DNA of 64,000 nucleotides, from assembly GCA_964016885.1 (NCBI GenBank), contig OZ024744.1, positions 61,442,001 to 61,506,000 on the forward strand. Reading direction: 5' to 3'. The notes beneath the pieces are model-generated. The model saw only the letters and a list, made by a program, of their open reading frames with translations. It did not search any database and was not told the DNA's origin. The translations under genes and the position numbers were made by a program. The stretch comes from Eledone cirrhosa. Its lineage: Eukaryota. This document shows, in pieces, positions 1 to 64,000 of the stretch. The stretch's first letter is position 1. Each line of letters opens with the position of its first letter.

Positions 1-1990
1 ATCCTAAAGTTAAAAGCAGAGAAGGAGAACTCGATTTCCACTGATAAAATAGAATATCACAGGGGTATATTTCAAGAGGACAGTCTCTCTGTGCTGCTAT
101 TTATCCTGTCATAAACCATTTGTCCTTTTTGCTCAAGGAATGTGAAAGATACATCATTGGCACATAGGAGGACAGAAATACGAACTTAACCCATAATTTC
201 TTTGTGGATAACCTGAAACTCTAAACCAGTAGCATAAATGGGATGAAGAAAAATCCCAACTTGGTTACAATGTTTCTCAAAGGATATAGAAATGGAGTTT
301 GGCCAAGATAAATGTTCATATATGATTGTAAAGTGAGGAAAAACTTCAATCAATCTAGCAACATTTGTATCAATGTCCTAACTGTTTCACTGATATCTGA
401 CGAGGACTGCTGCAGATATCTGGGGATAGATGAGAATATATTCTATAATTGTATTTGTAATAAGGAACACGTAACCAAGGAATATTACACCCAATTAAGA
501 AAAATATGGTCATCGGAACTCTCTGCACACAGTAAAACAGTGACTCACAATGAGTTTGCTGTGCCTGTCCTAACACCAACGTTTGGAATATTCGAGTGGA
601 CGATAGATGGAATCTGAGCAATTGATGTTAAAACTCGAAAAATTCTAAACAATACCGGAAACTTCCACATCAACAGTGACATAGACCGCCTCTACTTGAA
701 AAGTAAGCAGGGAGAAGAGGTCCAATATCAGTCCAGACAACATTTGACTGTCACATCATATCCTTCCGAGAACATTTACAAACCTCGAAGCATAGGAGCC
801 CATCTATTGAGCAAACCTATCTGCATGAGACAGATAAGATCATGAGAGTTGGATAGGAACTCTTTGAAAGATACTCCTTGCATGAAAATCAAAAACTCAC
901 ACCTAGGGAAATTGCCAGGAATACTGCAGCGAATTCATGGATGAAAAACTGCATGCTTATCAGCAAAAAATCATGCATGGATATGTTGCCAGGAAGCTCC
1001 AGAGTGAGAGTAATATAGATAAAGAAAGTAGTCTATCTTGGAACAACAACCGCTATATTGGCTCCCACTTTGAAGGATATGCTTTTGCAATCCAAGAACA
1101 GGAAATCAACACAATATACCTGATTCACAAAAGAGATAGGGATGCAGGCAAAACACCTAGATGTGAGAAGTGCAGATGCTGCAGAATTAACATCGAATAA
1201 GTCACCCATGTCATAAGCAGCTGCCCAAAGATGTCATCACAGTACTATCTACCTATGAGGCATGGTGTGGTGGCCAAAACTCTGTACAATGCAATTTATA
1301 GAAAAGATAGCCCTGACAATAAACACGTTAAAAGCTACAGCACTGTGGAAGACATACACATACATAATATGAAAGAGTACTGGTGGAATGTTCCAATAAA
1401 AAACCCCAATAAAATGCAGGTATAACAGACCAGATATAATGATATGGGACAAGGAAAAGAAGGCATGCATGGAGGTGAAAGTTAGCTGCCCAGCAGATGC
1501 CAATATAATATTAAACATTAGCGAAAAGAGAACATCTATGCAGAACTAATGAGAAATTTGCAGATACTCCACCCTGACTATACCTGTGATTATTAGGGCA
1601 CTGGGATATGTTAATAACTGCCTCAGAACAAATCTTGAGAAGCTGGGCTTCACAGAAACATAAAGAACACAACTAGTTAGGAAATTACAAGTACAATCCA
1701 TTAATGGAACAGTAAAAATATGTAAAACATTCCAAACATTTTGCATCTAATAACTGTATGTACACTTATACAGATACAAAACATCTGCACATGCACACAA
1801 AACATCCACATCCACACATACAATAACATACATATCTGCACACACATGCATGCATGCAGACATACATACATATCTACCTAGTTGATGTTGTGTAGATTCC
1901 AATGTGAGAGACTTGTATCTATGTTGGAAACCGACTCTCTCTCAATTGGTAAAAGAATTTGTGAAATTATAAAACCAGAAGAACATACAT
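1..1990 (+). mobile_element. Decayed R4/Dong-like non-LTR retrotransposon (RT C-terminal half, CCHC finger, restriction-like endonuclease, 3' UTR); 5' part lies outside the window
   Basis: Broken frames read HRGIFQEDSLS..LF, THNFFVDNLKL, YLGIDE, EGYAFAIQEQEINT, CRCC..HVISSC, YLPMRHGVVAK, RPDI and VKVSCPAD, typical of R4-clade RLE elements. Many stops and frameshifts. Ends ...AAAACCAGAAGAA followed by CATACAT. Confidence 0.85.
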
Positions 1991-2597
1991 ATGTGTGTGG
2001 TGTATGTGTGTATGTGTGCATGTGTGTGTATCTACGTTTGTCTCGCAACTTGTAAAAAAAAGTACTGGTGTCATTATGGTAAACCAAATATCTGTGAAGA
2101 CGTGATCCAGCATAGGCCTAGTCGAATGACTTGTCAAACTCAAGAACGCTCAAATTTGCTTAATCAGATGTAAGGGAGATAACTCATTATTAGAAGTAGA
2201 AACAATTCTTATTACTTCCCTTTAATCGTTCCGATAGCAAAAAGCCGTTCATTGCTTTTTTTTTTTCTTCCACTTATTCATAAAACCATATGAAATGAAT
2301 TATTAAATTTAATTGAGAGTTCTACAATATAATGCAAACTTTGCAATAATTTATATTTTACATTTAATATAAAGTAGGCGACTATGTGTACATTTGATTG
2401 AAATAACCAGTATATTACTTATGCTTGTTTTAAATGAAATATATATATTTTAAATGAAAACACTAGAATAATGTGAGTGTTAATTTCGCATTTAAGTCCA
2501 TTTGAAATCGATAAGAAAGGTTTTTTTTACTGGCTTCAGTCATTAGACTGTGAACGTGCTGGGGCTCTATTTTAAAGTCGATCATATCGATCCAAAT

Positions 2598-2812
2598 ACC
2601 GAGGTGCTGAAAAGTTCTTGCCATTGAGTAAAAGAAAATACAGGAGGACCATTTGAAAGAAAATATAGGAGGGTGAGTTAATTATGATTTTATTCAACAC
2701 ATTCCTCTCTCAGGTTCACACACTTATTGCAACAGCCGTAATCCCCATCCCCACCCCCGTAAAGGTAACAGCTCTACGCTTTTGTGAGACCCTTAAGCCA
2801 GGAACTTTTCAG
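2598..2812. mobile_element. Tc1/mariner-derived MITE remnant
   Basis: Inverted termini GAGGTGCTGAAAAGTTCTTGCC ... GCCAGGAACTTTTCAG, with TA at the left end. Confidence 0.6.
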
Positions 2813-2894
2813 TTTAACTATTTAATGTCTATGTTATTTCAATTTAGTTAAAGAATAAAAATATTGAGTATAACAAAACATTATTAAATATGAA

Positions 2895-3100
2895 GGGCGG
2901 TGGATTGACAGTATCAGTAGAGGGTCGGACGCCATGCTTTGCAGCATAAAGTTACTGCCCTTTAGGTTCTGAGTTCAAATCCCGCCTTTCATCCTTACGG
3001 GGGTCGATAAAATAAAGCACCAGTAATGCATTGTTGTTGATTTAATTGACTTCCACTCTTCTTCAAATTCCTACTCTTGTGCCTATAATAGAAACAATTA
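2895..3100 (+). mobile_element. tRNA-derived SINE with Meta-domain-like core (family with many copies in this window)
   Basis: B-box GAGTTCAAATCCC, core GCCTTTCATCCTTACGGGGTCGATAAAATAAAG and tail TTGTGCC..TAGAAACAATTATT. Further copies near 9950, 11250, 13975, 22905, 23050, 23390, 33385, 35830-36580, 40960, 48415, 57645 and 58015. Confidence 0.85.
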
Positions 3101-3184
3101 TTAAATATGATACATCTCCAGAAGCCCTATAAAGATATAGCCCTCTGAAGGTACAATTTTCTTTTGGACTTGCTGAATCCCAGG

Positions 3185-4580
3185 TCATTGTCATCATCAT
3201 CATCACCGTTTTACGTCCGTTCTTCCACGCTAGCATGGGTTAGATGGCTTGTCCTGTTGTGGGCAGTGTCCAGTCGGCTGACCTTGGCTTGCTCATACAG
3301 CAACTGATTCTGGCTTGATTTCTACAGCTGGATGCACTGTAAATGAGGTTGGTGTTACCATATTGTCTATATGCTTCAGCTTCGGTTTGTTCCTGTGGGA
3401 AGTCAGGTCTTCTGTATTACTGTGTGACGCCAGAGGCAACGGTCTTGAGTAAGGTCGGCTTTTATCACCTCATCCCAGGTCTTCTTGGGTCTCCTCACTC
3501 CGCGGCTTCCATCGACTTCTAGTGCTCTGCACCTTTTTATGCAGCTGTCATCCTTCATATGCATTACATGTCCATACCAACGCAACCTCCTCTCCTGCAC
3601 ACAGCATTTGATTCCTCTTATGCTCAGTCTCTCTCTTAATTCGTTTATGCTTTGCCATTCACATATATTACTGTTACACATGCATCAGAGCATGCAAGCT
3701 ACGTTTCTTTCTAATCTACGCAAGTCTTCCACAGACAGCGCCCAGGTCTCACTACCATGTAACATTGCATCATAGTCTGCCTTTCATTTTGAGGGAAAAG
3801 CCTTTTGCAGCTAGCAGTGGCAATAGCTCCCTGAACTTCTTCCATCCCGTTCTTACCCTAGTTATTGTATTTTCAGAACACCCACCTCCGCTGCTAATTC
3901 GGTCACCTAGGTAGCAGAAGCTGTCTACTGTTTCTACAGAGCCCTCCCAGAGATTGGTGGTACTTGTTTCCTGTGGTCATTTGCTGCTTGCTGTCCCAGC
4001 ACAGCTGCTACATGTGAAGCCTACATTCTTAGTTAACCTTTCTGAGATCCCACTACATCTCTTGTGTACCCATTGTTTGTATTTTGGGCAGAGAATGGAG
4101 TTCCTACCTACACCTTTCCTACATACTGAGCAAGGCCTTTTCCCTGAGGGGATCTGGGTTCTGTTTTCTTGTTTACTTACAAGAACCTTAGTCTTTGTCA
4201 GGTGGACTTTGAGACCCTTTCTGTCTAGTCCCTGCTTCCATGTTTGGAATTTCTTCTCTTGTTTCACCATGGATTCAGCTATAAGTGCGAGATCATCCAC
4301 ATATAGGAGTTCCATGGTATCTGATCTTAAACTCCTCTGTTATTGCCTGCAAAATTATAATGAACAGGAGAGGGCTAAGAACAGAGCCCTGGTGGACACC
4401 GACCTGTATGCTAAATTCCTCGCTATAGTCATTGCTAATCCTACTTTGCTGACTGCTCCTCTATATATGGCTTGTACAGCTTTCACAAGCCATTCATCTA
4501 CTCCTAATTTTCTAAGAGCCGACCAGATTATAGCACGGGAGACTCTGTCGAAGGCTTTTTCCAGACCGATGAATGCCAGT
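3185..4580 (-). mobile_element. 5'-truncated RTE-clade LINE (RT C-terminus, PHD-like finger, 3' UTR, (GAT)n tail)
   Basis: Frames ELLYVDDLAL, RRLRWYGHV and RPKKTW; high similarity to 55050-56465. Confidence 0.92.
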
Positions 4581-4746
4581 GCTTCTGAAGATGTATCATA
4601 TTTAGTAATGCTTTGTTATACTCAATATTTTCCTCTTTAACTAAATAACATAAGCATTAAATGAATAAGAAGTATTGAATCATTTGTAAAACCATTAAAT
4701 GGTTTAAAGAAATTTACTTTGTCATCTCATATTATTATATGTCCCC

Positions 4747-4794
<48 letters not shown>

Positions 4795-4797
<3 letters not shown>

Positions 4798-5100
4798 GCC
4801 TCCGTCAGTCACTAATGACCATGGTTTTGCACCTAGAAAGTTTTCCTCTGAGGCACAAGCCTGAGCAAGGTTGTTTGTGGAAGACCAGCAGTCGCCCATG
4901 CATACAAACCTCCCCTCTCCACGCCACCGATGATGTCCAAGGAAAGGCAAAGAATGATACAGCTTGGCACCAGTGACGTCACAACTCATTTCTACAGTGA
5001 ACTGGAGCAACATGAAATAAAGTGTCTTGCTTAAGAACACAACGCATAATCCGAGAATCGAACTCACAACCTCTCAATTGAAAGCCCAACGCTCTAACCA
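4795..5100 (-). mobile_element. CORE-type tRNA-derived SINE
   Basis: Minus strand has tRNA-like A and B boxes (TGGTTAGAGCG..GAGTTCGATTC), then CORE-like GTGTTCTTAAGCAAGACACTTTATTTC; flanked by (TA)n. Related decayed copies near 6050-6220, 8330-8590, 10260-10500 and 51900-52060. Confidence 0.75.
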
Positions 5101-5452
5101 CTAATATATATATATAAGTAATAATCCAACCAAGGGTTTACCCAGATAGAGGACCCCCATCGACAGTGAACACATTCTAGAACATTTGTCTCCATCCTCC
5201 GTCTCACTTTTACGTTCCATGAATTCTAAATAAAACTTTTAGAAACTTTTTAACAGAATCTACCGTTTGTGAGACAGACGGACAAAAAGGCAGTAGAGTT
5301 TTGATATAGATTACAAAGCTCCCAAACAAGACTATAGTATTATATCATGGATGAGGTTTGATGCTAGTGGTGGTGGCGCCGGCGTAGCTTGTAGTGACGG
5401 TGTTGTTGTAGTTGTTGGGGATGATGTTGACGTTGGTGGAAGTTGTAACTAG

Positions 5453-5563
5453 TCATAAACTTGGTTGGGGCTTCGTTAAGGAAGAAACTGAAGGAGGTGG
5501 TTCCAATTGTAGGCGTGCCAATCTGGAGTGGGCGGTGACAGATGCAAAGGTATTATTTCCTGA
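5453..5563 (-). CDS. Candidate terminal coding exon of a minus-strand host gene
   Basis: Acceptor CTTCTTATTTCACACAG, then phase-0 frame SGNNTFASVTAHSRLARLQLEPPPSVSSLTKPQPSL*. Unique, higher-GC sequence. No homology recognised. Confidence 0.35.
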   Translation of the reverse strand, partial: SGNNTFASVTAHSRLARLQLEPPPSVSSLTKPQPSL

Positions 5564-6264
5564 CTGTGTGAAATAAGAAGAGGGAGGGAAAATGTTATCA
5601 TTTATTTTTGTTTGTTTTTAATGAAAGATAGGATCATCATTAATCCAAGTTGCAGTACAATAATGTTTTCTTCCTCCAATTTAGATCTTTAATGTTAGAT
5701 ATTTCGTTTATGATGAAGTTCCTTCAAATTATTATTGCGTTTACACTATCTATGTATATGTATACACATACATAGATACTTACACATACACACACTCACA
5801 CAAGAATTGTTTTAATATCAAATATACTTCTCTCGCAAACTTGTAGCAGTATTTTAATGTAGAAATGAACTTTCAATTAGTGTGTGTGTGCGCGCGCGTG
5901 CGTGTGTGTCTTTCTGTACGGGTGGTATATTTTCTATTGTCAATATATTTTCTACCACAAATCATTTTACATTACCTATTGATATTAAAATGTTCAAGTC
6001 TGTCCCAAGCCCAGAGCATCAGTAAACAGGAACTCATCTCTGTTTCATCAAGTGTTAAGTGAGTAACAGTATATGACTTCCTCCCTGGATAAGACGCTAG
6101 TCTATTGCTAAGTTAACCTCTGATACTGTTGCTGCTAGTACTAATTTTCAGCTGAGTTGTCAGGAGTAATAGGAAATGAAGTGTTTTGCTCAAGAACACA
6201 ATGAATCACCCCTAATCAAGCTGCGCACATTACCCCTAAATATAGTTTAATGTTTATATATATA

Positions 6265-7385
6265 CTAGCAGTGTATCCCGGCGTTGCACGGGTAAGAAAT
6301 TGGTAATAGCACCTCCAATGAGAAACGTTTCTTTGTGAGTGCCTGTTAAAAACTCACGAAAATATACCGACAGGAAACTTGTTTTATTTGGAGAAAATTA
6401 AGAAGTTGAAAGTACAGTTTAGCCGTCTATGTGCATTCTATGACAGTTGTACCCCGGCGTTTCCACTCTGTTTTGACCTATTGGAGTAAATGTGAAAGAG
6501 AAAGTCACAGGTTAAGTTGGCAGAAGGTCCCAGTGTCATAGCAGTAAGGCATAGGCTACTTACCTCAAAAGTTCATTCGCACTCTTTCCACTAAGTTACT
6601 CTTTCTCTCTATCCCTCTCGGTGCAGTCCCTTGCGAATTTCTCGCGTAGGCCCGGTGTAGATTTGAACCCGATCCATCTGCCCGATGCACATGTCCGCTT
6701 TGTACGGCTTTTGGAGGAAGGAGTGACCAGCAGTACATTGTTTGGTATTATTACGAAAAGGTGTAGCAGAGAATCCCGCATGAACTAACAGCTCGGGAGG
6801 AAACTGCTTACCTCGAAGATTCATTTGCCATCGTTCTTGTCAACGTTATGTTTAGTTGGTATTTGTTGGTCTACAGTTAGATGAATGGTGCACAAAGGGT
6901 TAATGTTTATTGACAAGAAGTGGCAACTGGGCTGGCTTGCCTCGCTTATATTATATATTAAAATAACAAATTAAAGTTTAAGCAAAGAATCGCTGCTTTC
7001 ACCCTTAACAGGATCTTCTGAAACTAAAAAAATCAATCTGTGAACGCAGAAGGAAAACAGGAAGACGATACTTTGGTTCGTGAAGACGTTCCTGGCAATG
7101 AACGGAAAATAACGAACATAATACGTCATCAATGTTTGTCATAATGTCATAATGCAGACAGCTAGACATACAGACAGATATTATAAGGGCGCACCGGAGA
7201 TTGATAACCAGCGCCTAACACTCCTTTAACAACAGAAAATTGAAAAATAAAAGCTGCAGTTAATATCTTTAGACCGCAAGGAATATATAAATGCAAGTTT
7301 GAAGTCAATCGGAGTAGAAATGTGGAATTGTATAGACTTCTCAAAAATGAGGACACACACACAGACAACTACAGCTTTATATATA
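6265..7385 (-). mobile_element. Non-autonomous Helitron with cargo
   Basis: Left end ACTAG followed by hairpin CCCGGCGTTGCACGGG (3' CTAG terminus on minus). Right end AAGTTTGAAGTCAATCGG...ACACACACAGAC...CTTTATATATA is typical of invertebrate non-autonomous Helitrons. Inserted in TA. Confidence 0.75.
6955..7135 (-). mobile_element. Fragment of the Penelope-like family at 24716-26460, nested in the Helitron
   Basis: Near-identical to 24716-24925, with one internal deletion. Confidence 0.8.
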
Positions 7386-7415
7386 TGTGTATATGTATAT
7401 ATATATATACATACA

Positions 7416-7520
7416 CACAGGGTGTCCAAAAAATGTATACATATTTTGATTACCTGTACAGGCAATATTTATTAGAATGCTGTTCAAGTGTGTATACATT
7501 GTTTTGGGACAGCCTATATA
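7416..7520. mobile_element. Tiny Tc1/mariner-type MITE
   Basis: TIR-like CAGGGTGTCCAAAAAATGTATACA ... TGTATACATTGTTTTGGGACAGCC in TA context. Confidence 0.6.
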
Positions 7521-7952
7521 TAAGAAGGTATGTAATTCGAAGGCTGCGACAATGCTAAAAGTGTGGTACAATTTAAGATATAAAAAAGGTCACAAGGCTG
7601 CTCTGTTTTACCTGTTTTTTACTTGAATACAACTTTAATTTTTGAAATAAAATCTCTTCATCAGAAGTCAATAGATATGTATTACTCTAATGTTTTGTGT
7701 TACCCCACAGTTAAACGAGACAGAGAATGGCAGATTGGTTTTGAGGTGATGGAATTGAGTTAAGTTTAGGGTTTACTTGAATTCTTCTTCTTCACACACT
7801 TATACCCGAGAAGTCATGGGGACAGAGTCCTCAAACACTCCTTATAACGGTTCAGGGGCTGTGAATTGGTGGAATTGCTAAACAGTGAGATGCAATGCTT
7901 TGTAGTATGTTTCAGCTGTGTTCTGAATTTAAACTTATTCATCTGTCAGAAG

Positions 7953-8159
7953 TTACAATTGACAAATAGTATCAGCAATGTAAAAACCAATGGAAATATT
8001 GTTTCCCTGGTCCAATTTGATGATTGGCTCCTTTCCTTTTCTTTTCTTTTTGGTAGAGAATGAAGAAGAAGAATTCTCGAGTGCTGCAAAGTTTGTGTAA
8101 GAATTGGGGTAAGGATTGGGTATAGTACTTATGTCTGAATGAGAAACAATAGGAGAGAA
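7953..8159 (-). CDS. Candidate (alternative) terminal coding exon
   Basis: Acceptor TTTAACCTCCTTTCCAG, then 68 open codons in phase 0: FSPIVSHSDISTIPNPYPNSYTNFAALENSSSSFSTKKKRKGKEPIIKLDQGNNISIGFYIADTICQL*. Confidence 0.4.
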   Translation of the reverse strand, partial: FSPIVSHSDISTIPNPYPNSYTNFAALENSSSSFSTKKKRKGKEPIIKLDQGNNISIGFYIADTICQL

Positions 8160-8939
8160 CTGGAAAGGAGGTTAAAAGATAAGTTGTTCAGCCATTAGTT
8201 CAGCTCTGGTACTTTGCAACTCATACCTCTGAGGGTTGATGAAATATTCAAAGACTTAATTCTAGTAAAAGGCCTACATTAGATCTGTAACATCAATTCT
8301 TCCTCATTTTGTAGTGGTCACAGTTAAAAAAGTTAAAGTATGTCCCCAAAATCAGAGGCGCAGCAAGCTTATCTCAGTTTTATTGGTATTAAGCAACCGA
8401 GAATACAAAAATCCCTTTTGGACAGGATGACAGTTTATTGTTGTTGGTACTCGTTTTCAGGTGAGTTCACTGGAACAACTTAAAATGGACGGTTTTGCTG
8501 AAGAAGACAGCACACCACCCAATCCATGAATTGAACCCACAACATTAAAATCATAAGCCCAACACCCTAACCACTAGGTCATGAACTTTTAAAATATTGC
8601 TGATATATCAAATGAATGATGACCAAATGAGGTTTATTTTTCAACATAGTCTTTGGAAAATAAGCAAAGTTGAAATTAATGCATGCAAGATTTCACAGCT
8701 CTAGCATCAATCCTTCATAATCAGCCTATGAACCTTTCAGCCGACCCTCGTATGTGACAATTATCTTAGTGTGTTGAAACAAGCTTCATGGCTCTTCAAT
8801 GTATATTTTTTTCTAAAATTTTCATATTTTTCATTTTGGTGGTACTTGGAATAGCCACAGTAAAGTATGGTGAATTAGCATAATATCCTAAATTTGCATA
8901 ATGCCACGAATTAGCAGCGTTCTCACTCTGACCACCACC

Positions 8940-9485
8940 ATCACCACCACGGTGGCGATGGTGGTGGCGACGGTAGCGGTGGCGTAGGCAGTGTTGGCGT
9001 AGGCAGTGGTGGCGTAGGTGGTGGTGGCGTAGGCGGTGGTGGCGTAGGTGGTGGCGTAGGCAGTGGTGGCGTAGGTGGTGGCGTAAGCAGTGGTGGCGTA
9101 GGCGGTGGTGGCGTAGGCAGTGGTGGCGTAGGTGGTGGCGTAAGCAGTGGTGGCGTAGGCGGTGGTGGCGTAGGCGGTGGTGGTGTAGGCAGTGGTGGCG
9201 TAGGCGGTGGAGGCGTAGGCAGTGGTGGCGTAGGTGGTGGCGTAGGCAGTGGTGGCGTAGGCGGTGGCGTAGGCAGTGGTGGTGTAGGCAGTGGTGGCGT
9301 AGGTGGTGGCGTAGGCAGTGGTGGTGTAGGCAGTGGTGGCGTAGGCGGTGGTGGCGTAGGCGGTGGTGGCGTAGGCGGTGGCGTAGGTGGTGGCGTAGGC
9401 GGTGGTGGCGTAGGCAGTGGTGGCGTAGGTGGTGGCGTAGGCAGTGGTGGCGTAGGTGGTGGCGGCAACGACAACAGCGATGGCG
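8940..9485. repeat. G-rich minisatellite of variable 12/15-nt units (GGTGGCGTAGGCAGT)
   Basis: Direct inspection; open in all three minus-strand frames because of its composition. Confidence 0.95.
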
Positions 9486-10775
9486 ACCAGTCCATACTGT
9501 AAATGTGGTTGTGTAGGGGGAACGACACTCAGCATTCACTGTAAATGTGGTTGGTGTTAGGAAGGGCATCCAGCCGTAGAAACCTATCCAGAAACAGTTC
9601 TATATGAGCAAGACATGGTCGCCTGATTCAACTTGCTGCTAATGGGACAACCTGTCTAACCCATGCTAGTGTGGAAATTGGACGTTAAACGATGATGATG
9701 GTGATAGTAATTTAGGATAATATGCAGAAGAAGAATCAGATTTAGTGGACAAGTGAGCACAATTGCACTGGTGGTATGGATATGTGATGTGTATGGATGA
9801 TGATGATCATTGGATGAAGAAGTGCCAAGTGGAAGGAAGCTGCAGTAGAGCAAGACCAAGGAGGTGGTGAAAGCTGATCTCAAAATGTTGAGCCTCATTG
9901 AAGAGATAATGAAGGAAAGAGATAAATGGATGGAAGCTGGACTGCAAAGTTAATCCCGCCGAGGTTAACTTTGCCATTCATCCTTACGGGGGTCGATAAA
10001 ATAAAGTACTAGTAATGCACTGGGATAATTGCTGGTCTTGTGCCAATAGTAGAAACGATTATCATTTTAGATCAGTTTTTCCATATTTTGCTTGCATGAT
10101 TAGACAGGAGGTTCTCCAGTTCAGCTTCCATCCATTTATCTCTTTCTTTCGTTATCTCTTCTATAATATCGTTAATTAGCATAATATCGTAAATTAGTGT
10201 AAAATGGAATCATAGTTTCTACAATATTTCTTCCATGTTTGTTTGGGTTGGATAAAGGCTGGAATATATTCCAGCTTCATGTGGCTTTAAGCAACAGAAA
10301 ATACAATACTCTCCTCCTAGGACAGGATACCCATCTGATGTAGAGTTAACCACCAGTTCTTGCTAATATACAATTTTCAGTTGAGTGGCCTGGAGGAACA
10401 TGAAATGAAGTACCTTTCTCAAGGACATAACATACCACTTGGTCTGAGAATTGAACCTATAACCTTATGGTTGTGAGTTGAATACCCTAATCATTAGGTT
10501 AAATTCTTTAATACCCAAATGCAAGCATAACACCCCGGAGCAAAGTTTCCATCATTTTCATCTGTTTGTTCATGTTGTTGTTGGGACAACTTACACTTGC
10601 TCAGGTTTAACCAGCACCCAACAAGGTTGCATCTTGTAGGAAATCTTTTGGGTGCTTTAATGATTGGGACCTTCACATTTGTCATTTCACTGCTTTCCCA
10701 GTGACATGAGGCAGTATTTGAACTTAGAATGCACTGAGCCAACACAGACAATAAAAGCCTCATCCCATCTGACAC

Positions 10776-10989
10776 TACAACAATTTTACCAATCCCCCAC
10801 CCTGGAGACCCAACGGTTGACCTCGAACAAGATGGTTGGATAACATCCATGAGCTTAGCTGGTCTCACTGGGGGATCCAGGCGGATCAAGTTGGAAATGG
10901 TTGATTCTGAGCGGACCCACTGGAAGGAGTGTTCGAGGACTCTGCTCCATGACTCTCTCAGGAATAAGAGGGTGAAGAAGAAGAAAAAG

Positions 10990-11028
<39 letters not shown>

Positions 11029-11130
11029 GATCCCCAAGTGAGACCAGCTAAGCTCATGGATGTTATCCAACCATCTTGTTCGAGGTCAACCGTTGGGTCT
11101 CCAGGGTGGGGGATTGGTAAAATTGTTGTA
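10776..11130. mobile_element. 3' end of a second RTE-like LINE family with a local inverted duplication
   Basis: Frame ...PRTRWLDNIHEL and a (GAA)n tail; 10776-10879 is inverted at 11027-11130. Other family copies at ~32550-33080 (-) and ~41935-42310 (-). Confidence 0.8.
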
Positions 11131-11729
11131 GAGAGAGAGAGTGAGAGAGAAAGAGAGAGAGAGAGAGTGAGAGAAAAAAAGAGAGAGAGAGAGAGAGTGA
11201 GAGAGTGAGAGAAAGAGAGAGGAACGTATCCGTTTGCTGTGGGCTAATTAACTGTTTCTACTTTTGGCACAAGGCCAGCAATTATCCTAGTGTATTACTG
11301 GTACTTTATTTTATCGACCCCGTAAGGATGAAAGGCAAAGTTAACCTCGGCGGGATTTGAATTCAGACCGTAAAGGGAAGTAACTGTACTGCAAAGCCTG
11401 GTGTCCGACAAAGTGTATATGTGTAACAAAAAATTGAAGCGGCAACTTATCGGTTAATTCTGCTCAATGTGGCCGGTGGAGTGGTGTAGCATAAATATCT
11501 TGATGATACAATGTGTCATTGAGTGTGGTACATAGGTTCCAAGGAGAATTTCACGTAGTAATTTGATGTGAACAGGGTATTAGGAAAAACTAAGTACGAT
11601 TTGTTGAAATTCGAAGTTGAAATATTTATTACACATGTTTCAATGCAATTATGCAATTGCCTCTGAAAGCTGAATTATTACATATTTCATAATCTACAGG
11701 CAAACAACTTAGATATAAACTCTACTAGT

Positions 11730-12210
11730 TAGGAAATAACAATGGCTTAAGAGGAGTTGGCATCCTACTATCTGAGAAATGGATATATCAGGTAATCGGG
11801 GTAGGTATAGTAAGTGACAGAATCATCAAGCTTAGATTAACTGTAGGAAATAGTCTGATGACAATCACATCTTCCTATGATCTGCAGGTAGGACTGGGTA
11901 AAGAACAAAAGGACAGGTTCTATGAGGAACCTTTACAGACACCTTCAGGTATTGACGAAAGAGACCTTATCATTCTGGCAGGCGACTTCAATGGGCATGT
12001 GGGACAGTATCAGAATGGACTCAGCAGAGTTCAGGGCGGCTACGGTTATGGCTCAAAGAATGGACAGGGACTGAGTGAGGCTCCTGGAATTTTGTGATGC
12101 AAATGAACTAACCATCTGCAACGCAAATTTCGGGAAACCAGCCAGCTACCTGATTTCATATCAATCTGGTGAACACACAGACCAAATTGATTACGTACTT
12201 GTTAGACAAC
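11730..12210 (+). mobile_element. RTE APE-endonuclease fragment
   Basis: AGDFNGHVG, RLLEFCDANEL and QIDYVLVR motifs. Confidence 0.85.
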
Positions 12211-12490
12211 AAAACAAACAAGAAAAAAAGATAAAGCAAAAACAAAACAAAACAAAAACACACACACACATACACATCTGGGACCACATACAACAAAAGG
12301 CAAGCGAAATGGGAGGGGGGGGGGGACAACGGAGCTGCTATCAGAGTAAAAGATAACGATATCGCGAGGAGCACTGGAAAACCTCTCTAATAATTTTTGA
12401 GGCAAGCCAGCGCGCTCGCAGCGTTACCTCGGATGACAGCGAGGTTGATACTCTGGAACAACCAAACGCCCTACGAGCTTCACCAGTTAC

Positions 12491-12571
12491 CTGTGTTAGG
12501 TGAGCGGCCGGTGAAGATAGGAACCTCGCAGTCAGTAGCCCGACTCCCCTAAACGTCTCGAACGTCACAGA
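12491..12571 (-). CDS. Candidate symmetric 81-nt exon in a CpG-rich island
   Basis: ACATTTTCCAG|...CAG|GTAACT; phase 0-0 frame SVTFETFRGVGLLTARFLSSPAAHLTQ. The other two frames contain stops. Confidence 0.3.
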
Positions 12572-14189
12572 CTGGAAAATGTAGTTGGCCGACAGGTACT
12601 GTTACGTTATTGTGCCGCGGTCTATTGAGTCTATATAACAACTTGGTTTATAAACTTACTTAAACATTTTCTCTGTACTCACTCGCATTTCCTTCTCTCA
12701 TCCTTTTTTTTCCCCACTCACTCTCTCTTTATATATATATACAAATATTTATATAACGCTTTATCTTTCTCCCTCCTCTACACACATATATACGTAGTTA
12801 CACACGTACACAAAGGTTGTTTTTGTTTTAGTTTTTCGTTAGTTAACAGGTCAACTGAGATTGTAGTCTTATACTATATATATATATGTGTGTGTATGTG
12901 TGTCTATATATATATATAGGCGAGGCCAATGTCCTCATTTCCAATATACAATACACACATATATATATATATATTTGTGTTTGTGTATATTTATATATAT
13001 ATATATATATGTATATACACGCATTAAACACGTACAGACACTTGTACAAACGTGTGTGTGTGTGCGCGTGCGAGAATGCAGACAAGCATGTATGTTTACT
13101 TTATCTAAGGGGTCAACGATCTATTCTGAAACATAAAACACGATAGATAGCTTATTTAAAACTGCAGGATATTGGGTTAACTCTGATCAAAGGTTAATCA
13201 TTTCGGAATACGGAATAAATTTACAAAGTTGAAGGTTGCCACAATTGAAAAATGCGACAAATAATATGTTCTTGTTCATCATTACCATCATCAGCACTAA
13301 GAACAACGACAAAAGCACCACCACCGCCACCGTCGCTACCACTACCGCTACAATCATCATCATCTCTGACGCTAGACAGATTTGGGATGGTCACGTCCTA
13401 CTCTTACGATCCTGTTTGGCACGTTTTTCACGCGACCAGTGTGGCTGCAACACCAAAGTAATCGCTATGGCCCCAGCAGGACAGAAAGAGACTGTGCTGG
13501 GAAGGAGGAGGGATAAGAGCATGGGGAGCCTGGCAGATGTTGCTTGTAGAGAAGGCAAAGAGTGAGAACAGGTACTGTGCCGTGGTTACAGACGATGTAT
13601 ATATACACACAAATGAAAATACGAGCATTCCAATGCAGAGAATGTCGATTCCTCGCAGGCACCAGTGAATACTTTCAAAAGTTATAAATTTCGTGAATAT
13701 ATATATATATACAGACCTGTCAACCTCTAAAAACCCAAACGGCGAGTACCATGAAAAAAAGTACCCCACAGCGGTGAGAAATAAGGCAAAATGGAGAGAT
13801 TTTACATAATGAAAACTAAACCCATTTTCACAAGAGAAGACATTTCTCACCCGCCCCAAAGTGAGTGGGTGATCTCCCTGTCAGATGGGTGAATTGATAG
13901 GTTCGTGTGTGTGTATATATATATATATATAGAATAAGGAAAAGCGAAGTAGTTTCAGATGTTTAAGTCTTTTACTAATAATTGTTTCTACTTTAGGCAC
14001 AATGCCAGCAATTACCCAGTGCATTACTGGTACTTTATTTTATCGACCCCGTAAGGATGAAAGGCAAAGTCAACCTCGGCGGGATTTGAACTCAGATCGT
14101 AAAGGGACGTAACTATGCTGGAAAGCATGGCGTCCGACCCTCTACCGATACTGCCAATCCACCGCCCTTATAAGTCTTTTAATAATAAT

Positions 14190-14263
14190 GCTGTGATATA
14201 TATTTCAATGACGACACTGGCCACACTGTTCTGTGTGCGAGTGTCGCGACATCGTCAGACAGC
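14190..14263 (-). ncRNA. Minimal type I hammerhead ribozyme (family A, inverted arm)
   Basis: GCUGU-CUGACGA-stem II-GAAA-UAUAUA-UC-ACAGC on the minus strand. Confidence 0.8.
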
Positions 14264-14840
14264 TTGTTACATAATAAGGTTATGTTTCCGAGGCAATCCA
14301 AATTGAATCGACTCACTTCAATCTATATGTTTTTTACTCACCTCAATCTCACTTTAAACATTTTTTAATTTCTAATTGTTAATTTTTTTTTTTTTATTAT
14401 TTATAATTTCTGGATTTTCGATTTTAAATTTTAATTTTAATTTCCAACTCTCATCATAACTTCCAATGTAAAACCATGATACCTAGAATTAAGTATATTT
14501 TCTCTTAGGTCAGTTGTACATTAAGTATATTTTCTCGATGGTCAGTTGTACTGTCGATGCTTGGTGAGAGGTAGTATTGTGACCTGTAAAAACTAACACT
14601 CTCCCATCCCCGCTGGCTTTCGGCTGACTGCCACAGACGGGATGGGTAGCAGTACAGGCCTGAATGGGTCATTGTTTGGCTGAGAGGGGGAACTGACTAA
14701 GCGAATTTCGTTGAAATCTGCGGTAGCTAATGGTCAACTTCCTTCGGACATGCGCCGAAGAACCCAAAAGCACATACTTCGTCCGTTCCCATGTCGATTC
14801 AATTTGGATTGCCTCGAAACATAACCTTATTATGTAACAA

Positions 14841-14914
14841 GCTGTCTGACGATGTCGCAACACTCGCACACAGAACAGTGTGGCCAGTGTCGTCATTGAA
14901 ATATATATCACAGC
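14841..14914 (+). ncRNA. Minimal type I hammerhead ribozyme (family A)
   Basis: Stem I GCTGT(14841-45)/ACAGC(14910-14); CTGACGA 14846-52; GAAA 14898-901; palindromic loop III TATATA; UC cleavage site after 14909. Confidence 0.85.
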
Positions 14915-15672
14915 CTTATTATTAAAAGACTTGAACATCTGAAACTACTTCACTTTTCCTTATTCGATATTTACTCCATCACTCCTATGTGGAAAAAGTA
15001 TGTTGAGTGCTTGAATTGAATTGCATCAATGTTTACCCTAAGTATATATATATATATATATATATATTTCGTTTCTGAATTTGTTTAGCAAGATTCTTTA
15101 TCTGAAAACGTGTGTTGAAACCGATATTGTTATGCTTTGGGAGGGTCATGTTGCCAATAAGAAACACGAACCCTCCCAAAGCATAACAATATATATATAT
15201 ATATATATGAACGATTCCAACCGTGACCATCCCCACTGAAAAGTTTCGTGAAATAGTCTTTTTAAGACTATATAGAGCATTTGTAGTTTTTCCAAATTTA
15301 AGGATGAGTATTTAAGCTTTATTTTATTCTGAGTTAAGACTCTATTGGTTTTTCCCTGGATTTCACAAAATCTGTGGATAAAATCTCTGTCTTGATTTTT
15401 TAAAAATTGAGTTTGAATTATTTTCCCATATCTTGCGTTAATTATTTTCCATTTTGACGTTATAGTCACTTATATATTATAAAATACTGTTGGCTTCTTG
15501 CTCACAATAATTTCTATATTTTCATTTATATATATATATATATATTCTGTATATATATATATGGGGAGGGTCATATTTGTGTAATAATATTGCCAGAATT
15601 AATAACAGAACACACTGTTTGGTTGGTTTTCGCTTCTGTGTCTTTTATATCGGTTAAACTAATTCATCGCCG

Positions 15673-15720
<48 letters not shown>

Positions 15721-15737
15721 TGTATATATATATATAT

Positions 15738-16268
15738 AAAACAAAGAAAATGTGGTAAGGAACCAGGTGGACCATAACGCACCAGAGTACTCGGTACTTA
15801 GGGTATTAGAGTGGTTAATAGGAAAAGAGTCGGGACTCCAGCGGCTGAGCTATGGCCGTTTTGATAGCTAGATCCAAACAGTTCAGATCTAGCTGTCAAA
15901 ACGACTGGAGCTCAGACGTTGGGGTCACGACTCTTTTCCTATGTCGATCTTGGATTTGCAGACACCTAGCGGGGATGTTGTGTGCTGTATGTGATGTATA
16001 TCGTATGCTATACGATATGCATTATATGTTGCATTCCATCTCAGCGTTTTGTCCAGGTCAGTCTAAAATCTTTTCCTCAGTCCAACCATTCTCATTGCTG
16101 TGGTAATGCAGTTGGACTGCCGATCGCTATATTTGATTTGCTAAACTGTCTAAACGTATTGTTATTACTCTGGGGTACTATTCCCATTTGAGTGCTAAAG
16201 CTACATACCGAATTTGCATTCGTTAGCTTGGCCGTGAACTAAATCTTCGTTAATGATGTACTAAAATT

Positions 16269-16270
<2 letters not shown>
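15738..16270 (+). mobile_element. (TA)n-embedded element with a long hairpin and the shared ACTC..GAGTG tail (family B; no canonical hammerhead seen)
   Basis: Imperfect hairpin 15818-15942, smaller hairpin 16079-16118, tail TTACTCTGGGGTACTATTCCCATTTGAGTGC. Confidence 0.55.
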
Positions 16271-16317
<47 letters not shown>

Positions 16318-16324
<7 letters not shown>

Positions 16325-16712
16325 TTTGTGGTAAGATGGCTTAGATGCGTCCATAGGCAGTATGCCAGTTGAGCACTCAATGCTCCTTCGGAACAGAGTA
16401 TAATATAGAAAACAAAGAATCAGTAATGCATCGAAACACAATTTATTTACATATTACAATTGTTTCTCTGGCGAACAGCTTGAGGTACGATCTATTTGTG
16501 GATCGAACCTGACTCTGGATTCGCAAGTTCCTCAGATATGTCTAGCGACTTTGAAGCAAATCTTCTGGAGGAACTGAGGAACTTGCGAATCCAGAGTCAC
16601 ATTCGATCCACAAATAGATCGTACCCCGAGCTCTTCGCCGGAGAAACAATTGTAATATGTTAATAAATTGTGTTTTGGTGCATCACTGATTCTTTGTTTT
16701 CTATAATATATA
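16318..16712 (-). mobile_element. Penelope-like inverted-pLTR element, family C
   Basis: Inverted arms ~16402-16535 and ~16574-16706; tail on minus reads TACTC..TTGAGTGC; flanked by (TA)n. Confidence 0.8.
16449..16541 (-). ncRNA. Type I hammerhead with extended stem II (family C)
   Basis: ACAUAU-CUGAGGA-~62-nt stem II-GAAA-CAAUUG-UA-AUAUGU. The first stem II pair is A/A, so activity is uncertain. Confidence 0.7.
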
Positions 16713-16789
16713 TATATATATATGTCTAACCCATGCTAGCGTGGAAGATGGACGTTAAACGATGATGATGATGATGATGATGATGATAA

Positions 16790-19125
16790 TATAATAGGGT
16801 AGATGAGGCAGTTAAGGCCAAGAGACAGGCATAGAAAGAATGGAAGAGCGGGGGAAGCAGGGTACATTACATAGGGACCAGGAGGGAAACTAGGTGACAA
16901 GTATACTTAGCTAGAAGGGAAGCAGAGGATAGAAAATTCAAGCATATTTTGCAACGTGAGGACCAGAAACAGGAGGTGTTCAAGATTGTGAGGCAGTATG
17001 TCAGAGAGAATTGGGATGTCATTGGAGAGAAGTGTATCTGGAATGATAAAGATGAGCTTGCCCTCACAAGTGCTGAGAAGAAAGATGTGTGGAAGAGCCA
17101 TTATGATAGATTACTAAATGAGGAGAATGCATGGGAAGAAGAGATCCTACCCCAAGTAGACCCTATAGAGGGACCAGCAGTACAAGTCAGCAGCAGTGTA
17201 AGTAAGGCAATCAAAGATATGAAGACGGGGAAGGCAACTGGTCCATCGGGTATAGCTGCCGAGATGCTGAAGGCATCTGGGTCAGTAGGTCACACTATAA
17301 CCACACGTATTGTTAACCAGGTAATACTAGAAGGTGTCATACCAAAGGACTGGTGCAGTAGCATCATTGTCAACTGCTACAAAGGTAAAAGGTGATGCAC
17401 TAGATAGAGGAAACTATAGAGGTATAAAGCTGATGGACCAGGTCATGAAAGTAACAGAAAGAGTTATAGCACAGTTGATTAGGGACCGGGTGAAACTAGA
17501 TGAGATACAATTTAGGTTTGTGCCAGGAAGAGGCACCACTGATGTCCTCTTCCTTGTGAGGCAGTTACAAGAAAAGTACCTAGCTAAAAGTAAGCCACTC
17601 TACCTGGCATTCGTCGATCTTGGGAAAGCCTTTGACAGAGTTCCCCGTGCTATAATCTGGTGTGCTCTTAGAAAACTAGAAGTAGATGAATGGCTTGTGA
17701 AAGCTGTACAAGGTATGTATAGGTGAGCAATCAGCAAAGTTAGGATTAGCAATGAGTATAGCGAGGAATTTAGTGTAAAGGTCGGTGTCCACCGACGCTG
17801 TTCTTAGCCCGCTCCTGTTCATCATTGTCCTGCAGGAAATAACAGAGGAGTTTAAGACCGGATGCCCATAGGAACTCCTGTATGCAGATGACCTCGCACT
17901 TATAGCTGAATCTATGGTAGAACTAGAGAAGAAATTCCAAACTTGGAAGCAGGGACTAGAAAGAAAGGGTCTCAAAGTCAACCTGACAAAGACTAAGGTC
18001 CTTGTAAGTAGATGAGAAAACAGAACCCAGATCCCCTCAGGGAAAAGGCCTTGCTCAGTATGTAGGAAAGGTGTAGGTAGGAACTCCATTCTCTGCCCAA
18101 AATACAAACAATGGGTACACAAGAGATGTAGTGGGATCTCAGAAAGGTTAACTAAGAATGTAGGCTTCACATGTAGCAGCTGTGCTGGGACAGCAAGCAG
18201 CAAATGACCACAGGAAACAAGTACCACCAATCTCTGGGAGGGCTCTGTAGAAACAGTAGACAGCTTCTGCTACCTAGGTGACCGAATTAGCAGCGGAGGT
18301 GGGTGTTCTGAAAATACAATAACTAGGGTAAGAACGGGATGGAAGAAGTTCAGGGAGCTATTGCCACTGCTAGCTGCAAAAGGCTTTTCCCTCAAAATGA
18401 AAGGCAGACTATGATGCAATGTTACATGGTAGTGAGACCTGGGCGCTGTCTGTGGAAGACTTACGTAGATTAGAAAGAAACAGAGCTTGCATGCTCTGAT
18501 GGATGTGTAACAGTAATATATGTGAATGGCAAAGCATAAACGAATTAAGAGAGAGACTGAGCATAAGAGGAATCAAATGCTGTGTGCAGGAGAGGAGGTT
18601 GCGTTGGTATGGACATGTAATGCATATGAAGGATGACAGCTGCATAAAAAGGTGCAGAGCACTAGAAGTCGAGGGAAACCGCGGAGTGGGGAGACCCAAG
18701 AAGACCTGGAATGAGGTGATAAAAGCCGACCATACCCAATTACACCTCTCAAAAGTGATGACACATGACCGTGACCTCTGGCGTGACGCAGTAATACAGA
18801 ATACCCGACCCCCCACGGGTACAAGCCGAAGCTGAAGCATATAGACAATATGCCCCCACACCCTCCCACTGCAAAGTGGTTGTGGAGGTGCCACGGCAAA
18901 AAATCACCCAGCCCACACTGTAAAGTAGACATGTAGGCGCCACGCAAAAAAGCACCCAGCACTCACTGTAAATGAGGTTGGTGTTAGGAAGGGCATCCAG
19001 CTGTAGAAACCAAGGCAAAATCAGTTTGCATGAGCAAGGCATGGTCAGCCAACAGACACTGCCCACAACAGGACAACCCGTCTAAACCATGCTAGCGTGG
19101 AAGAACGGACGTAAAACGGTGGTGT
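16790..19125 (+). mobile_element. 5'-truncated RTE LINE (linker, RT, PHD-like finger, 3' UTR)
   Basis: KATGPSG, NYRGIKL, AFVDLGKAFDRV, LYADD and WYGHV motifs, with stops and frameshifts. Confidence 0.95.
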
Positions 19126-19139
19126 TACTGGTACTTTAT

Positions 19140-19600
19140 TTTATACTCAAAAGAAAGAGGCTTTGAAATGCTACTTTAAGAGGTTAATGAATGGGAGAAA
19201 GGAGACTACTTCCAACTGGCTATAGAAATTGACAAATATAGGGTCAAAGAAGCAATTAAAAAAAAAATGGTAAAGCCACTGGACCTTCTGAGATAATCAC
19301 TGAAATACAGAAAGCATCTGGGTAAGTAGGAGTTGAACTAGTCACCCACTTACCCTATGACTGATGCAACAGTATAGTCATTAATTTCCCCGGGAAGCAG
19401 TGATGCCATAGAAAGGAACAACAGGGGAGTAAAACTAACAGACCAAGTTGTGAAAGTGACAGAAAGAGTTCTAGCACAACTAATTAGGGTAAAAGTCAAA
19501 TTAGATAAGATGCAATTTGGTTTCATGCCAGGAAGGAGCACCACAGATGCTCTCTTTTTAGTAAGACAAGAGAAGTTCTTATCTAAGAGTAAGCCTTGAT
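19140..19600 (+). mobile_element. Old RTE RT fragment
   Basis: Degenerate match to the RTE RT N-terminus (VTERVLAQLI..MQFGFMPGRSTTDA). Confidence 0.7.
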
Positions 19601-19784
19601 ACCAGTAACTGCAGTGCACATTGGACAATAACAAATGGACACATGGGACAGTAGCAATGGACACAAGACAGGACGATAAGTTTTTATTTGGCTATTTACA
19701 AATAAATAAAATTTATTAGAAGCCAATGTGCTGTAATTGGGAAAAAGAGATAGAAACAAAACCTAACATATTAGCCAAGAAGGC

Positions 19785-19880
19785 AAAGTGTGCACAGAAG
19801 ACAAAGTGTGCACAGAAAGCAAAGTGTGCACAGAAGACAAAGTGTGCACAGAAGACAAAGTGTGCACAGAAGACAAAGTG
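19785..19880 (+). repeat. 18-bp tandem repeat (AAAGTGTGCACAGAAGAC) x~5
   Basis: Direct inspection. Confidence 0.95.
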
Positions 19881-21754
19881 AGGGAAAAATTGCTAGCTAC
19901 AAAAGGTTTTTCCCTCAAAATGAAGGCGATGACACAGCATCGAAACCTTTGGCGTTATGTAGTAATACAAAAGACCTACATTTCTAAATCATACATGCAC
20001 CACCTTCCATCCATCCATCCCCTTTCCACATACACCCTAACACTCCACCCATGTCCTAATACACCACCCACATCCTAACACTCCACCCATGCCCTAACAC
20101 TCCACCCATCACACATGTCCCTAGATCTACCTCCCTAATCCTCACACACCTCCTTGACCTAAGACTCCAACCTACACTGTAAAGAGGTCATCTAAGTGTC
20201 AGGACAAAAAACACCTTGCCCACTTTGTAAAGTAGTTGTGTAGGTGTCCCAACAAAAAGCATCCAGTACACACTATAAATGAGGTTGGCTTTAGGAAGGA
20301 GATTCGGGTGAAGAAACCAAGATGAAATCAGTTCTGATGATGATGATGATGACAAGTTATTTCCCAGATTTGTTCTCAGTTTTGATATTATTTTGTATAT
20401 CATTGTGCATGTGATAAGGAAAGTCACTACAGATATGTATTTTTATAAATATATATCAAAGAGATATACTTATATACTTATATAAATACTATCTATTTTC
20501 AAATATTCATATTTATAACAAAACTATCCATCATAATTTTATGTAAGACCCTTTGTTAAGTTATGTTCCAAAACAGCAGCTTCCTAATGAAAAAGTTAGC
20601 TATTTTCTTAAATTCCTCCAAATTATTATTTAAAAAAAAATATTTGAAACATAAAGGCAGTGTATTTTATTACAAACGGGTCAATGTAGCTGGGCTGCAG
20701 GCCAACACCTGACACCAGTAAGAGAGTATTTGATTTTTTTTAAAATGTGATTTGAACTTTTGCAGCTCAGTAGACTTTTTCCAAGATTGTCACAGAATTG
20801 GAATGTTCAAGTTTTTCTATTTGTGTTTGTGTGTGTGTGTGTGAGTATTTGCACACGCACGTGTGTGTGTGTGTGTGTGTCTGTGTGTGCGTGCGCGTGC
20901 ATTTGTGAATGTACGCATATGCATGCATGTATGTCTTTGTGTGTGTGAGTGTGGTTCAAATCTTATCTAGGTCAATTTAGCTTTTCATCTGTTCAGGATC
21001 AATAAAATAAGTAGTGTACCACTGTAAACAGATCAAGGAAAAAAATGGTAGGGAGAGAAGAAGAGATGTGATTGGGGGAAGTGACTTAGGATGTTGGCAG
21101 GTGTGGGAGAGTTTTGGGAGTTATGGTGTTTATGGACTGGATGTTTGAAATACCAGTTAGGTGACTCATAGCATCCCAGTATGAATGAATCCTGACTGAG
21201 TAATTTCTGGGTAACAGACCTGTAATGAAATAACCCCTCCCCCGTCCAAGGAGGGGGCGGGGGAAGCAAGAATTTGTCCCATAACTGTCTCTAGGAAAGC
21301 AAACCTGCTGCTTCATGCTTAACGGAGTAAAAAAAAGAATGCACATATGTAAGCATATATATATACTTGCATATTTGTGTATTTACATTTATTTAACCTT
21401 TTTATTACCATATTTATAATGAAATGCACAGTATTTGATTTCGTTAATGAAAGAATTTGAAGGATTTACTAAGGTTATTAATTACTTCATTATTAAACTA
21501 GTATTTCTAACATAACTTAGTTAAATATTATTATATCAAATTATGTAGGAAAATTTTAATTTAAGTAGTTAGTCCTTTAAAACTTAAAAATGGGTGATTT
21601 TGGTTGGTATCAAAAAAGATGCAACACATATACACATATGTATTATAGTGGAAGATGGACATTAAACAATGATGGTGATGATGATGATGATAATGATATA
21701 TATATATATATAAATATATATACACACATATATATATACATATATATATATATA

Positions 21755-22420
21755 AAGTAAGCCGCTCTACCTGGCATTTGTCGATCTAGAAAAAGCCTTC
21801 AACTGAGTGCCCTGTGCTATAATCTGGTGGGCTCTTAGAAAACTAGGAGTAGATGAATGGCTTGTAAAGGCTGTACAAGCCTTGTATAGGGGAGCAGTCA
21901 GCAAAGTTAGGGTTAACAATGACTATAGTGAGGAATTCAGCATATAGATTGATGTCCACCAGGGCTCCGTTCTTCACCCTCTCCTATTTATTGTAGTACT
22001 GCAGGCTATAACATAGGAGTTTAAGACCGGATGCCCATGGGAACTTCTGTATGCAGATGATCTTACACTTATAGCTGAATCTATATTGGAACTAGAGAAG
22101 AAATTCCAAACAAAGAAGCAGGGACTAGAAAGAAGGGGTCTCAGAGTCAACCTGACAAAGACTAAGGTTCTCATAAGTAGACGGGAAAACAGAATGCAGT
22201 ATGCAGGAAAGGTGTAGGTAGAAATTCCATCCTCTGCTCCAAATGCAAACTATGGGTACACAAGAGATGTAGTGGGATCTCAGGAAATCTAGCTAAGAAT
22301 GTAGGCTTTACATGTAGCAGTTGTACCAGTAAGTAGCAAACAGGCACAGGAAACAAAAGCTACCAAATTCTGGGAGGGCTCAGTAGAAACAGTAGACAGC
22401 TTCTGCTATCTAGGTGATGG
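21755..22420 (+). mobile_element. RTE RT fragment
   Basis: AFVDLEKAF and PWELLYADD motifs. Confidence 0.9.
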
Positions 22421-24715
22421 AAATCTTGCCAAACAAAGGGTTGGGAGGACCCTCAGTTGTGTCAAAGGCTTGAAAATCTCTCTTAAGCATTCATTGGAAA
22501 TTGACCTGCCTGGGAGATCAGTGGCTCTGTTTCAGTACTGATTTGGTCTGTATGGACCTGTCCAACCTTTGATTGCATGATAGCAGGGAAAGTGGATGAC
22601 GATGATGAGGAGGAGGAAGATAGTGATAGTATATGCAACAAGCTTCTGTACAGGTTCCATTTACCAAATTTCAGTCATGAGACGGTCAACCCAAAGCTTT
22701 AATAGCAGACAATTTGCCCATTGTGTGACACAATGGGATTAAACCTGAAATCATGTAGTTGCAAAGCAAACTCCTCAATACTAATATTTCAAACTGCTTG
22801 AAACTATCTCCATCTCTATGATACACAGATAAAGAACCCTTCATCATAATTTTATGCAAAAACCTTTCTTAAGTTATGTTCCAAGCACCAACTTGATAAT
22901 GATTGCTACTATAGGCACAAGGCCAGTAATTTGAGGGAAGGGAAAGTCGATTAAATCGACCCCAGTGCATTACTGGTGATTTCTTTTATCAACCCCATAA
23001 GGATGAAAGACAAAGCTAACCTTGGCAGGATTTGAAATCATAATGTTCTTAATAATTGTTTCTACTTTGGGCACAAGGCCAGCAATTATCCCAGTGCATT
23101 ACTGGTGCTTTATTTCCTCGACCCTATAAGGATCAACAGTTACATTATTTTCAAAATTATTTGAAAACCATAATCAGTGTTGTTCATTAGAAAAATAACA
23201 ACAAAAAGGTTAAAGTGTTTATATTTATCTAAGCTCCTTTCAGTATAATTTTATGTCAGAACCTTCGTTAAATTATGTTCCAAATGCCTATTTAATAACG
23301 AATAAGTTAGTTGTATCATTATCTTGCCCTAAATTCTTGATGATTTTCAAAATTATTTGGAAATCATAGACAAGTCATTCATTATATCAGGCAGTGGATT
23401 GGCAGTATCGGTAGAGGGTCGGACACTATGCTTTGACACATAGAGTTACGGCCCTTGCCATTCTGAGTTCAAATCCCGCCGAGGTTAACTTTGCCTTTAA
23501 TCCTTACGGGGTCAATAAAATAAAGTACCAGTAATGCACTGAGATAATTGCTGGCCTTGTGCCAAATATAGAAACAATTATATCATGTTTCAAAAATTAA
23601 TTTGATAAGATAAAGACAAGGAAGTCACCAAATTCAACTACATATCATGTTAACTATTCCTGGTCAACTGTATAAAGTTTTTCTACAAGTATACATGAGT
23701 GTGTGTGTGTGTGTGCGCAGATGTGTGTATGTGCATATATGTGTATGCATGTGTGTGTGAACTCACTAATGGAGATTGCAAATCTTAAATCTAACAATTG
23801 TAGAGAATAATATATAACACAACTATATACACACACACACACTCACACACATACACATACACACATACATATTCATAGAATTGCACATACACACACACTT
23901 ACATATGCATGTAAATCATACTGTCCTTTTTGTGTTCAAAAAAATATTTATACCAGGAATCAGCCACAGGTGAGTCATTGAGGTATTCTCAGTGGGCTTC
24001 AGACATTTTCAAATGTTTATATGTAAGATATGATATAATATATACATGTGGGCCATTGAGGTGTACTCGGTGGACCTCAGGCCTTTTCCAATGTTTTTAT
24101 GTTAAAGTGAGAAATTAATCTTCAGAAGGATCAGATGCAGTTTACTAGAGAGGAGACTACGTTGGTATGATCATGTGATGCATATGAAGGACAACAGTTG
24201 TATAAAAAAAAGTGTAGACCAATCAAAATTGATGGAAACTACGGAGTAGGTAGACCCAGAAAAACCTGGGACAGTGTGATAAAAACTGACCTTGCTGACT
24301 TGACCTCTCTAAGACAATGTCACTGGATAGAGATCTTTGGTGCTATGCAGTAATGCAGAAGAAGTGTTGGCCCTAAAGAGGGCCTTGTAATGTTCACTGT
24401 TGCAAAGTGTCAATAATAGGGGAGAAGTTACATCTTCTTAATTTGTGTTAATCTTCCTACGATCTGACACCTCAAAATATCGACAAAATAATAAACTCTA
24501 GTCTCAAAGACGGCATATTACAATTAACATGTCGGGAGTACGATATACGATTTGGGTTTTATTCTTCGGACTAATCTCATGGTAAACCAACTTCCAGGTC
24601 ATTGATCATCACACTGTTTTGTAACTTATCACTGATTCTTGCAGTTGACCTTAATGTGACCTAAACATGTGCACATGTTCAGAATCAATATCAGTGGATA
24701 TGATATATATATATA

Positions 24716-26455
24716 TATTAAAATAACAGATTAAAGTTTAAGCAAAGAATCGCTGCTTTCACCCTTAACGGGATCTTCTGAAACTAAAAAAGTCAATCTG
24801 TGAACGCAGAAGTGAATATTTCAAAAAACGTTGCAACTGAAGGAAGACAGGAAGACGATACTTTGGTTCGTGGAAACGTTCCCTGGAAAAGAACGAAAAA
24901 AAAAACGAAGATAATACATCATTATTTGGAGCGGTGAAAACAATTATGCGCAAAGACAAAACCATGTAAATGGTATAACTGAAGCCATAGACTAAAATTC
25001 TAACTAGGAAACAGAATGATTCTCTTCTTCAGAGTTAAGAATAAAATAAATAAAATACAGAGGTAATCGAAATTAAATATATACATACACGCATACACAT
25101 ACGTAAATACACAAGCATACGTGAAAACACTCGGCATGGATATGCAAATACATGCACGTACAAAAAAAAACAAAAAAAAAAACATCGCGCCCATACAGAA
25201 CCCACGCAACGCCTGTACCCGCACACATACGAATGTATACACCAAATACAATGATAAAATATATATAAAAATAAATATATATATATATGTGTGTGTGTGT
25301 GTGCGCGTGTATACATATATTTAAATGAAAAATAAATACGTATATAACGCGTGCACACACATACCTACATGTAAAACACGTATGTTCGCAGACGTACGTC
25401 AACCAAAACACAAAGTACACAAATACACACACCCTACATACGTACGAACCCGCATACTCACGCAGACACAAAACTCACATATACACATAACCAAATGCAC
25501 ATGTACCAGAATATATAATATATTATATACGCCATAACATATACAAGCAAATATACGTACGAGAAAGTATACGTACCTTCACAAAACATACAGGTAAAAT
25601 ATACTTACCTATACAAATAAGTAATGGTATAAACATAACATATACTTAGTTACCACATCAAGACGTAAAATATCCGCGTATAATTCGTACTATCCGTTAG
25701 GGTATAATGTGGGGCTGTAATACAGGAAAGTTTTGTGCAATTTATGTTTACAAGCCGAAAATGCCTCAGATTTGTTGTGTAAGATGTGGTCTTCGGCGCA
25801 GAGTATTTCCAGGGTCTCAGCGGCGCAGAGGTCACATGGTTTTATTTCCGTTATACGATCTAGCTTTAGCTAGGATCTCCCAGTGTTACTTATATTGGGC
25901 AATGAAAGGAAAAATCGAAGATAATACGTCATTATTTGGAGCGTTCAAAACAATTACACGCAAAGACAAAACCACGTTTATGGTATAATTGAAGTCGTAG
26001 ACTAATATTTGCGTGTAATTGTTCTCAATGCTCCACATAATGACGTATTTTCTTCGTTTTTTCCGTTCTTTGCCAGAGAACGTCTCCACGAACCAGCTAA
26101 TAGAATATTAGTCTACGACTTCATTTATACCATAAACCGTTCCAAATACTGACGTATTATCTTCGTTTTTTTCCGTTCTTTACCAGGGAACGTTTCCACG
26201 AACCAAAGTATCGTCTTCCTGTTTTCCTTCGGTTGCAAGATTTTTCGAAATAGTACTTTTGCGTTCACAGATTGATTTTTTTTTAGTTTCAGAAGATCCC
26301 GTTAAGGGTGAAAGCAGCGATTCTTTTCTTAAACTTTAATCTGTTATTTTAATAAATATTTGCTCTACGATTCTTATATATTTGATATATATTTATCCTT
26401 ATCGAGCCCTCTTTGGATTTTAGTCTTCAAATTTATTATTATTACTATATGTATA
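24716..26455 (-). mobile_element. Penelope-like element, family D, with GIY-YIG endonuclease C-terminal remnant and inverted pLTRs
   Basis: Minus strand ~25890-25725 reads WEILAKARSYNGNK/(frameshift)CDLCAAETLEIL...LHNKSEAFSACKHK, matching the W-I..A..Y..C-LC..E..I..LN..E..S-CRH pattern of PLE endonuclease ends. Arms ~24716-25000 and ~26100-26352 are inverted. Tail with GCTC..GAGC, then (TA)n. Confidence 0.8.
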
Positions 26456-26459
26456 TATA

Positions 26460-29400
26460 TGTACAGCCACCGGAAAAAACATCTGTGAAATATACAGCGC
26501 CATCTACCTGTTAGCTAGCTACCTCACTGTGAAACTAAACAACCCTTAGAAGCTACCAGAATAAACGACTACACAGCGGCTAAACATCAAACGATTATTT
26601 CTGTATAAATAGAGTGGTTCCAAACACTTCGCCAGTCGACATTTGGCAGTCAACTCGCGTACCGTTGTTCCTCGCCTCTGCCACGCTTTGTCACACACAC
26701 AAAGGCGCATGCATCTTTTCCAAGATAGATTTGGTGCGTGCATATAACCAGATACCTATGGAGCCTGCAGATATTCCGAAGACCGCAATCACAACACCGT
26801 TCGGTTTATTTGAATTCCTGCGAATGCCGTTCGGTCTGCGCAACGCTGCACAAACTTTTCAGCGGTTTATTGACACCGTGTTACGCGATCTACCCTTCGT
26901 ATACGCGTATATTGACGACGTGCTGGTAGCAAGTACTTCCGAGCAAGAACACGAGAAGCACTTAGATATCCTTTTCCAACGTTTGGCTGAGTACGGTATC
27001 ATCATAAACCCCAGCAACTGCCTTCTCGGCGTTCCTTCACTGTCCTGTCTCGGGCACATCATCGATAAAGACGGCATTCGTCCACTTCTTGAGAAAGTAA
27101 AAGCTATCCGCAGTTTTCCCGCACCTACATCACTTCGGAAACTGCGTGAATTCCTCGGTCTGGTGAATTTTTATAGGCGTTTTATCCCTCATTGTTCCGA
27201 CGCAGCCAGACTCCTCACGGACCTTCTTCGTAACCGGACTCGCAAAAACGAAAGATCACTCTAAACGAGGAAGAATTAACATCTTTTAACCGCCTGAAGG
27301 AAATGTTGGCAAACGCTTCCATGCTCGTTTTCCCCAGGTCTGGCGCTCCTCTTTCGCTGCTTGTGGACGCATCAGACACGGGGGTTGGAGGCGTTTTACA
27401 ACAACATGTCGACGGCGTGTGGCAACCCTTATCCTTCTTTTCTAAGCGGTTGCAACCTGCAAAAGCGAAATACAGTACATTTGGCCGCGAACTCTTGGCA
27501 ACCTATCTTTCGGTTAAGCATTTTCGGCACATGCTCGAAGGATCAGATTTCGTGATCTACACGGACCATAAACCATTAGTTTATGCGTTCCGTACCAAAC
27601 CTGATCGACATTCACCGAGAGAACTCCGACACCTGGATTTTGTCTCCCAATATTCAATTGATATTCGGCATATCAAGGGAACAGAAAACGTAGCAGCCAA
27701 CGCCCTGTCCCGAATCCAGCTGAACGCAATACATGTGCATTCAGGCATCGACCTTCAACAGATCGCAGCTGACCAAGAGACTGACGAAGATTCGCCATCC
27801 CTCAAGTTTCAGCAAGTTCCCACTCCTTCTTCCCCGGGACAAATTTGGTGCGACCTTTCTACCGGTCATGAACGACCGTACGTACCACAGATGCACCATC
27901 GACAAGTTTTTTCTGCTTTACACTGCTTGTCTCACCCGGGAATCCGGGCTACACAGAAACTCATCTCCGCTCGTTTTGTGTGGACTAACATTAACAAAGA
28001 CGTGCGCGACTGGTCCAGCAGCTGCATTGCCTGCCAGAAAGCCAAAGTCCACAGACACATCAAAACTCCACTCGGCACATTCGTGCAACCTGATGCACGT
28101 TTTCATCATGTGCATATCGACATCGTCGGACCTCTACCACCATCACAGAACTACACACACTTTCTCACCTGCGTAGATCGATTGTTTCGTTGGCCTGAGG
28201 CTTTTCCCATAAATGATACCTCAGCGGAAACAATCGCTAAAACTTTGGGTTTACACTGGGTATCACGTTATGGCGCCCCAGCGAAGATAACAACGGACAG
28301 AGGACGCCAATTTGACTCCCACCTCTTCAGGGGAACTGACCCGCCTGTTAGGATGTAAACACATCCGCACGACAGCTTATCACCCGCAAGCTAATGGTCT
28401 CGTAGAAAGATTCCATCGCCAATTGAAAGCCGCAATAAAAGCATATCCAGACAAGACCCACTGGTTTGAATACCTGCCACTCATCCTTCTGGGCATTCGA
28501 TCCACCGTTAAGGAGGAATTCGGACACACACCTGCAGAATTAGTGTACGGCACCACCCTGGTTCTACCTGGTCAGATGGTTGCTCCCATCTCTCCTCAGG
28601 ACGTTCCAGACCCAGGATCATACGTACACCGTCTTCGACAATATATGTCTCACCTTGCTCCTGCAAGCACGGCCACACATGTTCCTTCAGACATTAAAGA
28701 TTGGACACACGTTTTCGTTCGAAACGACACCATCTCAGCTCATCTTCGACCTCCATATTCTGGCCCTTACTGTGTTCTAAAAAAATATCCGAAATATTTT
28801 ATTCTCGATCTAGATGGTAAACAGAATTCTGTCAGCATGGACAGATTAAAAAAAGCCATCATGGATACTGTTACAGTCACTACACCAGAAACTCCAACAG
28901 ATTGCTGTCCCAGCAAGCCACCTGTTTCATCTCCAGTCACGAGAAGTTGACAACGCGTCCATTGGCCCGCCAAGTTGGCACAATATGTGAATTACCATTA
29001 ACCTCAAGTAAGTTTCTTCGTGCAAAACATTTCCATTTTCTTGTGTTTCCTATTTCCAGTTTCAAATACAATGAACTTTCTGCTTGAACAAATGCAATTT
29101 TTAGTGACCATGTGCTCATGTCACGAAGAACATTATTTATTATGAACATTATTTATTACAAACACTAGTTAAGAACAAACATTGTGTATATCATTGTGTA
29201 TAACATTTTTTTCTTCTCTCTCTTGTTTTGCAAAATTTTTTTTTTTTCTTGTTCTGTAACATTGATTGTACAATTGCCATAATTTTTATATACATACAAG
29301 GCATGTACATATTCTGTTTTTCATGCACACTACAAAACCACGTTTGTTTCACCTTTTGGTTCATACACGGAGCAATAGATATTTGTGTCCCTCTAACTCT

Positions 29401-30400
29401 TACACTACAAAATGTTTTCTCTTTGATCACGCATTTCACAAATCGCATCCTCAAAACATTGGCCTTCTTTTTTCACGTACACATTCACTCAATAGCTCGA
29501 GAATGCCTCGCTATTTTTTTTATCACATGCATTCGCTCAAGTCATATGCTGTGGAGCAAGCTGTTACCTTTAGGCAGCATGCTTACGGCCATTCAGTTCA
29601 CACATTACGGTTATCTTCACTGCCCAGTTAGACTTTTTGTCACGCAATTCACAGGCAGCTCAACCCAAATTGCAACAGGCTCATTCATCACGCCTGCATA
29701 AATCTGGTCAAAGTCATTTTATAGTTTATTTCTTTTTTCTCTTCCTGACACACACATCTTGCCATATCATCTCTACATCGACTCTGTCCTGTACTCGATG
29801 ATCACAAAATTTCACAACGTGCTGGACACTCCTGGGGCTATTGTCATGACAAATGCACCACTGGTTCATTACTATACAATATTTCGCTCTTTTGTTGTAC
29901 AAAAGAACTGGCAGGGGGCTAATGTACAGCCACCGGAAATAACATCTGTGAAATATACAGTGCCACCTACCTGTTAGCTAGCTACCTCACCGTGAAACAA
30001 AACAAGCCTTAGAATCTACCAGAATAAACGCCTACACAGCGGCTAAACATCAAACGATTATTTCTGTATAAATAGAGTGATTCCAAACACTTTCACCAGT
30101 CGACTCTTGGCAGAGTCAGCTAGCGTATCGTTGTTCCTCTCCTCTGCCACGCTTTGTCACTCACACACGCCTTGTACCTCTGTATCGTCGCTTCATGTGA
30201 AAATAAATAGCTGATCGAATTTACATCTGGCCTTGCTTCGTCCTTTCAACTTGTGCTTTCGCCTGTTCATCCTTACCGTATGTGACAACAGCTCTTTTAA
30301 GAGCTATCTTCAGATACGATCAGACCGTATGCGATAACAGTCTTTTAAGGGCTATTCTCGGATCTGATCAGAAGTAGTGACCAGACTGACTAACAGTTGA
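26460..30400 (+). mobile_element. Ty3/gypsy LTR retrotransposon with gag/protease deleted
   Basis: Partial 5' LTR TGTACAGCC.. at 26460-26700 is repeated at 29923; PPT GGCAGGGGG lies before the 3' LTR; pol order is RT-RH-IN. Confidence 0.95.
26701..28995 (+). pseudogene. pol: Gypsy pol (RT, RNase H, integrase) with frameshifts near 27260 and 28330
   Basis: [60 protein letters not shown] and PYSGPY motifs. Confidence 0.95.
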
Positions 30401-30453
30401 ATAATATATCTTATTCAACTGTTAACAAATGAAAAATACTCACATAATCAAAA

Positions 30454-30528
30454 TATATACTTTATTATATATATATTTCAAAGGTACTGTGATGTTTTTC
30501 AGTACGTCCTCATCAGACAAAATATATA
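30454..30528 (-). ncRNA. Minimal type I hammerhead (family E, inverted arm)
   Basis: Reverse complement of the plus-arm ribozyme, with loop III UAUAUAUA. Confidence 0.8.
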
Positions 30529-30631
30529 ATTTGATATATGACACCGCTACGGTCTTGATTATTCAATTCCAGTATTAACTTCCAATACCGGAATTGAATA
30601 ATCAAGACCGTAGCGGTGTCATATATCAAAT

Positions 30632-30705
30632 TATATATTTTGTCTGATGAGGACGTACTGAAAAAACAACACAGTACCTTTGAAATATATATAATAAAGT
30701 ATATA
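30632..30705 (+). ncRNA. Minimal type I hammerhead (family E)
   Basis: 12-bp stem I TATATATTTTGT/ATAAAGTATATA (2 GU pairs); CTGATGA 30644-50; stem II GTACTG/CAGTAC; GAAA 30682-85; loop TATATA; UA site after 30693. Confidence 0.85.
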
Positions 30706-31209
30706 TTTTGATTATGTGAGTATTTTTCATTTGTTAATATTTTGAATAATATTAAAAACTCCAGGAAAACTCACTGTTGAGTGCTTCTAATCTATTGTAA
30801 AGCTGTATTCGTTGAGTAATCAACGAACCATACTAATCTTTGGTTATATACATATAAATATTTGCTCTACAGTTCTTATATATTTGATATATATTTATCC
30901 TTATCGAGCCCTCTTTGGATTTTAGTCTTCAAATTTATTATTACTATATATATATATACACACGTCCTTCCCTAACCTTCTCATACTACTCATACGTGTA
31001 CCTCTCCTCTTCCCCCTCTCTCACTGAAGTATCTTCTCTTTCCTCTTCCATTGTAAAGATGTCCCCAGGGGTTCCATTATTGAAATCCAATTAGCCAGTC
31101 CTGTTTATGAATATTAGCTTAACATATGTGTAAACTTTCATCAGGTTCAGATCACTGGTGTAGGCGCCAACAGGTTATAAACAGATATGCAGACAGAAAT
31201 TGCCATTTA

Positions 31210-32525
31210 TTTAGCATACAGGTCGGTGTTCACCAGGGTTCTGTTCTTAGCCCTCTCCTGTTTATTATACTATTGCAGGCTAACAGAGGAGTTTAAGACC
31301 GGATGCCCATGGAACTCCTGTATGTGGATGATTTCACACTTATAGCTGAATCTATGGCAGAACTAGAGAAGAAATTCCAATCATGGAAGCAGAGACTAGA
31401 AAGAAAGGGTCTCAAAGTCAACCTGACAAAGACTAAAGTCCTCGTAATTAGACGAGAAAACAGAACCAAGATCTCCTCAGGAAAATGACCTTGTTCAGTA
31501 TGTAGGAAAGGTGTAAGTAAACAATGGGTACACAAGAGATGTAATGGGATCTCAGGAAGTTTAACTAAGAATGTAGGCTTCACATGTAGCAGCTGTGCTG
31601 GGACAGCAAGCAGCAAACAGCCACAGGAAACAAGCACCACCAAACTCTGGGAGGGCTCTGTAGAAACAGTAGACAGCTTTTGCTACCTAGGTGACGGAAT
31701 TAGCAGCGAAGGTGAGTTTTCTGAAAGTACAATAACTAGGGTAAGAATGGGATGGAAGAAGTTCAGGGAGCTACTGCCACTGCTAGCTGCAAAAGGCTTT
31801 CCTTCAAAATGAAAGGCAGACCGTATGATGTGTACATACGAACAGCAATGTTACATGGAAGTGAGACCTGGGCGCTGAAGGTGGAAGACTTACGTAGATT
31901 AGAGAGAAATGAAACGTGCATGTTCCAATGGATGTGTCATAGTAATATACGTGAATACAAAGCATAAATAAATTGAGAGAGAGAGACTGAGCATAAGAGG
32001 AATCAAATGGTGTGTGCAGGAGAGGAGGTTGCATTGATATGGACATGTGATGTGTATGAGGGATGACAGCTGCATAAAAAGGTGCAGAGCACTAAAAGTC
32101 GATGGAAACCATGGAATGGGGAGACCCAAGAAGACCTGGGATGAGGTGATATAAGCAGACCTTACCCAACTGCACCTCTCAAAGGTGATGACACTGGACC
32201 GTGACCTCTGACATTATGCAGTAATACAGAGTACCTGACTTCCCATGGGTACAAGCTGAAGCATATAGACAATATGAAGCATATAGACAATATGCCCCCA
32301 CCCTCTCCCACTGCAAGGTGGTCATGGAGGTGCAACGGAAAAATGCACCCACACTCGCTGTAAATGAGGTTGGTGTTAGGAAGGGCATCCAGCTGTAGAA
32401 ATCAAGCCAAAATCAGTTCCCGTCTGAGCAAGACAAGGTCAGCCGACTGGACACTGCCCACAACAGGACAACCCGTCTAACCCATGCTAGCATGGAAGAA
32501 TGGACATAAAATGGTGATGATGATA
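31210..32525 (+). mobile_element. 5'-truncated RTE LINE
   Basis: ELLYVDD and MLHGSETW motifs, 3' UTR and GAT tail. Confidence 0.92.
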
Positions 32526-33127
32526 GTATATATATATATATTCTTTATTGAGATGGTCACCCTCAAACACTCGTTCTCAGCGAGTCCTGTCAAAAGCAAC
32601 TGTCTCCAACTGATCCAGCTGAATCCCCAAGTGTGACCAGCAAAATACGTATCCATAGTACTGGAACTGTGTTCTCTCAATTCGGAGAAAATAGCAGCTC
32701 TACCTGGAGTGACCCTCTGATCTCTGAGCTACACTCTATCAAGTAATGCTACTCCAAAGACCCTTCTGAGGAATCCCATTTAGGCTGCTTGCATTCACAA
32801 TCATATTCTTTCAGTCATTACCCAAAATTCATGATCATAGGTAAGGGTTAAAACTAATTCTGAAATGAAAATAGTGAGTATGGCATTTACGCCTACCTCC
32901 CTTCTTTTGATTGCTGAATTCTGAAGCTGGTGCATTACTGCACCAGCTCCTGCATTTCTTGCACTTAATTCAGCCTCCTGACTTATCATCACTTGTGAAC
33001 ACAACCCGAGATACTTGAATTTCTCAACCTACTTCAGTAGAACTCCATTTACATGTAGAATGTACTGCACTGGCTGCCAATTAGGAACTCCCATGATTAG
33101 TGGTCGCCCCAGTCTCAGTACTGCAGA

Positions 33128-33188
<61 letters not shown>

Positions 33189-33384
33189 TTCATAGAAAAA
33201 TGAGAAAACTCATTACTAGAACAGCTGTTAAAACAGCTAAATGTTATCTATGACAGTGATGGGCAAAAATGCCTCAGAGGTCAGATACCAGTGACCAGCG
33301 GTTGACAGAGACAATCCATGAGGTGGGTAGCAGGAAGATGAAAAGATTGAAAGAGGAGGAGGACAGGAAGTGACTGGAAGAAGG

Positions 33385-33650
33385 AAATAATTGTTTCTAC
33401 TTTTTGGCACAAGGCCAGCAATTATCCCAGTGCATTACTGGTACTTTATTTTTTGGTCGACCCCGTAAGGATGAAAGGCAAAGTTAACCTCGGCGGGATT
33501 TGAACTCAGCGGGATTTGAGCTCAGTCCGAAGGAAATAATTGTTTCTACGTTTGGCACAAGGCCAGCAATTACCCAGTGCATTACTGGTACTTTATTTTA
33601 TCGACCCCGTAAGGATGAAAGGCAAAGTTAACCTCGGCGGGATTTGAAGG
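33385..33650 (-). mobile_element. Tandem SINE fragments separated by GAAGGAAATAAT duplications
   Basis: Two SINE bodies; the 12-mer occurs at ~33380, ~33528 and ~33646. Confidence 0.8.
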
Positions 33651-33675
33651 AAATAATGAAAGGCAATCTACAAGA

Positions 33676-33732
<57 letters not shown>

Positions 33733-34226
33733 CTTCACCCTCATCAGCTCTCAAACCAGCAAAATGGTTTTGCACAATTTATTTGAGAATACCATTTTAG
33801 AATTCTGGATTGTGTAACAAAAAAAATAAATCTTTCTGTTGGTATGATGTGAGTGTGATAAAACAAACACCACTGATAGGATAATAGAAGACACAGAAAA
33901 TAACAGGATAGTGGACCTCAAGCTGTGGTGTCTGTGCTAAATAGAAAACTAAACATAGATATGATAAAGTTAAATGAAAAACACTGTTGTCCCTGATTGA
34001 GACGAAGCGAGAGTGTATTTGAATTCATAGAAAAATGAGAAAACTCATTGCTAGAACAGCCTTTAAAACAGCTAAATTCTGTCAATAACAGTGATGGGCA
34101 AAAATGCCATTATTTTCTTTTCTTTGTCTTCTTTCTTCCTTCTGTGAAGGACAGATACCACCCACATGCTCCAACACCACACTCATGATCCGGTGCCTCC
34201 ATCCCCACTGCAAGCAGCATATAAAT

Positions 34227-34443
34227 GCACCATTTCAACAGTAAGATGCTCAGTGTCTTACTGGGGAGGCAATGGTAGGGGGCTGGGCTGGGTTACAGGC
34301 ATTGCACTGTCAATGAGGGTAGAGGCATGGAGGCAGCAAGGCAACCTTGAAGAAAGTGGATGGTGTCTGACTTGTAACCCAGCCCAGACCCCTACCATTG
34401 CCTCCCCAGTAAGACACTGAGCATCTTACTGTTGAAATGGTGC
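34227..34443. repeat. Near-perfect 71-bp inverted repeat
   Basis: 34227-34297 versus 34373-34443. Confidence 0.9.
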
Positions 34444-35311
34444 CATGACAAAAATACCCAGTCCACCCTGTAAGGTGGTAGTGCTGGTGTCATGAAGAAA
34501 AGCACACAGTTCACACTGTGTTGGTTTCATGATGAAAAGCATCTAGTCCACCCTGTAGGGTTGTAGCCATAATAAGATGCTCCCAGTTCATGCTGTAAAG
34601 TGGTTGGCATTAAAAAGGGCATGCAGCTGTAGAAACCAAGCCAAAACAAATTTCCTTAAGGACCACCAGATCGGGGTACTCTGTCAAACGCCTTCTCTAG
34701 ATCAACAAAAGCTAAGTATAGAGGCTTATTCTTAGCTAGGAACTTCTCTTGTAGTTGTCTCATCAAAAGATGACATCTGTGGTGCTCCTTCCTAAAACTA
34801 AACTGCATTTCATCTAATTTGACTCTTCCCATAATTAGTTGTGCTAGAACTCTTTCTGTTACTTTCATAACTTGGCTTATTAGTTTTATTCCTCTGTAGA
34901 TGTTCCTTGCTAGTACTTTAAATCTTGATAAGGAGACTGTGATAGTCTAGAAACGTTGATTAGATTATGGATTTAGGAACTTTGTTGTTTTAAATGAACT
35001 GCAAAGGACTCAAAGAAATATGAGGAAAACCTAAATACAGATTTGGGACAGAAATGTGGTCATCTTTGATAGCACATATAGCACATGTCTAAAAAAAAGC
35101 TGTACCCATATATATATGGATATGGATATGGATGTGTGTGTGTGTGTGTGTGTGTGTGTGCCCCGGATGTAAAAAAACTGGTTCAAAACATCCTGTTACA
35201 ATAATGCCAGTATGAAAAAGTGGATGTAAAAAACATGGTTATGATAATGATAATGTTGATGTATATTTATATATAGTTATATTTGATGATGATGATGATA
35301 TATATATATAT

Positions 35312-35645
35312 ATACAATATATTAATAAATGGAAACTATATTTATAAAACCATATTTATTTTATTATACATATTTCAAGGGCAACCAAGGCAAATTATGG
35401 TGCGCTTTCATCAGATAAAATACAGATTTGTTTTATAAATAAATATTGACATACCCGGAAAAAAAGACAACCTTAATTTGCCTTGGTTGCCCTTGAAATA
35501 TGTATAATAAAATAAATATGGTTTTATAAATATAGTTTCCATTTGTTAATATATTGTGTATTTACTCCACTAAATTGTTGAGTGCTTTATATCAGTTATA
35601 AAAATGTTTAAGCTTGTTGAATCCCAACAAATTAAATATAACCTC

Positions 35646-35650
<5 letters not shown>
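35312..35650 (+). mobile_element. Penelope-like inverted-pLTR element, family F
   Basis: Inverted arms ~35312-35397 and ~35474-35560; tail TTTACTCCACTAAATTGTTGAGTGC; flanked by (TA)n. Confidence 0.8.
35357..35422 (-). ncRNA. Minimal type I hammerhead (family F)
   Basis: UAUUUUAU-CUGAUGA-AAG..stem II..CUU-GAAA-UAUGUA-UA-AUAAAAUA; perfect 8-bp stem I. Confidence 0.85.
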
Positions 35651-35681
<31 letters not shown>

Positions 35682-35829
35682 GATAAACAGGCATACATAT
35701 GAGTGTTTACATATTCATGTGTATGTATTGTGTGTGTGCATATGAGTGTGTGTAACTATTTACCCCACTCCTTAATGTGGGATTGGATGGAGTGGCATCA
35801 TATTACTTCTACTATTATTATTATTATGT

Positions 35830-36580
35830 GGAATGGCATAATCAGTAGTGTCGAACACCATGCTTTGCAGCATAGAGTTACGGCCCTATACGTTCTGAGT
35901 TCAAATCCCGCCGAGGTTAGTATTACCTTACAAAGTCGATAAAATAAAGTACCAGTAATGCACTGGGATCGAATTAATCAACTCCCCCCACCCCCACTCA
36001 AATTGCTGGCTTTGTGCCTATAGTAGAAATCATTATTATTATTGTCATTATTAGGGTGGCAGATTGGCAGAATCAGTAGAGGGTCGGCCGCCATGCTTTG
36101 ACGCATAGAGTTACAGTCCTTGCCATTCTGAGTTCAAATCCCGCCGAGGTTAACTTTGCCTTTCATCCTTACGGGGTCGATAAAATAAAGTACCAGTAAT
36201 ACACTGGGTAATTGCTGGCCTTGTGCTAAAAGTAGAAACAATTAATATCCGCCGAGGTTAATTTTGCCTTTCATCCTTACAGGGTCGATAAAATAAAGTA
36301 CCAGTAATGCACTGGGTAATTGCTGGCCTTGTGCCAAAAGTAGAAACAATTATTGTCATTATTAGGGTGGCAGATTGGCAGAATCAGTAGAGTGTCGGAC
36401 AACATGCTTCGAGGCATAGATTTACAGTCCTTTACATTCTGAATTCAAATCCCGTCGAGGTTAGCTTTGCTTTTCATCCTCATGGGATCATTAAAATAAA
36501 GTACCAGTAATGTACTGGAGTCGATTAAATCGACTTTCCTCTCCCAAAAAATTGTTGGCCTTGTTCCTAAAGTAGAAACA
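35830..36580 (+). mobile_element. Head-to-tail cluster of about 4 tRNA-derived SINEs
   Basis: Repeated B-box, Meta-like core and TAGAAACAATTA tails. Confidence 0.85.
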
Positions 36581-36839
36581 ATTATTATTTTTGTTTTTGT
36601 TGTTGTTGCTATTGTTATTGTTATTTTACTTTCTAGCAGACAAGTCATGAGTCATTTTTCTTTTCCCCCCTCCAACTAAAGAAGAAGAAACAATGTTGAG
36701 GTAGACACCATCCCAGACTCTGAAAAATGAAACAAGCTGTCATAGAGACAGGCAGACTGACAGACTGACATATAGCTAGCTAACTAGCTGGTTAGATAGA
36801 CAGATAGACAAACAGGCAGAGTGGGAGAGATAACTGGAA

Positions 36840-36985
<146 letters not shown>

Positions 36986-37239
36986 CGATGCTTTTAAAAT
37001 GTTCTTTGAAAGATTATATATCTTTTTTTAGACAAAATCTGGGTTTAGATGAATAATGGATAACCTTTAAAATAATAATAATTATGATGTTGATGCTGCT
37101 GCTGGTGATGATGAGGTTGATGCTGATGATACTAGTAATAAAAATAAGATACTAACAACAACAATAGTAAACATTTCTTTATTAAATACTAAGGGTTAAC
37201 ATGAAGAACACTACACATGATGGCAAAGGATGAATCAAT

Positions 37240-37838
37240 GTGGGTTTTTTATTGTGTAAAAAGTGCGATAACAGAAAACAATAAATATATAATAATCAAA
37301 ACAAAAGAAAATTCCTCAATAGCAGGTAGACTTCCGAGTGTCACTCATGGAGAAAGCCCACAACCCGCTGCCACCTTGCCTGTTAAGGCAAGTGCCCCTT
37401 CCCAGTTGTCCTCTAATCTACAGAGGCATACTCAGACCATGCTTTTCACTCTCATCCACCTTTCAACAAACTGCCTGGACGGCAGCACTTCCCTCTCCAC
37501 CTTGATTTTTCTCTTCAAATGAAACTTGAAAAAGTTAATCAGAGCTTCACCAAAGAAGGAAGTGTTTGTCTTCAATCTTTTCAAGCATGTCTACAACATA
37601 ACCTCTTTTGCCCTGACCACCAGGCAGAGGAAAACTGTCTGCTGTTCCTGATTAAAGGAAAGTGGCACGGCTATCTTCACAATGGACTCACCCAATAGCC
37701 AGATCTGTCCTACATGTGACAGCAGCTGTTTGACATAACTCCACAAATCAGTGATGCTTGGCACTTGCTCTACCCACATCTTAGACAGGCTTGGCTGATG
37801 GTACTTCCAAACTTATAGAGCTTATCTTGAACTAACAA
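37240..37838 (-). mobile_element. L1/Tx1-like LINE 3' fragment (zf-RVT region and 3' UTR)
   Basis: [43 protein letters not shown] resembles an L1/Tx1 ORF2 end; abuts (CA)n. Confidence 0.7.
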
Positions 37839-37991
37839 TGTGTGTGGTGTGTATGGGGGGTATGTGTGAGTGTGAGTGTGTGTGTGTTGTGGGGGGGGGG
37901 GTATGTGTGAGTGCATGTGTGTGTGTGTGTGTGTGTGTGTGTAGTGGGGGTATGTGTGCGTGTGTGCGTGTGTGTAGGGGGGGGGGGGTAT

Positions 37992-38030
<39 letters not shown>

Positions 38031-38039
38031 TGTGTGCAT

Positions 38040-39115
38040 AGAGGTACTGTCAGTAAAGTCAGAATAGGTAACGAGTTTAGTGAGGAACTCAATGTGCAAG
38101 TAATTGTTCATCAGCTCACTCCTGTTTATTATAATTTTTCAGGCCATAACAGGAATTTAAGATCAGCTACCCATGGAAACTTCTGTATGCTGATGATCTG
38201 GTTCTTATAGCTGAATCAGTGGAAAAGCTAAAAGAAATTCCTTCTATGGAAACAGAACTTAAAACCAAAAGGACTCAGAATAAACTTGCCAAAGATTAAA
38301 GTTTTAGTTAATAGGAGAGAAGATAGGACTCTGGTTCCACCAGGAAGTGGTCATGCTCAATATGTAGGAAAGGAGTTGGTAGAAACTTTATACACTGTAC
38401 ACAATATAAAACTTGGATATAAAAATGGTGTAGGAGGATTGTAGGCAGATTAACAGAAAAGGTAGTATTTGTATGTAGAAGATGCACAGGGGGTGTTAGC
38501 AGTAAGAGACTTAGTGAAATAAATATTTCCAATTCTAGGAAGGCTCCATAGAAGTGGTTGATAGCTTCTACTACCCAGATGACCTAATTAGTAGTGGAGG
38601 AGCTTATTCTGAATGAATAGAAGGTAGAATATGAATAAAATGGAAAATTCTTAGGGAGCTGCTACTTCTGTTAATCACAAAAATGTTCTCTCTACGAACA
38701 AAAGGTTGGTTGTATGATGCCTGTGTGTAAGTGTGATGGTGCATGGAGGTGAAACATGAGAAGTAAATGTAGAGGATATGCAGAGGTTGGAGAGAAATGA
38801 AGCGAGCATGCTCCACTGGGTGGGTAGGAACAACAATGTACAGATGAACTGAGGGGGGGGGGGGCATAAGAGGAAACAGAGAAGATTATGTGAGTATGGA
38901 CAAGTGATGCATATGGATGATTGCTTGGTGAAAAAATTTACCAAAAAATCCAAGTGGAAGAGAGCTTCATGGAGAAAGACCAAGGGAGACTTAGGCAGGT
39001 GTGGTGAGAGCTTATCTCAAAACACTGAACCTCTCAGAAAAGGAGTAAAGAAAAGCTGTTCTGGAAAAGACATATCAAAGCCATGCAAGCAGAGTAAAAC
39101 ACCCAAAATAATGAT
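38040..39115 (+). mobile_element. Old RTE fragment (divergent subfamily)
   Basis: Degenerate KLLYADDLVL, PHD-like segment and 3' end. Confidence 0.8.
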
Positions 39116-39261
39116 GACAATTATTTACAATAACGATAGTAGTAATAATAATATAATTAATAATATAAATAATAACTATAACAGTAATAACTGTAACAAT
39201 ATAATAAAAAAAAGTTTTCCTAGATAATGGTTTGTTTTTATTTCTCTCTGTGGTTGCCTCA

Positions 39262-39390
39262 TCACCATAATCAGCAGCAACATCACCTTAATCAGCAGTA
39301 ACATCACCATAATCAGCAGCAACATCACCTTAATCAGCAGTAACATCACCATAATCAGCAGCAACATCACCTTAATCAGCAGTAACATCG
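39262..39390. repeat. 21-bp tandem repeat (CATCACCATAATCAGCAGCAA) with alternating variants
   Basis: Direct inspection. Confidence 0.95.
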
Positions 39391-39575
39391 CCTTCCTCAT
39401 TGTTGCCACCACATAACTTGACTATATGTAATCTCTAAATAAATATTGGATTTGAAAGTAAACATAAGAATGGAAACATTTTTCATATGTATATTTCGTC
39501 TTATTGTTGATTTAGATGCACAGCTCCCATTATCTCACCTTTTTATCAAAAACTGAATAAAGTATTCATGTTACT

Positions 39576-39608
<33 letters not shown>

Positions 39609-39771
39609 ATAATAAAATGTTGTAGAACATATTCCTCCTGCTTATTTTGATTTCATTTTGTTCTGTCATGTGGTTTCCTCATTGGATTCAGTAAAGTGAA
39701 CAGAAAGGCCAAGTCCCAAAAATCCTCATAAATAAAAAGATATAAAATCGACCTAAGAATATTGGCAAATA

Positions 39772-39820
<49 letters not shown>

Positions 39821-40258
39821 GGTGGTGGTGGTGGTGGTGGTGGTAGTAATAGTAGTAGTAGTAGTGGTGGTGGTGGTAGTAGTAGTAGTAGTAGCATAAA
39901 ACCAGAGAAAGAAGAGTGGAGACAGAAGTGTCTACCCTTGTATGGGACCTGTAAGCCTACCCTTGCTTTTGCAAGGGAAAATGGCTTTAAAACACTTGTG
40001 TCCAGTTTGAATTTACAGAGTCATTAGAATATCAGACAAAATGCTCTGAGGATTTATTCCAGCAAGTTACATTCTGAGTTCAAATCATTGACAAGCTTGA
40101 CTTAGCCTTTCATTCTTCTAGGGTTGATAAAATAAAGAACTAACGAAGGGCTGTGGACTGGTGGAATCATTAAAAGTATTTGTTGTATGGTCTACATGTT
40201 AAGTTCAACTTCCACCCACTCTGCCACATGTTCCTTGGGTGTTTTTAGTGGAACTCAC

Positions 40259-40334
40259 TCTGTTACCAGCATTTGGGACCAGGCCTCTGGTTTAAGGATA
40301 CCTTCTTCTCTTTCCCGCTCTTGTTTTGGAGGCT
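40259..40334 (-). CDS. Candidate internal coding exon of host gene
   Basis: Strong acceptor TTTGTTTTTTTTTCAG; frame (E)PPKQEREREEGILKPEAWSQML(VT); donors CTG|GTAACA (exon end 40267) or AGA|GTGAGT (40259). Confidence 0.55.
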
Positions 40335-40484
40335 CTGAAAAAAAACAAACAAAAATAAACAAACAAACAAACAAAAACATGCATGTAGTTTATTTCAGTT
40401 TTCAAGGTCGATGCCAGGTAATGACCTTGACCTGTCTACATGGTTAGGCTCAGGGTTAGTTTTTGAAGCTGAGGTAAACCATAT

Positions 40485-40940
40485 AAATGACCAGGTAGAT
40501 CACACACTTACTGTAAATGACCAAGTAGATTGCACACTAAAATGTAAATGACCAGGTAGACCACATGTGTAAGTGTAAATGATGAAGTAGACCACATATT
40601 TACTTTAAATGACCAGGTAGCTCACATGCTTAGTGTAAGTGACCAGGTAGATTGCACACAGAAGTATAAATGACCCACCAGATCATGCACTAAATTGGCA
40701 CCAAAATAGGAATGACTGTCTGAGTTTCCATAATTTGAGGCCTTTACTGTTTTACCTGTTCCAGCCCACAAACTGTAGCCATAGAAGTGTACCACCATCT
40801 TACTTGTTCCAGCCCACAAGATGTAGCCATACAGGGGTACCACTATCTTACCTGTTCCAACCCACAAGATGTAGCCATACAGGGGTACCACTATCTTACC
40901 TGTTCCAACCCACAAGATGTAGCCATACAGGGGTACCACC
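40485..40940. repeat. Two adjacent minisatellites (~40-bp TAAATGACCAGGTAGA units; 48-bp CCACAAGATGTAGCCATACAGGGGTACC units)
   Basis: Direct inspection. Confidence 0.9.
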
Positions 40941-41073
40941 ATTATTATCAATGAATTCATAGCCCGTCGAGATTAACTTTACTTTCAGCCTTACAGGGTC
41001 GATAAAATAAAGTACCAGTAATGCACTAGGGTCACTTTAATGGTAGTGGTGGTGGTGGTGGCAGTGGTGGTGA

Positions 41074-41126
<53 letters not shown>

Positions 41127-41503
41127 ACAGCAGCAGCAGCAACAGCGGCGGCGGCGGCAGCAGTAGTAGTAGTAGTGGCAGCAGCAGCAGTAGTAGTAGT
41201 AGTAATAGTAGTAAGTATAAAACCAGAGAAAGAAGAGTGGAGGTAAGATCGGTTTCCACAAGATCTTAAGAACAACGATAGCAAGACTAACAACAACAAT
41301 AACAAAAACAACAACAATGGAAACCAAGAAGTATAAATAAATGTATAAATCAAATAAATAAAATACAAATTCACTTTGTATTCCTATTTCAAATATTTTT
41401 TATGCCTTACAACCCCCTATCCTGTTTCGCCTTCCCCACCCCCACCGTCTCGGAAATGTTCCATTCCATGTTACCTTGGTGTTTGTTCCATAATCTGACT
41501 CAC

Positions 41504-41526
41504 TCTCACCTACAATGGGCTTGCTA
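41504..41526 (-). CDS. Candidate micro-exon (17 or 23 nt)
   Basis: TCTCTCCATTGTCTGCAG|T AGC AAG CCC ATT GTA G|GTGAGA, or ..GAG A|GTGAGT; both ends are phase 1 and compatible with the 40334 exon. Confidence 0.4.
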
Positions 41527-41622
41527 CTGCAGACAATGGAGAGACTGTTGTTGTTGTTGTTGTTGGTGGTGGTGTTGTACGGCAGACGATGGTGGGGAAT
41601 GTCATTGTTGTTGTTATTGTTC

Positions 41623-41688
<66 letters not shown>

Positions 41689-43044
41689 AATTAAAAATAA
41701 CGACAATACATTCAACAAAAAGAAAAGGATATATGAAAAATATAATAATTATGTCAAAGCTAGACGCAGAAAGTGAAGAGGAAAGGTAAAAGGAAACTGC
41801 CGACTGTATGAAGCCCAGTCATGACTGGTATGTTATTTGATCAATTCCTATAACAATAAGGATCAAAGACAAAAATCAAGAATCTTTTGCTTTAGGTATA
41901 TAAAATAAACTATAAAGTGAGAGTGAACTAAAACCTTCTTTTTCTTCTTTGCCCACTTATTCCTGAGAGGGTCATGGAGCAGAGTCCACAAACGCTCCTT
42001 CCAGCGGGTCCTGTCATAAGCAACCGTCTCCAACTGATCCGGCTGGATCCCCAAGCATGACCAACCAATCTCATGGATGTTATCCAGCCATCTTGCCAGT
42101 TGGTTTTGCCTGTAAAATCTGTCCAGCGATTCTTTCCTGAGACATTCTAACCACATGCCCATAATTTGGAGCTATGATCTCTCAATTCAGAGAAGTAACA
42201 GCTCCACCTGGAGTGACTCTGATCTCTGATTGCATTCTTTCGGTCATTACCCAAGATTGATGACTATAGGTAAGGGTTGGCACGGATACCAAAGGAAGAT
42301 AGCGAGTTTTACTTTTACAAAAGATAAAATCAAGAATATTTTGCTTTAGCTATAAAATAAACAATAAATTGAAGTGGTGGTGGTGGTGGTGGTGGTGGTA
42401 ATGATGATGGTGGTGATGATAATGACGACAATGATGATGATAATGAAAGAAGTTGTTGTAGTGCACCTGATCATTGTACACAACAATTTCATTATTATTA
42501 TTGACAATGTCACTGACCGAGACCTTTGGCGGTACTCAGTAATAGAGAAGACCCGCCTTACCTAAATACAAAGTAAAAACCTACTACAGTCAGTAGGCAC
42601 CTCTATCAAAACACACCCCCGTCCCTCCACACCGCCCCTTTCAATGTAAAGTTATGTTGGTCCCACAACATCCAGGCCGAAACAAACGAGATCGTGTAGG
42701 TGTCACGACAAAAAAACACACAGTCCACGCTGTAATGTGGGCGTGTAGGCAACACGGTAAAAACCTCCCAGCCCCACACTGTAAATGTGGTTGGTGTTAG
42801 GAAGGGCATCCAGCTGTAGAAAAACCCGCCAGACAGTCCACGCTGTAATGTGGCCGTGTAGGCAACACGGTAAAAACCTCCCAGCCCCACACTGTAAATG
42901 TGGGTTGGTGTTAGGAAGGGCATCCAACTGTAGAAAACCCGCCAGACAGTCCTATGCGAGCAAGACAATCACTCTTGCCTCAAGTGGGAAAACCCCCGTC
43001 CAAACCCATGCAAGCGTGATGGAACACGGACGCTAAACCTGATG

Positions 43045-44100
43045 TGATGATGAATGATGATGATGATGATGATGATGATGATCTGAAGAAGAGAAGAAGA
43101 AGAAGAAGAAGAAGAGAAGAAGAAGAAGAAGAAGAAGAAGAAGAAGAAGAAGAAGAGAAGAAGAAGAAGAAGAAGAAGAAGAAGAAGAAGAAGAAGAAGA
43201 AGAAGAGAGAAGAAGAAGAAGAAGAAGAAGAGAAGAGAAGAAGAAGAAGAAGAAGAAGAAGAAGAAGAAGAGAAGAAGAGAAAAGAAGAAGAAGAAGAAG
43301 AAGAAGAGAAGAAGAAGAGAAGAAGAAGAAGAAGAAGAAGAAGAAGAAGAAGAAGAAGAAGAAGAAGAAGAAGAAGAAGAAGAAGAAGAAGAAGAAGAAG
43401 AAGAAAGAAGAAGAAGAAGAAGAAGAAGAAGAAGAAGAAGAGAAGAAGAAGAAGAAGAAGAAGAAGAAGAAGAAGAAGAAGAAGAAGAAGAGAAGAAGAA
43501 GAAGAAGAAGAAGAAGAAGAAGAAGAAGAAGAAGAAGAAGAAGAAGAAGAGAAGAAGAAAAGAAGAAGAAGAAGAAGAAGAAGAAGAAGAAGAAGAAGAA
43601 GAAGAAGAAGAAGAAGAAGAAGAAGAAGAAGAAGAAGAAGAAGAAAGAAGAAGAAGAAGAAGAAGAAGAAAAGAAGAAGAAGAAGAAGAAGCAGAAGAAG
43701 AAGAAGAAGAAGAAGAGAAGAAGAAGAAAGAAGAAGAAGAAGAAGAAGAAAAGAAGAAGAAGAAGAAGAAGAAGAAGAAGAAGAAGAAGAAGAAGAAGAA
43801 GAAGAAGAGAAGAAGAAGAAGAAGAGAAGAAGAAGAAGAAGAAGAAGAAGAAGAAGAAAGAAGAAGAAGAAGAAGAAGAGAAGAAGAAGAGAAGAAGAAG
43901 AAGAGAAGAAGAAGAAGAAGAAGAGGAAGAAGAAAAGAAGAAGAGAAGAAGAAGAAGAAGAGAAGGAAGAAGAAAGAAGAAGAAGAAGCAGCCCGAGAAG
44001 AAGAAGAGAAGAAGACGAGAAGAAGAAGAAGAAGACGAAGGAAGAGAAGAAGAAGAAGAAGAAGAAGAAGAAGAAGAAGAAAAGAAGAGACGAAGCCCAG
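43045..44100. repeat. ~1-kb (GAA)n tract following an RTE-type (GAT)n tail
   Basis: Direct inspection. Confidence 0.98.
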
Positions 44101-44534
44101 AAGAAACTTCCAAGTCACCCCAGACCCCCCCTCGTTGTCTAATCATTACTCCAACTCACCCATCCTCACCCAAGAGGGGGAGGGTCGAGCCCCCGATGAA
44201 TCTTACCTGTATACTAAATTCTGAAAGCAATTCGCTACAAATATGCTGAACCAAAGACAGCATCTATATGATGCTTGTGTATGATGTGCAATGTTACATG
44301 GTCTTGAGGCCCTGGGCCATTGAAGGTAGTAACTGTGTGATGGCGGCCTGGGCATTGAAGGTAGTAAATGTGTGATGGCGGGAAATAAACAAATCATGCA
44401 TGGATGTATATCATTAATGTGTATGAATAACAAAACACAGTTGAGTCTTATGCTTGCAAGAAAAAGGTTTGTGCATGTAATGCATATGGATGATGATTGT
44501 TGTATGAAGAAGTGCCAGTAGAAGAGAGTCAACA

Positions 44535-47500
44535 TCATCACCGTTTTACGTCCATTCTTCCACGCTAGCATGGGTTAGACAGGTTGTTCTATTGTGAGCA
44601 ATGCCCGGCAGCTGACCTTGTCTTGCTCATACAGAACTGATTTTGGCTTGATTTCTACACTGGATGCCTTTCCTAACACCAACCTCGTTTACAGGGAGTG
44701 CTGGGTGCTTTTTTTCCATGGCACCTCCACAACCACTTTGCAGTGGGAGGTGTGTGGGAGCATATTGTCTATATGCTTCAGCTGGAGCTTGTAGCTGTGG
44801 GAAATTGGGTACTCTGTATTACTGCATGACAGCAGTGGTCACAGTCGTGTGTCATTGCCTTTGAGAGGTACAATTGGGTAAGGTCGGCTTTTATCACCTC
44901 ATCCCAGGTCTTCTTGAGTCTCCCCACTACCATCGACTTCTAGTGCTCTGTACCTTTTTATGCAGCTGTCATCCTTCATATGCTTACATGTCCATACCAA
45001 CGCAACTGCCTCTCCTGCACACATCATTTGATTCCTCTTATGCTCAGTCTCTCTCTCAATTCATTTATGCTTTACATTCACGTATATTACTATTACACAT
45101 CCATCAGAGCATGCAAGCTTTGTTTCTTTCTAATCTACGCAAGTCTTCTATGCACAACGCCCAGGTCTCACTACCATGTAACATTGTTGTTCATATACAC
45201 ACATCATACAGTCTGCCTTTCATTTTGAGGGAAAAGCCTTTTGCAGCTAGCAGTGGCAGTAGCTCCCTGACTTCTTCCATCCCGTTCTTACTCTGGTTAC
45301 TGTACTTTCAGAACACCCACCTCTGCTGCTAATTTGGTCACCTAGGTAGCAGAAGCTGCCTACTGTTTCTACAGAGCCCTCCCAGACTTTGGTAGTGCTT
45401 CTTTCCTGTGGCTGTTTGCTGCTTACTGTCCCAGTGCAGCTGCTACATAGTTTACATTTGGGGCAGAGAATGGAGTTCCTACCTACATCTTTCCTACATA
45501 CTGAGCAAGGCTATTTCTCTGAGGGGATCTGGGTTCTGTTTTCTCATCTACTTATGAGGACCTAGGTCTATGTCAGGTTGACTTTGAGACCCTTTCTTTC
45601 TAGGCCCTGCTTCCATTTTGGAATTTTCTTCTCTAGTTCCACCATAGATTCAGCTATAAGTGTGAGATCATCTGCATATAGGAGTTTCCATGGCATCCGG
45701 TCTTAAACTCCTCTGTTATTGCCTGCAATACTGTAATGAACAGGAGGAGGCTAAGAACAGAGCCCTGGTGGACACCGAACTGTATGCTAAATTCCATGCT
45801 ATAGTCATTGCTAACCTCTATACATGGCTTGTACAGCTTTCACAAGCCATTCATCTACTCCTAGTTTTCTAAGAGCACGGGTGACTCTGTCGAAGGCTTT
45901 TTCTAGATCGACAAATGCTAGGTTGAGTGGCTTACTTTTAGCTAGGTATTTTTCCTATAACTGCCTCACAAGGAAGAGGGCATCAGTGGTGCCTTTTCCT
46001 GGCACAAACCCAAATTGCATCTCATCTAGTTTTACTCAGTCCCTAATCAACTGTGCTATAACTCTTTCCGTTACTTTCATGACCTGCCCCATCAGCTTTA
46101 TACCTCTATAGTTTCCTCTATCTAGTGCATCACCTTTATCCTTGTATCAGTTGACAATGATGCTGCTGCGCCAATCCTTTGGTATAACACCGTCTAGTAT
46201 TACCTGGTTAACAATACGTGTGGTTATGGTGTGATCAACCGACCCAAATGCCTTCAGCATCTTGGCAGCTATACCCGATGGACCGGTCGCCTTCCAGTCT
46301 TCATATCTTTAATTGCCTTACTTACTACGCTGCTGCTGACTTGTGCTGTTGGCCCCTCTATAGGGTCCACTTGGCGTAGGGTCTCTTTTTCCATGCATTC
46401 TCCTCATTTAGTAATCTATCATAATGGCTCTTCCACACATCTTTCTTCTCTCAGCTTGTGAGGGTAAGCTCACCTTTTTCATTCCAGACACACTTCTCTC
46501 CAATGACATCACAATTCTCTCTAACACACTGCCTCACAATCCTGAATACCTCCTGTTTCTGGTCCTCATGCTGCAAAACATGCTTGAATTTTCTATCCTC
46601 CACTCCCCTTCTAGCTAAGTATACTTGTCGCCTAGCTTCCCTCCTGGTCTCTATGTAATATACCCTGCTTCCTCTTTGCTTCCATTCTTTCCATGCCTGT
46701 CTCTTAGTCTTAATTACCTAATCTACCTTATTGTTCCACCACCAAGTCACTCTCCTCTTGCCTGTGGTCTTGCTCCAACCACAGATCTCGTCTGTCGCCT
46801 TTAGTAAGTTATTTTTTAGGAACTCCCAGTGCTCTTCTACATTGAATGTCTCTATTTGTTCTTCTTTACTGCCATAAGCGTCGAGTAAGTCATCTTTAAA
46901 TCTATTACTGGCTTAGGGGTCTTTCAGCTTCCAGATCTTTCTTCTCCAGGTTGCCTTCTGTTTCCAAGTTCGTCTAGTTCTGACAATGAGGTCGCTGACA
47001 ACTAAGTTATGTTGGGAGGTACATTCCTCACCAGGGAAGGCTTTTGTGTTTACAACCATCCATCTATCTCGTCCTCTGATGAAGATAAAATCTATCTGAC
47101 TAGAATGCTCCCCAGATCTATAGGTGATCAGATGGTTGTCGAGTTTTTTAAAGTTTGTGTTACATATCGACATGTCATTGGCGTCGCAGAATTCTAGAAG
47201 TCTGAAGCCTCCATGGACTCTATAGAAGCCATCACAGTGTTTCCCAATGTATCCGTTAAAATTTCCTGCAATGATTAGGAAGTCATTTTCGTTTCTTAGG
47301 GTATTGGTGGGCATTAAAGACTCGTAAAACCTATCCTTAAGTTTGTCTGGCAACCCCGATTGGGGTGCGTAAGCTGATATGATTGTGGCAATTAATTTAT
47401 TCAGGACTAGTCTGAGTTTAATGATTCTTGTGTTCACCCTGTTCACTGAGATTACCTTATCTACCCATTTGTCAGCTATTAGTATACCCTACACCACCAA

Positions 47501-48230
47501 TCCTGTTGATATTTCCCACCCAGAAAAATTTGTAGCACTGATTTTTGCCTACAAGGACTCTAGCAGACTCTCCTCTCCATCTAGTGCCTTGCACACAGCA
47601 TACATCAATTTCCTTTCGCTCTAGCATCTCTAGAATTTCTCCTGCTCTTCCTTTCATTGTGCTTACATTGATGGTTCCAACTTGGAGATTTGGGCATTTG
47701 CCATCATTCGTGGGAGAGGGTGAATTTTTGCAGAGGTGGGGGGTGTATGCTACCTGTCTCTGAATTAAAGCTTCACATGGGTGCTTGGTAACTTGCGGAT
47801 TCATATTCATTTATTAATTCGAGGTTGTTCCATTTATCCTCGGCTCATCCATACATAACGGTAAAGGAATTCTTTGGTGCAGGGCTAGAAGGACAGTAGT
47901 AGTAATGGCAGAGTTTGTTGGGGCTGGTAATGGGTGGGGACATGTTGCTGAAGTTTGATTGGTCGAATAGCCTATGGTGAGGGAGTGGGCAGGAGGGAAT
48001 TGTGAGATAGGTAGCCATCATGGCATATAACATCACAGGAGATTTGGGTGAAATAAGCCAGTACAAGTAGGCATTTTAGACAAGGCGAATATGTGAGGAT
48101 TTTGAAGATGGTCATCTAGCTTTGTAAACCTCGAAATGAATGAATGAGAAAGAAGAAGGGAGGTAATGGGTAAGGGATAGGGTATGACTTTCGTAGGGAG
48201 AGAGGGGGAGACATAATGACCAACGTGCTT
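44535..48230 (-). mobile_element. Near-full-length decayed RTE LINE with probable 5' UTR
   Basis: ORF start near 47810 (VGTINVSTM, CVQGTRW, AYAPQ, GNFNG, IDFIF), RT, 3' UTR and GAT tail; many lesions. Confidence 0.92.
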
Positions 48231-49279
48231 TCCTTCGAAAAACAATGTTGAAGTCTGGGAAGAAAAAGAAGACCAAGGAAATCATGGGCAGAATTGGTGA
48301 GAGTTAATCTCAGGATACGGAACCTTAAAAAGAAGGTGACAGAGGAATGGAACAAATGGTGAGAAACTGTTTAGGAGAGAGCATATCCAACCCATGCAAG
48401 CATGGTGACAATAATGGTTTCTGATTTAGACACAAGACCAACAATATTTGGGGAAAGGGAAAGTCGATTAAATCAGCCCCAGTGCATTACTGGTACTTTA
48501 TTTTAACAACCCCTGTAAGGATGAAAGGAAAAGCTAACCTCAGCAGGATTTGAATTCAGAACATAAAGGGCTGTAACTCTATGCTGTAAAACATGGTGTC
48601 TGATGCTTTACCGATTATAATGATGATGATGATGACAACAATGACGACGACGACGATGATGATGATGATGATGATGATGATGATAATAATGATGATGATG
48701 TTGACAATGATAATAAAGATAATACTGCTGATGGTGATGATGGTATGATGGGTGCGATTGAAAGGATAATGAATGATGGTGGGGATGATGATGATACATT
48801 CATATGCAACTACCATCTTAAAAACAAAAACAGCAGTGCTGTTAAATTTCAAGCCTTTCTTACATATAACTATGTCACCCCGTCGATTCACTCCCACCCC
48901 CACTACCACACCCTACCATCCAGCACCACCACCACACCACCCACCACCACACCACACCACCACCATCATCATTGTCATTACCATTGTCATCACAGTTATT
49001 ATATCTATTATTATTTTCATATGTAATTCAAACATTTCTTTCAGCTGTGTTCTGGCCCTAATTACTGGTATAATAAGGTAAACAAGATCTGATATAATTT
49101 ATAACGGGTGTGGTAATTTTTCTTCTTCTTGAGGGTGCGAGGTGGGGTGGGTGTGGGGCATAGGTTTGTTTATTTTTGTATGAAAACATGTTTAATTAGA
49201 AGCCAAAGTATTTTTATTTCTGTTTTATGGCTGGGTGCTCTCTCTCTCTCTTTCTTTCTTTCGATGTATGCTAACCATA

Positions 49280-49765
49280 TTGTGTATGCATGTATGCATG
49301 CATGAATGTATGTATGTATACATGCACGCATGTATGTATGTATGTATGCATGTTTGTATGTATGTATGCATGCATGTATGTATGTATGTATGTGTGTATG
49401 TATGCATGTTTGTATGTATGTATGTATGCATGCATGAATGTATGTATGTATGCATGCATGTATGTATGTATGCATGTTTGTATGTATGTATGCATGCATG
49501 TATGTATGTATGTATGTGTGTATGTATGTGTGTATGTTTGTATGTGTGTATGTATGTATGTGTGTATGTTTGTATGTATGTATGTATGTATGTATGTATG
49601 TATGTATGTATGTATGTATGTGTGTGTGTATGTGTGCGTGTATGTATGCATGCATGTATGTATGCATGCATGTATGTATGTATGTATGTGTGTATGTATG
49701 TATGTGTGTATGTATGTATGTATGTATGTATGTATGTATGTATGCATGCATGTATGTATGTATAT
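49280..49765. repeat. (TATG)n compound microsatellite
   Basis: Direct inspection. Confidence 0.98.
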
Positions 49766-50547
49766 ATGTTCTTCTGGTTTTATAATTTCACAAAGTTTTC
49801 CCAATAAAGAGAGAGTCGGTTTCTAACATAGACACAAGACTCTCTCATTGGAATTTACACAACATCAACTAGGTAGATATGTATGTATGCATGCATGTGT
49901 AGATATGGATGTTATTGTATGTGTGGATGTGGATGTTTTGAGTTGTATGTGTGCATGTGTATATGCTTTGTATCTGTACATATGTATATGCAGTTATCAG
50001 ATGCAACATTTTTGGAATGTTTTACATATTTTTACTGTTCCATTAATGGATTGTACTTGTAATTTCCTAACTAGTTGTGTTCTTTTTGTTCCTGTGAAGC
50101 CTAGCTTCTCAAGATTTGTATTGAGACAGTTACTAACATATCACAGTGCCAAAATAATCACAGGCATAAATCTGAAGGTGTAATCAGGGTGGAGTATCTG
50201 CAGATTTCTCATCAGTTCTGCATAAATATTCTCCTTTTCACTAATCTTTGATATTATATTGGCATCTGCTGGGCAGCTAATTTCCACTACTGTGCATATT
50301 TTCTTCTCCCTGTCCCATATCATAATATCTGGTCTGTTATGCCTGCATTTTATTGGGGTTTGTACTGGAACATTCCACCAGTACTCTTTCATATTATGTA
50401 CATGGATGTCTTCCACATTGTTGTAGTTTTTAATGTGTTTATTATCGGGGCTATCTTTTTTTATGAACTGCATTGTACAGTGTTTTGGCCACTACATCAT
50501 GCCTCATAGGTAGATAGTACCGCGATGACATCTTTGGACAGCTACTG
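49766..50547 (-). mobile_element. 5'-truncated copy of the R4/Dong-like element
   Basis: HNRPDIMIWD..VVEISCPAD..EKENIY; same 3' UTR as 1750-1990. Confidence 0.9.
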
Positions 50548-53141
50548 AAAATTTAAATGGATGACGATATTCCTTAACAGTTCTACCATACTTTAGTCAC
50601 AATCAAATTCAAAGTTCTATGTATGTATGTGTGTATGTATGCGCAGGGACATGGAAATACTCCGCTTGGTACCTGAGCACATGGTTAGCCCACATGGAGT
50701 GAACGACCCCTAGTTCTTGTTAAGACATCATTCTAGAAGGAAAACTCTGATACAAAGCGTCTGACTCAAAGGCATCCAATGATGTTCACCCGTTCTTCTT
50801 TTTAGACACCTGTCACCATTGTTGAGAGAGTGAAATTGGTTCAGTGCAAGGCCTTTCTTCATTTAAATTAGCATCAAGCCACAGATATCACTTCATTTTA
50901 ATGACTTTCTTGTGTGTGTGTAAGCATGGTCTTTTTTTCTTCTTTCACTGCAGCATATGCAGAAAAGAATTTAAGTCTTTAGCAGGGTTAAAAAGTCATG
51001 TTCATGCTACCCATATATGAGAAAAAAGCCAAGGGATGGCAATTCTCAAAACAGAAATGCAGCAATGTATGTATGTATGCACATATGTATTCACATATGT
51101 ATGTATGTGCATATGTAGCAAAATCTATGCAGTGAGATTTGAACTACTGTTCCTCCAGTTGGCAAAATAAATCATACGACCACAGACAGTGACTATTGGT
51201 CTTAAGAACTCAAAAATAGATAAGTGATTTCCTTTTGTACCCAGAGTGGTTTACTTCCTTTGTTTTGGAGACATATATTGCCTAACTGTTTGGAAGAATA
51301 CAGTGTTCTGGAGCCATGTGTTTAGTGTCAACAACAAGATTCACATAAATAGTCTGATCCCTGTTATTTAACAGTCAGACCAGTTCAGACTGTTCCAGCA
51401 ACCAGAACAATGTTGTTGCCGCCAGATACTCATTCTGACCCATTGCGTCACCCCTTTTAGCCAGCAAGCCGAGACAATCATATTCCCATTGAATTCCAGC
51501 AATGGTTAGTTCCATGCATCTTTTCAGACTACTACAGCATTCATGCAAAACCAATCACACATACATAACACACAATTACACTTTGACTCTTTGTTGTTTT
51601 TTACCTGTGTTAAAATAACTTCGACATAAGTTATTTCTTGATAAAAATTATTAAAGTAGCAGTGTTTGTTATTGCAAATGGCAGCTTCACCTTCAACCTT
51701 TAATTACTGGCTATGACAAGGAATACAGCCACACACCTTGACTCTCTGAGATACACTCACAATTCATTTGTCATAAAGTCATAAACATTCGCTCGCTCTG
51801 ATCAATCAACAAGATCCCAGACCTCATTCACTTGTTGATTTGGATGTACCTCATCAAATCAGACCAAGGAAACAATGTTTCCATTGGTCTTTCCATTGCT
51901 GATACTATCTACTGGTTGCAACTCCTGGGAGAAGGAGCAATGTGAAATAAAGTGTTTTGCTCAAGGACACAGCGCATCATCCGGTTCAGGAATCGAATTT
52001 ACAACCTCACGATTGCGAATCTAATTCTTTAACTGCTAAGCCATGCTCCTTCAGAAACATTGACATAGCGTTTTATGGAAGAAGGGAACTTATGGAACTC
52101 CCATCAATCCAGCAATTACTACAACAATTTCTGTCACACTACAATGAACAACTGACCAACCAAACATTATCTTTTACACATGCTTTCATCTAGTCACTAC
52201 ACTAACCAAATTTGTGACATCAAACAATCTTCTTAATTGCCACTACACATATACATGTATGTGTGTATGTTGGTATATATGTATGTTGGTATGTGTATAT
52301 GTGTGTGTATGTGTATGTGTATGTATTTGTGTATGTGTATATATGTATGTGTGTATGTTTGAATGTGTGTATGTGTGTGTGTATTTATATGTGTATGTAT
52401 GTGTGTATGTGTCTGGCTGTATGTATGTATGCATGCATACCTGTATGTATGTATGTACTTATGTATGCATGTACTTATGTATGCATGTATTAAAGTCAAA
52501 AGTGGAAATACTTATGTATATAAGTATGAAAGTGTAAAAGTGAAGCAATTATAATAAGTAAGATATACCAGGTGAGCAGGAAAAAAGCTCCCCCAAAACA
52601 AGCAAATTATACAACAAACGAAGGGATAATGGCTTAACAAAGAACTTCTCCAAATAGAGAAGCCCTAGAGAAGATCGCAATCTATGATAAGAAGAAATAA
52701 GATGTAAGACAGATTTTTGTTAGAGAACAAGAATATACAATAATGAAAGTATTTAAAATATTTTTTTATATATAAATAAACAGAAAGCAAATAAATAAAT
52801 AAATAAAAGGCTGTTGGAAGATACGATGTTAGCTGATAAAATATAAATCTGTTGTTTTAAGTGCAATGTACAATGTTTTAATCTACGAAAGGTAGAGTCA
52901 TAGAGCATGTGTGTTAAAGGGATGTGTTTATAAAGGGCCACAGAACTATGGGTGGGGCTTGGAGTGGGGTTGGTGGTTTACATTAAAAAATAATGGTAGT
53001 GAAGTACAGAGTTGAAGAATACTTCAGTATTTTAATACCTCTAACACACACGCACACATGCACAAATTCTCTCACATACATAACATACACATGCACATGC
53101 AGACATACACACACACACACACACACACATACACACACACA

Positions 53142-53250
<109 letters not shown>

Positions 53251-53441
53251 GTAGAACACTGGAAAGTAATATCCGTAGTGGTAGAACATTCAGTCCATGG
53301 GACGAGTTAGGTAGAAGTGGTTACACAACAGTTAGTTCACCATAAGGTGAAACAATTGTTCTCAGTATGGTGAACTAACTGTTGTGTTTCAATTTATATA
53401 TATATATATATACCAACTCCGAGTATATATATATATATATA

Positions 53442-56400
53442 TACCAACTCCGAGTTGGTACCATCAATGTAAGCACAATGAAAGGAAGAGCAGGAGAAAT
53501 CGTAGAAATGCTAGAGCGAAAGGAAATTGATGTATGCTGTGTGCAAGAGACGAGATGGAGAGGAGAGTCTGCTAGAGTTCTTGTAGGAAAAAGTCGGTGC
53601 TACAAATTTTTCGGATGGGAAATGACGATGGGATGGGTGGTGTAGGTATACTACTAGCTGACAAGTGGGTAGATAAAGTAATCTCAGTGTACGGGGTAAA
53701 TGCAAGAATCATAGACTCAGACTAGTCCTGAATAAAACAATTACCACAATAATATCAGCTTACGCACCCCAATCGGGGTTGCCAGACGAACTTAAGGATA
53801 GATTTTACGAGTCCCTAATGCACACTACTGCTCTAACAAATGACAATGACTTCCTAATCATCGCAGGAGATTTTAACGGACACGTAGGTAAACACTGTGA
53901 CGGCTTCAATAGAGTCCATGAAGGCCATGGGGTTGGCACAAGAAATGAAGAAGAATTCAGACTTCTAGAATTCTGCGACGCCAATAACATGTCCATATGT
54001 AATACAAACTTCAAAAAACCCGACAACCACCTGATCACCTATAGATCAGGGGAGCATTCTAGTCAGATAGATTTTATCCTCATCAGAGGACGTGACAGAA
54101 GGACGGTCGTAAACACAAAAGCCTTCCCTAGTGAGGAATGTACCTCCCAACATAGCTTAGTAGTCAGCGACCTTACAGTCAGAACTAGACGAACCTGGAA
54201 ACAGAGGCCAACCTGGAGAAGAAAGATCTGGAAGCTGAAAGACCCCTCAGCCAGTAACAGATTTAAAGATATTTTACTCAACGCCTATGACAGTAAAGAA
54301 GAACAGATAGAGACATTCAATGTAGAAGAGCACTGGGAGTTCCTAAAAAATAACTTACTAGAGGCGACGGGTGAGGTCTGTGGCTGGAGTAAGACCACAA
54401 GCAGGAGGAGAGTGACTTGGTGGTGGAACAATAAGGTAGATGAGGCAGTTAAGGCCAAGAGACAGGCAAGGAAAGAATGGAAGAATGGGGGGAGCATGGT
54501 ACATTATATAGAGACCAAGAGGGAAGCTAGGCGACAAGTATACTTAGCTAGGAGGGAAGTAGAGGATAGAAAATTCAAACATGTTTTGCAACGTGAGGAC
54601 CAGAAACAGGAGGTGTTCAAGATTGCGAGGCAGTGTGTCAGAGAGAATTGTGATGTCATTGGAGAGAAGTGTATCCGGAATGATAAAGGTGAGCTTACCC
54701 TCACAAGTGCTGAGAAGAAAGATGCATGGAAGAGTCATTATGATAGATTACTAAATGAGGAGAATGCATGGGAAGAAGAGACCCTATCCCAAGTAGACCC
54801 TATAGAGGGGCCAACAGTACAAGTCAGCAGCAGCGTAGTAAGTAAGGCAATCAAAGATATGAAGATGGAGAAGGCAACTGGTCCATCGGGTATAGCTGCC
54901 GAGATGCTGAAGGCATCTGGGTCTGTAGGTCACACTATAACCACACGTATTGTTAACCAGGTAATACTTGAAGGTGTCATACCAAAAGATCGGTGCAGTA
55001 GCATCATTGTCAACTGCTCGATAGAGGAAACTATAGAGGTATAAAGCTGATGGATCAGGTCATGAAAGTAACAGAAAGAGTTATAGCAGAGTTGATTAGG
55101 GACCGGGTGAAACTAGATGAGATGCAATTTGGGTTTGTACCAGGAAGAAGCACCACTGATGCCCTCTTCCTTGTGAGGCAGTTACAGGAAAAGTACCTAG
55201 CTAAAAGTAAGCCACTCTACCTGGCATTCGTCGATCTCGAGAAAGCCTTTGACAGAGTCCCACGTGCTGTAATCTGGTGGGCTCTTAGAAAACTAGAAGT
55301 AGATGAATGGCTTGTGAAAGCTGTACAAGCCATGTATAGGGAAGCAGTCAGCAAAGTTAGGATTAGGAATGAGTATAGCGAGGAATTTAGCGTACAGGTT
55401 GGGGTCCACCAGGGCTCTGTTCTTAGCCCTCTCCTGTTCATCATAGTCCTACAGGCAATAACGGAGGAGTTTAAGACCGGATGCCCATGGGAACTCCTGT
55501 ATGCTGATGACCTCGCACTTATAGCTGAATCTATGGTAGAACTAGAGAAGAAATTCCAAACTTGGAAGCAGGGACTAGAAAGAAAGGGTCTCAAAGTCAA
55601 CATGACAAAGACTAAGGTCATTGTAAGTAGACGAGAAAACAGAACCCAGATCCCCTCAGGGAAATGGCCTTGCTTAGTATGTGGGAAAGATGTAGGTAGG
55701 AATGCCATTCTCTGCCCCAAATGCAAACAATGGGTACACAAGAGATGTAGCGGGATCTCAGGAAGCTTAATTAAGAATGTAGGCTTCACATGCAGCAGCT
55801 GTACTGGAACAGCAAGCAGCAAACAGCCACAGGAAACAAGTACCACCAATCTCTGGGAGGGCTCTGTAGAGACAGTAGACAGCTTCTGCTACCTAGGTGA
55901 CCGAATTAGCAGCGGAGGTGGGTGTTCAGAAAGTACAATTACTAGGATAAGAACGGGATGGAAGAAGTTCAGGGAACTACTACCACTGCTAGCTGCAAAA
56001 GGCTTCTCCCTCAAAATGAAAGGCAGACTGTATGATGCGTGTATCCGAACAGCAATGTTACATGGTAGTGAGACCTGGGCGCTGAAGGTGGAAGACTTAC
56101 GTAGATTAGAGAGAAACGAAGCCTGCATACTCCGATGGATGTGTAATAGTAATATACGCGAACGACAAAGCATAAATGAATTGAGAGAGAGACTGAGCAT
56201 AAGAGGAATCAAATGCTGTGTGCAGGAGAGGCGGTTGTGTTGGTATGGACATGTGATGTGTATGAAGGATGACAGCTGCATAAAAAGGTGCAGATCACTA
56301 GAAGTCGATGGAAACCGCGTAGTGGGGAGACCCAAGATGACCTGGGATGAGGTGATAAAAGCCGACTTTACCCAATTACACCTCTCAAAGGCGATGACAC

Positions 56401-56524
56401 ACGACCGTGACCTCTGGCGTCACGCAGTAATACAGAGTACCCGACCTCCCATGGGTACAAGCTGAACCCATCTAACCCATGCTAGCGTGGAAGAATGGAT
56501 GTAAAACAGTGATGATGATGATGA

Positions 56525-56527
<3 letters not shown>
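53442..56527 (+). mobile_element. Near-full-length RTE LINE (APE, RT, PHD-like finger)
   Basis: ORF pieces 53442-53645, 53779-55044 and 55050-56465 with CVQETRW, GDFNGHVG, SQIDFIL, QGSVLSP and YADD; shortened 3' UTR; (GAT)n then (TA)n. Confidence 0.97.
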
Positions 56528-56575
<48 letters not shown>

Positions 56576-59424
56576 TATATATATTATATAACTAAAATTA
56601 TTCTCTGTTGCTACTCTGTTTCATAGATTGCTGCTGAAAAAAAGCTGATACCAATTAATTGATGCAACTCTAATAAACTAATATATTATATTTTACGTAC
56701 ATAACATGGAAAAAGATAGAAGGCTAAACAATGCAAAATGGACTGTAAGATGAGGTAACGAAAAGTAAGTTACCTGGTAATCTTTGTTTTGTTTTTGTTG
56801 TTGCTGTTCTTTTTTCTGGAACATTTTCCCTTGGGAGTTCCTTATTTTATATATACTATTATATTTTAATGGTAAAGGCTTTATCTTGCATAATTATCTC
56901 ACATAATATCGAATCTATGAGATTTTGAAAGTATTTATTTTGAAAACAATACCTTAACATCAGTTTGAGTGACCAGTTACAGCCAGTTTCAACAGAAAGA
57001 GGTAGAGAATTCTGGCCAGTTTTGGCTGGTTTGAACATTAAAGGGTTAAACCCTGAAGAAGGAACTTTAGGTCCTAAAATATTGGGCAAATGGAAGACGT
57101 AAATTCTTCTGATGATTGATTTGCATCTCCCATAACTTTACCAAAATCAATAGTTGGTGATCGATTGCTTAGATCGATTTTAAGTTATGGTTCCTAGAAT
57201 CGTGAAATGACGCCATTAGGAAATAAGAACTTTTTCCAGTTTGAAGTACATATTTTCCTAAATATCATGTGCTTTTTATGTGTACAAAATACTGTTTTCT
57301 AATAAGATATATGGCTCTTTCTCTAAATATATACATATATCTATAAATTTGAATTATTGATGCTCTGGACAATGTCCATTGAGCTTTTCTACTGCGGAGA
57401 ACAAATATCATACATAATATATATGTTCTGATACCTTAAATATATATATATATATATCACAAGGATACAAGTTCAGGTAGAAAAAGTTATGCCAATAAAG
57501 CTTCAAGTTCAATGTACTTTCATGCTCAGCAAAGATAAGTTGGAATCATCTTGTCACAAGTATAATCTGAAAAAGTGTGAGGACTCAAACAGTGGGTTAA
57601 TAGATCTGTTGGGTTGTATGAATGCAGAAGCTACAGAGCATATAAATAATTGTTTCTACTTTTGGCACAAGGCCAATTACCCCAGTGCATTACTGGTGCT
57701 TTATTTTATTAACCCTGTAAGGATGAAAGGCAAAGCTAACCTCAGGGATTTGAATTCAGAACTTAAATTATCCCATTACTTTCCTATTTCAGTCCTTGAA
57801 TTTTTTTTAGTCTGGAACATTTTTAACCGTTTTGATATCAACATAGCCAAAATCAGCTTTAGTTATATGAAACAAAACTATCCTTTTTAAAGGAGTTCCT
57901 ATTATAAATTAAAATCTTCCAGGATAATTTTATATAAGAATTGTTTGTTATGTTACTATCTCAGTAATGAAATAATAAATAATTTTAGCAAACCCTTCCA
58001 AACTTTTCATTAATTTGGATTGGCAGTATCGGTATGTCCCTTTACGATCTGAGTTCAAATCCCGCCGAGGTTGACTTTGCCTTTCATCCTTACGGGGTCG
58101 ATAAAATAAAGTACCAGTAATGCACTGGGTAATTGTTGGCCTTGTGCCTAAAGTAGAAATAATTAATTAATTGAAATGAAGTATATTTCATTAAAATTAT
58201 GCAAATGACAGGGATAATCATATATCTACTCGATCAGCGCTGACCTGGAGGTAAGCTTTTACAGCATCAACAATAACAACAACAATAATATCAACAACAA
58301 TAATAACAGCAGCAGTAGCAATAGATCCTACTCTATAAGAATACTAAGCATTCATAGGTACCACATTTGGCCAACAAATGATGTACATTCGTTTTTAGAG
58401 CAACCACAGGTACCATATGTTGTCAATAGAAACAAACAAACAACAGCAACACCAACAACAATGGCAGTGGTGGGGTGTACAAGTGATACACAAGAGATCC
58501 ATCATCTAATAAAAAAAAAAAGCCCCCACCCTCCCTCACATGTCGACAGACCACACCTATAAACCATTCAACATACATAATGTAACCCAAAATACTTAAA
58601 CTGAAAAGCTAAAGAGCATTGTTTTATATCTAAAGGGTATTATATTTGTTTTACTTTTTGTGATTTTATTGTTTTGTTATCATTTAACATATTATACAGG
58701 GTATTTTTTAGAGATGCACGTTGGATTATCCAGCTCTGCCTTTGAATCCAGTTCTTCTCCATACACTAACACACACACACGCGCGCATGCGCGCACACGC
58801 ACACACACACACGCACAATAAACTACAAGGAGCACAAAAATAATGTCCCTTCACGTCATGACAGGCTGCACAAATACCACACCCATAGACCACTACTTAC
58901 ATAATGAAACCAAAAACACTTAAATTGAATAGACTTTGGTGGACATGATAGGCTGAGGGGGATTAAATGCTAGGGTGGGGCACAGTTTGTTATTGAGGCA
59001 AGCTCCAGCACTAGATAGTCAATCACTCTTGATAAAAATAACACTCATACATCTATGACACCACACCATACCACACCACGCCACACCACATTGCAATCTA
59101 CTATCATCCTAACATTACTAACCATCCCTCACAGTCCAAACAAACACAAAAACCAAACTCACAAAAGCACACACACACACAGAAGTACGCATACACCAGA
59201 AAGCACATATATACAAACAAAAGCACACATATACAAACAAACTCACACATTTACAAACAAAAGCACACATATACAAACAAAAGCACATATATATATACAA
59301 AAGCACACATATACACACACAAGTAAACATATGTACAAAAGCACAGTTATAGGCACAAAAGCACACATTTTCAAACAAAAGTACACATAGAAATAATCAG
59401 GAAAATGAGAAATGAAAAGCTGCT

Positions 59425-61400
59425 GGACCAACAGAGATAGTCACTGAGAGGCTAAAATCATCTGGAGAGGTAGGGGTCATGCTAGTCACTCACATAATCA
59501 ATCAGGTAATACAAACTGGAGTCATACTCAATGACTGGTGTAGCAATATACCCATTAATTGTTCTAAGGGAAAGGTTTATGCTCTAGAAATGAGCAACTA
59601 CAAAGGTATTTTAGCACAACTAATTAGGGAAAGAGTCAAATTGGATGAGATACAGTTTGGTTTTGTGCTAGGGAGGAACATCACAGTTTCCCTTTTCTTA
59701 GTGAGACAACTACAAGAAAAGTTCCTAGCTAAGTGTAAGCCACTATATCTAGCTTTTGTTGATCTAGAGATGGCTTTTAACAGAGTTCCACAATCTGTTA
59801 TCTGGTGGTTCTTCAGGAAACTGAAGATGAGAAACTGAAGTGAGAATAGGTAATGAGTTTATTGAGGAATTCCATGTGCAGCTAGGTGTTCATCAGGGCT
59901 CACTCTTCAGTTATTCCTGGCCATAACAGAGAAGTTAAGACTGATTGCCCATAAGCTCCTATATGCTGAAGACCTGGTTCTTATAGCCAGAACTAGAGTA
60001 ATTCTTACTGTGGAAATAGAACTTAGAATCACAAGGACTCAAATTAAACTTAGAAAATACCAAAGTTTTAGTAAGTAGGAAATAATTTAGGGCTCTAGTT
60101 CCATCAGGGAAGTGGTCATTCTCAATATGTAGAAAAAGAGTAGGTGGTATAGAAGAAAAATAATATTATGCCATATTGGCATAATATTAATAAGAAATTT
60201 TATTATGCCGTGTTGGCATAATAAGAATAAGAAGAATCATGTTATAGATGATAATACACAAGGTATTGGAATATCAATAAATGTAATGGTTTGTTATGTG
60301 TGAGAGGGCAATGTTAGTTGAATTGAGGTTTGGTTGCAAGTCCCAGGTTCTGTTGCTGCAGTGATAATAACTCTGAAAAAGATCTTTCCATATCACATTT
60401 AAAGACTATGGCTGTGGTAATAGCATTACAAGACTTTAGGGCTTTTTACATATTTTATTTACAACCGATTCAAAGTAGAGTTGAGTTGAGTTGAGCTGAC
60501 ATGTCAAACAAACAGTAACAAACAAATTAAGAGTTACGAAGGTACGGTCGACTGTCCAACATGTCGCCGACCAGGCCGAAGTGAGGTTGTTGTCATTACA
60601 TAATGGTTAGTGGTCGAACGGCAAGAGAAAAATGGTGTTTACCTTTCTATGATTAAGCAGCAACTCCTTTGGGAAAACAAAAGAGGCAGGAAAATCTTTG
60701 TTTTGGGCGGAAATTGAAATACATATCCGTGCGCGGCTTATGACTGGTCAGACTTAGTCAAATCACGCACAAATAGCTTATTGATATGCCAAGCAAGTAA
60801 CTTCACTACAGTGGGAACTCTATACGATGTACACAATGTAAAATTTGGGTGAGTAAGAGGTGAAGTGAAACTGTAGGTAGAAAAAGTTCAGGGAACTACT
60901 ACTCAAAAGATTTCTCTATGAACGAAAGGCTGGTTGTATGATGCATTTATGGTGCAATATTGAATGGAAGTGAAAGATGAGTAGTAAATGCTGTGGATAC
61001 GAGAAAGCTGGAGAGAAATGAAGTGAGATGGCTTCAATGATATGTGATGTTAATATGCACAAATGGTAAAGCATGGATGATCTGTAGAGAAAATGTCTAT
61101 TAGAGGAATCAAATGTAGTGTGTAGGAATGACGATTGTGCTGGTATGGTCAAGTAATGCATATGGAAGATAATCATTGAGTAAAGAAGTATCAGGAGTTT
61201 CCAGTGGAAAGAAAGTACAGTTGAGGAAAGGCCAGGAAAACTCAAGCAGAAGTGGTAAAAGCTGATCATAAAACATTGAACCTCATAGAGGAGATGAAAA
61301 AGGAATGCAACAAATGGAGGGAAATTGTACTGAAGAACACTCATCCAATCTATGGATCAAGCATGGAGAAACACTCATAAAAATTCTGATGGTGGATGAT
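59425..61400 (+). mobile_element. Old RTE fragment interrupted by a ~650-bp insertion (~60160-60810, possibly Helentron-associated)
   Basis: LAFVDLEMAFNRV. The insert starts with TATTATGCC..GGCATAATA hairpins. Confidence 0.7.
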
Positions 61401-62201
61401 ATAACATCAGGGTTCACCAACTGATGTTATATCATGTTAAAGCTTCATTAGGGCTCTACTTTATTCTGCTTGACCATATATATATATATCCATTCTACCG
61501 TGGTTACTTAACACCTGATGGAGTTGAGGGGGGGGGGGGCAGTTATGTCATAGGTCATGTCTTTGGCATTTAAACTTAGTAGAACCCATTTCTCAACAAA
61601 TCTGAAAACAGTCAACTTCTTCCAGATGAGAGAGAGAGAGATGGGGTGGAAGAATCTACTCTAGTGCTGGAGTGATACTTTATTTAAGGACATTGTAAGA
61701 CAGGAAGCAAGGTAATGTTGAACTTAGCAGGACTTGAACTCAGAGCACAGAAGGCAGGGATAAATATCATGAAGAATTCTAACCGATATTCTAATGACTT
61801 CATCAACTTTCCACCTACATATGCATATATCTAGGACCACATAGCCCACTCTTATGTATTGATATTACCTTTTTTTTTTTTAAATGACAGAATAGAGTCA
61901 CCATCCTCAATGATATTTCAACTTAAAAATACAACAGGATGTTGCTCCATACTCCACAAAACATTTGTTCTGACATTCAACCATTCAATCCACTGCACTA
62001 CACTATTTTATTTTTCATATATTTATCTATTTTTATTTATATGTGTAAGTTATTGTGAAAATATAGCTCTATAGCTTTAGTTAAGCTATATGCAAAATAA
62101 TAATAAATAGTGATTTGTCAAACTGTTGATAATTGCATGACAAACATTTACAAATGTAAGAAGGAGCGATCTTCCCTTAAAGTTCAGGTCTTGTTACTCA
62201 C

Positions 62202-62276
62202 CTCACCGGAAGTACCTTCACTGCGGACCCGTTCAATAACCAGTCTACAGTAAAGTCCCTTCCCTCAACAGTTTGT
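62202..62276 (-). CDS. Candidate 75-nt symmetric exon
   Basis: Consensus-like donor GAG|GTGAGT; open frame QTVEGRDFTVDWLLNGSAVKVLPV. The acceptor (AAG) is weak, so this could be a non-coding first exon. Confidence 0.3.
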
Positions 62277-62964
62277 CTTTACAAGCTCGAGGCAATATTC
62301 TACAGCTCAATTACAATTTTGTTTTATTCTTTGAAAAATCCCCCATCCCATCCTTTTCTTCATTATCAGTGATACAATATTATATTCACTGATAACATAT
62401 TTATTGCAAATATACAAATAAGGAATTTGTTTGTATTTTTACTTATTTTTAGTTTATAACTATTTCTGTCTGCAAAATTAGTGTCCATTTCATTATTTTA
62501 TAGAAACACTAAAAAGTCATAATTATTTTACCTATATAACCTGATACTAACTACAGTGGCAAAGATATACCCACAAAATTACCCATCATATGACAAATTA
62601 TGCTCTAGGATCATCATCATCATCATCATCATCATTTAATGTTCACTTTCCCTGCTAGTAAGGGTTGGATGGGTATTCACTGACCGAGTCAGTACAGAAG
62701 CAGGTTACTGACCTTGCATCTCACTTATATATATTGTTCCACATTCTACTGATTGCATTTTATGATGGCACCAGCACTAGAGAGGTTGTCATGTCTTTCA
62801 CATAACTGAAGGGTCCTCCCAATCCTTTGTTTGGCAAACTTTCTATGGCTGGATGCCTTTCCTATCGCAAACCACTTTACAGCTTGTAATGGGTGCATTT
62901 ATTGTGTTTATCACCAACACTAGGGAGATTGTCATGTCAACTGAAAGGTCCTCCCTCCTGTGTA

Positions 62965-63071
62965 AAAATGAGAAAACTCATTGCTAGAACAACCTTTAAA
63001 ACAGCTAAATGCTGTCAAAGACATCATTTAGCTGTTTTGACGGCTGTTCTAGCAAGGTGTTTTCTCATTTT
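62965..63071. repeat. Hairpin MITE-like element; single arms also at ~33190 and ~34020
   Basis: AAAATGAGAAAAC..AAAACAGCTAAATG / CATTTAGCTGTTTT..GTTTTCTCATTTT. Confidence 0.7.
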
Positions 63072-63853
63072 ATATGTATTCAAATATACTCTCACTTCAT
63101 CTTAATCAGAGACAACATTGTTTATATATATATAAACACCATGAATTTATATTTATTTTACTTATGTAACATAACCTAATGTACACAAAAAGGTAAAAAT
63201 ATACTTCAAAATATACTTCAAAATTTACTTTTCATATGATGGGTAACACCCTAGTAATAAAATACTGCATTTCCAGGCATGGAAGGTGTTCTTTTTCCCA
63301 AAAATAAATGCAGAAAATTTACCCTGCATCTTGGAGGCTGGAGGTTCCATTATTTATTATTAATTTGCCTTTTCAAAATTTAGCAATTCAAAATAGACGT
63401 GTGTCCACAACATTAGAATCTATTTGATGCTGGGTAATAGAAAGAAATAATTTTTATCTCAAAATTCACTTTACACTGCTCTCTAATAACCTACATAACC
63501 TGATGAGTGTATATCTACATAGTACCCAGTCCCACTACAAAGTATTCTTAACTGTACCAAAAATATGACAAAAAAGCTGGCTGCAGCACAACATCAAAAA
63601 ACATATTTTGTGGCTGCCAAGTTTAACAAAGTGAAAATAGTACGTTAAACTGGAAGAAAATGAATAAAATTAAATTCTCAGTTCATAAATTAAAAAAAAA
63701 GGCCAAATCGATATAAGTTTTCTTTTTTTTTAAATTTTAAATGATCTGGTGTGTATAAAGCTAAGATGACAGAAGTGAAAGTCATTGCCACTAAATTTCA
63801 AATTAAAAATTGAAGTTGATCAATATCATTATGATAGTGTTTATAAATCTTAC

Positions 63854-63887
63854 ATTGTTGTCAGTTCCATAGTAAAGAAATTCATCA
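63854..63887 (-). CDS. Candidate 34-nt exon
   Basis: CATATCTTTTCAG|...AAT|GTAAGA; frames DEFLYYGTDNN or MNFFTMELTT. Confidence 0.35.
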
Positions 63888-64000
63888 CTGAAAAGATATG
63901 TTTTGAAGAAGTGGAAGAAGATCAAATGACACAAACCCTTGTAAGTACCAATCCATAGATTTGAGTACTGCCTAGAATAACTGTGATTGACCCAGAAGTC

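Follow-up and report, generated by a model that had tools for sequence, protein, structure and literature searches.

In this study we find that a short motif in the tails of inserted elements in a 64,000-nucleotide stretch of the Eledone cirrhosa genome (the window) is half of a pair: Hydra-clade Penelope-like elements (PLEs) carry the same bulged hairpin twice in their 5' UTR. In full units both copies of the motif (RCTC-inner stem-2-nt bulge-GAGYRC) lie between the hammerhead and the ATG. Reading from the hammerhead, a short end comes first, then hairpin 1, a long end, hairpin 2 and the ATG; at 15 of the 15 family-ends examined, the insertion stops at (TA)n, 2-7 nt ahead of one or the other hairpin. 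Since copies stop so close before either hairpin, the hairpin is likely a start signal for the RT. No published description of a Hydra-type twin hairpin was found in the literature searched, supplementary figures aside.

The original prediction listed seven motif sites in the window, and all seven are present. Five are of the ACTC type, at 14973-15010 (family A), 16167-16195 (family D), 30758-30784 (family B) and 35564-35585 (family C) on the plus strand and at 16373-16399 (family E) on the minus strand; two are of the GCTC..GAGC type, at 26362-26409 and 30864-30911 (both family G, plus strand). An eighth site, absent from that list, belongs to family J, lies at 15787-15812 on the minus strand and ends in GAGTAC. 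Taken by itself, the loose pattern ACTC-N5-35-GAGTG hardly exceeds chance in the window, with 17 matches versus a shuffle mean of 11.3 and 8 of 100 shuffles as high. The fuller ACTCY..TTGAGTGC gives 5 matches versus a shuffle mean of 0.2 (0/300 shuffles as high), each with (TA)3 25-100 nt downstream, and genome-wide the pattern TTACTCY-N8-26-TGTTGAGTGC gives 369 matches versus 4 for a reversed control. The motif had been described as lying some 30-80 nt ahead of (TA)n, and the window distances are 32, 75, 52, 60, 64, 42 and 33 nt; among 30 motif-picked genome loci, (TA)n lies 59-77 nt downstream in 23. The further observation that the motif lies just beyond an inverted arm is borne out at five of the seven window sites, but not at 16167, whose own element lacks an inverted arm (the neighbouring palindrome, 15818-15942, is that of family J), nor at 30864, which is a stub without an arm. 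In the same 30 loci an inverted arm ends within -18 to +3 of the pattern start in 10 and elsewhere in 1, with no nearby arm in 19. The motif is a marker of the outer end of the inverted arm; its proposed role as the point where inversion begins is not supported if the inversion centre is meant, which lies at a variable 42-581 nt upstream.

The individual insertions, which are themselves ordinary transposon debris, show how the motif is placed. In family A, the left inverted arm (13932-14312, minus strand) is a short-end copy whose outer end corresponds to the position 7 nt before hairpin 1, and a SINE-like insertion interrupts it at about 13982-14171; a hammerhead core CTGACGA..GAAA (14846-14901, plus strand) lies inside the right arm (14793-14965), and the tail runs to the long end at 15042, followed by (TA)n. 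This family is an ORF-less unit of about 1.4 kb (L043), whose hairpin 2 is known from one degenerate copy. The family J insertion comprises the fold-back at 15818-15942 and a tail to about 15740; elsewhere in the genome, intact Hydra-type PLEs of this family form tandem arrays with a 3.53-kb unit. Family D occupies 15943-16270 and is an ORF-less 630-nt tandem unit with an insert of about 70 nt within hairpin 2, while family E has fold-back arms with hammerhead cores at 16399-16535 and 16574-16710 and a long end near 16327. In family G, hairpin 1 has a long AT-rich loop, and the insertion has a left inverted arm with a short end (24711-24935, minus strand), a right arm (26136-26359) and a tail reaching about 26446; inside this insertion, at 25693-25842 on the minus strand, is a C-terminal remnant of a Hydra-type ORF that is 44% identical to the family J ORF (E 9e-10). 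The second family G site belongs to a tail stub that lacks an arm (about 30855-30946) and is nested at the end of family B, which itself forms a fold-back at 30408-30752 with hammerhead cores at 30644-30685 (plus) and 30476-30516 (minus) and a long end near 30846. Finally, the family C fold-back (35307-35563) has a complete hammerhead core in its left arm (35373-35414, minus strand) and a long end near 35649, followed by (TA)n. At gathering score, Rfam gave 0 matches in the window, so none to a hammerhead, SECIS or IRE model.

The carriers had been taken for otherwise unrelated families, which is not borne out. The DNA outside the motif is mostly unalignable between families (local scores 14-26; the exception is B with C, at 67), and in five of the seven families of the window read-through leads into ORFs of Hydra-clade PLEs, with proteins 31-64% identical to one reference ORF; the other two, A and D, are ORF-less. 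According to the available text of Craig et al. (2021, PMC8557442), Hydra-clade elements are C-terminal GIY-YIG PLEs with DKT, RW, CxCx5C, CxxC and CxH but no CCHH, and they show a hammerhead, (TA)n targets, partial tandems, an inverted 5'-truncated copy and a one-sided tail. Apart from the hammerhead, whose core varies between families, the same features are found in the families here. H1 (800 aa) and J (717 aa) each have a single ORF for an RT with a C-terminal GIY-YIG-like endonuclease, recognised by YRDD and IY..Y(I/F)G, and both contain DKT plus RLRWT/RLRWR, the linkers CNCRIKNKC and CNCPDRSIC, CNLC for CxxC, and CLH and CKH for CxH; CCHH is absent from both as judged by eye, and a Pfam scan of the two ORFs returned no match. 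DKT plus RLRW/RVRW occurs in B, and the G-linked frame of L080 has both DKT and an RW-type motif. A (TA)n microsatellite follows most stops (H1 18/19 and 19/19; C 41/44 and 39/43), and partial tandems, adjoining inverted 5'-truncated copies and one-sided tails are all seen in the Hydra-type families. The published account gives tails of 30-40 nt and units generally under 3 kb, whereas tails here are 76-111 nt and units 3.5-3.7 kb (J 3.53 kb; H1, L140, about 3.66 kb), the J and H1 units exceeding 3 kb because of long 3' UTRs. By these diagnostic motifs, the motif carriers with an ORF are classed as Hydra-clade PLEs, with B, C, E and G tied to the clade only through read-through ORF starts. Candidate hammerhead cores of the form CTGANGA..GAAA occur in A, B, C, E and H1, and the 5' core departs from this form in G, D, F and J. 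As had been proposed, the motif outlives the canonical core, in place of which G has CAGAAGA and 17 of 20 copies of D have TTGAAGA; among the ORF-less partial tandems A, D and F, only A keeps it, while D and F have TTGANGA. An identity as SECIS was rejected because Rfam gives no match and none of the carriers is an N-terminal-EN element; selenoprotein Naiads have been reported (PMC8557442, available text).

The twin anatomy was derived from full units of H1 and J and from read-through copies of B, C, E, G, A and D. Hairpins are 20-28 nt long, their foot-to-foot spacing is 76-111 nt across families, and hairpin 2 lies 13-73 nt ahead of the ORF. Stop positions were called with exact anchors, since local alignment overshoots into TA repeats. 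Relative to the hairpin foot, the short and long ends lie at -4 and -4 to -6 in H1, -5 and -3 in both J and B, -2 and -2 in C, -2 and -3 in G, -3 and -3 in E, and -7 and -6 in A, where there are 4 stops per end; D has a long end at -4 from few ends, with no short end seen. Hairpin 2 is nearly never present in truncated copies. It was predicted beforehand to lie just past the long end, and was found there in B (11 matches, control 0) and J (336 matches, control 0); in family E the strict hairpin-2 pattern had no match, and two read-through copies each have a mutated hairpin 2. In contigs from public runs of one study, of unrecorded kind and possibly from the same organism, loose (TA)n ends of J lie at 1786 and 1866 (feet 1792 and 1870), as predicted, and those of H1 at 3404 and 3492 (feet 3409 and 3499), in matching places. 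Fold-backs usually pair one short with one long end. For example, 14 unselected J fold-backs classed by eye comprise 12 short+long, 1 short+short and 1 long+long (P=0.006), and 95 mostly motif-selected pairs include 71 short+long, 3 long+long and 2 short+short; ends in this larger set were taken from local alignment, and its 0/+1 offsets and family G 'other' class are artefacts.

The original prediction of a conserved hairpin, read as a cis-acting signal, agrees with our alignments, in which the inner stem covaries above shuffles. Pairing in the 2-nt-bulge register is 87/100, 64/94 and 48/69, compared with 7-47% in other registers (0/5000 partner shuffles), and the inner-stem covariation score is 0.295 versus 0.104, with 0 of 500 shuffles as high; both kinds of shuffle ignore the relatedness of the sequences. 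Because the outer stem is near-invariant across the aligned sequences and served to select them, covariation comes only from the inner pairs. GCTC/GAGC, noted as a possibly compensatory variant of ACTC/GAGT, is indeed a double change at a single stem pair and is the commoner form outside this window. Predicted hairpin energies are weak (-5.6 to -10.4 kcal/mol). Two of the seven window copies, at 14973 and 30758, have a predicted fold that differs from the hairpin, and in both family G window copies the outer stem closes without the 2-nt-bulge register. The minimum-energy folds of three twin-hairpin units do not contain both hairpins together (z -0.6 to -1.2).

The hairpin extends well beyond this genome. 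An alignment-based search of metagenomes yielded 77 loci (a single-protein scan yielded none), and 34 of 45 Hydra-type loci have the motif before the ORF, 19 twin and 15 single. The controls gave 3 single on the antisense strand, 0 in the ORF interior, and 0.94 single and 0.015 twin per shuffled set. The other 11 loci lack a strict match; some have TCTC/GAGA variants, and some are truncated or mis-started. Automatic end inference at 7 usable loci gave -2, -3, -3, -3, -11 and -21, with one locus lacking the next hairpin. Published consensuses from coral, sea cucumber and copepod carry the motif before the ORF, and by eye 5 of the 6 published Hydra consensuses read have the hairpin or a close variant: it is clear in Hydra-2_Amil, Hydra-1_Ajap (twice) and Hydra-2_Ajap, a variant in Hydra-1_Crog and Hydra-1_Obim, and doubtful in Hydra-1_Amil. 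Judged from these sequences, the hairpin is common to Hydra-type elements of cnidarians, molluscs, echinoderms and arthropods. It is absent from the other PLE types checked in this genome. Neither the top 30 PF01541 loci (GTAMG-type RTs), searched over 3' regions to (TA)n or 900 nt, nor the 5' regions of four long ORFs carry it, a control that is only partial because the true tails are not all delimited. The 'NITTYN' GIY-YIG ORF family has two ends of its own and the motif in 0 of 5 read-through units, and a second PLE family here has AATATC..GATA repeated after both its ends. Since other PLE types insert two-ended without the motif, it is not a general PLE signal. Two candidate links were rejected: that of family B to a GIY-YIG ORF (L003, L014) arose because two families are nested within a single (TA)n run, and an antisense-ORF model was dropped when L048 was recognized as an inverted tail piece.

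Taken as a signal in the RNA, the hairpin is probably a binding site that positions the RT 2-7 nt upstream, where copying would begin, leaving the hairpin itself uncopied. The endonuclease would cut both strands of a (TA)n target, each target 3' end would anneal to a short stretch of AU bases immediately 5' of a hairpin, two RT protomers would begin at the two hairpins, and the two cDNAs would be joined head to head. The tail would then be the interval from hairpin to hairpin, so that truncated copies would display a single motif some 30-80 nt ahead of (TA)n, and RT start at the hairpins would also explain why the tail is one-sided. For ORF-bearing copies with long-end termini, the template would have to extend past hairpin 2, as in tandem read-through or circular RNA, and the ORF-less A, D and F would move in trans because both hairpins are kept. 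Of the roles named in the original prediction, RT recognition or second-strand priming is the best-supported reading, though one drawn from genomic sequence.

Genomic ends alone do not separate internal initiation from RNA cutting, and if the hairpins directed cutting or 3' processing 2-7 nt upstream, with the RT starting at the new 3' ends by ordinary TPRT, identical ends would be expected. The available text on Poseidon also places RNA-seq read ends at start sites, but the same text describes internal initiation on longer RNA in vitro (PMC11167929). In addition, an RNA cut at hairpin 1 cannot template the long arm, so that every short+long fold-back would require two RNAs, and we consider such cutting unlikely. 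We also give little credence to the hairpins being a protein site for translation control or cis-preference, with ends arising only from AU microhomology to (TA)n. Hairpin 2 does lie directly ahead of the ATG and each end falls within a short AT/TAT tract; however, microhomology alone does not explain the ends, because 33 of 33 family G copies run past the long TA tract in the hairpin loop, leaving nearby longer TA tracts unused, and copies passing hairpin 1 reach the long end in 28 of 29 cases in J and 29 of 29 in H1. Moreover, the ends follow both hairpins despite varying spacing, and ORF-less families keep both. A DNA-level signal, by which the endonuclease would recognize or cut element DNA or a single-stranded cDNA hairpin and trim the ends, appears quite improbable. 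Pairing counts do not distinguish RNA from DNA, and earlier work cited in the available Poseidon text found that the D. virilis Penelope endonuclease requires tail DNA (PMC11167929), but long-end insertions lack hairpin 2 and short-end insertions lack hairpin 1, so that the end-marking signal is not in the product, and the motif is strand-specific (112 sense versus 27 antisense matches). That the motif is inherited 5' UTR sequence with no current role is highly improbable and largely refuted by covariation and end tracking: every ORF-linked carrier belongs to one clade, but the flanks are unalignable, the inner stems covary, and there are two copies of the motif, one tied to each end. Returning to RT positioning by the hairpins, we offer as a tentative and rather doubtful extension that the twin hairpins dock a dimeric telomerase-related RT, one protomer per hairpin and per cut strand, with spacing setting tail length, and that other PLE clades follow the same two-site rule with other hairpin sequences.

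The 3'-tail stem-loop of stringent LINEs is common to LINEs and their non-autonomous partners. In the available account of ZfL2-1 and ZfL2-2, an RT-bound stem-loop likewise combines a general stem with a family-specific loop, although there is only one, positioned upstream of the start and carried into each insertion (Hayashi et al. 2014, PMC4176376), whereas Hydra-type units have two hairpins, each downstream of a start and missing from the copies that end at it. Both have a conserved covarying stem-loop adjoining the start site, the start here being taken from genomic ends. A close parallel among PLEs is Poseidon PAc in vitro, as given in the available text of Frangieh et al. (2024, PMC11167929): both strands are extended, two internal starts bound the tail, and RNA to +172 is required though starts lie at or before +118. 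Two tail-bounding starts, an AT-rich target, a predicted dimer and a requirement for RNA 3' of the starts are points of likeness; unlike here, Poseidon belongs to another clade, initiates inside an AC-rich stem-loop within the ORF and has no duplicated motif reported in that text, while the starts here would lie 5' of two like UTR hairpins. For the Hydra clade, the tail has been ascribed to endonuclease-mediated resolution, and the word 'hairpin' does not occur in the main text available (PMC8557442). In telomerase RNA and DRT10 ncRNA, according to the portion of the report available (bioRxiv 10.1101/2025.10.16.682844), a stem-loop similarly positions a related RT on an internal template with short primer-template alignment, but there the stems are 5' of the template and determine the stop of copying, whereas the hairpin here lies 3' and would set the start. 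Non-LTR retrozymes are ORF-less tandems with type I hammerheads, expressed as circular RNA; A, D and F resemble them as ORF-less tandems, D and F with a non-canonical core (TTGANGA). Retrozymes and have been proposed to be mobilised by PLEs; the available texts name no cis mobilisation signal and contain 'hairpin' 0 times (Cervera & de la Pena 2020, PMC7229834; bioRxiv 10.64898/2026.07.22.740005).

These results bear on how PLEs choose where copying starts and how the one-sided tail and inverted end arise. The in vitro Poseidon study, in its available text, describes two internal starts and names no conserved determinant (PMC11167929). A covarying hairpin that occurs twice per unit, 2-7 nt from each end, makes the question of start choice directly testable. 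In repeat annotation, the hairpins also offer a means of deciding where an element begins and ends, and they are a candidate cis signal of the retrozyme-like partners that lack an ORF. If true, the two-site rule would explain tails and inverted pLTRs across the PLE class, and the hairpins would form a transferable 'start here' label with which any upstream RNA could be written into (TA)n.

Our analysis reveals that a bulged hairpin occurs twice in each full unit of these elements, and that the element ends lie just before its two copies. In the full unit, the ORF and its long 3' UTR are followed by the hammerhead; next come the short end, then hairpin 1, then the long end, then hairpin 2, and last the ATG. 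Each hairpin opens with RCTC and closes with GAGYRC, and between them lie an inner stem of 2-5 bp, whose loop varies, and a 2-nt bulge on the 3' side. Copies halt at either the short or the long end, after which (TA)n follows. Measured from the last base matching read-through copies to the hairpin foot, the short and long ends lie 4 and 4-6 nt away in H1, a family elsewhere in the genome, 5 and 3 nt in both J and B, 2 and 2 in C, 2 and 3 in G, 3 and 3 in E, and 7 and 6 in A, with 4 nt at the long end of D. All 15 family-ends examined therefore fall 2-7 nt from a hairpin foot (the short end of D was unseen, and A is represented by four stops per end). The feet are 76 nt apart in A, 78 in J, 81 in E, 88 in C, 90 in G and H1, 96 in B and about 111 in D, those of E and D being counted by eye. 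Since copies stop at one end or the other, truncated copies carry a single motif, located in the tail, as noticed in the original prediction. Fold-back centres and 5' truncations also cluster tightly, 56-64 nt upstream of hairpin 1 in J (locus L390:1722-1726) and 176-181 nt in B; neither cluster coincides with the presumed cut site of the hammerhead, both being upstream of it, and they may reflect the 5' end of an RNA or a pause.

All seven motif sites originally named are present in the window, and an eighth, a minus-strand site of family J at 15787-15812, was overlooked. Loosely defined as ACTC-N5-35-GAGTG, the motif is undistinctive in the window (17 matches versus a shuffle mean of 11.3); the fuller pattern ACTCY..TTGAGTGC has 5 matches there versus 0.2 in shuffles (0/300 as high), each followed by (TA)n. 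Genome-wide (3.0 Gb), a tighter pattern gives 369 matches versus 4 for a reversed control, and an Rfam search of the window returned zero matches at gathering score. The proposed position just beyond the inverted arm holds for five of the seven sites, which their own arm precedes, but not for those at 16167 and 30864. Fold-backs without the motif occur at 10775-11131, 34227-34443, 53323-53387 and 62965-63071.

Before testing, we predicted that hairpin 2 would lie just beyond the long end. The search gave 11 matches in family B and 336 in J, with 0 controls in each. The pattern search in E gave 0 matches; in an open search, 2 of 18 E copies read through, and in both a mutated hairpin 2 lies three bases beyond the end. 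In public-run contigs (of unrecorded kind) from a single study, loose (TA)n ends of J fall where feet at 1792 and 1870 predict them, at 1786 and 1866, and those of H1 lie at 3404 and 3492, with feet at 3409 and 3499. H1 also shows in public contigs a frequent extra loose end without TA, 18 nt before hairpin 1 (L140:3391), which may represent a subfamily or repeated template jumping. Short and long ends are paired in 12 of 14 J fold-backs (P=0.006), read by eye and unselected in that they were met in loci fetched for other reasons. Of 95 fold-back pairs in a larger, mostly motif-selected set, 71 join a short to a long end, 3 have two long ends, 2 have two short ends, and the other 19 include a read-through or unclassified arm.

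The hairpin is also conserved beyond this genome. An alignment of 21 relatives led to 77 metagenome loci, 51 with the ORF start matched and 45 of these with at least 90 nt upstream. Among the 45, twin hairpins (spaced 54-82 nt) are found in 19, a single one in 15 and none in 11. As controls, the antisense strand gives 3 single matches, ORF interiors give 0, and shuffling gives 0.94 single and 0.015 twin per set. The anticipated covariation is borne out, although the controls ignore relatedness: among 101 distinct matches, picked on outer sequence alone and including some chance matches, inner positions one to three are paired, in the 2-nt-bulge register, in 87/100, 64/94 and 48/69 cases (7-47% in five other registers), counts reached by 0/5000 partner shuffles. 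For hairpin 1, aligned from 26 of the 33 regions with twins (a set that leaves out duplicates, false twins and two long regions), 97.6% of cells are paired and the covariation score is 0.295 versus 0.104 (0/500). G-C forms the outer pair in 80 matches and A-T in 12, with T-A forms at two loci; GCTC..GAGC, originally taken for a possibly compensatory variant, is thus the commoner form. In family A (window 14973-15010; L043, L103), the second inner pair is G-C in two, G-T in three and A-T in one of six copies, a possible two-step compensatory path. By eye, the hairpin is clear in the published consensuses Hydra-2_Amil, Hydra-2_Ajap and Hydra-1_Ajap, the last starting at hairpin 1 and carrying it twice, 61 nt apart; it is variant in Hydra-1_Crog and Hydra-1_Obim and doubtful in Hydra-1_Amil. 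Folding is predicted to be weak, and several copies and 3/3 twin units are predicted to fold otherwise. As first proposed, the motif outlasts the canonical hammerhead core, being kept in G, D, J and F (another family elsewhere in the genome) though their hammerhead 5' core deviates. These deviations are family-wide: TTGANGA in D (L351) and F (L034), CAGAAGA in G (window 26290-26313) and an extended core in J (L390).

The window carriers fall into seven families of high copy number (A, B, C, D, E, G and J), which nest within one another's (TA)n runs; the four searched by DNA gave 1,898-3,908 first-look candidates each. H1, a young family reached from one motif-bearing locus, has intact 800-aa ORFs. 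The H1 and J proteins contain DKT, RLRW, CxCx5C, CxxC and CxH and lack CCHH, the set given in PMC8557442 as diagnostic of Penelope-like elements (PLEs) of the Hydra clade, to which these motifs would assign both families. Families B, C, E and G are linked by their read-through copies to ORFs of the H1 kind (31-64% identical to H1, segment by segment; J is 38% identical), and a C-terminal ORF remnant lies within the G insertion at 25693-25842. The carriers, originally called otherwise unrelated, are therefore so at the DNA level only, B, C, E, G and J sharing a Hydra-type ORF. A and D are ORF-less partial tandems (about 1.4 kb and 630 nt). J units of 3.53 kb are also arrayed head to tail in fours, with several ORFs intact (G000:C1:437200343-437210985 and C1:91476591-91487267); both arrays examined terminate at the long end, which suggests young, repeated or rolling copying. 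Directly after the G tail, its TA run holds a Gypsy-type LTR retrotransposon (about 26460-30190) whose pol frames are broken and whose two terminal repeats resemble each other. The window further contains a 15-bp GC-rich minisatellite of about 35 copies (8961-9464), a 1-kb (GAA)n tract (43085-44088) and a near-complete LINE-type element (53677-56465; AP endonuclease and RT frames of 455 and 487 aa), presumably RTE-like, with fragments of its family elsewhere in the window.

A second abundant PLE family of this genome (ORF end NITTYN, CX4CxxC linker) is two-ended too, with a 60-nt tail, and lacks the motif. Its ends lie at the ORF start (window 15068-15192; L112, L113, L123, L128), both followed by AATATC and, 20-25 nt further on, GATA, possibly a different twin hairpin. 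The motif is also absent from the 3' regions of 30 GTAMG-type PLE loci of this genome, and looks clade-specific.

In a study of a Poseidon PLE in vitro, both strands of an AT-rich target are cut and extended, starts occur at two internal RNA sites bounding the tail, a dimer is predicted, and RNA well 3' of the start sites is required (PMC11167929). Combined with this behaviour, the geometry, covariation and pairing rule observed here lead us to infer binding, action at the RNA level and priming: the Hydra RT probably docks on each hairpin in the element RNA and starts copying just upstream. The cut (TA)n end would pair with AU bases 2-7 nt upstream of the hairpin, copying would begin there, one strand would be primed at each hairpin, and the two cDNAs would be joined head to head. 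Cutting of the RNA at the same places might instead produce the ends, which we consider unlikely. We give as little credence to a translation or packaging site with ends set by microhomology: TA microhomology is found at every end, but 33/33 G copies continue through a longer TA tract within the hairpin loop, and 57 of the 58 J and H1 copies passing hairpin 1 get to the long end, so that TA microhomology is insufficient to set the ends. A signal acting at the DNA level is less probable still, and inert homology, set beside the covariation, is very improbable.

The hairpin bound by the Hydra RT, as we propose, might work like the stem-loop bound by stringent LINE proteins, as described in PMC4176376; unlike that stem-loop, it is doubled, downstream of the start and uncopied, and so falls outside that kind. 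It also differs from the boundary stems of telomerase and DRT10, which are 5' of the template. Term look-up in the accessible text of PMC8557442, PMC3846280, PMC4209133, PMC7229834 and bioRxiv 10.64898/2026.07.22.740005 found no hairpin description, and the twin hairpin is undescribed in the openly accessible full-text articles that were searched. The feature is real and its host elements are already known, while the duplicated cis element is apparently undescribed; the duplicated hairpin gives a testable explanation for the PLE tail.
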